A stretch of 64,000 bases of DNA, from assembly GCA_051313645.2 (NCBI GenBank), contig JBNRSN020000089.1:2666001-2730000 (forward strand). Reading direction: 5' to 3'. Of the stretch, positions 1 through 64,000 are shown one piece after another. The DNA comes from Centroscyllium fabricii (taxonomy: Eukaryota). The notes beneath the pieces were generated by a model, which saw only the letters and a list, made by a program, of their open reading frames with translations, was not told where the DNA came from and ran no database searches. The position numbers and the translations under genes are program-made. Every line of letters starts with the position of its first letter. Within the stretch, counting starts at the first letter, position 1.

Positions 1-3000
1 AATGTCCATATGTGCACAATACATAAGACATTTTCAATCTGTGTACAATACATCAGACATTATCCATCTGTGTACAATACATCAGACAATATCCATCTGT
101 GAATAATACATCAGAAAATGTCCATCTGTGTACAATACATCAGACATTATCCATCTGTGAACAATACATCAGACAATAACCATCTGTGAAAAATATATCA
201 GACATTATTCATCTGTGTACAATACATCAGAAAATGTCCATCTGTGTACAATACATCAGACAATATCCATCTGTGTACAACACATCAGACATTATCCATC
301 TGTGAACAATACATCAGATATTATCCATCTATGTACAACACATCAGACAATATCCATCTGTGTACAAAACATCAGACAATGTCCATCTGTGTACAATCCA
401 ACAGACAGTATCCAGCTGTGTACAATATATCAGAGAATGTCCATCTTTGTACAGTACATCAGACAATATTTATCTGTGAACAATATATCAGAAAATATCC
501 ATCTGTGTACAATATATCAGACAATATCCATCTGTGAACAATATATCAGACAATGTCCATCTGTGTTGAATACATCTGACAATGTCCACCTGTGTACAAT
601 ACATCAGAAAATATGCATCTGTGTACAAAACATCAGACAATGTCCATCTGTGAATAATATATCAGACAATTTCCATCTTTGAGCAATACATCAGACAATA
701 TCCATCTGTGTACAATATATCAGACAATGTCCATCTGTGCACAATACATCAGTCAATGTCCATCTGTGAACAATACAACAGACAATGACCATCTGTGTAT
801 AAAACATCAGATATTGTCCATCTGTGTACAATATATCAGACATTATCCATCTGTGTACAATACATCAGAAAATGTCCATCTGTGTACAATGCATCAGACA
901 ATGTCCATCTGTGAACAATACATCAGAGAATATCCATCTGTGTACAAAACATCAGACATTGTCCATCTGTGTACAATACATCAGAAAATGTCCATCTGTG
1001 AACAATACATCAGACAATGTCCATCTGGGAACAATACATCAGACAATGTCCATCTGTGTACAATACATCAGACAATGTCCATCTGTGTACAGTACAACAG
1101 ACAATGTCCATCTGTGTACAGTACATCAGACAATATCCTTCTTTGAACAGTACATCAGACAATGTCCATCTGTGTACAATACATCAGACACTGTCCATCT
1201 GTGTACAATACATCAGAAAATTTCCATCTGTGAACAATACATAAGAAAATATCCATCTGTGTACAGTACATCAGACAATGTCCATCAGTGTACAATATAT
1301 CAGAAAATGTCCATCTGTGAGCAATACATAAGACATTATCCATCTGTATACAATACATCAGACATTATCCATCTGTGTACAATACATCAGAAAATGTCCA
1401 TCTGTGAACAATAATTAAGACATTATCCATCAGTGTACAATACATCAGATATTATCCACCTGTGATCAATACATCAGACTTAACCATCTGTGTACAATAC
1501 ATCAGACAAATGTCCATCTGTGTACAATACATCAGACAATATCCATCTGCGTAAAATACATCAGACAATGTCCATCTGTGTACAATGCATCAGACAATAT
1601 CCATCTGTGAACAATACATCAGAAAATGTCCGTCTGTGCACAATACATAAGACATTATCAATCTGTGTAGAATACATCAGATATTATGCATCTGTGTACA
1701 ATACATCAGACAATATACATCTGTGAACAATACATCAGAAAATGTCCATCTGTGAACAATACATAATACATTATCCATCTGTATACAATACATCAGACAT
1801 TATCCATCTGTGTACAATACATCAGAAAATGTCCATCTGTGAACAATATATAAGACATTATCCATCAGTGTACAATACATCAGATATTATCCACCTGTGA
1901 ACAATACATCAGACAATATCCATCTGTGTACAATACATCAGACAAATGTCCGTCTGTGTACAATACATCAGACAATATCCATCTGCGTAAAATACATCAG
2001 ACAATGTCCATCTGTGTACAATACATCAGACAATATCCATCTGTGAACAATACATCAGAAACTGGCCGTCTGTGCACAAAACATAAGACATTAGCAATCT
2101 GTGTACAGTACATCAGATATTATGCATCTGTGTACAATACATCAGACAATATACATCTGTGTACAATACATCAGACAATGTCCATCTGTGTACAGTACAT
2201 CAGACAATGTCCATCTGTGTACAGTGCATCAGACAATATCCTTCTTTGAACAGTACATCAGACAATGACCATCTCTGTACAATACATCAGACACTGTCCA
2301 TCTGTGTACAATACATCAGAAAATATCCATCTGTGAACAATACATACGAAAATATCCATCTGTGTACAGTACATCAGACAATGTCCATCTGTGTACAATA
2401 CATTAGAAAATGTCCATCTGTGAACAATGCATAAGACATTATCCATCTGTATACAATACATCAGACATTATCCATCTGTGTACAATACATCAGAAAATAA
2501 ACATCTGTGAACAATACATAAGACATTATCCATCAGTGTACAATACATCAGGCATTATCCACCTGTAAACAATACATCAGACAATATCCATCTGTGTACA
2601 ATACATCAGTCAAATTTCCATCTGTGTACAATACATCAGACAATATCCATCTGCGTAAAATACATCAGACAATGTCCATCTGTGTACAATACATCAGACA
2701 TTATCCATCTGTGTACAATACATCAGACATGGTCCATCTGTTTATAATACATCAGACATTATCCATCTGTGAACAATACATCAGACATGGTCCATCTGTG
2801 AACAATACATCAGACATTATCCATCTGTGTACATCACATCAGACAATATCCATCTGTGTACAATACATCAGACAATGCCCATCTGTGTACAATCCATCAG
2901 ACAATATCCATCTGTGTACAATACATCAGAGAATGTCCATCTGTGTACAGTACATCAGACATTATCTCTCTGTGAACAATACATCAGACAATGTCCATCT

Positions 3001-3078
3001 TTGTACAATACATCAGACAATATCCATCTGTGTACAACACATCAGACATTATCCATTTGTGAACAATACATCAGACAA
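1..3078. repeat. 29-bp satellite array, left block (about 105 diverged monomers)
   Basis: Head-to-tail copies of TGTACAATACATCAGACAATGTCCATCTG with point variants. Local duplications at offsets of about 436 (ORFs 1490/1926) and about 1103 (ORFs 1155/2258). Confidence 0.99.
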
Positions 3079-3226
3079 AAAAAAAATGATGAAACAGACT
3101 AAGTTAGAAATACAGAAAGCACTGGAGGAAGATGCCACAGTCTATGAATATGACGGTGTTTATGATGAACTTCAACAGAAGAAGATGGAAAGCAATGCAA
3201 AGTTACTGTCTGGTACAAATAAACAG
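3077..3226 (+). pseudogene. NSRP1: Fragment of nuclear speckle splicing regulatory protein 1 (NSRP1/CCDC55): end of one exon joined to the complete next exon
   Basis: Translates KKKMMKQ-TKLEIQKALEEDATVYEYDGVYDELQQKKMESNAKLLSGTNKQ, matching recalled human NSRP1 KKQAMKQTKLEIQKALAEDATVYEYDSIYDEMQKKKEENNPKLLLGKDRK. 3098-3226 is 129 nt and ends CAG|GTAGAT (donor GT at 3227). No other NSRP1 exon is visible in the window. Confidence 0.9.
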
Positions 3227-3360
3227 GTAGATGTACTAATTGAGAAATTATTTAAATTTTGTACAGCTGAGATTCGCAGAAACAAAAATCTCCCACCACT
3301 GCCCTTTGTTGGGACTTTCCACACCAAGGGCCATCTCTGGCCAAGAGAGCATTCATCTAA

Positions 3361-4301
3361 TATAAGAACATAAGAAATAGGAGCAGGACTAGGCCAATCG
3401 GCCCCTCGAGCCCGCTCCGCCATTCAACGAGATCATGGCTGATCTGATCCTAACCTCAATTTTACTTTTACTCTCCATCCCGCCCAAACCCATGTGATCA
3501 CCCGGGAGAGATGAAAAACCAGATTTTAAAAACCCAGTGGCCAATTTGGGAGAAAAAATCTGGGAAATTCCTCTCCGACCCATTTAGGCGATCGAAAACT
3601 GGTCCAGGAGATCACATGGCCGATCTGAACCTAGCCTCACGTCCACTTACCTGCCCGCTCACCATAACACCCAATTCCCTTTACTTCCAGGAAACTGTCT
3701 ATCTTTGTTTTAAATTTATTCAATGTAGTAGCTTCCACAGCTCTCTGGGGCAGCAAATTCCACAGCCCCACCACCCTCTGAGTGAAGAAGTTTCTCCTCA
3801 TCTCAGTTTTGAAATGGCAGCCCCTTATTTTAAGATCATGCCCCCTAGTCCTCACCGCATCCACCCGATCAAGCCCTCTCACAATCTTATATGTTTCAAT
3901 AAGATCGCCTCTCATTCTTCTGAACTCCAATGAGTAGAGGCCCAATCTACTCAACCTCTCGTCATATGTCAGCCCCCTCATCCCCGGAATTAACCTAGTG
4001 AACCTTCTTTGCACTGCCTCGAGAGCAAGTATGTCCTTTCTTAAATGTGGACACCAGAACTGCGCGCAGTACTCCAGGTGTGGTCTCAACAATACCCTGT
4101 ACAACTGCAGCAAGACCTCCCTGCTTTTATACTCCATCCCCTTAGCAATAAAAGCCAACATTCTGTTGGTCTTCATGACCACCTGCTGCACCTGCATACT
4201 AACTTTTTGTGTTTCCTGCACCAGGACCCCCAGATCCCTTTGCACTGAAGTACTTTCCAGTTTTTTTCCATTTAGATAATAACTCGCTCTATTATTTTCC
4301 T
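3361..4301 (-). mobile_element. 5'-truncated CR1/HER1-type LINE (ORF2 C-terminus, 3' UTR and tail)
   Basis: ORF 4245-3637 reads QRDLGVLV...LYRVLLRPHLEYCAQFWCP...LEAVQRRFTRLIPG...RRMRGDLIETYKI...RTRGH...RRNFFTQRVVGLWN, typical CR1 ORF2 C-terminus. Octamer tail seen as ATAAGAACATAAGAA on +. Short in-frame deletion near 3850 (the FPLVGES-like segment is missing). Confidence 0.95.
3490..3619 (-). other. Predicted multi-stem RNA module in the CR1 3' UTR
   Basis: Nested complementary arms read by eye: 3490-3505/3604-3619 (14 Watson-Crick pairs plus one G-U on the minus strand), 3506-3510/3571-3575, 3519-3527/3555-3563 (9/9) and 3533-3536/3547-3550. Confidence 0.55.
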
Positions 4302-4412
4302 AATCCTCTGCCAGCACTGGTCTGAAACCACCCATCAGACGGTGCATAAGATTAAATTGCGATGTTGCACTCTCTCATTTTACCCCTCTGGCCTGGCCAA
4401 GGTTTGGTACTT

Positions 4413-4569
4413 AAGCAAAATACTGTTGCTGCTGAAAATATGAAATAAAACCAGAAAATGCTGGAAGTACTCAGCAGGTCAGGCAGCATCTGTGGAGAGA
4501 ACAACGTTTAACATTTCAGATCGATGACCGTTCATCAGGAAAGGTCATCGAACTGAAACGTTATCTCTG
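4413..4569. mobile_element. Penelope-like (pLTR-derived) inverted repeat: left arm and start of right arm
   Basis: AAATAAAACCAGAAAATGCTGGAAGTACTCAGCAGGTCAGGCAGCATCTGTGGAGAGA is nearly the reverse complement of 5481-5539. The centre has GATCGATGACCGTTC facing GAAAGGTCATCGAAC, plus hammerhead-type motifs. Confidence 0.7.
4509..4538 (-). ncRNA. Degenerate minimal hammerhead ribozyme core
   Basis: Minus strand reads CUGAUGA-ac-GGUC-auc-GAUC-u-GAAA-ug-UUA: core boxes, stem II and a UH site. Stem III is mutated (GAAAUG instead of GAAACG) and no good stem I is present. Confidence 0.55.
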
Positions 4570-5478
4570 CAGATGACACGATAATTGGTGGGGTGGTAAA
4601 TAGCGAGGAGGGAAGCCTCAGTCTGCAGGACGATATAGATGGGTTGGTCAGATGGGCGGAACAGTGGCAAATGGAATTTAACCCTGAAAAGTGTGAGGTG
4701 ATGCTTCTTGGGAGGACTAACAAGGCAAGGCAATGAATGGTAAGACCCTAGGAAGGATAGAGGATCAGAGGGACCTTGATGTGCATGTACATAGATCCCT
4801 GAAGGCAGCAGGACAGGTAGATAAGGTGGTTAAAAAGGCATATGGGATACTTGCCTTCATTAGCTGAGGCATAGAATATAAGAGCAGGGAGGTTATGATG
4901 GAGCTGTACAAAACTCTAGTAAGGCCACAGCTGGAGTACTGTGTGCAGTTCTGGTGGCCACACTATAGGAAGGATGTGATTGCTTTGGAGAGGGTGCAGA
5001 GGAGATTCACCAGAATGTTACCTGGGCTGGAGCGCTTCAGCTATGAAGAAAGGCTGGACAGGCTGGGGTTCTTTTCCTTGGAGCAGTGAAGGCTGAGGGG
5101 GGAACTGATTGAGGTGTACAAAATTATGAGGGGCATAGATAGGGTAGATAGAAAGGAACTTTTCCCTTAGTAGAGGGGTCAATAACCAGGGGGCATAGTT
5201 TCAAGGTAAGGGGCAGGAGGTTTAGAGGGGATTTGAGGAAGAACTTTTTCACCCAGAGGGTGGTTGGAATCTGGAACTCACTGCCTGAAAGGGTGGTGGA
5301 GGCAGGAACCCTCACAACATTCAAGAAGCATTTAGATGAGCACTTGAAATGCCATAGCATACAAGGCTACGGACCAAATGCTGGAAAATGGGATTAGAAT
5401 AGACAGGGCTTGATGGCCAGCGTGGACGCGATGGGCCGAAGGGCCTCTTTCTGTGCTGTTTAACTCTGTGACTCTATG
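4568..5478 (+). mobile_element. 5'-truncated, inactivated CR1/HER1-type LINE inserted in the Penelope-derived repeat
   Basis: Starts at the RT motif (F)ADDT.IGG, then WAEQWQMEFNPEKC and LYKTLVRPQLEYCVQFWWP...LERVQRRFTRMLPG, with premature TGA codons. 3' end has GATGGGCCGAAGGGCCT and tail ACTCTGTGACTCTATG. Confidence 0.95.
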
Positions 5479-5539
5479 TTTCTCTCTCCACAGAAGCTGC
5501 CTGACCGGCTGAGTATTCCCAGCATTTTCTGTTTTATTT
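5478..5539. mobile_element. Remainder of the right arm of the Penelope-derived inverted repeat
   Basis: GTTTCTCTCTCCACAGAAGCTGCCTGACCGGCTGAGTATTCCCAGCATTTTCTGTTTTATTT is an inverted copy of 4443-4500. Confidence 0.75.
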
Positions 5540-6023
5540 AATGTTCTTACAATCCCTTGGGAAGTAAGCTTGAGGATTGAATGTCTAAACCCATGTCCTA
5601 TTGTGCCACTAAACTATCATGCTGTCAGCCAGACAATTATTTTTTTAGCTAATTAATTGCTAATCCAAAGCATTTTGCAAATGCTTTTAATGGGTAATAA
5701 ATAGACTGAAAGGCCACTCAAGCTTTGGCAATAAAGCTATCCCTTAAGGATGGAGCATGTTAGAAATAAAGAATAGTGGCCCAGGTTGAATAGTAATTAA
5801 AACTTCTATTGCTCAGTAATTATTTTTATCTGGAATGTTCATAATGGATAGAAAGTGACGATGTATATTGTTTTTATGAGGTATGAAGTTTTAATTGCTC
5901 TTTATGTGTTCCTTTCATATCTATTCACAGCAGTTTAATTTTTTAAATACTTGAAATTGGTATTGAAATTGAAGTCAACAAATCTTGTCCTTTTTGTATT
6001 TTTACTCAATTAAAATAAATGTT

Positions 6024-6225
6024 ATCATAGAATCCCTACAGTGCAGATAGAGGCCATTTCGGCCTATCGAGCCTGCATCGACACATATCCCACCCTATCC
6101 CCGTAACCCCACACATTCAATCCCCCTAACACTGAGGGTCAATTTATCCTGGCCAATCAACCTAACCCGCACATCTTTGGACTGTGTGAGGAAACCGGAG
6201 CATCCGGAGGAAACCCACGCAGACA
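6024..6225 (-). mobile_element. HE1-type V-SINE, 3' portion, cut at the satellite junction
   Basis: Reverse complement matches the 3' two-thirds of the SINE at 30501 (TGTCTGCGTGGGTTTCCTCCGG...CACTGTAGGGATTCTATGAT). The tRNA-derived head is absent. Confidence 0.93.
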
Positions 6226-8329
6226 ATGTCCATCTGTGTACAATACATCAGACAATGTCCATCTGCGAACAAAACATCAGACAATATCCATCTCTGAACA
6301 ATGCATCAGAGAATATCCATCTGTGTACAATACATCAGACAATATCCATCTGTGTACAATAGGTCAGACATTATCCATCTGTATACAATTCATCAGACAT
6401 TATCCATCTGTGTACAATACATCTGACTGTATCCGTCTGGGAACAATACATCAGACAATGTCCATCTGTGTACAATAAATCAGACAATGTCCGTCTGTGA
6501 ACAATACATAAGACAATGACCATCTTGTGTTCAATACATCAGACAATGTCCATCTGTGTACAATACATCAGACAACGTCCATCTGTGAACAATACATCAG
6601 ACAATATCCATCTGTGAACAATACATCAGACAATGTCCATCAGTGTACAGTACATCAGACAATGTCCATCTGTGTACAATGCATCAGACTATGTCCATCT
6701 GTGAACAAAACATCAGACAACATCCATCTCTGAAAAATACATCAGAGAATGTCCATCTGTGTACAATACATCAGACATTATCCATCTGTGTACAAAACAT
6801 CAGAAAATGTCCATCTGTGAACACTACATAAGACATTATCTATCTGTGTACAATACATCAGACATTATCCATCTGTATACAATACATCAGACAAATGTCC
6901 ATTTGTGTACAATACATCAGACAATATCCATCAGTGTACAATACATCAGACAATGTCCATCTGTGTACAATACATCAGACAATATCCATCTGTGAACAAT
7001 ATATCAGACAATGTCCATCTGTGCACAATACATAAGACATTTTCAATCTGTGTACAATACATCAGACATTATCCATCTGTGTAAAATACATCAGACAATA
7101 TCCATCTGTGAATAATACATCAGAAAATGTCCATCTTTGTACAATACATCAGACATTATCCATCTGTGAATATCAAATCAGACAATATCCATCTGTGTAC
7201 AATGCATCAGACAATGTCCATCTGTGAACAATACATCAGACAATATCCAACTGTGTAGAAAACATCAGACATTGTCCATCTGTGTACAATACATCAGACA
7301 TTATCCATCTGTGAATAACAGATCAGACAATATCCATCTGTATACAATGCATCAGACAATGTCCATCTGTGTACAATACATCAGACATTGTCCGTCTGTG
7401 TACAATACATCAGACAATGTCCATCTGTGAACAATACATCAGACAATGTCCATCAGTTTACAATAAATCAGACAATGTCCATCTGTGAACAAAACATCAG
7501 ACAATATCCATCTGTGTACAATACTTCATAGAATGTACATCTGTGAACAATAAATCAGACAATGTCCATCTGTGAACAATATATCAGACAATGTCCATCT
7601 GTGTACAATACATCAGATATTGTCCATCTGTGTACAATACATCAGACATTGTCCATCTGTGTACAATACATCTGACAATATCCATCTGTGTACAATACAT
7701 CAGACAATGTCCATCTGTGAACAACACATCAGACAATGTCCATCTGTGAACAATTCATCTGCGAATGCCCATCTGTGTACAATACATCAGACAATGTCCA
7801 TCTGTGTACAATACATCAGACAATATCCATCTTTGAACAATACATCAGACAATGTCCATCTGTGTACTATCCATCAGAAAATGTCCATCTGTGAACAATC
7901 CATAAGACAAAATCCATCTGTGTAGAGTACATCAGACAATGTCCATCTGTGTACAATACATCAGACAATGTCCATCTGTGTACAATACATCAGACAATGT
8001 CCATCTGTGTACAATACATCAGACAATATCCATTTTTGAACAATACATCAGACAATGTCCATCTGTGTACAATCCATCAGAAAATGTCCATCTGTGAACA
8101 ATCCATAAGACAAAATCCATCTGTGTAGAGTACATCAGACAATGTCCATCTGTGTACAATACATCAGACATTGTCCATCTGTGTACAATACATCAGACAT
8201 TATCCATCTGTATACAATACATCAGATATTATCCATCTGTGTACAATACATCAGACAATGTCAATCTGTGTACAATACATCAGACAACGTCCATCTGTGA
8301 ACAATACATCAGACAATATCCATCTGTGA

Positions 8330-11300
8330 ACAATACAACAGACAATGTCCATCTATGTACAATACATCAGACTATGTCCATCTGTGAACAAAACATCAGA
8401 CAACATCCATCTCTGAAAAATACATCAGTGAATGTCCATCTGTGTACAATACATCAGACATTATCCATCTGTGTACAATACATCAGACAATATCCATCTG
8501 TGAACAATACATCAGACAATGTCCATCTGTGGACAATACATCAGACAATGTCCATCTGTGTACAATACATAAGACAATGTCCATCTTGTGTACAATGCAA
8601 CAGACAATGTCCATCTGTGTACAATACATCAGACAATGTCCATCTTTGAACAATACATCAGACAATATCCATCTGTGAACAATACATTAGACAATATCCA
8701 TCTGTGTACAATACATCAGACAATGTCCATCTGTGTACAATACATCAGACATTGTCCTTCTGTGTACAATACATCAGACAATATCCATCTGCGTGCAATA
8801 TATCAGACAATGTCCATCTGTGAACAATACATCAGATAATGTCCATCTGTGTACAATACATCAGACAATGTCCATCTGTGTACAATACATCAGACAATAT
8901 CCATCTGTGAACAATACATCAGATAATGTCCATCTGTGTAGAATACATCAGAAAATGTCCATCTGTGAACAATCCATAAGACAATATCCATCTGTGTAAA
9001 GTACATCAGACAAAGTCCATCTGTGTACAACACATAAGATAATGTCCATCTGTGAACAAAATATCAGACAATATCCATCTCTGAAAAATACATCAGAGAA
9101 TGTCCATCTGTGTACAATACATCAGACATTATCCATCTGTGTACAATACATCAGAAAATATCCATCTGTGAACAATATTTCAGACAATGTCCACCTGTGG
9201 ACAATACATCAGACAATGTCCATCTGTGTACAATACATAAGACAATGTCCATCTTGTGTACAATATATCAGACAGTGTCCATCTGTGTACAATACATCAG
9301 ACAATGTCCAATTTTGAACAATACATCAGACAATATCCATCTGTGGAAAATACATCAGACAATATCCATCTGCGTACAATACATCAGACAATGTCCATCT
9401 GTACAATATATCAGACAATGTGCATCTGTGTACAATACAGCAGATAATATGCATCTGTGTACAATACATCAGACAATGTCCATCTGTGAACAATACCTCA
9501 GACCATTTCCATGAGTGAACAATAAATCAGACAATATCCATCTGTGTACAATACATCAGCCAATGTCCATCTGAGCACAATACATCAGACAATGTCCAGC
9601 AGTGAACAATACATCAGACAATGTCCATCTGTGTACAATACATCAGACGTTGTCCATCTGTGTACAATATATCAGACATTATCGATCTGTGTACAATACA
9701 ACAGAAAATGTCCATCTGTGTACAATGCATCAGACAATGTCCATCTGTGAACAATACATCAGACAATGTCCATCTGTGTACAATACATCAGACAATGTCC
9801 ATCTATGAACAATACATCAGACAATATCCATCTGTGGACAATACATCAGACAATATCCATCTGTGTACAATACATCAGACAATGTCCATCTGTACAATAC
9901 ATCAGACAATGTCCATCTGTGTACAATACATCAGACATTATCCATCTGTGTACAATACATCAGACAATGTCCATCTGTGAACAATAAATCAGACAATATC
10001 CATCTGTGAGCAACACATCATTCAATGTCCATCTATGTACAATACATCAGACAATGTCCATCAGTGTACAGTACATCAGACAATGTCCATCTGTGAACAA
10101 TACATCAGACAATGTCCACCTGTGGACAATACATCAGACAATGTCCATCTGTGTACAATACATAAGACAATGTCCATCTTGTGTACAATACATCAGACAG
10201 TGTCCATCTGTGTACAATACATCAGACAATGTCCAATTTTGAACAATACATCAGACAATATCCATCTGTGGACAATACATCAGACAATATCCATCTGTGT
10301 ACAATACATCAGACAATGTCCATCTGTACAATACATCAGACAATGTCCATCTGTGTACAATACATCAGACATTATCCATCTGTGTATAATACATCAGACA
10401 ATGTCCATCTGTGAACAATAAATCAGACAATATCCATCTGTGAACAACACATCAGACAATTTCCATCTGTGTACAATACATCAGACAACATCCATCTGTG
10501 TACAATACATCAGACAATGTCCATCTGTGAACAATACATCAGATAATGTCCATCTGTGTACAATACATCAGACAATATCCATCTGTGTACAGTACATCAG
10601 ACAATGTCACCTGTGTACAGTACATCAGATATTATCCATCTGTGTACAATACATCAGACATTGTCCTTCTGTGTACAATACATCAGAAAATGTCCATCTG
10701 TACAATACATCAGACAATGTCCATCTGTGTACAATACATCAGACATTATCCATCTGTGTACAATACCTCAGACAATGTCCATCTGTGAACAATAAATCAG
10801 ACAATATCCATCTGTGAACAACACATCAGACAATGTCCATCTGTGTACAATACATCAGACAATATCCATCTGTGTACAATACGTCAGACAATATCCATCT
10901 GTGTACAGTATATCAGACAATGTCCATCTGTGTACAATACATCAGACAACATCCATCTGTGTACAATACATCAGACAATGTCCATCTGTGAATAATACAT
11001 CAGATAATGTCCACCTGTGTACAATACATCAGACAATGTCCATCTGTGTACAGTACATCAGACAATGTCACCTGTGTACAATACATCAGATATTATCCAT
11101 CTGTGAACAATTCATCAGACAACATCCATCTGTGTACAAAACATCTGACATTGTCCATCTGTGTACAATTAATCAGACCATTTCCATCTGTGAACAATAA
11201 ATCAGACAATATCCATCTGTGTACAATACATCAGCCAATGTACATCTGTGCACAATATATCAGACAATGTCCAACTGTGAACAATACATCAGACAATGTC

Positions 11301-14300
11301 CATCTGTGAACAATACATCTGTCAATATCCATCTGTGTACAATACATCAGACAATGTCCATCTGTGAACAATACATCAGACAATGTCCATTTGTGAACAA
11401 TACATCAGACATTGTCCATCTGTGTACAATAAAACCGACATTGTCCATCTGTGTACAATACATCAGACATTGTCCTTCTGTGTACAATACATCAGACAAT
11501 ATCCATCTGTAAATAACACATCAGACAATATCCGTCTGTGTACAATGCATCAGACAATGTCCATCTGTGAACAATACATCAGACAATATCCATCTGTGTA
11601 GAAAACATCAGACATTGTCCATCTGTGTACAATACATCAGACATTATCCATCTGTGTACAATACATCAGACATTGACCGTCTGTGTACAATACATCAGAC
11701 AATGTCCATCTGTGAACAATACATCAGACAATGTCCATCTGTGTACAATAAATCAGACAATGTCCATCTGTGAACAATACATCAGACAATATCCATCTGT
11801 GTACAATACATCAGACAATGTCCATCTGTGTACAATACATCAGATAATGTCCATCTGTGAACAAAATATCAGACAATATCCATCTCTGAAAAATACATCA
11901 GAGAATGTCCATCTGTGTACAATACATCAGACATTATCCATCTGTGTACAATACATCAGACAATATCCATCTGTGAACAATACATCAGACAATGTCCACC
12001 TGTGGACAATACATCAGACAATGTCCATCTGTGTACAATACATAAGACAATGTCCATCTTGTGTACAATAAATCAGACAGTGTCCATCTGTGTACAATAC
12101 ATCAGACAATGTCCAATTTTGAACAATACATCAGACAATATCCATCTGTGGACAATACATCAGACAATATCCATCTGTGTACAATACATCAGACAATGTC
12201 CATCTGTACAATACATCAGACAATGTCCATCTCTGTACAATACATCAGACATTATCCATCTGTGTATAATACATCAGACAATGTCCACCTGTGAACAATA
12301 AATCAGACAATATCCATCTGTGAACAACACATCAGACAATTTCCATCTGTGTACAATACATCAGACAACATCCATCTGTGTACAATACATCAGACAATGT
12401 CCATCTGTGAACAATATATCAGATAATGTCCATCAGTGTACAATACATCAGACAATGTCAAACTGTGTACAATACATAAGACGTTATCTATCTGTGTACA
12501 ATACATCAGATCTTATCCACCTGTGAACAATACATCAGACAATATCCATCTGTTTACAATACATCAGACAAATGTCCATCTGTGTACAATACATCAGACA
12601 ATATCCATCAGTGTACAATACATCAGACAATGTCCATCTGTGAATAATACATCAGATAATGTCCACCTGTGTACAATACATCAGACAATGTCCATCTGTG
12701 TACAGTACATCAGACAATGTCACCTGTGTACAATACATCAGATATTATCCATCTGTTAACAATTCATCAGACAACATCCATCTGTGTACAAAACATCTGA
12801 CATTGTCCATCTGTGTACAATACATCAGACCATTTCCATCTGTGAACAATAAATCAGAAAATATCCATCTGTGAGCAACACATCATACAATGTCCATCTA
12901 TGTACAATACATCAGACTATGTCCATCTGTGAACAAAACATCAGACAACATCCATCTCTGAAAAATACATCAGCGAATGTCCATCTGTGTACAATACATC
13001 AGACATTATCCATCTGTGTACAATACATCAGACAATATCCATCTTTGAACAATACATCTGACAATGTCCATCTCTGGACAATACATCAGACAATGTCCAT
13101 CTGTGTACAATACATAAGACAATGTCCATCTTGTGTACAATGCAACAGACAATGTCCATCTGTGTACAATACATCAGACAATGTCCATCTTTGAACAATA
13201 CATCAGACAATATCCATCTGTGAACAATACATTAGACAATATCCATCTGTGTACAATACATCAGACAATGTCCATCTCTGTACAATACATCAGACATTGT
13301 CCTTCTGTGTACAATACATCAGACAATATCCATCTGCGTGCAATATATCAGACAATATCCATCTGTGAACAATAAATCAGATAATGTCCATCTGTGTACA
13401 ATACATCAGACAATGTCCATCTGTGTACAATACATCAGACAATATCCATCTGTGAACAATACATCAGATAATGTCCATCTGTGTACAATACATCAGAAAA
13501 TGTCCATCTGTGAACAATCCATAAGACAATATCCATCTGTGTAAAGTACATCAGACAAAGTCCATCTGTGTACAATACATGAGATAATGTCCATCTGTGA
13601 ACAAAATATCAGACAATATCCATCTCTGAAAAATACATCAGAGAATGTCCATCTGTGTACAATACATCAGACATTATCCATCTGTGTACAATACATCAGA
13701 AAATATCCATCTGTGAACAATAATTCAGACAATGTCCACCTGTGGACAATACATCAGACAATGTCCATCTGTGTGCAATACATAAGACAATGTCCATCTT
13801 GTGTACAATATATCAGACAGTGTCCATCTGTGTACAATACATCAGACAATGTCCAATTTTGAACAATACATCAGACAATATCCATCTGTGGACAATACAT
13901 CAGACAATATCCATCTGCGTACAATACATCAGACAATGTCCATCTGTACAATATATCAGACAATGTGCATCTGTGTACAATACAGCAGATAATATGCATC
14001 TGTGTACAACACATATGACAATGTCCTTCTGTGTACAATAACTCAGACCATTTCCATGAGTGAACAATAAATCAGACAATATCCATCTGTGTACAATACA
14101 TCAGCCAATGTCCATCTGTGCACAATACATCAGACAATGTCCAGCAGTGAACAATACATCAGACAATGTCCATCTGTGTACAATACATCAGACGTTATCC
14201 ATCTGTGTACAATATATCAGACATTATCGATCTGTGTACAATACAACAGAAAATGTCCATCTGTGTACAATGCATCAGACAATGTCCATCTGTGAACAAT

Positions 14301-17300
14301 ACATCAGACAATGTCCATCTGTGTACAATAGATCAGACAATGTCCATCTTTGAACAATACATCAGACAATATCCATCTGTGGACAATACATCAGACAATA
14401 TCCATCTGTGTAGAATACATCAGACAATGTCCATCTGTACAATACATCAGACAATGTCCATCTGTGTACAATACATCAGACATTATCCATCTGTGTACAA
14501 TACATCAGACAATGTCCATCTGTGAACAATAAATCAGACAATATCCATCTGTGAACAACACATCATACAATGTCCATCTGTGTACAATACATCAGACAAT
14601 ATCCATCTGTGTACAATACGTCAGACAATATCCATCTGTGTACAGTATATCAGACAATGTCCATCTGTGTACAATACATCAGACAACATCCATCTGTGTA
14701 CAATACATCAGACAATGTCCATCTGTGAACAATACATTAGATAATGTCCACCTGTGTACAATACATCAGACAATGTCCATCTGTGTACAGTACATCAGAC
14801 AATGTCACCTGTGCACAGTACATCAGATATTATCCATCTGTGAACAATTCATCAGACAACATCCATCTGTGTACAATACATCTGACATTGTCCATCTGTG
14901 TACAATACATCAGACCATTTCCATTTGTGAACAATAAATCAGACAATATCCATCTGTGTACAATACATCAGCCAATGTACATCTGTGCACAATATATCAG
15001 ACAATGTCCAACTGTGAACAATACATCAGACAATGTCCATCTGTGAACAATACATCTGTCAATATTCATCTGTGTACAATACATCAGACAATGTCCATCT
15101 GTGAACAATACATCAGACAATGTCCATTTTTGAACAATACATCAGACATTGTCCATCTGTGTACAATAAAACCGACATTGTCCATCTGTGTACAATACAT
15201 CAGACATTATCCTTCAGTGTACAATACATCAGACAATATCCATCTGTGTATAACACATCAGGCAATATCCGTCTGTGTACAATGCATCAGACAATGTCCA
15301 TCTGTGAACAATACATCAGACAATATCCATCTGTGTAGAAAACATCAGACATTGTCCATCTGTGTACAATACATCAGACATTATCCATCTGTGTACAATT
15401 AATCAGACATTGACCGTCTGTGTACAATACATCAGACAATGTCCATCTGTGAACAATACATCAGACAATGTCCATCTGTGTACAATAAAACAGACAATGT
15501 CCATCTGTGAACAATACATCAGACAATATCCATCTGTGTACAATATATCAGACAATGTACATCCGTGAACAATACATCAGACAATGTCCATTTGTGAACA
15601 ATACATCAGACATTGTCCATCTGTGTACTGTGCATCAGAAAATGTTCATCTGTGAACAATCCATAAGACAATATCCATCTGCGTACTGTACATCAGACAA
15701 TGTCCATCTGTGAACAATACATCAGATAATGTCCATCTGTGAACAAAATATCAGACAATATCCATCTCTGAAAAATACATCAGAGAATGTCCATCTGTGT
15801 ACAATACATCAGACATTATCCATCTGTGTACAATACATCAGACAATATCCATCTGTGAACAATACATCAGACAATGTCCACCTGTGGACAATACATCAGA
15901 CAATGTCCATCTGTGTACAATACATAAGACAATGTCCATCTTGTGTACAATACATCAGACAGTGTCCATCTGTGTACAATACATCAGACAATGTCCAATT
16001 TTGAACAATACATCAGACAATATCCATCTGTGGACAATACATCAGACAATATCCATCTGTGTACAATACATCAGAAAATGTCCATCTGTACAATACATCA
16101 GACAATGTCCATCTGTGTACAATACATCAGACATTATCCATCTGTGTATAATACATCAGACAATGTCCATCTGTGAACAATAAATCAGACAATATCCATC
16201 TGTGAACAACACATCAGACAATTTCCATCTGTGTACAATACATCAGACAACATCCATCTGTCTACAATACATCAGACAATGTCCATCTGTGAACAATACA
16301 TCAGATAATGTCCATCTGTGTACAATACATCAGACAATATCCATCTGTGTACAGTACATCAGACAATGTCACCTGTGTACAGTACTTCAGATATTATCCA
16401 TCTGTGTACAATACATCAGACATTGTCCTTCTGTGTACAATACATCAGACAATGTCCATCTGTACAATACATCAGACAATGTCCATCTGTGTACAATACA
16501 TCAGACATTATCCATCTGTGTACAATACCTCAGACAATGTCCATCTGTGAACAATAAATCAGACAATATCCATCTGTGAACAACACATCAGACAATGTCC
16601 ATCTGTGTACAATACATCAGACAATATCCATCTGTGTACAATACGTCAGACAATATCCATCTGTGTACAGTATATCAGACAATGTCCATCTGTGTACAAT
16701 ACATCAGACAACATCCATCTGTGTACAATACATCAGACAATGTCCATCTGTGAATAATACATCAGATAATGTCCACCCGTGTACAATACATCAGACAATG
16801 TCCATCTGTGTACAGTACATCAGACAATGTCACCTGTGTACAATACATCAGATATTATCCATCTGTGAACAATTCATCAGACAACATCCATCTGTGTACA
16901 AAACATCTGACATTGTCCATCTGTGTACAATTAATCAGACCATTTCCATCTGTGAACAATAAATCAGACAATATCCATCTGTGTACAATACATCAGCCAA
17001 TGTACATCTGTGCACAATATATCAGACAATGTCCAACTGTGAACAATACATCAGACAATGTCCATCTGTGAACAATACATCTGTCAATATCCATCTGTGT
17101 ACAATACATCAGACAATGTCCATCTGTGAACAATACATCAGACAATGTCCATTTGTGAACAATACATCAGACATTGTCCATCTGTGTACAATAAAACCGA
17201 CATTGTCCATCTGTGTACAATACATCAGACATTGTCCTTCTGTGTACAATACATCAGACAATATCCATCTGTAAATAACACATCAGACAATATCCGTCTG

Positions 17301-20300
17301 TGTACAATGCATCAGACAATGTCCATCTGTGAACAATACATCAGACAATATCCATCTGTGTAGAAAACATCAGACATTGTCCATCTGTGTACAATACATC
17401 AGACATTATCCATCTGTGTACAATACATCAGGCATTGACCGTCTGTGTACAATACATCAGACAATGTCCATCTGTGAACAATACATCAGACAATGTCCAT
17501 CTGTGTACAATAAATCAGACAATGTCCATCTGTGAACAATACATCAGACAATATCCATCTGTGTACAATACATCAGACAATGTCCATCTGTGTACAATAC
17601 ATCAGATAATGTCCATCTGTGAACAAAATATCAGACAATATCCATCTCTGAAAAATACATCAGAGAATGTCCATCTGTGTACAATACATCAGACATTATC
17701 CATCTGTGTACAATACATCAGACAATATCCATCTGTGAACAATACATCAGACAATGTCCACCTGTGGACAATACATCAGACAATGTCCATCTGTGTACAA
17801 TACATAAGACAATGTCCATCTTGTGTACAATAAATCAGACAGTGTCCATCTGTGTACAATACATCAGACAATGTCCAATTTTGAACAATACATCAGACAA
17901 TATCCATCTGTGGATAATACATCAGACAATATCCATCTGTGTACAATACATCAGACAATGTCCATCTGTACAATACATCAGACAATGTCCATCTCTGTAC
18001 AATACATCAGACATTATCCATCTGTGTATAATACATCAGACAATGTCCACCTGTGAACAATAAATCAGACAATATCCATCTGTGAACAACACATCAGACA
18101 ATTTCCATCTGTGTACAATACATCAGACAACATCCATCTGTGTACAATACATCAGACAATGTCCATCTGTGAACAATATATCAGATAATATCCATCTGTG
18201 TACAATACATCAGACAATATCCATCTGTGTACAATACATCAGACAATATCCAACTGTGTACAGTATATCAGAAAAATGTCCATCTGTGTAAAATACATCA
18301 GACAATATCCATCTGTGTACAGTACATCAGAGAATGTCCATCTGTGAACAATACATCAGATAATGTCCATCTGTGTACAGTACATCAGACAATGTCCATC
18401 TGTGTACAGTACATCAGACAATGTCACCCGTGTACAGTACATCAGATATTATCCATCTGTGAACAATACATCAGTCAACATCCATCTGTGTACAATACAT
18501 CAGACAAATGTCCATCTGTGTACAATACATCAGACAATATCCATCAGTGTACAATAAATCAGACAATGTCCATCTGTGTACAATACATCAGACAAATGTC
18601 CATCTGTGTACAATACATCAGACAATATCCATCAGTGTACAATACATCAGACAATGTCAAACTGTGTACAATACATAAGACGTTATCTATCTGTGTACAA
18701 TACATCAGATATTATCCACCTGTGAACAATACATCAGACAATATCCATCTGTTTACAATACATCAGACAAATGTCCATCTGTGTACAATACATCAGACAA
18801 TATCCATCAGTGTACAATACATCAGACAATGTCCATCTCTGAATAATACATCAGATAATGTCCACCTGTGTACAATACATCAGACAATGTCCATCTGTGT
18901 ACAGTACATCAGACAATGTCACCTGTGTACAATACATCAGATATTATCCATCTGTGAACAATTCATCAGACAACATCCATCTGTGTACAAAACATCTGAC
19001 ATTGTCCATCTGTGTACAATACATCAGACCATTTCCATCTGTGAACAATAAATCAGACAATATCCATCTGTGTACAATACATCAGCCAATGTACATCTGT
19101 GCACAATATATCAGACAATGTCCAACTGTGAACAATACATCAGACAATGTCCATCTGTGAACAATACATCTGTCAATATCCATCTGTGTACAATACATCA
19201 GACAATGTCCATCTGTGAACAATACATCAGACAATGTCCATTTGTGAACAATACATCAGACATTGTCCATCTGTGTACAATAAAACCGACATTGTCCATC
19301 TGTGTACAATACATCAGACATTGTCCTTCTGTGTACAATACATCAGACAATATCCATCTGTAAATAACACATCAGACAATATCCGTCTGTGTACAATGCA
19401 TCAGACAATGTCCATCTGTGAACAATACATCAGACAATATCCATCTGTGTAGAAAACATCAGACATTGTCCATCTGTGTACAATACATCAGACATTATCC
19501 ATCTGTGTACAATACATCAGACATTGACCGTCTGTGTACAATACATCAGACAATGTCCATCTGTGAACAATACATCAGACAATGTCCATCTGTGTACAAT
19601 AAATCAGACAATGTCCATCTGTGAACAATACATCAGACAATATCCATCTGTGTACAATACATCAGACAATGTCCATCTGTGTACAATACATCAGATAATG
19701 TCCATCTGTGAACAAAATATCAGACAATATCCATCTCTGAAAAATACATCAGAGAATGTCCATCTGTGTACAATACATCAGACATTATCCATCTGTGTAC
19801 AATACATCAGACAATATCCATCTGTGAACAATACATCAGACAATGTCCACCTGTGGACAATATATCAGACAATGTCCATCTGTGTACAATACATAAGACA
19901 ATGTCCATCTTGTGTACAATACATCAGACAGTGTCCATCTGTGTACAATACATCAGACAATGTCCAATTTTGAACAATACATCAGACAATATCCATCTGT
20001 GGACAATATATCAGACAATATCCATCTGTGTACAATACATCAGACAATGTCCATCTGTACAATACATCAGACAATGTCCATCTCTGTACAATACATCAGA
20101 CATTATCCATCTGTGAACAACACATCAGACAATTTCCATCTGTGTACAATACATCAGACAACATCCATCTGTGTACAATACATCAGACAATGTCCATCTG
20201 TGAACAATATATCAGATAATGTCCATCTGTGTACAATACATCAGACAATATCCATCTGTGTACAATACATCAGACAATATCCAACTGTGTACAGTATATC

Positions 20301-20900
20301 AGAAAAATGTCCATCTGTGTAAAATACATCAGACAATATCCATCTGTGTACAGTACATCAGAGAATGTCCATCTGTGAACAATACATCAGATAATGTCCA
20401 TCTGTGTACAGTACATCAGACAATGTCCATCTGTGTACAGTACATCAGACAATGTCACCCGTGTACAGTACATCAGATATTATCCATCTGTGAACAATAC
20501 ATCAGTCAACATCCATCTGTGTACAATACATCAGACAAATGTCCATCTGTGTACAATACATCAGACAATATCCATCAGTGTACAATAAATCAGACAATGT
20601 CCATCTGTGTACAATACATCAGACAAATGTCCATCTGTGTACAATACATCAGACAATATCCATCAGTGTACAATACATCAGACAATGTCAAACTGTGTAC
20701 AATACATAAGACGCTATCTATCTGTGTACAATACATCAGATATTATCCACCTGTGAACAATACATCAGACAATATCCATCTGTTTACAATTCATCAGACA
20801 AATGTCCATCTGTGTACAATACATCAGACAATATCCATCAGTGTACAATACATCAGACAATGTCCATCTGTGTCAAATACATCAGACAATATCCATCTGT
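8330..20900. repeat. Patchwork of recent higher-order duplications (offsets 1880, 2089/2031, 3737, 4545, 5762 bp); boundaries approximate
   Basis: Near-identical ORF pairs: 8588/13133 and 9621/14166 (4545); 10181/15943 and 12320/18082 (5762); 10814/14551 (3737); 10181/12061 (1880); 16981/19070 (2089); 18363/20394 (2031). Confidence 0.85.
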
Positions 20901-23900
20901 GAACAATATATCAGAAAATGTCCATCTGTGCACAATATATAAGACATTATCAATCTGTGTTCAATACATCAGACATTATCCATCTGTGTAAAATACATCA
21001 GACAATATCTATCTGTGAATAATACATCAGAAAAATTCCATCAGTGTACAATACATCAGACATTATCCATCTGTCAATAACACATCAGACAATATCCGTC
21101 TGTGTACAATGCATCAGAAAATGTCCATCTGTGAACAATACATCAGACAATATCCATCTGTGTAAAAAACATCAGACATTGTCCATCTGTGTACAATACA
21201 TCAGACAATATCCATCTGTGTACAATACATCAGACATTGACCGTCTGTGTACAATACTTCAAACAATATCCATCTGTGAACAATAAATCGGACAATGTCC
21301 ATCTGTGTACAATAAATCAGACAATGTCCATCTGTGAACAATACATCAGACAATATCCATCTGTGTACAATACATCAGAGAATGTCCATCTGTGAACAAT
21401 AAATCAGACAATGTCCATCTGTGAACAATACATCAGACAATGTGCATCTGTGAACAATACATCAGCAAAATCCCATCTGTGTACAATACATCAGACAATG
21501 TCCATCTGTGTACAATACATCAGACAATGTCTATCTGTGTACAATACATCAGACAATATCCATCTTTGAACTATACATCAGCCAATGCCCATCTGTGTAC
21601 AATACATCAGACAATGTCTATCTGTGTACAATACATCAGACAATATCCATCTTTGAACAATACATCAGACAATGTCCATCTGTGTACAATACATCAGAAA
21701 ATGTCCATCTGTGAACAATCCATAAGACAAAATCCATCTGTGTACAGTACATCATACAATGTCCATCTGTGTACAATACATCAGACAATGTCCATCTGTG
21801 AACAAAACATCAGAGAATATCCATCTGTGTACACTAAATCAGAAAATATCCATCTGTGTACAATACGTCAGACATTATCCATCTGTATACAATTCATCTG
21901 ACATTATCCATCTGTGTACAATATATCAGACAGTATCCATCTGGGAACAATACATCAGAAAATGTCCATCTGTGTACAATACATCAGACAATGTCCGTCT
22001 GTGTACAATACATAAGACAATGACCATCTTGTGTACAATACATCAGACAATGTCCATCTGTGTACAATACATCAGACAATATCGATCTGTGTACAATACA
22101 TCAGTCAATGTCCATCTGAACAATACATCAGACAATGTCCATCTGTGCACAATACATCAGACATTATCCATCTGTGTACAATTCATCAGACAATGTCCAT
22201 CTGTGAACAATAAATCAGACAATATCCACCTGTGAACAACACATCAGACAATGTCCATCTGTGAACAATACATCAGACAATATTCATCTGTGTACAATAC
22301 ATCAGACAATATCCATCTGTGTACAGTATATCAGACAATGTCCATCTGTGTACAATACATCAGGCAATATCCATCTGTGTACAATACATCAGACAATGTC
22401 CATCTGTGAACAATACACCAGATAATGTCCATCTGTGTACAATACATCAGAAAATGTCCATCTGTGTACAGTACATCAGAAAATGTCACCTGTGTACAGT
22501 ACATCAGATATTATCCATCTGTGAACAATTCATCAGACAACATCCATCTGTGTACAATACATCAGACATTGTCCATCTGTGTACAATATATCAGACCATT
22601 TCCATCTGTGAACAATAAATCAGACAATATCCATCTGTGTACAATACATCAGCCAATGTCCATCTGTGCACAATACATCAGACAATGTCCATCTGTGAAC
22701 AATATATCAGACAATGTCCATCTGTGAACAATACATCTGACAATATCCATCTGTGTACAATACATCAGACAATGTCCATCTGTGAACAATACATCAGACA
22801 ATGTCCATCTGTGAACAATACATCAGACATTGTTCATCTGTGTACAATACATCAGACATTGTCCATCTGTGTACAATACATCAGACATTGTCCTTCTGTG
22901 TACAATACATCAGACAATATCCATCTGTGTACAATATATAAGACAATGTCCATCTGTGAACAATACATCAGATAATGTCCAGCTGTGTACAATACATCAG
23001 ACAATTTCCAACTGTGTACAATACATCAGACAATATCCATCTGTGAACAATACATCAGATAATGTCCATCTGTGTACAATACATCAGAAAATGTCCATCT
23101 GAGAACAATCCATAAGACAATATCCATCTGTGTACAGTACATCAGACAATGTCCATCTGTGTACAATACATCAGATAATGTCCATCTGTGAACAAAATAT
23201 CAGACAATATCCATCTCTGAAAAATACATCAGAGAATGTCCATCTGTGTACAATACATCAGACATTATCCATCTGTGTAAAATACACCAGACAATATCCA
23301 TCTGTGAACAATATATCAGACAATGTCCACCTGTGGACAATACATCAGACAATGTCCATCTGTGTACAATACATAAGACAATGTCCATCTTGTGTACAAC
23401 ACATCAGGCAGTGTCCACCTGTGTACAATACATCAGACAATGTCCAATTTTGAACAATACATCAGACAATATCCGTCTGTGGACAATACATCAGACAATA
23501 TCCATCTGTGTACAATATATCAAACAATGTCCATCTGTACAATACATCAGACAATGTCCATCTGTGTACAATAGATCAGTCATTATCCATCTGTGAATAA
23601 TAATGCATCAGACAATGTCCATCTGTGAACAATAAATCAGACAATATTCATCTGTGAACAAGACATCAGACAATGTCCATCTGTGTACAATACATCAGAC
23701 AATATACATCTGTGTACAATACATCAGACAATATATATCTGTGTACAGTATATCAGAAAAATGTCCATCTGTGTAAAATACATCGGACAATATCCATCTG
23801 TGTACAATACATCAGACAATGTCCATCTGTGAACAATACATCAGATAATGTCCATCTGTGTACAATGCATCAGACAATATCCATCTGTGTACAGTACATC

Positions 23901-26900
23901 AGACAATGTCACCTGTGTACAGTACATCAGATACTATCCATCTGTGAACAATACACCAGAAAACATCCATCTGTGTACAATACATCAGACAAATTTCCAT
24001 CTGTGTACAATTCATCAGACAATATACATCAGTTTACAATATATCAGACAATGTCCATCTGTGTACAATACATCAGACAAATGTCCATCTGTGTACAATA
24101 CATCAGACAATATCCATCAGTGTACAATACATCAGACAATGTCCATCTGTGTACAATACATCAGACAATATCCATCTGTGAACAATATATCAGAAAATGT
24201 CCATCTGTGCACAATACATAAGACATTATCAATCTGTGTACAATACATCAGACATTATCAATCTGTGTAAAATACATCAGACAATATCCATCTGTGAATA
24301 ATACATCAGAAAAAGTCCATCAGTGTACAATACATCAGACATTATCCATCTGTGAATAACACACCAGACAATATCCGTCTGTGTACAATGCATCAGACAA
24401 TATCCATCTGTGAACAATACATCAGACAATATCCATCTGTGTAGAAAACATCAGACATTGTCCATCTGTGTACAATACATCAGACATTATCCATCTGTGT
24501 ACAATACATCAGACATTGACCGTCTGTGTACAATACATCAGACAATGTCCAGCTGTGAACAATACATCAGACAATGTCCATCTGTGTTCAATAAATCAGA
24601 CAATGTCCATCTGTGAACAATACATCAGACAATATCCATCTGTGTACAATACATCAGAGAATGTCCATCTGTGAACAAAAAATCAGACAATGTCCATCTG
24701 TGAACAATATATCAGACAATGTCCATCTGTGTACAATACATCAGACATTGTCCATCTGTGTACAATACCTCAGACATTGTCCATCTGTGTACAATACATC
24801 TGATAATATCCATCTGTGTACAATACATCAGACAATGTCCATCTGTGAACAATACATCAGACAATGTGCATCTGTGAACAATACATCAGCCAATGTCCAT
24901 CTGTGTACAATACATCAGACAATGTCCATCTGTGTACAATACATCAGACAATATCCATCTTTGAACAATACATCAGACAATGTCCATCTGTGTGCAATAC
25001 ATCAGAAAATGTCCAATTGTGAACAATCCATAAGACAAAATCCATCTGTGTACAGTACATCATACAATGTCCATCTGTGTACAATACATCAGACAATGTC
25101 CATCTGTGAACAAAATATCAGACAATATCCATCTCTGAACAATACATCAGAGAATATCCATCTGTGTACAATACATCAGACAATATCCATCTGTATACAA
25201 TTCATCAGACATTATCCATCTGTGTACAATACATCAGACAGTATCCGTCTGGGAACAATACATCAGACAATGTCCATCTGTGTACAATACATCAGACAAT
25301 GTCCGTCTGTGTACAATACATAAGACAATGACCATCTTGTGTACAATACATCAGACAATGTCCATCTGTGTACAATACATCAGACAACGTCCATCTGTGA
25401 ACAATACATCAGAAAATATCCATCTGTGAAAAATACATCAGACAATATCCATCTGTGTACAATACATCAGACAATGTCCAACTGTGAACAAAACATCAGA
25501 CAATATCCATCTCGGAAAAATACATCAGAGAATGTCCATCTCTGTACAATACATCAGACATTATCCATCTGCGTACAATACATCAGACAATATCCATCTG
25601 TGAACAATACACCAGACAATGGCCATCTGTGGACAATACATCAGACAATGTCCATCTGTGTACAATACATAAGACAATGTCCATCTTGTGTACAATACAT
25701 CAGACAATGTCCATCTGTGTACAATACATCAGACAATGTCCATCTTTGAACAATACATCAGACAATATCCATCTGTGAACAATACATCAGACAATATCCA
25801 TCTGTGTAAAATATATCAGACAATGTCCATCTGTACAATACATCAGACAATGTCCATCTGTGTACAATACATCAGACATTATCCATCTGTGTACAATACA
25901 TCAGACAATGTCCATCTGTGAACAATAAATCAGACAATATCCATCTGTGAACAACACATCTGACAATGTCCATCTGTGTACAATATATCAGACAATATCC
26001 ATCTGTGTACAATACATCAGACAATATCAATCTGTGCACAATATATGACATTATCAATCTGTGTACAATACATCAGACATTATCCATCAGTGTAAAACAC
26101 ATCAGACAATATCCATCTGTGAATAACACATCAGATAATGTCCATCTGTGTACAATACATCAGACATTATCCATCTGTGAATAACACATCAGACAATATC
26201 CATCTGTGCACAATGCATCAGACAATGTCCATCTGTGAACAACACATCAGACAATATCCATCAGTGTAGAAAACATCAGACATTGTCCATCTGTGTACAA
26301 TTCATCAGACATTATCCATCTGTGTACAATACATCAGACTTTGTCCTTCTGTGTACAATACTTCAGACAATGTCCATCTGTGAACAATACATCAGACAAT
26401 GTCCATCTGTGTACAATAAATCAGACAATGTCCATCTGTGAACAATACATCAGACAATATCCATCTGTGTACAATACATCAGAGAATGTCCATCTGTTAA
26501 CAATAAATCAGACAATGTCCATCTGTGAACAATACATCAGACAATGTCCATCTGTGTACAAAACATCAGACATTGTCCATCTGTGTACAATGCATCAGAC
26601 ATTGTCCATCTGTGTACAATACATCTGACAATACCCATCTGTGTACAATACATCAGACAATGTCCATCTATTAACAATTCATCAGACAATGTCCATCTGT
26701 GAACAATACATCAGCCAATGCCCATCTGTGTACAATACATCAGACAATGTCCATCTGTGTCCAATACATCAGACAATATCCATCTTTGAACAGTAAATCA
26801 GACAATGTCCATCTGTGTACAATACATCAGCGAATGTCCATCTGTGAACAATCCATAAGACAATATCCATCTGTGTACAGTACATCAGACAATGTCCATC

Positions 26901-29900
26901 TGTGTACAGTACATCAGAAAATGTCCATCTGTGAACAAATCATCACATCAGACAATATCCATCTGTGAACAATACATCAGAGAATATCCATCTGTGTACA
27001 ATACATCAGACAATATCCATCTGTATACAATACATCAGACATTATCCATCTGTTTACAATATATCAGATATTATCCATCTGTGTACAATGCATCAGACAA
27101 TATCCATCTGTGAACAATATTTCAGACAATGTCCATCTGTCTACAATACATCAGACAATGTCCGTCTGTGTACAATACATAAGACAATGACCATCTTGTG
27201 CACAATACATCAGACAATGTCCATCTGTGTACAATACATCAGACAACGTACATCTGTGAAAAATACATCAGAAAATATCAATCTGTGAACAATACATCAG
27301 ACAATATCCATCTGTGTACAATATATCAGACAATGTCCATCTGTACAATACATCAGACAATGTCCATTAGTTTACAATACATCAGACATTATCCATCTGT
27401 GTACAATACATCAGACAATGTCCATCGGTGAACAATAAATCAGACAATATCAATCATCTGTGAACAATACATCAGACAATATCCATCTGTGTACAATACA
27501 TCAGACAATATCCATCTGTGTACAATACCTCAGACAATTTCCATCTGTTTACAGTACATCAGAAAATGTCCATCTGTGTACAATACATCAGACAATATCC
27601 ATCTGTGTACAATACATCAGACAATGTCCATCTGTGAACAACACATCAGACAATGTCCATCTGTGTACAATGCATCAGACAATGTCCATATGTGTACTGT
27701 ACATCAGACAAAGTGCCTCTGTGTAAAGTACATCAGACAATGTCCTCCTGTATACAGTACATCAGACAATGTCCATCTGTGTAAAATACATCAGACACTG
27801 TCCACCTGTGTACAATACATCTGAAAATGTCCATCTGTGAACAATACATAAGACAATATCCATCTGTGTACAGTACATCAGACAATGTCCATCTGTGTAC
27901 AATGCATCAGAAAATGTTCATCTGTGAACAATACATAAGACATTATACATCTGTGTACAATACAGCAGACATTATCCATCTGTGAACAAAACCTCAGAAA
28001 ATGTAAATCTGTGAACACTACATAAGACATTATCTATCTGTGTACAATATATCAGACATTATCCATCTGTATACAATACATCAGACAAATGTCCATCTGT
28101 GTACAATACATCAGACAATATCCATCAGTGTACAATACATCAGACAATGTCCATCTGTGTACAATAGATCAGACAATATACATCTGTGAACAATATATCA
28201 GACAATGTCCATCTGTGCACAATACATAAGACATTATCAATCTGTGTACAATATATCAGATATTATCCATCTGTGTAAAATACATCAGACAATATCCATC
28301 TGTGAATAATACATCAGAAAATGTCCATCTGTGTACAATACATCAGATATTATCCATCTGTGAATAACAGATCAGACAATATCCATCTGTGTACAATGCA
28401 TCAGACAATGTCCATCTGTGAACAATACATCAAACAATATCCATCTGTGTAGAAAACATCAGACATTGTCCATCTGTGTAGAATATATCATACAATATCC
28501 ATCTGTGTACAATACATCAGACATTGTCCCTCTGTGTACAATACATCAGACAATGTCCATCTGTGAACAATGCATCAGACAATGTCCATCTGTGTACAAT
28601 AAATCAGACAATGTCCCTCTGTGAACAATACATCAGACAATATCCATCTGTGTACAATACTTCATAGAATGTCCATCTGTGATCAATAAATCATAGAATG
28701 TCCATCTGTGAACAATACATCAGACAATGTCCATCTGTGTACAATACATCAGACATTGTCCATCTGTGTACAATACATCAGACGTTGTCCATTAGTTTAC
28801 AATACATCTGACAATATCCATCTGTTTACAATACATCAGACAATGTCCATCTGTGAACAACACATCAGACAATGTCCATCTGTGAACAATACATCAGCGA
28901 ATGCCCATCTGTGTACAATACATCAGACAATATCCATCTTTGTACAATACATCAGACAATATCCATCTTTGAACAATACATCAGACAATGTCCATCTGTG
29001 TACAATCCATCAGAAAATGTCCATCTGTGAACAATCCATAAGACAAAATCCATCTGTGTACAGTACATCAGACAATGTCCATCTGTGTACAATACATCAG
29101 ACAATGGCAATCTGTGAACAAAACATCAGACAATATCCATCTCTGAACAATACATCAGAGAATATCCATCTGTGTACAATATATCAGACAATATCCATCT
29201 GTGTACAATACATCAGACATTATCCATCTGTATACAATACATCAGACATTATCCATCTGTGTACAATACATCAGACAATATTCGTCTGGGAACAATACAT
29301 CAGACAATGTCCATCTGTGTACAATACATCAGACAATGTCCGTCTGTGTACAATACATAAGACAATGAGCATCTTGTGTACAATACATCAGACAATGTCC
29401 ATCTGTGTACAAAACATCAGACAACGTCCATCTGTGAACAATACATCAGACAATATCCATCTGTGAACAATACATCAGACAATGTCCATCTGTGTACAAT
29501 ACATCAGACAATGTCCATCTGTGAACAAAACATCAGACCACATCCATCTCTGAAAAATACATCAGAGAATGTCCATCTGTGTACAATACATCAGACATTA
29601 TCCATCTGTATACAATATATCAGACAATAACCATCTGTGAACAATACATCAGACAATGTCCATCTGTGGACAATACATCAGACAATGTCCATCTGTGTAC
29701 AATACATAAGACAATGTCCATCTTGTGTACAATGCAACAGACAATGTCCATTTGTGTACAATACATCAGACAAGGTCCATCATTGAACAATACATCAGAC
29801 AATATCCATCTGTGAACAATACATCAGACAATATCCATCTGTGTACAATACATCAGACAATGTCCATCTGTGTACAATACATCAGACATTGTCCTTCTGT

Positions 29901-30500
29901 GTACAATACATCAGACAATATCCAACAGTGTACAATATATCAGACAATGTCCATCTGTGAACAATACATCAGATAATGTCCATCTGTGTGCAATACATCA
30001 GATAATGTCCATCTGTGTACAATACATCAGACAATATCCATCTGTGAACAATACATCAGATTATGTCCATCTGTGTACAATACATCAGAAAATGTCCATC
30101 TGTGAACAATCCATAAGACAATATCCATCTGTGTACAGTACATCAGACAATCTGTGACATTACATCAGATAATGTCCATCTGTGTACAATACATCAGACA
30201 TTGTCCATCTGTGTACAATACATCAGACAATATCCATCTGTGTACAATATATCAGACAATGTCCATCTTTGAACAATACATCAGACAATATCCATCTGTG
30301 AACAATACATCAGACAATATCCATCTGTGTACAATGCAACAGACAATGTCCATCTGTGTACAATACATCAGACAATGTCCATCTTTGAACAATACATCAG
30401 ACAATATCCATCTGTGAACAATACATCAGACAATATCCATCTGTGTACAATACATCAGACAATGTCCATCTGTGTACAATACATCAGACCTTGTCCTTCT

Positions 30501-30826
30501 GTGGCATAGTGGTTAGCACATTTGCCTCACAGCGCCAGGGATCCGGGTTCAAATCCAGCCTCAGGTGACTATCTGTGTGGAGTTTGCACATTCCCTCCGT
30601 GTCTGCGTGGGTTTCATCCGGGTGCTCCGGTTTCCTCCCACAGTCCAAAGATGTGCGTGTTACGTTGATTGGCCAGGATAAATTGACCCTTAGTTTTAGT
30701 GGGAATTAGGGGATTAGGCGGATTAAATATGTGGGGTTACGGGGATAGGGTGGGATATGTGTCGGTGCAGGCTCGATGGACCGAAATGGCCTCTATCTGC
30801 ACTGTAGTGATTCTATGATTCTATGA
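30501..30826 (+). mobile_element. HE1-type tRNA-derived V-SINE, variant A
   Basis: A box TGGCATAGTGG (30502-30512), B box GGTTCAAATCC (30546-30556), V-domain GTGTGGAGTTTGCAC...CCACAGTCCAAAGATGTGC, CR1-like 3' end with (ATTCTATG)2 tail. Confidence 0.95.
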
Positions 30827-32920
30827 ATGTCCATCTGTGTACAATACATCAGATAATGTCCATCTGTGATCAAAATATCAGACAATATCCATCTCTGAAA
30901 AATACATCAGAGAATGTCCATCTGTGAACAATACATCAGACATTATCCATCTGTGTACAATACATCAGACATTATCCATCTGTGAACAATACATCAGAAA
31001 ATGTCCACCTGTGGACAATACATCAGACAATGTCCATCTGTGTAGAATACATAAGACAATGTCCATCATGTGTACAATACATCAGATAGTGTCCATCTGT
31101 GTACAATACATCAGACAATGTCCAATTTTGAACAATACAGCAGACAATATCCATCTACGGACAATACATCAGACAATATCCATCTGTATACAATACATCA
31201 GACAATGTCCATCTGTACAATACATCAGAAAATGTCCATCTGTGTACAATACATCAGAAATTATCCATCTGTGTATAATACATCAGACAATGTCCATCTG
31301 TGAACAATAAATCAGACAATATCCATCTGTGAACAACACATCAGACAATGTCCATCTGTGTACAATACATCAGACAATATCCATCTGTGTACAATATATC
31401 AGACAATATCAATCTGTGTACAGTATATCAGAAAAATGTCCATCTGTGTACAATACATCAGACAATATCCATCTGTGTACAATACATCAGACAATGTCCA
31501 TCTGTGAACAATACATCAGATAATGTCCATCTGTGTACAATACATCAGACAATATCCATCTGTGTACAGTACATCAGACAATGTCACCTGTGTACAGTAT
31601 ATCAGATATTATCCATCTGTGAACAATACATCAGACAACATCCATCTGTGAACAATACATCAGACAAATTTCCATCTGTGTACAATACATCAGACAATAT
31701 CCATCAGTGTACAATAAATCAGACAATGTCCATCTGTGTACAATACATCAGACAAATGTCCAACTGCGTACAATACATCAGACAATATCCATCAGTGTAC
31801 AATACATCAGACAATGTCAAACTGTGTACAATACATAAGACGTTATCTATCTGTGTACAATACATCAGATATTATCCATCTGTGAACAATACATCAGACA
31901 ATATCCATCTCTGTACAATACATCAGACAAATGTCCATCTGTGTACAATACATCAGACAATATCCATCAGTGTACAATACATCAGACAATGTCCATCTGT
32001 GTACAATACATCAGACAATATCCATCTGTGAACAATATATCAGAAAATGTCCATCTGTGCACAACACATAAGACATTATCAATCTGTGTACAATACATCT
32101 GACATTAACCATCTGTGTAAAATACATCAGACAATATCCATCTGTGAATAATACATCAGAAAATGTCCATCAGTGTACAATACATCAGACATTATCCATC
32201 TGTGAATAACACATCAGACAATATCCGTCTGTGTACAATGCATCAGACAATGTCAATCTGTGAACAATACATCAGACAATATCCATCTGTTTAGAAAACA
32301 TCAGACATTGTCCTTCTGTGTACAATACATCAGACAATATACAACTGTGTACAATATATCAGACAATGTCCATCTGTGAACAATACATCAGATAATGTCC
32401 ATCTGTGTACAATACATCAGACAATGTCCATCTGTGTACAATACATCAGACAATATCCATCTGTGAACAATACATCAGATTATGTCCATCTGTGTACAAT
32501 ACATCAGAAAATTTCCATCTGTGAACAATCCATAAGACAATATCCATCTGTGTACAGTACATCAGAAAATCTGTGAGCAATACATCAGATAATGTCCATC
32601 TGTGTACAATACATCAGACAATGTCCATCTGGGTACAATACATCAGACAATATCCATCTGTGTACAATACATCAGACAATGTCCATCTTTGAACAATATA
32701 TCAGACAATATCCATCTGTGAACAATACATCAGACAATATCCATCTGTGTACAATGCAACAGACAATGTCCATTTGTGTACAATACATCAGACAATGTCC
32801 ATCTTTGAACAATACATCAGACAATATCCATCTGTGAACATCACATCAGACAATATCCATCTGTGTACAATACATCAGACAATGTCCATCTGTGTACAAT
32901 ACATCAGACCTTATCCTTCT

Positions 32921-33246
32921 GTGGCATAGTGGTTAGCACTGTTGCCTCACTGTGCCAGGGACCCGGGTTCAAATCCAGCCTCAGGTGACTATCTGTGTGG
33001 AGTTTGCACATTCTCTCCGTGTCTGCGTGGGTTTCCTCCGGGTGCTCCGGTTTCCTTCCACAGTCCAAAGATGTGCGGGATAGGTTGATTGGCCAGGATA
33101 AATTGACCCTTAGTGTTAGGGGGAATTAGGGGATTAGGCGGATTAAATATGTGGGGTTACGGGGATAGGGTGGGATATGTGTCGGTGCAGGCTCGATGGG
33201 CCGAAATGGCCTCTATCTGCACTGTAGTGATTCTATGATTCTATGA
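32921..33246 (+). mobile_element. HE1-type V-SINE, variant B
   Basis: Same element and junctions as 30501, 2420 bp downstream. Diagnostic CACTGTGCC, CCTTCCAC and ATGGGCCG. Confidence 0.95.
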
Positions 33247-36200
33247 ATGTCCATCTGTGTACAATACATCAGATAATGTCCATCTGTGATCAAAATATCA
33301 GACAATATCCATCTCTGAAAAATACATCAGAGAATGTCCATCTGTGTACAATACATCAGACATTATCCATCTGTGTACAATACATCAGACAATATCCATC
33401 TGTGAACAGTACATCAGACAATGTCCACCTGTGGACAATACATCAGACAATGTCCATCTGTGTAGAATACATAAGACAATGTCCATCTTGTGTACAATAC
33501 ATCAGATAGTGTCCATCTGTGTACAATGCATCAGACCATGTCCAATTTTGAACAATACATCAGACAATATCCATCTACGGACAATACATCAGACAATATC
33601 CATCTGTGTACAATACATCAGACAATGTCCATCTGTACAATACATCAGAAAATGTCCATCTGTGTACAATACATCAGACATTATCCATCTGTGTATAATA
33701 CATCAGACAATGTCCATCTGTGAACAATAAATCAGACAATATTCATCTGTGAACAACACATCAGACAATGTCCATCTGTGTACAATACATCAGACAATAT
33801 CCATCTGTGTACAATACATCAGACAATATCAATCTGAGTACAGTATATCAGAAAAATGTCCATCTGTGTACAATACATCAGACAATATCCATCTGTGTAC
33901 AATACATCAGACAGTGTCCATCTGTGAACAATACATCAGATAATGTCCATCTGTGTACAGTACATCAGACAATGTCACCTGTGTACAGTATATCAGATAT
34001 TATCCATCTGTGAAAAATACATCAGACAACATCCATCTGTGTACAATACATCAGACAAATGTCCATCTGTGTACAATACATCAGACAATATCCATCAGTG
34101 TACAATAAATCAGACAATGTCCATCTGTGTACAATACATCAGACAAATGTCCAACTGCGTACAATAAATCAGACAATATCCATCAGTGTACAATACATCA
34201 GACAATGTCAAACTGTGTACAATACATAAGACGTTATCTATCTGTGTACAATACATCAGATATTATCCATCTGTGAACAATACATCAGACAATATCCATC
34301 TGTGTACAATACATCAGACAAATGACCATCTGAGTACAATACATCAGACAATATCCATCAGTGTACAATACATCAGACAATGTCCATCTGTGTACAATAC
34401 ATCAGACAATATCCATCTCTGAACAATATATCAGAAAATGTCCATTTGTGCACAATACATAAGACATTATCAATCTGTGTACAATACATCAGACATTATC
34501 AATCTGTGTAAAATACATCAGACAATATCCATCTGTGAATAATACATCAGAAAATGTCCATCAGTATACAATACATCAGACATTATCCATCTGTGAATAA
34601 CACATCAGACAATATCCGTCTGTGTACAATGCATCAGACAATGTCAATCTGTGAACAATACATCAGACAATATCCATCTGTTTAGAAAACATCAGACATT
34701 GTCCATCTGTGTACAATACATCAGACATTATCCATCTGTGAACAATACATCAGACATTGACCGTCTGTGTACAATACATCAGACAATGTCCATCTGCGAA
34801 CAATACATCAGACAATGTCCATCTGTGTACAATAAATCAGACAATGTCCATCTGTGTACAATACATCAGACAATGTCCATCTGTGTACAGTACATCAGAC
34901 AATGTCACCTGTGTACAGTACATCAGATATTATCCATCTGTGAACAATACATCAGACAATATCCATCTGTGTACAATACATCAGACAAATGTCCATCTGT
35001 GTACAATACATCAGAAAATATCCATAAGTGTACAATACATCAGACAATTTCCATCTGTGTACAATACATCATACAAATGTCCATCTGTGTACAATACATC
35101 AGACAATATCCATCAGTGTACAATCCATCAGACAATTTCCATCTGTGTACAATATATCAGACAATATCCATCTGTGAACAATATATCAGAAAATGTCCTT
35201 CTGTGCACAATAGATAAGACATTATCAATCTGTGTACAATACATCAGACATTATCCATCTGTGTAAAATATATCAGAAAATATCCATCTGCGAATAATAC
35301 ATCAGAAAATGTCCATCTGTGCACAATACATCAGACATTATCCATTTGTGAATAACACATCAGACATTATCCATCTGTGCACAATGCATCAGACAATGTC
35401 CATCTGTGAACAATACATCAGACAATATCCATCTGTGTAGAAAACATCAGACATTGTCCATCTGTGTTCAATACATCAGACATTATCCATCTGTGTACAA
35501 CACATCAGACATTGTCCGTCTGTGTACAATACATCAGACAATGTCCATCTGTGAACAATACATCAGACAATGTCCATCTGTGTACAATAAATCAGACAAT
35601 GTCCATCTGTGAACAATACATCAGACAATATCCATCTGTGTACAATACATCAGAGAATGTGCATCTATGAACAATAAATCAGACAATGTCCATCTGTGAA
35701 CAATACATCAGACAATGTCCATCTGTGTACAATACTTCAGACAATGTCCATCTGTGTACAATACATAAGACAATGTCCATCTTGTGTACAATACATCAGA
35801 CAATGTCCATCTGTGTACAATACATCAGACAATGTCCATCTTTGAACAATACATCAGACAATATCCAACTGTGAACAATACATCAGACAATATCCATCTG
35901 TGTAAAATACATCAGACAATGTCCAACTGTACAATACATCAGACAATGTCCAACTGTGTACAATACATCAGACATTATCCATCTGTGTACAATACATCAG
36001 ACAATGTCCATCTGTGAACAATAAATCATACAATATCCATCTGTGAACAACACATCAGACAATGTCCATCTGTGTACAATATATCAGACAATATCCATCT
36101 GTGTACAATACATCAGACATTATCCATCTGTATACAATACATCAGATAATGTCAATCTGTGTACAATACATCAGACAATGTTCATCTGTGTACAGTACAT

Positions 36201-39200
36201 CAGACAATGTCACCTGTGTACAGTACATCAGATATTATCCATCTGTGTACAATACATCAGAAAATATCCATAAGTGTACAATACATCAGACAATTTCCAT
36301 CTGTGTACAATACATCAGAGAAATGTCCATCTGTGTACAATACATCAGACAATATCCATCAGTGTACAATCCATCAGACAATGTCCATCTGTGTACAATA
36401 CATCAGACAATATCCATCTGTGAACAATATATCAGAAAATGTCCATCTGTGCACAATATATAAGACATTATCAATCTGTGTACAATACATCAGACATTAT
36501 CCATCTGTGTAAAATATATCAGACAATATCCATCTGCGAATAATACATCAGAAAATGTCCATCTGTGCACAATACATCAGACATTATCCATCTGTGAATA
36601 ACACATCAGACATTATCCATCTGTGCACAATGCATCAGACAATGTCCATCTGTGAACAATACGTCAGACAATATCCATCTGTGTAGAAAACATCAGACAT
36701 TGTCCATCTGTGTACAATACATCAGACATTATCCATCTGTGTACAACACATCAGACATTGTCCGTCTGTGTACAATACATCAGACAATGTCCATCTGTGA
36801 ACAATACATCAGACAATGTCCATCTTTGTACAATAAATCAGACAATGTCCATCTGTGAACAATACATCAGACAATATCCATCTGTGTACAATACATCAGA
36901 GAATGTCCATCTGTGAACAATAAATCAGACAATGTCCATCTGTGAACAATACATCAGACAATGTCCATCTGTGTACAATACTTGAGACATTGTCCATCTG
37001 TGTACAATACATAAGACAATGTCCATCTTGTGTACAATACATCAGACAATGTCCATCTGTGTACAATACATCAGACAGTGTCCATCTTTGAACAATACAT
37101 CAGACAATATCCATCTGTGAACAATACATCAGACAATATCCATCTGTGTAAAATACATCAGACAATGTCCAACTGTACAATACATCAGACAATGTCCAAC
37201 TGTGTACAATACATCAGACATTATCCATCTGTGTACAATACATCAGACAATGTCCATCTGTGAACAATAAATCAGACAATATCCATCTGTGAACAACACA
37301 TCAGACAATGTCCATCTGTGTACAATATATCAGACAATATCCATCTGTGTACAATACATCAGACAATATCCATCTGTGTACAGTATATCAGACAATGTCC
37401 ATCTGTGTACAATAAATCAGACAATATCCATCTGTGTACAATACGTCAGACAATGTCCATCTGTGAACAATAATTCAGATAATGTCCATCAGTGTACAAT
37501 ACATCAGACAATGTCCATCTGTGTACAGTACATCAGACAATGTCACCTGTGTACAGTACATCAGATATTATAGATCTGTGAATAATACATCAGACAATAT
37601 CCATCTGTGTACAATACATCAGACAAATGTCCATCTGTGTACAATACATCAGAAATTATCCATAAGTTTTCAATACATCAGACAATTTCCATCTGTGTAC
37701 AATACATCAGACAAATGTCCATCTGTGTACAATACATCAGACAATATCCATCAGTGTACAATACATCAGACAAAGTCCATCTGTGTACAATACATCAGAC
37801 AATATCCATCTGTGAACAATATATCAGAAAATGTCAATCTCTGCACAATATATAAGACATTATTAATCTGTGTACAATACATTAGACATTATCCATCTGT
37901 GTAAAATATATCTGACAATATCCATCTGCGAATAGTACATCAGAAAATGTCCATCTGTCTACAATACATCAGATATTATCCATCTGTGAATAACACATCA
38001 TACATTATCCATCTGTGCACAATGCATCAGACAATGTCCATCTGTGAACAATATATCAGACAATATCCATCTGTGTAGAAAACATCAGACATTGTCCATC
38101 TGTGTACAATATATCAGACATTATCCATCTGTGTACAACACATCAGACATTGTCCTTCTGTGTACAATACATCAGACAATGTCCATCTGTGAACAATACA
38201 TCAGACAATGTCCATCTGTGTACAATAAATCAGACAATGTCCATCTGTGAAAAATACATCAGACAATATCCATCTGTGTACAATATATCAGAGAATGTCC
38301 ATCTGTGAACAATAAATCGGAAAATGTCCATCTGTGAACAATACATCAGACAATGTCCATCTGCGTACAATACTTCAGACATTGTCCATCTGTGTACAAT
38401 ACATCAGACATTGTCCATCTGTGTACAATACATCTGACAATATCCATCTGTGTACAATACATCAGACAATGTCCATCTGTGAACAATACATCAGACAATG
38501 TCCATCTGTGAACAATACATCAGCCAATGCCCATCTGTGTACAATACATCAGACAATGTCCATCTGTGTACAATACATCAGACAATATCCATCTTTGGAC
38601 AATACATCAGACAATGTCCATCTGTGTACAATACATCTGCGAATGTCCATCTGTGAACAATCCATAAGACAAAATCCATCTGTGTACAGTACATCAGACA
38701 ATGTCCATCTGTGTACAATACATCATACAATGTCCATTTGTGAACAAAACATCTGACAATATCCATCTCTGAACAATACATCAGAGAATATCCATCTGTG
38801 TACAATATATCAGACAATATCCATCTTTGTACAATACATCAGACATTATCCATCTGTATACAATACATCAGATATTATCCATCTGTGTACAATACATCAG
38901 ACAATATCCATCTGTGAACAATATATCAGACAATGTCCATCTGTCTACAATATATCAGACAATGTCCGTCTGTGTACAATACATAAGACAATGACCATCT
39001 ATTGTACAATACATCAGACAATGTCCTTTTGTGTACAATACATCAGTAAACGTACATCTGTGAACAATACATCAGACAATATCAATCTGTGAACAATACA
39101 TCAGACAATATCCATCTGTGTACAATACATCAGACAATGCCCATCTGTGAACAGTACATCAGACAATGTCCATTAGTGTACAATACATCAGACATTATCC

Positions 39201-42200
39201 GTCTGTGTACAATACATCAGACAATGTCAATCTGTGAACAATAAATCAGACAATATCAAACATCTGTGAACAATACATCAGACAATATCCATCTGTGTAC
39301 AATACATCAGACAATGTCCATCTGTGTACAATACATCAGACAATTTCCACCTGTTTACAGTACATCAGTGAATGTCCATCTGTGTACAATACATCAGACA
39401 ATATCCATCTGTGTACAATACATCAGACAATGTCCATCTGTGAACAACACATCAGACAATGTCCATCTGTGTACAAAACATCAGACAATGTCCATCTGTG
39501 TACAGTACATCAGACAATGTGCATCTGTGTAAAGTACATCAGACAATGTCCTTCTGTATACAGTACGTCAGACCATGTCCATCTGTGTACAATACATCAG
39601 ACACTGTCCACCTGTGTAGAATACATCAGAAAATGTCCATCTGTGAACAATACATAAGACAGTATCCATCTGTGTACAGTACATCAGTCAATGTCCATCT
39701 GTGTACAATGCATCAGAAAATGTCCATCTGTGAACAATACATAAGATATTTTACATCTGTGTACAATACATCAGACAATATCCATCTGTGTACAATACAT
39801 CAGACAATGTCCATCTGTGAACAATATATCAGACAATGTCCATCTGTGAACAATACATCAGCCAATGCCGATCTGTGTACAATACATCAGACAATGTCCA
39901 TCTGTGTACAATTAATCAGAAAATATCCATCTTTGAACAATACATCAGACTATGTCCATCTGTGTACAATACATCAGAAAATGTCCATCTGTGAACAATC
40001 CATAAGACAAAATGCATCTGTGTACAGTACATCAGACAATGTCCATCTGTGTACAATACATCAGACAATGTCCATCTGTGAACAAAACATCAGACAATAT
40101 CCATCTCTGAACAATACATCAGAGAATATCCATCTGTGTACAATACATCAGACACTAACCATCTGTGTACAATACATCAGACATTATCAATCTGTATACA
40201 ATACATCAGACATTATCCATCTGTGTACAATACATCAGAAAATATCCATCTGTGAACAAAACATCAGACAATGTCCGTCTGTGTACAATACATAAGACAA
40301 TGACCATCATGTGTACAATACATCAGACAATGTCCATCTGTGTACAATATATCAGACAACGTCCATCTGTGAACAATACATCAGACAATATCCATCTGTG
40401 ATCAATACATCAGACAATATCCACCTTGTACAATACATCAGACAATGTCCATCTGTACAATACATCAGACAATGTCCATTAGTGTACAATATATCAGACA
40501 TTATCCATCTGTGTACAATACATCAGACAATTTCCATCTGTGAACAATAAATCAGACAATATCAATCATCTGTGAACAATACATCAGACAATATCCATCT
40601 GTGTACAATACATCAGACAATATCCATCTGTTTACAGTACATCAGACAATATCCATCTGTTTACAGTACATCAGAAAATGTCCATCTGTGTACAGCACAT
40701 CAGACAATATCCATCTGTGTACAATAAATCAAACATTGTCCATCTGTGAACAACACATCAGACAATGTCCGTCTGTGTACAATACATCAGACAATGTCCA
40801 TCTGTGTACAGTACATCAGACAATGTGCATCTGTGTAAAGTACATCAGACAATGTCCTTCTGAATACAGTACATCAGACAATGTCCATCTGTGTACAATA
40901 CATCAGACACTGTCCACCTGTGTACAATACATCAGAAAATGTCCATCTGTGAACAATACATCAGACAATATCCATCTGTGTACATTACACCAGACAATGT
41001 CCATCTGTGTAAAATGAATCAGAAAATATCTATCTGTGAACAATACATAAGACATTATACATCTGTGTACAATACATCAGACATTATCCATCTGTGTACA
41101 ATACATCAGAAAATGTCTATCTGTGAACACTACATAAGACATTATCTATCTGTGTACAATACAACAGACATTATCCATCTGTATACAATACATCAGACAA
41201 ATGTCCTTATGTGTACAATACATCAGACAATATCCATCAGTGTACAATACATCAGACAATTTCCATCTGAGTACAATACATCAGACAATATCCATCTGTG
41301 AACAATTTATCAGAAAATGTCCATCTGTGCACAATACATAAGACATTATCAATCTGTGTACAATACATCAGACATTATCCATCAGTGTAGAATACATCAG
41401 ACAATATCCATCTGTGAATAATACATCAGAAAATGTGCATCTGTGTAAAACACATCAGACATTATCCATCTGTGAACAATATATCAGACAATATCCATCT
41501 GTGTACAATACAGCAGACAATATCCATCTGTGTACAATACATCAGACAATATCCGTCTGGGAACAATACATCAGACAATGTCCATCTGTGTACAATACAT
41601 CAGACAATGTCCGTCTGTGTACAATACATAAGACAATGAGCATCTTGTGTACAATACATCAGACAATGTCCATCTGTGTACAATACATCAGACAACGTCC
41701 ATCTGTGAACAATACATCAGACAATATCCATCTGTGAACAATACATCAGACAATGTCCATCTGTGTACAATACATCAGACAATGTCCATCTGTGAACAAA
41801 ACATCAGACCACATCCATCTCTGAAAAATACATCAGAGAATGTCCATCTGTGTACAATACATCAGACATTATCCATCTGTATACAATATATCAGACAATA
41901 ACCATCTGTGAACAATACATCAGACAATGTCCATCTGTGGACAATACATCAGACAATGTCCATCTGTGTACAATACATAAGACAATGTCCATCTTGTGTA
42001 CAATGCAACAGACAATGTCCATTTGTGTACAATACATCAGACAAGGTCCATCATTGAACAATACATCAGACAATATCCATCTGTGAACAATACATCAGAC
42101 AATATCCATCTGTGTACAATACATCAGACAATGTCCATCTGTGTACAATACATCAGACATTGTCCTTCTGTGTGCAATACATCAGACAATATCCAACAGT

Positions 42201-42771
42201 GTACAATATATCAGACAATGTCCATCTGTGAACAATACATCAGATAATGTCCATCTGTGTACAATACATCAGACAATTTCCATCTGTGTACAATACATCA
42301 GACAATATCCATCTGTGAACAATACATCAGATTATGTCCATCTGTGTACAATACATCAGAAAATGTCCATCTGTGAACAATCCATAAGACAATATCCATC
42401 TGTGTACAGTACATCAGACAATCTGTGACAATACATCAGATAATGTCCATCTGTGTACAATACATCAGACATTGTCCATCTGTGTACAATACATCAGACA
42501 ATATCCATCTGTGTACAATACATCAGACAATGTCCATCTTTGAACAATAAATCAGACAATATCCATCTGTGAACAATACATCAGACAATATCCATCTGTG
42601 TACAATGCAACAGACAATGTCCATCTGTGTACAATACATCAGACAATGTCCATCTTTGAACAATACATCAGACAATATCCATCTGTGAACAATACATCAG
42701 ACAATATCCATCTGTGTACAATACATCAGACAATGTCCATCTGTGTACAATACATCAGACCTTGTCCTTCT

Positions 42772-43097
42772 GTGGCATATTGGTTAGCACTTTTGCCTCA
42801 CAGCGCCAGGGACCCGGGTTCAAATCCAGCCTCAGGTGACTATCTGTGTGGAGTTTGCACATTCTCTCCGTGTCTGCGTGGGTTTCATCCGGGTGCTCCG
42901 GTTTCCTCCCACAGTCCAAAGATGTGCGGGTTATGTTGATTGGCCAGGATAAATTGACCCTTAGTGTTAGTAGGAATTAGGGGATTAGGCGGATTAAATA
43001 TGTGGGGTTACGGGGATAGGGTGGGATATGTGTCAGTGCAGGCTCGATGGACCGAATTGGCCTCTATCTGCACTGTAGTGATTCTATGATTCTATGA
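42772..43097 (+). mobile_element. HE1-type V-SINE, variant A
   Basis: Same junctions. A box mutated to TGGCATATTGG. Confidence 0.95.
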
Positions 43098-45191
43098 ATG
43101 TCCATCTGTGTACAATACATCAGATAATGTCCATCTGTGATCAAAATATCAGACAATATCCATCTCTGAAAAATACATCAGAGAATGTCCATCTGTGAAC
43201 AATACATCAGACATTATCCATCTGTGTACAATACATCAGACATTATCCATCTGTGAACAATACATCAGAAAATGTCCACCTGTGGACAATGCATCAGACA
43301 ATGTCCATCTGTGTAGAATACATAAGACAATGTCCATCTTGTGTACAATACATCAGATAGTGTCCATCTGTGTACAATACATCAGACAATGTCCAATTTT
43401 GAACAATACATCAGACAATATCCATCTACGGACAATACATCAGACAATATCCATCTGTGTACAATACATCAGACAATGTCCATCTGTACAATACATCAGA
43501 CAATGTCCATCTGTGTACAATACATCAGAAATTATCCATCTGTGTATAATACATCAGACAATGTCCATCTGTGAACAATAAATCAGACAATATCCATCTG
43601 TGAACAACACATCAGACATTGTCCATCTGTGTACAATACATCAGACAATATCCATCTGTGTACAATATATCAGACAATATCCATCTGTGTACAGTATATC
43701 AGAAAAATGTCCATCTGTGTAAAATACATCAGACAATATCCATCTGTGTACAATACATCAGACAATGTCCATCTGTGAACAATACATCAGATAATGTCCA
43801 TCTGTGTACAATACATCAGACAATATCCATCTGTGTACAGTACATCAGACAATGTCACCTGTGTACAGTATATCAGATATTATCCATCTGTGAACAATAC
43901 ATCAGACAACATCCACCTGTGTACAATACATCAGACAAATGTACATCTGTGTACAATACATCAGACAATATCCATCAGTGTACAATAAATCAGACAATGT
44001 CCATCTGTGTACAATACATCAGACAAATGTCCAACTGCGTACAATACATCAGACAATATCCATCAGTGTACAATACATCAGACAATGTCAAACTGTGTAC
44101 AATACATAAGACGTTATCTATCTGTGTACAATACATCAGATATTATCCATCTGTGAACAATACATCAGACAATATCCATCTCTGTACAATACATCAGACA
44201 AATGTCCATCTGTGTACAATATATCAGACAATATCCATCAGTGTACAATACATCAGACAATGTCCATCTGTGTACAATACATCAGACAATATCCATCTGT
44301 GAACAATATATCAGAAAATGTCCATCTGTGCACAACACATAAGACATTATCAATCTGTGTACAATACATCTGACATTAACCATCTGTGTAAAATACATCA
44401 GACAATATCCATCTGTGAATAATACATCAGAAAATGTCCATCAGTGTACAATACATCAGACATTATCCATCTGTGAATAACACATCAGACAATATCCGTC
44501 TGTGTACAATGCATCAGACAATGTCAATCTGTGAACAATACATCAGACAATATCCATCTGTTTAGAAAACATCAGACATTGTCCTTCTGTGTACAATACA
44601 TCAGACAATATACAACTGTGTACAATATATCAGACAATGTCCATCTGTGAACAATACATCAGATAATGTCCATCTGTGTACAATACATCAGACAATGTCC
44701 ATCTGTGTACAATACATCAGACAATATCCATCTGTGAACAATACATCAGATTATGTCCATCTGTGTACAATACATCAGAAAATGTCCATCTGTGAACAAT
44801 CCATAAGACAATATCCATCTGTGTACAGTACATCAGACAATCTGTGAGCAATACATCAGATAATGTCCATCTGTGTACAATACATCAGACAATGTCCATC
44901 TGGGTACAATACATCAGACAATATCCATCTGTGTACAGTACATCAGACAATGTCCATCTTTGAACAATACATCAGACAATATCCATCTGTGAACAATACA
45001 TCAGACAATATCCATCTGTGTACAATGCAACAGACAATGTCCATCTGTGTACAATACATCAGACAATGTCCATCTTTGAACAATACATCAGACAATATCC
45101 ATCTGTGAACATAACATCAGACAATATCCATCTGTGTACAATACATCAGACAATGTCCATCTGTGTACAATACATCAGACCTTATCCTTCT

Positions 45192-45517
45192 GTGGCATAG
45201 TGGTTAGCACTGTTGCCTCACTGTGCCAGGGACCCGGGTTCAAATCCAGCCTCAGGTGACTATCTGTGTGGAGTTTGCACATTCTCTCCGTGTCTGCGTG
45301 GGTTTCCTCCGGGTGCTCCGGTTTCCTTCCACAGTCCAAAGATGTGCGGGATAGGTTGATTTGCCAGGATAAATTGACCCTTAGTGTTAGGGGGAATTAG
45401 GGGATTAGGCGGATTAAATATGTGGGGTTACGGGGATAGGGTGGGATATGTGTCGGTGCAGGCTCGATGGGCCGAAATGGCCTCTATCTGCACTGTAGTG
45501 ATTCTATGATTCTATGA
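45192..45517 (+). mobile_element. HE1-type V-SINE, variant B
   Basis: Same junctions. B-type diagnostic bases. Confidence 0.95.
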
Positions 45518-48500
45518 ATGTCCATCTGTGTACAATACTTCAGATAATGTCCATCTGTGATCAAAATATCAGACAATATCCATCTCTGAAAAATACATCT
45601 GTGTACAATACATCTGTGTACAATACATCAGACATTATCCATCTGTGTACAATACATCAGACAATATCCATCTGTGAACAGTACATCAGACAATGTCCAC
45701 CTGTGGACAATACATCAGACAATGTCCATCTGTGTAGAATACATAAGACAATGTCCATCTTGTGTACAATACATCAGATAGTGTCCATCTGTGTACAATG
45801 CATCAGACAATGTCCAATTTTGAACAATACATCAGACAATATCCATCTACGGACAATACATCAGACAATATCCATCTGTGTACAATACATCAGACAATGT
45901 CCATCTGTACAATACATCAGAAAATGTCCATCTGTGTACAATACATCAGACATTATCCATCTGTGTATAATACATCAGACAATGTCCATCTGTGAACAAT
46001 AAATCAGACAATATCCATCTGTGAACAACACATCAGACAATGTCCATCTGTGTACAATACATCAGACAATATCCATCTGTGTACAATACATCAGACAATA
46101 TCCATCTGTGTACAGTATATCAGAAAAATGTCCATCTGTGTACAATACATCAGACAATATCCATCTGCGTACAATACATCAGACAATGTCCATCTGTGAA
46201 CAATACATCAGATAATGTCCATCTGTGTACAGTACATCAGACAATGTCACCTGTGTACAGTATATCAGATATTATCCATCTGTGAACAATACATCAGACA
46301 ACATCCATCTGTGTACAATACATCAGACAAATGTCCATCTGTGTACAATACATCAGACAATATCCATCAGTGTACAATAAATCAGACAATGTCCATCTGT
46401 GTCCAATACATCAGACAAATGTCCAACTGCGTACAATAAATCAGACAATATCCATCAGTGTACAATACATCAGACAATGTCAAACTGTGTACAATACATA
46501 AGACGTTATCTATCTGTGTACAATACATCAGATATTATCCATCTGTGAACAATACATCAGACAATATCCATCTGTGTACAATACATGAGACAAATGACCA
46601 TCTGTGTACAATACATCAGACAATATCCATCAGTGTACAATACATCAGACAATGTCCATCTGTGTACAATACATCAGACAATATCCATCTGTGAACAATA
46701 TATCAGAAAATGTCCATCTGTGCACAATACATAAGACATTATCAATCTGTGTACAATACATCAGACATTATCAATCTGTGTAAAATACATCAGACAATAT
46801 CCATCTGTGAATAATACATCAGAAAATGTCCATCAGTATACAATACATCAGACATTATCCATCTGTGAATAACACATCAGACAATATCCGTCTGTGTACA
46901 ATGCATCAGACAATGTCAATCTGTGAACAATACATCAGACAATATCCATCTGTTTGGAAAACATCAGACATTGTCCATCTGTGTACAATACATCAGACAT
47001 TATCCATCTGTGTACAATACATCAGACATTGACCGTCTGTGTACAATACATCAGACAATGTCCATCTGTGAAAAATACATCAGACAATGTCCATCTGTGT
47101 ACAATAAATCAGACAATGTCCATCTGTGTACAATACATCAGACAATGTCCATCTGTGTACAGTACATCAGACAATGTCACCTGTGTACAGTACATCAGAT
47201 ATTATCCATCTGTGAACAATACATCAGACAATATCCATCTGTGTACAATACATCAGACAAATGTCCATCTGTGTACAATACATCAGAAAATATCCATAAG
47301 TGTACAATACATCAGACAATTTCCATCTGTGTACAATACATCAGACAAATGTCCACCTGTGTACAATACATCAGACAATATCCATCAGTGTACAATCCAT
47401 CAGACAATGTCCATCTGTGTACAATATATCAGACAATATCCATCTGTGAACAATATATCAGAAAATGTCCTTCTGTGCACAATATATAAGACAATATCAA
47501 TCTGTGTACAATACATCAGACATTATCCATCTGTGTAAAATATATCAGACAATATCCATCTGCGAATAATACATCAGAAAATGTCCATCTGTGCACAATA
47601 CATCAGACATTATCCATTTGTGAATAACACATCAGACATTATCCATCTGTGCACAATGCATCAGACAATGTCCATCTGTGAACAATACATCAGACAATAT
47701 CCATCTGTGTAGAAAACATCAGACATTGTCCATCTGTGTACAATACATCAGACATTATCCATCTGTGTACAACACATCAGACATTGTCCGTCTGTGTACA
47801 ATACATCAGACAATGTCCATCTGTGAACAATACATCAGACAATGTCCATCTGTGTACAATAAATCAGACAATGTCCATCTGTGAACAATACATCAGACAA
47901 TATCCATCTGTGTACAATACATCAGAGAATGTCCATCTATGAACAATAAATCAGACAATGTCCATCTGTGAACAATACATCAGACAATGTCCATCTGTGT
48001 ACAATACATCAGACAATGTCCATCTGTGTACAATACATAAGACAATGTCCATCTTGTGTACAATACATCAGACAATGTCCATCTGTGTACAATACATCAG
48101 ACAATGTCCATCTTTGAACAATACATCAGACAATATCCATCTGTGAACAATACATCAGACAATATCCATCTGTGTAAAATACATCAGACAATGTCCAACT
48201 GTACAATACATCAGACAATGTCCAACTGTGTACAATACATCAGACATTATCCATCTGTGTACAATACATCAGACAATGTCCATCTGTGAAAAATAAATCA
48301 TACAATATCCATCTGTGAACAACACATCAGACAATGTCCATCTGTGTACAATATATCAGACAATATCCATCTGTGTACAATACATCAGACATTATCCATC
48401 TGTATACAATACATCAGATAATGTCAATCTGTGTACAATACATCAGACAATATCCATCTGTGTACAGTACATCAGACAATGTCACCTGTGTACAGTACAT

Positions 48501-50946
48501 CAGATATTATCCATCTGTGTACAATACATCAGAAAATATCCATAAGTGTACAATACATCAGACAATTTCCATCTGTGTACAATATATCAGACAAATGTCC
48601 ATCTGTGTACAATACATCAGACAATATCCATCAGTGTACAATCCATCAGACAATGTCCATCTGTGTACAATACATCAGACAATATCCATCTGTGAACAAT
48701 ATATCAGAAAATGTCCATTTGTGCACAATATATAAGACATTATCAATCTGTGTACAATACATCAGACATTATCCATCTGTGTAAAATATATCAGACAATA
48801 TCCATCTGCGAATAATACATCAGAAAATGTCCATCTGTGCACAATACATCAGACATTATCCATCTGTGAATAACACATCAGACATTATCCATCTGTGCAC
48901 AATGCATCAGACAATGTCCATCTGTGAACAATACGTCAGACAATATCCATCTGTGTAGAAAACATCAGACATTGTCCATCTGTGTACAATACATGAGACA
49001 TTATCCATCTGTGTACAACACATCAGACATTGTCCGTCTGTGTACAATACATCAGACAATGTCCATCTGTGAACAATACATCAGACAATGTCCATCTTTG
49101 TACAATAAATCAGACAATGTCCATCTGTGAACAATACATCAGACAATATCCATCTGTGTACAATACATCAGAGAATGTCCATCTGTGAACAATAAATCAG
49201 ACAATGTCCATCTGTGAACAATACATCAGACAATGTCCATCTGTGTACAATACTTCAGACATTGTCCATCTGTGTACAATACATAAGACAATGTCCATCT
49301 TGTGTACAATACATCAGACAATGTCCATCTGTGTACAATACATCACACAGTGTCCATCATTGAACAATACATCAGACAATATCCATCTGTGAACAATACA
49401 TCAGACAATATCCATCTGTGAACAATACATCAGACAATATCTATCTGTGTAAAATACATCAGACAATGTCCAACTGTACAATACATCAGACAATGTCCAA
49501 CTGTGTACAATACATCAGACATTATCCATCTGTATACAATACATCAGACAATGTCCATCTGTGAACAATAAATCAGACAATATCCATCTGTGAACAATAC
49601 ATCAGACAATGTCCATCTGTGTACAATATATCAGACAATATCCATCTGTGTACAATACATCAGACAATATCCATCTGTGTACAGTATATCAGACAATGTC
49701 CATCTGTGTACAATAAATCAGACAATATCCATCTGTGTACAATACGTCAGACAATGTCCATCTGTGAACAATAATTCAGATAATGTCCATCAGTGTACAA
49801 TACATCAGACAATGTCCATCTGTGTACAGTACATCAGACAATGTCATCTGTGTACAGTACATCAGATATTATCCATCTGTGAACAATACATCAGACAATA
49901 TCCATCTGTGTACAATACATCAGACAAATGTCCATCTGTGTACAATACATCAGAAATTATCCATAAGTGAACAATACATCAGACAATGTCCATTAGTGTA
50001 CAATACATCAGACATTATCCGTCTGTGTACAATACATCAGACAATGTCCATCTGTGAACAATACATCAGACATTATCCATCTGTGTACAACACATCAGAC
50101 AATATCCATCTGTGTACAATACATCTGAAAATGTCCATCTGTGAACAATACATAAGACATTATCCATCTGTGTACAATACATTAGATATTATCCATCTGT
50201 GAACAATATATCAGACAAAATCCATCTGTGTACAATACATCAGACAAATGTCCATCTGTGTACAATACATCAGACAATATCCATCAGTGTACAATACATC
50301 AGACAATGTCCATCTGGGTACAATACATCAGACATTGTCCGTCTGTGTACAATACATCAGACAATGTCCATTTGGGAACAATACATCAGATAATGTCCTT
50401 TTGTGTACAATACATCAGACAATGTCTATCTGTGAACAATACATCAGACAATATCCATCTGTGTACAATACATCAGAAAATGTCCATCTGTGAACAATAC
50501 ATCAGACAATGTCCATCTGTGTACAGTACATCAGAAAGTATCCATCTTTGAACAATACATCAGACAATGTCCATCTGTGTACAATACATCGGAAAGTGTC
50601 CATCTGTGAACAATCTTTAAGGCAAAATCGATCTGTGTACAGTACATCAGACAATGTCCATCTTTGTACAATACATCAGACAATGTCCATCTGTGAACAA
50701 AACATCAGACAATATCCATCTCTGAACAATACATCAGAAAATATCCATCTGTGTACAATACATCAGACAATATCCATCTGTGTACAATACATCAGGTATT
50801 ATCTATCTGTATACAATACATCAGAGATTATCCATCTGTGTACAATACATCAGACAATATCCATCTGTGAACAATACATCAGACAATGTCCATCCGTGTA
50901 CAATGCATCAGACAATGTCCGTCTGTGTTCAATACATAAGACAATG

Positions 50947-51354
50947 CCTTGGAAAAAAGAAGGTGGAGGGGTGACATGATTGAGGTGTACAAGATCATGA
51001 GGGGACACGATAGGGTAGACAAAGGGGCATTGTTTCCCCTGGTGGGAGAGTCAAGCACTAGGGGACATAGATTCAAGATCAGGGGGGGGAGGTTTAGGGG
51101 GGAGGTAAGGAGAAATTTCTTTACCCAGAGGGTGGTGGAAGACTGGAACTCCCTGCCTGTGAGGGTGGTGGAGGCAGGAACCAACACAACATTTAAAAAA
51201 TACTTGGACCAGCACATGAAGGACCATAACATACAGGGTTATGGGCCAGTTGCGGGCAACTGGGGTTAGAACAGTGAGGAGTTTTTCTGGGCCGGTGCGG
51301 ACTGGATGGGCCGAATGGCCCTTATCCGCACTGTAAAATTTCTATGATTCTATG
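50947..51354 (+). mobile_element. 5'-truncated CR1/HER1 LINE 3' end (408 bp) inserted in the satellite
   Basis: LEKRRWRGDMIEVYKIMRG...FPLVGESSTRGH...RRNFFTQRVVEDWNSLP, open to the stop codon. 3' end GATGGGCCGAATGGCC with tail TTCTATGATTCTATG. AATG duplicated on both sides. Confidence 0.95.
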
Positions 51355-53013
51355 AATGACCATCTTGTGTACAATACATCAGACAATGTCCATCTGTGTA
51401 CAATACATCAGACAACGTCCATCTGTGAACAATACATCAGACAATGTCCATCTGTGAACAATACATCAGACAATATCCATCTGTGTACAATACATCAGAC
51501 AATATCCATCAGTGTACAATACATCAGACAATATAAATCTGTTTACAGTACATCAGAAAATGTCCATCTGTGTGCAGTACATCAGACAATATCCATCTGT
51601 GTACAATACATCAGACAATGTCCATCTGTGAACAACACATCAGACAATGTCCATCTGTGTACACTACATCAGACAATGTCCATCTGTGTACAGTACATCA
51701 GCAAATGTGCATCTGTGTAAAGTACATCAGACAATGTCCTTCTGTATATAGTACATCAGACAATGTCCATCTGTGTACAATACATCAGACACTGTCCACC
51801 TGTGTACAATACATCAGAAAATGTCCATCTGTGAACAATACATAAGACAATATCCATCTGTGTACAGTACACCAGACAATGTCCATCTTTGTACAATGCG
51901 CCAGAAAATGTCCATCTGTGAACAATACATGAGACATTATACATCTGTGAACAATACATCAGACAATATCCATCTGTGAACAATACATCAGACAATGTCC
52001 ATCTGTGTACAATACATCAGACAATGTCCATCTGTGAACAAAACATCAGACCACATCCATCTCTGAAAAATACATCAGAGAATGTCCATCTGTGTACAAT
52101 ACATCAGACATTATCCATCTGTATACAATATATCAGACAATAACCATCTGTGAACAATACATCAGACAATGTCCATCTGTGGACAATACATCAGACAATG
52201 TCCATCTGTGTACAATACATAAGACAATGTCCATCTTGTGTACAATGCAACAGACAATGTCCATTTGTGTACAATACATCAGACAAGGTCCATCATTGAA
52301 CAATACATCAGACAATATCCATCTGTGAACAATACATCAGACAATATCCATCTGTGTACAATACATCAGACAATGTCCATCTGTGTACAATACATCAGAC
52401 ATTGTCCTTCTGTGTGCAATACATCAGACAATATTCAACAGTGTACAATATATCAGACAATGTCCATCTGTGAACAATACATCAGATAATGTCCATCTGT
52501 GTACAATACATCAGACAATTTCCATCTGTGTACAATACATCAGACAATATCCATCTGTGAACAATACATCAGATTATGTCCATCTGTGTACAATACATCA
52601 GAAAATGTCCATCTGTGAACAATCCATAAGACAATATCCATCTGTGTACAGTACATCAGACAATCTGTGACAATACATCAGATAATGTCCATCTGTGTAC
52701 AATACATCAGACATTGTCCATCTGTGTACAATACATCAGACAATATCCATCTGTGTACAATACATCAGACAATGTCCATCTTTGAACAATAAATCAGACA
52801 ATATCCATCTGTGAACAATACATCAGACAATATCCATCTGTGTACAATGCAACAGACAATGTCCATCTGTGTACAATACATCAGACAATGTCCATCTTTG
52901 AACAATACATCAGACAATATCCATCTGTGAACAATACATCAGACAATATCCATCTGTGTACAATACATCAGACAATGTCCATCTGTGTACAATACATCAG
53001 ACCTTGTCCTTCT

Positions 53014-53339
53014 GTGGCATAGTGGTTAGCACTTTTGCCTCACAGCGCCAGGGACCCGGGTTCAAATCCAGCCTCAGGTGACTATCTGTGTGGAGTTTGC
53101 ACATTCTCTCCGTGTCTGCGTGGGTTTCATCCGGGTGCTCCGGTTTCCTCCCACAGTCCAAAGATGTGCGGGTTATGTTGATTGGCCAGGATAAATTGAC
53201 CCTTAGTGTTAGTGGGAATTAGGGGATTAGGCGGATTAAATATGTGGGGTTACGGGGATAGGGTGGGATATGTGTCAGTGCAGGCTCGATGGACCGAAAT
53301 GGCCTCTATCTGCACTGTAGTGATTCTATGATTCTATGA
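53014..53339 (+). mobile_element. HE1-type V-SINE, variant A
   Basis: Same junctions. 10242 bp after the 42772 copy. Confidence 0.95.
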
Positions 53340-55433
53340 ATGTCCATCTGTGTACAATACATCAGATAATGTCCATCTGTGATCAAAATATCAGACAATA
53401 TCCATCTCTGAAAAATACATCAGAGAATGTCCATCTGTGAACAATACATCAGACATTATCCATCTGTGTACAATACATCAGACATTATCCATCTGTGAAA
53501 AATACATCAGAAAATGTCCACCTGTGGACAATGCATCAGACAATGTCCATCTGTGTAGAATACATAAGACAATGTCCATCTTGTGTACAATACATCAGAT
53601 AGTGTCCATCTGTGTACAATACATCAGACAATGTCCAATTTTGAACAATACATCAGACAATATCCATCTACGGACAATACATCAGACAATATCCATCTGT
53701 GTACAATACATCAGACAATGTCCATCTGTACAATACATCAGACAATGTCCATCTGTGTACAATACATCAGAAATTATCCATCTGTGTATAATACATCAGA
53801 CAATGTCCATCTGTGAACAATAAATCAGACAATATCCATCTGTGAACAACACATCAGACAATGTCCATCTGTGTTCAATACATCAGACAATATCCATCTG
53901 TGTACAATATATCAGACAATATCCATCTGTGTACAGTATATCAGAAAAATGTCCATCTGTGTACAATACATCAGACAATATCCATCTGTGTACAATACAT
54001 CAGACAATGTCCATCTGTGAACAATACATCAGATAATGTCCATCTGTGTACAATACATCAGACAATATCCATCTGTGTACAGTACATCAGACAATGTCAC
54101 CTGTGTACAGTATATCAGATATTATCCATCTGTGAACAATACATCAGACAACATCCACCTGTGTACAATACATCAGACAAATGTACATCTGTGTACAATA
54201 TATCAGACAATATCCATCAGTGTACAATAAATCAGACAATGTCCATCTGTGTACAATACATCAGACAAATGTCCAACTGCGTACAATACATCAGACAATA
54301 TCCATCAGTGTACAATACATCAGACAATGTCAAACTGTGTACAATACATAAGACGTTATCTATCTGTGTACAATACATCAGATATTATCCATCTGTGAAC
54401 AATACATCAGACAATATCCATCTCTGTACAATACATCAGACAAATGTCCATCTGTGTACAATACATCAGACAATATCCATCAGTGTACAATACATCAGAC
54501 AATGTCCATCTGTGTACAATACATCAGACAATATCCATCTGTGAACAATATATCAGAAAATGTCCATCTGTGCACAACACATAAGACATTATCAATCTGT
54601 GTACAATACATCTGACATTAACCATCTGTGTAAAATACATCAGACAATATCCATCTGTGAATAATACATCAGAAAATGTCCATCAGTGTACAATACATCA
54701 GACATTATCCATCTGTGAATAACACATCAGACAATATCCGTCTGTGTACAATGCATCAGACAATGTCAATCTGTGAACAATACATCAGACAATATCCATC
54801 TGTTTAGAAAACATCAGACATTGTCCTTCTGTGTACAATACATCAGACAATATACAACTGTGTACAATATATCAGACAATGTCCATCTGTGAACAATACA
54901 TCAGATAATGTCCATCTGTGTACAATACATCAGACAATGTCCATCTGTGTACAATACATCAGACAATATCCATCTGTGAACAATACATCAGATTATGTCC
55001 ATCTGTGTACAATACATCAGAAAATGTCCATCTGTGAACAATCCATAAGACAATATCCATCTGTGTACAGTACATCAGACAATCTGTGAGCAATACATCA
55101 GATAATGTCCATCTGTGTACAATACATCAGACAATGTCCATCTGGGTACAATACATCAGACAATATCCATCTGTGTACAGTACATCAGACAATGTCCATC
55201 TTTGAACAATACATCAGACAATATCCATCTGTGAACAATACATCAGACAATATCCATCTGTGTACAATGCAACAGACAATGTCCATCTGTGTACAATACA
55301 TCAGACAATGTCCATCTTTGAACAATACATCAGACAATATCCATCTGTGAACATAACATCAGACAATATCCATCTGTGTACAATACATCAGACAATGTCC
55401 ATCTGTGTACAATACATCAGACCTTATCCTTCT

Positions 55434-55759
55434 GTGGCATAGTGGTTAGCACTGTTGCCTCACTGTGCCAGGGACCCGGGTTCAAATCCAGCCTCAGGTG
55501 ACTATCTGTGTGGAGTTTGCACATTCTCTCCGTGTCTGCGTGGGTTTCCTCCGGGTGCTCCGGTTTCCTTCCACAGTCCAAAGATGTGCGGGATAGGTTG
55601 ATTTGCCAGGATAAATTGACCCTTAGTGTTAGGGGGAATTAGGGGATTAGGCGGATTAAATATGTGGGGTTACGGGGATAGGGTGGGATATGTGTCGGTG
55701 CAGGCTCGATGGGCCGAAATGGCCTCTATCTGCACTGTAGTGATTCTATGATTCTATGA
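55434..55759 (+). mobile_element. HE1-type V-SINE, variant B
   Basis: Same junctions. 10242 bp after the 45192 copy. Confidence 0.95.
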
Positions 55760-58700
55760 ATGTCCATCTGTGTACAATACTTCAGATAATGTCCATCTGT
55801 GATCAAAATATCAGACAATATCCATCTCTGAAAAATACATCTGTGTACAATACATCTGTGTACAATACATCAGACATTATCCATCTGTGTACAATACATC
55901 AGACAATATCCATCTGTGAACAGTACATCAGACAATGTCCACCTGTGGACAATACATCAGACAATGTCCATCTGTGTAGAATACATAAGACAATGTCCAT
56001 CTTGTGTACAATACATCAGATAGTGTCCATCTGTGTACAATGCATCAGACAATGTCCAATTTTGAACAATACATCAGACAATATCCATCTACGGACAATA
56101 CATCAGACAATATCCATCTGTGTACAATACATCAGACAATGTCCATCTGTACAATACATCAGAAAATGTCCATCTGTGTACAATACATCAGAAATTATCC
56201 ATCTGTGTATAATACATCAGACAATGTCCATCTGTGAACAATAAATCAGACAATATCCATCTGTGAACAACACATCAGACAATGTCCATCTGTGTACAAT
56301 ACATCAGACAATATCCATCTGTGTACAATACATCAGACAATATCCATCTGTGTACAGTATATCAGAAAAATGTCCATCTGTGTACAATACATCAGACAAT
56401 ATCCATCTGCGTACAATACATCAGACAATGTCCATCTGTGAACAATACATCAGATAATGTCCATCTGTGTACAGTACATCAGACAATGTCACCTGTGTAC
56501 AGTATATCAGATATTATCCATCTGTGAACAATACATCAGACAACATCCATCTGTGTACAATACATCAGACAAATGTCCATCTGTGTACAATACATCAGAC
56601 AATATCCATCAGTGTACAATAAATCAGACAATGTCCATCTGTGTACAATACATCAGACAAATGTCCAACTGCGTACAATAAATCAGACAATATCCATCAG
56701 TGTACAATACATCAGACAATGTCAAACTGTGTACAATACATAAGACGTTATCTATCTGTGTACAATACATCAGATATTATCCATCTGTGAACAATACATC
56801 AGACAATATCCATCTGTGTACAATACATGAGACAAATGACCATCTGTGTACAATACATCAGACAATATCCATCAGTGTACAATACATCAGACAATGTCCA
56901 TCTGTGTACAATACATCAGACAATATCCATCTGTGAACAATATATCAGAAAATGTCCATCTGTGCACAATACATAAGACATTATCAATCTGTGTACAATA
57001 CATCAGACATTATCAATCTGTGTAAAATACATCAGACAATATCCATCTGTGAATAATACATCAGAAAATGTCCATCAGTATACAATACATCAGACATTAT
57101 CCATCTGTGAATAACACATCAGACAATATCCGTCTGTGTACAATGCATCAGACAATGTCAATCTGTGAACAATACATCAGACAATATCCATCTGTTTGGA
57201 AAACATCAGACATTGTCCATCTGTGTACAATACATCAGACATTATCCATCTGTGTACAATACATCAGACATTGACCGTCTGTGTACAATACATCAGACAA
57301 TGTCCATCTGTGAAAAATACATCAGACAATGTCCATCTGTGTACAATAAATCAGACAATGTCCATCTGTGTACAATACATCAGACAATGTCCATCTGTGT
57401 ACAGTACATCAGACAATGTCACCTGTGTACAGTACATCAGATATTATCCATCTGTGAACAATACATCAGACAATATCCATCTGTGTACAATACATCAGAC
57501 AAATGTCCATCTGTGTACAATACATCAGAAAATATCCATAAGTGTACAATACATCAGACAATTTCCATCTGTGTACAATACATCAGACAAATGTCCATCT
57601 GTGTACAATACATCAGACAATATCCATCAGTGTACAATCCATCAGACAATGTCCATCTGTGTACAATATATCAGACAATATCCATCTGTGAACAATATAT
57701 CAGAAAATGTCCTTCTGTGCACAATATATAAGACATTATCAATCTGTGTACAATACATCAGACATTATCCATCTGTGTAAAATATATCAGACAATATCCA
57801 TCTGCGAATAATACATCAGAAAATGTCCATCTGTGCACAATACATCAGACATTATCCATTTGTGAATAACACATCAGACATTATCCATCTGTGCACAATG
57901 CATCAGACAATGTCCATCTGTGAACAATACATCAGACAATATCCATCTGTGTAGAAAACATCAGACATTGTCCATCTGTGTACAATACATCAGACATTAT
58001 CCATCTGTGTACAACACATCAGACATTGTCCGTCTGTGTACAATACATCAGACAATGTCCATCTGTGAACAATACATCAGACAATGTCCATCTGTGTACA
58101 ATAAATCACACAATGTCCATCTGTGAACAATACATCAGACAATATCCATCTGTGTACAATACATCAGAGAATGTCCATCTATGAACAATAAATCAGACAA
58201 AGTCCATCTGTGAACAATACATCAGACAATGTCCATCTGTGTACAATACATCAGACAATGTCCATCTGTGTACAATACATAAGACAATGTCCATCTTGTG
58301 TACAATACATCAGACAATGTCCATCTGTGTACAATACATCAGACAATGTCCAACTGTACAATACATCAGACAATGTCCAACTGTGTACAATACATCAGAC
58401 ATTATCCATCTGTGTACAATACATCAGACAATGTCCATCTGTGAAAAATAAATCATACAATATCCATCTGTGAACAACACATCAGACAATGTCCATCTGT
58501 GTACAATATATCAGACAATATCCATCTGTGTACAATACATCAGACATTATCCATCTGTATACAATACATCAGATAATGTCAATCTGTGTACAATACATCA
58601 GACAATATCCATCTGTGTACAGTACATCAGACAATGTCACCTGTGTACAGTACATCAGATATTATCCATCTGTGTACAATACATCAGAAAATATCCATAA

Positions 58701-61101
58701 GTGTACAATACATCAGACAATTTCCATCTGTGTACAATATATCAGACAAATGTCCATCTGTGTACAATACATCAGACAATATCCATCAGTGTACAATCCA
58801 TCAGACAATGTCCATCTGTGTACAATACATCAGACAATATCCATCTGTGAACAATATATCAGAAAATGTCCATTTGTGCACAATATATAAGACATTATCA
58901 ATCTGTGTACAATACATCAGACATTATCCATCTGTGTAAAATATATCAGACAATATCCATCTGCGAATAATACATCAGAAAATGTCCATCTGTGCACAAT
59001 ACATCAGACATTATCCATCTGTGAATAACACATCAGACATTATCCATCTGTGCACAATGCATCAGACAATGTCCATCTGTGAACAATACGTCAGACAATA
59101 TCCATCTGTGTAGAAAACATCAGACATTGTCCATCTGTGTACAATACATGAGACATTATCCATCTGTGTACAACACATCAGACATTGTCCGTCTGTGTAC
59201 AATACATCAGACAATGTCCATCTGTGAACAATACATCAGACAATGTCCATCTTTGTACAATAAATCAGACAATGTCCATCTGTGAACAATACATCAGACA
59301 ATATCCATCTGTGTACAATACATCAGAGAATGTCCATCTGTGAACAATAAATCAGACAATGTCCATCTGTGAACAATACATCAGACAATGTCCATCTGTG
59401 TACAATACTTCAGACATTGTCCATCTGTGTACAATACATAAGACAATGTCCATCTTGTGTACAATACATCAGACAATGTCCATCTGTGTACAATACATCA
59501 CACAGTGTCCATCATTGAACAATACATCAGACAATATCCATCTGTGAACAATACATCAGACAATATCCATCTGTGAACAATACATCAGACAATATCTATC
59601 TGTGTAAAATACATCAGACAATGTCCAACTGTACAATACATCAGACAATGTCCAACTGTGTACAATACATCAGACATTATCCATCTGTATACAATACATC
59701 AGACAATGTCCATCTGTGAACAATAAATCAGACAATATCCATCTGTGAACAATACATCAGACAATGTCCATCTGTGTACAATATATCAGACAATATCCAT
59801 CTGTGTACAATACATCAGACAATATCCATCTGTGTACAGTATATCAGACAATGTCCATCTGTGTACAATAAATCAGACAATATCCATCTGTGTACAATAC
59901 GTCAGACAATGTCCATCTGTGAACAATAATTCAGATAATGTCCATCAGTGTACAATACATCAGACAATGTCCATCTGTGTACAGTACATCAGACAATGTC
60001 ATCTGTGTACAGTACATCAGATATTATCCATCTGTGAACAATACATCAGACAATATCCATCTGTGTACAATACATCAGACAAATGTCCATCTGTGTACAA
60101 TACATCAGAAATTATCCATAAGTGAACAATACATCAGACAATGTCCATTAGTGTACAATACATCAGACATTATCCGTCTGTGTACAATACATCAGACAAT
60201 GTCCATCTGTGAACAATACATCAGACATTATCCATCTGTGTACAACACATCAGACAATATCCATCTGTGTACAATACATCTGAAAATGTCCATCTGTGAA
60301 CAATACATAAGACATTATCCATCTGTGTACAATACATTAGATATTATCCATCTGTGAACAATATATCAGACAAAATCCATCTGTGTACAATACATCAGAC
60401 AAATGTCCATCTGTGTACAATACATCAGACAATATCCATCAGTGTACAATACATCAGACAATGTCCATCTGGGTACAATACATCAGACATTGTCCGTCTG
60501 TGTACAATACATCAGACAATGTCCATTTGGGAACAATACATCAGATAATGTCCTTTTGTGTACAATACATCAGACAATGTCTATCTGTGAACAATACATC
60601 AGACAATATCCATCTGTGTACAATACATCAGAAAATGTCCATCTGTGAACAATACATCAGACAATGTCCATCTGTGTACAGTACATCAGAAAGTATCCAT
60701 CTTTGAACAATACATCAGACAATGTCCATCTGTGTACAATACATCGGAAAGTGTCCATCTGTGAACAATCTTTAAGGCAAAATCGATCTGTGTACAGTAC
60801 ATCAGACAATGTCCATCTTTGTACAATACATCAGACAATGTCCATCTGTGAACAAAACATCAGACAATATCCATCTCTGAACAATACATCAGAAAATATC
60901 CATCTGTGTACAATACATCAGACAATATCCATCTGTGTACAATACATCAGGTATTATCTATCTGTATACAATACATCAGAGATTATCCATCTGTGTACAA
61001 TACATCAGACAATATCCATCTGTGAACAATACATCAGACAATGTCCATCCGTGTACAATGCATCAGACAATGTCCGTCTGTGTTCAATACATAAGACAAT
61101 G

Positions 61102-61509
61102 CCTTGGAAAAAAGAAGGTGGAGGGGTGACATGATTGAGGTGTACAAGATCATGAGGGGACACGATAGGGTAGACAAAGGGGCATTGTTTCCCCTGGTGG
61201 GAGAGTCAAGCACTAGGGGACATAGATTCAAGATCAGGGGGGGGAGGTTTAGGGGGGAGGTAAGGAGAAATTTCTTTACCCAGAGGGTGGTGGAAGACTG
61301 GAACTCCCTGCCTGTGAGGGTGGTGGAGGCAGGAACCAACACAACATTTAAAAAATACTTGGACCAGCACATGAAGGACCATAACATACAGGGTTATGGG
61401 CCAGTTGCGGGCAACTGGGGTTAGAACAGTGAGGAGTTTTTCTGGGCCGGTGCGGACTGGATGGGCCGAATGGCCCTTATCCGCACTGTAAAATTTCTAT
61501 GATTCTATG
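61102..61509 (+). mobile_element. Duplicate of the 408-bp CR1 fragment
   Basis: Identical translation and junctions to 50947-51354, at offset 10155. Confidence 0.95.
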
Positions 61510-63168
61510 AATGACCATCTTGTGTACAATACATCAGACAATGTCCATCTGTGTACAATACATCAGACAACGTCCATCTGTGAACAATACATCAGACAAT
61601 GTCCATCTGTGAACAATACATCAGACAATATCCATCTGTGTACAATACATCAGACAATATCCATCAGTGTACAATACATCAGACAATATAAATCTGTTTA
61701 CAGTACATCAGAAAATGTCCATCTGTGTGCAGTACATCAGACAATATCCATCTGTGTACAATACATCAGACAATGTCCATCTGTGAACAACACATCAGAC
61801 AATGTCCATCTGTGTACACTACATCAGACAATGTCCATCTGTGTACAGTACATCAGCAAATGTGCATCTGTGTAAAGTACATCAGACAATGTCCTTCTGT
61901 ATATAGTACATCAGACAATGTCCATCTGTGTACAATACATCAGACACTGTCCACCTGTGTACAATACATCAGAAAATGTCCATCTGTGAACAATACATAA
62001 GACAATATCCATCTGTGTACAGTACACCAGACAATGTCCATCTTTGTACAATGCGCCAGAAAATGTCCATCTGTGAACAATACATGAGACATTATACATC
62101 TGTGAACAATACATCAGACAATATCCATCTGTGAACAATACATCAGACAATGTCCATCTGTGTACAATACATCAGACAATGTCCATCTGTGAACAAAACA
62201 TCAGACCACATCCATCTCTGAAAAATACATCAGAGAATGTCCATCTGTGTACAATACATCAGACATTATCCATCTGTATACAATATATCAGACAATAACC
62301 ATCTGTGAACAATACATCAGACAATGTCCATCTGTGGACAATACATCAGACAATGTCCATCTGTGTACAATACATAAGACAATGTCCATCTTGTGTACAA
62401 TGCAACAGACAATGTCCATTTGTGTACAATACATCAGACAAGGTCCATCATTGAACAATACATCAGACAATATCCATCTGTGAACAATACATCAGACAAT
62501 ATCCATCTGTGTACAATACATCAGACAATGTCCATCTGTGTACAATACATCAGACATTGTCCTTCTGTGTGCAATACATCAGACAATATTCAACAGTGTA
62601 CAATATATCAGACAATGTCCATCTGTGAACAATACATCAGATAATGTCCATCTGTGTACAATACATCAGACAATTTCCATCTGTGTACAATACATCAGAC
62701 AATATCCATCTGTGAACAATACATCAGATTATGTCCATCTGTGTACAATACATCAGAAAATGTCCATCTGTGAACAATCCATAAGACAATATCCATCTGT
62801 GTACAGTACATCAGACAATCTGTGACAATACATCAGATAATGTCCATCTGTGTACAATACATCAGACATTGTCCATCTGTGTACAATACATCAGACAATA
62901 TCCATCTGTGTACAATACATCAGACAAAGTCCATCTTTGAACAATAAATCAGACAATATCCATCTGTGAACAATACATCAGACAATATCCATCTGTGTAC
63001 AATGCAACAGACAATGTCCATCTGTGTACAATACATCAGACAATGTCCATCTTTGAACAATACATCAGACAATATCCATCTGTGAACAATACATCAGACA
63101 ATATCCATCTGTGTACAATACATCAGACAATGTCCATCTGTGTACAATACATCAGACCTTGTCCTTCT

Positions 63169-63494
63169 GTGGCATAGTGGTTAGCACTTTTGCCTCACAG
63201 CGCCAGGGACCCGGGTTCAAATCCAGCCTCAGGTGACTATCTGTGTGGAGTTTGCACATTCTCTCCGTGTCTGCGTGGGTTTCATCCGGGTGCTCCGGTT
63301 TCCTCCCACAGTCCAAAGATGTGCGGGTTATGTTGATTGGCCAGGATAAATTGACCCTTAGTGTTAGTGGGAATTAGGGGATTAGGCGGATTAAATATGT
63401 GGGGTTACGGGGATAGGGTGGGATATGTGTCAGTGCAGGCTCGATGGACCGAAATGGCCTCTATCTGCACTGTAGTGATTCTATGATTCTATGA
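63169..63494 (+). mobile_element. HE1-type V-SINE, variant A
   Basis: Same junctions. 10155 bp after the 53014 copy. Confidence 0.95.
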
Positions 63495-64000
63495 ATGTCC
63501 ATCTGTGTACAATACATCAGATAATGTCCATCTGTGATCAAAATATCAGACAATATCCATCTCTGAAAAATACATCAGAGAATGTCCATCTGTGAACAAT
63601 ACATCAGACATTATCCATCTGTGTACAATACATCAGACATTATCCATCTGTGAAAAATACATCAGAAAATGTCCACCTGTGGACAATGCATCAGACAATG
63701 TCCATCTGTGTAGAATACATAAGACAATGTCCATCTTGTGTACAATACATCAGATAGTGTCCATCTGTGTACAATACATCAGACAATGTCCAATTTTGAA
63801 CAATACATCAGACAATATCCATCTACGGACAATACATCAGACAATATCCATCTGTGTACAATACATCAGACAATGTCCATCTGTACAATACATCAGACAA
63901 TGTCCATCTGTGTACAATACATCAGAAATTATCCATCTGTGTATAATACATCAGACAATGTCCATCTGTGAACAATAAATCAGACAATATCCATCTGTGA

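Follow-up and report, generated by a model that had tools for sequence, protein, structure and literature searches.

How did a piece of NSRP1, a gene for a splicing factor, comprising the end of one exon, the whole of the next and some 3 kb of intron, come to lie inside a satellite array of Centroscyllium fabricii? In the window, i.e. the whole 64-kb stretch of DNA that was analysed, TRF assigns a 29-bp-period satellite to positions 1-3078 and 6220-63999, and positions 3077-6225 are a single insert of non-satellite DNA within this satellite. Before 30 kb, this region (approximately 3077-6225) is the only long stretch without satellite, and its sequence is present as a single copy in the window. 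The left flank (1-3076; TRF, junction, monomer statistics) consists of 29-bp monomers and ends in phase at ...CATCAGAC, and the right flank (6226-64000; TRF, monomer statistics) matches it in phase and orientation. The insert is probably reverse-transcribed, partly spliced NSRP1 RNA, with copying that began when microhomology at a nick or break served as primer, and we propose the germ line of a cartilaginous fish as the setting of this event.

Translation of 3077-3226 gives KKKMMKQ followed by a 43-residue block that ends in NKQ, with a GT next at 3227. By alignment with chondrichthyan NSRP1, positions 3077-3097 (+ strand) hold the last seven codons of the upstream, here 5'-truncated NSRP1 exon; all seven residues are identical in the catshark protein P0004, and five to six of seven in the other four named chondrichthyans. 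Positions 3098-3226 (+ strand) are a complete 129-nt NSRP1 exon of 43 codons, open and without stop or frameshift, which matches Pfam NSRP1_N with an E-value of 9.2e-10 that passes the curated cut-off. This exon has 34-36 of 43 residues in common with the named chondrichthyans, which share 28-42 of 43 among themselves, and the proteins nearest to the coding part of the insert are those of cartilaginous fishes. The six residues preceding Q would arise at random with a probability of about 1e-9; taking MMK alone and counting the A-run as free, the value is about 1e-5. That run, A10 at 3077-3086, is the only run of A or T of at least 8 nt in the 64 kb and encodes KKK-M; it was considered as a poly(A) remnant and rejected, as it sits at the 5' end and codes for residues identical to those of catshark. 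With three named shark/ray NSRP1 proteins, tblastn detected no other NSRP1 exon in the window (remaining matches had E-values of at least 0.1 and lay in satellite), and the exon-free span around the insert covers 3 kb upstream and 57.8 kb downstream. The first-pass annotation had described satellite running into KKKMMKQ|TKLEIQK...NKQ, then a GT donor, about 3 kb of intron-like DNA and again satellite, and had claimed a next exon of 129 nt, equal to 3098-3226, and no further exon; translation and TRF verify the layout, the exon borders agree with those of genomic read-through proteins, and the tblastn result bears out the last point.

The upstream exon end is precisely fused to the next exon at 3097/3098 (+ strand), and the true downstream intron follows. 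Exon borders were derived from read-through proteins that are predicted on genomic contigs. In such proteins, intron-type sequence ending in Q or K stands directly before the block, and directly after the block they diverge from the spliced protein; Gln and Lys codons are those able to end in AG. Among 132 proteins screened from all taxa, 56 have intron-type sequence on both sides, with a Q or K end in 52 of these 56, and in the bird-like read-throughs (n = 5) an F/L/S/P-rich peptide ending in Q precedes the block. From 98 vertebrate-like proteins, 36 informative read-throughs were obtained, and every one has non-exon sequence ending in Q or K at the junction, in support of the vertebrate NSRP1 intron at MKQ|TKLE that the first-pass annotation had named. 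The genomic read-through proteins mark 3097/3098 as a phase-0 intron position at which the intron is missing here, and the accessible text of PMC8191771 and PMC12481690 contains no NSRP1 exon map. An intron at this position is seen in bird-, fish- and invertebrate-like sequences, and it has been lost in some lineages, since four invertebrate-like read-throughs (P0250, P0252, P0262 and P0270) show exon-type sequence upstream and an intron downstream, which is the layout of the insert. Protein and profile searches gave one chondrichthyan read-through, P0155, and none that spans the upstream junction; P0155 begins inside the exon at an internal Met, like 44 other vertebrate-like read-throughs, and such a start, a weak hint, is what an upstream in-frame stop or a TAG acceptor would cause.

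As claimed before, no polypyrimidine tract lies before 3098, with just 4 pyrimidines in the 20 nt preceding the AG at 3096-3097. The fused junction does carry this AG, which stems from the Gln codon CAG and had been omitted earlier, and the case for splicing therefore rests on the upstream coding match and not on an absent AG. The evidence for an RNA origin is this one junction, with 21 nt on one side, and the 36 of 36 vertebrate-like read-throughs point indirectly, via relatives, to the precise removal of at least one parental intron. Loss of the intron in the parent gene before copying is unlikely.

The retained downstream intron (3227-6225, + strand) comprises 2,999 bp, is 3'-truncated and lacks poly(A). 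It opens with the 5' splice site GTAGAT and a conserved intron start (3227-3274, + strand), recognized by a read-through peptide match: the post-donor peptide of the insert is identical in 12 of 16 residues to the ray-like genomic read-through P0155, and none of 33 other read-throughs agrees with it in more than 5 of 16. P0155, which is of the genomic type, and P0143, of the spliced type, have the exon residues in common and diverge right after NKQ. Because P0155 matches the post-donor peptide in this way, the retained DNA represents a real NSRP1 intron, and the DNA downstream of the donor is, as judged from sequence comparison, the orthologous one. For the earlier claim that the upstream intron was removed and the downstream one retained, this means that the read-throughs and the post-donor peptide are in its favour, while the upstream intron is seen in relatives none of which is chondrichthyan.

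The intron contains several repeats, for one of which the first-pass annotation gives a putative Penelope label. An antisense LINE 3' fragment (3364-4299, - strand; ORF 3637-4299) is 68% like a sense LINE 3' fragment over 282 bp. The latter (4570-5478, + strand) was recognized by RVT_1 (E-value 1.8e-4, under the curated cut-off), repeat alignment (74% over 408 bp to array-inserted LINE ends) and a tail motif at 5471 that marks a short repeat tail, internal to the insert; both fragments we take to be CR1, a label given from motifs and tail. The sense fragment splits a fold-back element (4437-5545) with arms at 4437-4500 and 5483-5545 that show an 89% inverted match over 64 bp, with an inner palindrome at 4509-4563 and a fold z of -5.3 for 4430-4570. 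An Rfam scan of 2900-6400 with E-values up to 1 gave no match, and no ribozyme or small RNA thus accounts for the fold-back element. These nested repeats, with a LINE inside a fold-back element, are old intron DNA. Lastly, an antisense SINE (6024-6225, - strand; 85-87% to seven array SINE copies) is cut mid-element by the 3' end of the insert; past the cut point, the array SINE copies run on with other bases in all three that were inspected, a continuation judged from other family members and not from the parent intron. A 3' transduction by this SINE was rejected, as the splice junction lies on the opposite strand.

The insert is truncated at both ends. At its 3' end there is neither a poly(A) tail nor an A-run, in agreement with the first-pass annotation, as the only A/T run of at least 8 nt in the 64 kb is the coding A10 at the 5' end. 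The closest poly(A)-signal hexamer starts at 6009, more than 200 nt before the insert end, and with no tail present, intronic polyadenylation was rejected as the source of this end. Instead, the junction alignment shows a 6-nt microhomology, CAGACA (6220-6225, + strand), common to SINE and satellite; at a random join, at least 6 nt would be expected with a chance of about 0.002. At the 5' junction, the first two A from 3077 onwards also fit the satellite, a possible 2-nt microhomology that is not significant, as at least 2 nt occur by chance in 17% of joins, and the true 5' length depends on the parent sequence. CAGACAA flanks both ends of the insert, yet every satellite monomer supplies this motif. 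The target sequence is CAGAC/AATG, and 6220-6232 does not fit an A-rich L1-type target (W then AAAA). No empty site, i.e. the left flank directly joined to the right flank, was found within the window. Over 116 bp, the left flank differs at 17-22 positions from the sequence that precedes each of the right flank's five best paralogs, and the same comparison gave 5-7 mismatches for SINE and LINE insertions within this array. Breaks of collinearity also occur at background positions (8/87, 4/80, 10/54 and 1/87 tested positions; 1-19%), and it is for this reason only suggestive that the two flanks were not originally adjacent and that target DNA was deleted.

On this basis, the following sequence of events can be envisaged. 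Assuming that an intron separates the two fused exons in the parent gene, as it does in relatives, the template would be an RNA that lacks this intron and keeps the next. A nick or break in the satellite would leave a 3' end. This end would pair with CAGACA in the antisense SINE, at 3 kb from the start of the intron, and prime reverse transcription without a poly(A) tail. Copying would then proceed for 3.15 kb and past the splice junction, and would halt 21 nt inside the upstream exon, within the A-run. The cDNA end would next be joined to a satellite end, probably through a 2-nt homology, with monomers probably lost or exchanged in the process. Candidate enzymes are a LINE reverse transcriptase acting in trans or a repair polymerase, and the template may have been either a nascent splicing intermediate or a stable transcript with a retained intron and internal priming. 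The resulting promoterless fragment is most likely inert. The absence of a tail, the truncated ends, the 3' microhomology and, more tentatively, the non-collinear flanks match what is described, in the accessible text, for RMDR (PMC4516963) and for class 2 templated insertions (PMC5110952).

Within the RNA-template reading, a minor though appreciable share goes to an endonuclease-dependent target-primed reverse transcription by a resident CR1-type LINE in trans, in place of break repair, at the very nick site that the LINE uses for its own and for SINE insertions. The satellite indeed resumes at the same monomer position and strand for SINE, LINE and insert (AATG at 30826, 33246, 51355 and 6225), but given the 6-nt ambiguity such a phase match has a chance of about 1 in 8 (7/58 positions). 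The CAGACAA at both ends could be a 7-bp target-site duplication, and retrocopies are many in cartilaginous fishes, with CR1 or Tx1 as proposed source according to the accessible part of bioRxiv 10.64898/2026.06.26.734816. A sense LINE 3' end does lie in the intron, 750 nt before the insert end; it folds, however, no better than shuffles (z -0.28), its tail is internal (5471-5478), and a CR1-type stem-loop and repeat tail are absent at the 3' end of the insert, where the antisense SINE stands. CR1 is described as stringent for its own 3' end (PMC5470649, PMC3747384, as far as accessible), and the flanks of SINE and LINE insertions are collinear, unlike those of the insert. A bolder idea, which we consider improbable, is that this intron-buried LINE end drew a stringent CR1-type reverse transcriptase to the nascent host transcript, with priming 750 nt downstream of it at the monomer position that also serves LINE and SINE. 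If so, LINE ends embedded in introns would open nuclear pre-mRNA to copying by stringent LINEs. Satellite arrays would then record, as yet unread, the order in which introns are removed co-transcriptionally in the cartilaginous-fish germ line, and pipelines requiring terminal exon junctions miss this record.

Could RNA never have been the direct template? A parent already lacking the upstream intron, either lineage-wide or in an intron-deleted allele or paralog that arose via cDNA recombination, could have donated a 3.15-kb genomic piece to the satellite by microhomology-mediated template switching. Microhomology and the lack of a tail and of a clear target-site duplication equally suit DNA-templated insertions (class 2, accessible text of PMC5110952), and RNA-templated deletion of a whole intron is described in human cells (PMC12065846, accessible text). 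The four invertebrate-like read-throughs without this intron, and the lack of any chondrichthyan sequence across the junction in our searches, also leave room for such a parent. Yet the intron is lacking in none of the 36 informative vertebrate-like read-throughs, the internal Met of P0155 and its 44 counterparts weakly hints the other way, and two rare events would be required and not one; we regard this DNA-level route as improbable. An assembly or library chimera, for instance of a satellite contig with a cDNA read, is very unlikely: satellite arrays are difficult to assemble, but each junction keeps the phase and orientation of the monomers, an overlap of 2-6 nt is too small for an assembler join, genomic libraries involve no reverse transcription, and elsewhere in the array higher-order duplications are resolved, and their SINE and LINE insertions are consistent. 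A working NSRP1 gene with giant satellite-filled introns can practically be dismissed, for although the exon is open and no more diverged than between orthologs, the donor is intact and an AG is available in satellite at 3073-3074, only seven codons of the upstream exon are present, an acceptor at 3074 would presuppose a newly arisen phase-1 intron that lacks a pyrimidine tract and costs a Leu shared by the five named chondrichthyans, the exon-free surroundings offer no partner exon, and the intron terminates mid-SINE at a microhomology join.

The reading as a reverse-transcribed, partly spliced RNA finds parallels in known systems, and the insert is best read as a tailless variant, truncated at both ends, of semi-processed retrocopies and of RT-mediated break patches, both already described kinds. 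The comparisons that follow refer to the accessible text of the cited sources. Like the semi-processed retrocopies of the rodent preproinsulin I type (PMC3449122), it is a copy of a partly processed pre-mRNA in a new place, with one intron gone and one kept; those, however, have a poly(A) tail, flanking direct repeats and a retained 5' intron, whereas here the tail is missing, both ends are truncated, and of the two introns it is the downstream one that was kept and the upstream one that was removed. With RMDR, the RT-product-mediated repair of double-strand breaks (PMC4516963), the insert shares double truncation, the lack of poly(A), a skipped intron and short microhomologies. The two spliced captures described there are pieces of mRNA without introns, measure 0.3-0.8 kb and sit at breaks that were induced in mouse zygotes, while the insert is natural, 3.15 kb long, 95% intron and situated in cartilaginous-fish satellite DNA. 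Class 2 templated sequence insertions (PMC5110952) share a distant template, the lack of a tail or poly(A) signal, microhomology and perhaps a microdeletion; their listed templates include both spliced cDNA and intronic sequences, but here a spliced junction and a retained intron are combined in one insert, and alpha-satellite sequences were left out of that survey. Tailless retropseudogenes (PMC5322556, PMC2912911) likewise lack an oligo(A) tail and have a target-complementary 3' end and internal priming. They are therian, L1-made and mostly derived from small RNAs, with clear duplications and A-rich sites, in contrast to a target without the A-rich L1 consensus and a candidate CAGACAA repeat that every monomer supplies. 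Classical processed pseudogenes (class 1, L1 TPRT) differ by a poly(A) tail, a duplication of at least 5 bp and a TTTT/A target, as opposed to the tailless insert at CAGAC/AATG.

The insert would be a natural germ-line case outside mammals in which a nuclear, partly spliced transcript was copied tailless into DNA, a kind of copying that is seldom documented and so far known mostly from induced breaks and from human polymorphism surveys. As one event that is probably inert, it does not by itself alter any model. Satellite arrays in long-read assemblies are nearly blank backgrounds in which RNA-templated patches can easily be spotted and counted, and with such counts the rate of RNA-templated insertion and its enzymology could be tested across vertebrates. 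In the array studied here, the other GC-rich interruptions were considered as further captured host RNAs and rejected; they are seven copies of one SINE insertion and two of one LINE 3' end.

The insert at 3077-6225 joins the end of one NSRP1 exon directly to the next exon and retains the downstream intron, and very probably it arose when a partly spliced NSRP1 RNA was reverse-transcribed into the satellite. The first-pass annotation had read it in this way, and that reading is largely supported; the feature is real. The first 150 nt translate to KKKMMKQ (3077-3097) and a block of 43 residues ending in NKQ (3098-3226), followed by GT, and they match Pfam NSRP1_N with an E value of 9.2e-10. Named cartilaginous-fish NSRP1 proteins with 80-84% identity are the five best of 146 database matches (120 listed), which makes a shark, ray or chimaera the very likely origin. 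The exon has 43 codons in the insert, in agreement with the length of 129 nt given before, and 44 in birds and reptiles. The KKKMMKQ piece is genuine exon sequence, as it is identical to catshark NSRP1 in 7/7 residues and to the other four named chondrichthyans in 5-6/7, and a chance origin of six upstream residues has a probability of ~1e-9, or ~1e-5 with the A-run granted free. This A10 run is the sole long A or T run in the 64 kb, and it is coding. The AG at the junction is there solely as the end of the exon's Gln codon, and no polypyrimidine tract precedes 3098, as had been noted: only 4 of the 20 nt before the AG are pyrimidines.

Whether an intron is missing at the fused junction was judged from read-throughs, i.e. 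proteins predicted by gene callers straight across genomic contigs, in which introns are read through and exon borders therefore exposed. In five bird-like read-throughs, an F/L/S/P-rich peptide with Q as its last residue precedes the block and V-D follows it, and a profile built on them gave 145 new proteins, a further search 78. Unnamed mammal-like proteins, which might be human, were left out (18 and 17 in these two sets), and so were 13 unnamed matches of the first protein search, one of another search and a further row, P0324; the intron tallies thus stand for non-mammalian sequences. Of the 132 proteins classified, 56 are intron-type to either side of the block, and in 52 of these the residue just before it is Q or K, whose codons can have AG as their last two bases. 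A further 36 begin within the block or immediately before it, 29 are spliced at both borders, 4 are of other types, and 7 are exon-type upstream and non-spliced downstream. Three of these 7 look misclassed (one has a fish-like intron ending, two are longer proteins without the keyed downstream motif), but in the invertebrate-like P0250, P0252, P0262 and P0270 the intron is truly absent, which counts against an RNA template. In the vertebrate-like set (n = 98, at least 72% to a vertebrate block, and with taxon labels of unnamed proteins assigned by similarity), 45 proteins begin within the block, 16 are of the spliced type, one was excluded, and all 36 informative read-throughs have the intron. 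The intron is therefore an ancestral one that bony vertebrates have retained, and its distribution brackets the cartilaginous fishes. The only chondrichthyan read-through found, the ray-like P0155, starts inside the exon and so does not cover the upstream junction. The intron that had been placed between MKQ and TKLE therefore stands for the vertebrate-like read-throughs, but it is absent in four invertebrate-like ones and none was seen from a cartilaginous fish. If the parent has the intron at this junction, the insert must be of RNA origin; the main rival, in which DNA of an already intron-less parent was copied, has a precedent in the four intron-less proteins and is improbable beside the vertebrate-like count.

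Because P0155 shares the exon residues of the spliced-type protein P0143, diverges from it directly after NKQ, and is there 12/16 identical to the read-through of the window (33 other read-throughs reach at most 5/16), the DNA 3' of the exon is real NSRP1 intron, at least at its start, and the claim of a retained downstream intron holds. The remainder of the 3 kb is nested repeat debris of a kind typical for an old intron: besides one LINE end and one SINE in antisense orientation, it has a fold-back element that a sense LINE end interrupts. CR1, Penelope (for the fold-back element) and the SINE family are presumptive labels. The fold-back element (~190 bp, 4437-4563 and 5483-5545; fold z of -5.3 for the left part) has no Rfam match. 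Conservation between insert and ray-like sequence extends over the initial 48 nt of the intron (3227-3274), which include the non-consensus donor GTAGAT. This donor encodes V-D behind the exon, and the bird-like and ray-like read-throughs have V-D there as well. As NSRP1 is a splicing-factor gene, the donor may be a regulated one that is slow to splice, which, if true, would account for the intron still being present in the copied RNA.

At its 3' end, the insert stops in an antisense SINE that is cut in mid-element at CAGACA, six bases common to the satellite; all three SINE copies inspected continue past the cut with different sequence, and at least six shared bases are expected in ~0.2% of random joins. 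At the 5' end, it stops within the A-run, and the first two bases of that run are compatible with the satellite as well. Aligned from CAGACA, the antisense SINE segment past the cut agrees with the monomer at 16/29 positions (by eye; 6220-6250 and SINE copies), which beyond the first six bases is not significant and could have helped pairing. Satellite phase and orientation are preserved across the insert, and no empty site was found in the window. The close paralogs of the right flank agree on the preceding sequence (3-11 mismatches in 116 bp among six), whereas the left flank of the insert differs from it by 17-22 in 116 bp, from the first monomer on; at the SINE and LINE insertions, flanks are collinear (5-7/116 at best, with a shift of one monomer for the SINE). 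These counts suggest a deletion or jump at the join without showing it, because comparable breaks occur at background positions (8/87, 4/80, 10/54, 1/87). An artefact is unlikely. Least likely of all is a working NSRP1 gene: the exon shows no excess decay (34-36/43 identical to named relatives, which are 28-42/43 identical among themselves), but three named proteins as queries found no further NSRP1 exon in the window, as had been stated before. Neither a promoter nor any function is in evidence for the insert. It keeps the Met codons that serve as starts in several annotated NSRP1 isoforms, and a putative reading frame of 95 codons extends from there into the intron (3086-3373).

For the copy of a partly spliced RNA, a nick or break would have exposed a 3' end of satellite DNA that annealed to six bases far inside the intron, a reverse transcriptase would have extended this primer across intron, exon and splice junction, and the end of the copy, 21 nt into the upstream exon, would have been joined to another satellite end. 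The nascent splicing intermediate proposed earlier is one option for the template: a partly spliced RNA is supported, but an internally primed, stable intron-retaining RNA yields the same product. The 3' end is not explained by intronic polyadenylation. If the template was RNA, the resident LINE may instead have made the insertion in an endonuclease-dependent way, which is a minority possibility. The satellite restarts after the insert at the monomer position, and on the strand, where it also restarts after the SINE and LINE insertions (chance ~1 in 8 given the 6-nt ambiguity). CR1 is described as stringent (PMC5470649, PMC3747384), yet 14,081 retrocopies have been reported from cartilaginous fishes (bioRxiv 10.64898/2026.06.26.734816).

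Semi-processed retrocopies have long been recognised (PMC3449122, PMC5470649); they are drawn with a tail, which the insert lacks, and with direct repeats, which it does not clearly show: CAGACAA does stand on either side, but each satellite monomer carries it. The insert is tailless, truncated at both ends and joined by microhomology; this anatomy is common to break repair mediated by reverse-transcription products (PMC4516963) and to class 2 templated insertions (PMC5110952), and internal priming to tailless retropseudogenes (PMC5322556, PMC2912911). In its workings the insert resembles a reverse transcriptase-mediated patch with a semi-processed template, and it does not belong with the classical processed pseudogenes. 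Whole-intron deletion through RNA-templated repair is reported in human cells (PMC12065846). Titles and abstract openings among the matches listed describe no shark NSRP1 copy or partly spliced insert in satellite DNA, which is weak evidence that none exists, with subscription literature mostly uncovered.

The 29-bp satellite fills the window end to end (1-3078 and 6220-63999), and a k-mer mask gave ten interruptions: the 3.1-kb piece at ~3077-6225, which occurs once, seven SINE copies on the forward strand (30490-30825, 32910-33245, 42761-43096, 45181-45516, 53003-53338, 55423-55758, 63158-63493), and two LINE 3' ends on the same strand (50947-51354, 61102-61509). The SINE and the LINE 3' end have an identical short repeat tail, and each is one insertion, multiplied 7x and 2x by higher-order duplication; they mark near-identical higher-order repeats of ~10.2 kb and ~12.3 kb at 30000-64000 (e.g. 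50947/61102; 30504/42775). After either element the satellite restarts at one and the same position of the monomer, so this satellite may have a preferred nick site. The left satellite block (1-3076) has fewer close paralogs in the window than the right one (6226-9500) and slightly different variant frequencies, as if the insert lay at the border of two sub-arrays.
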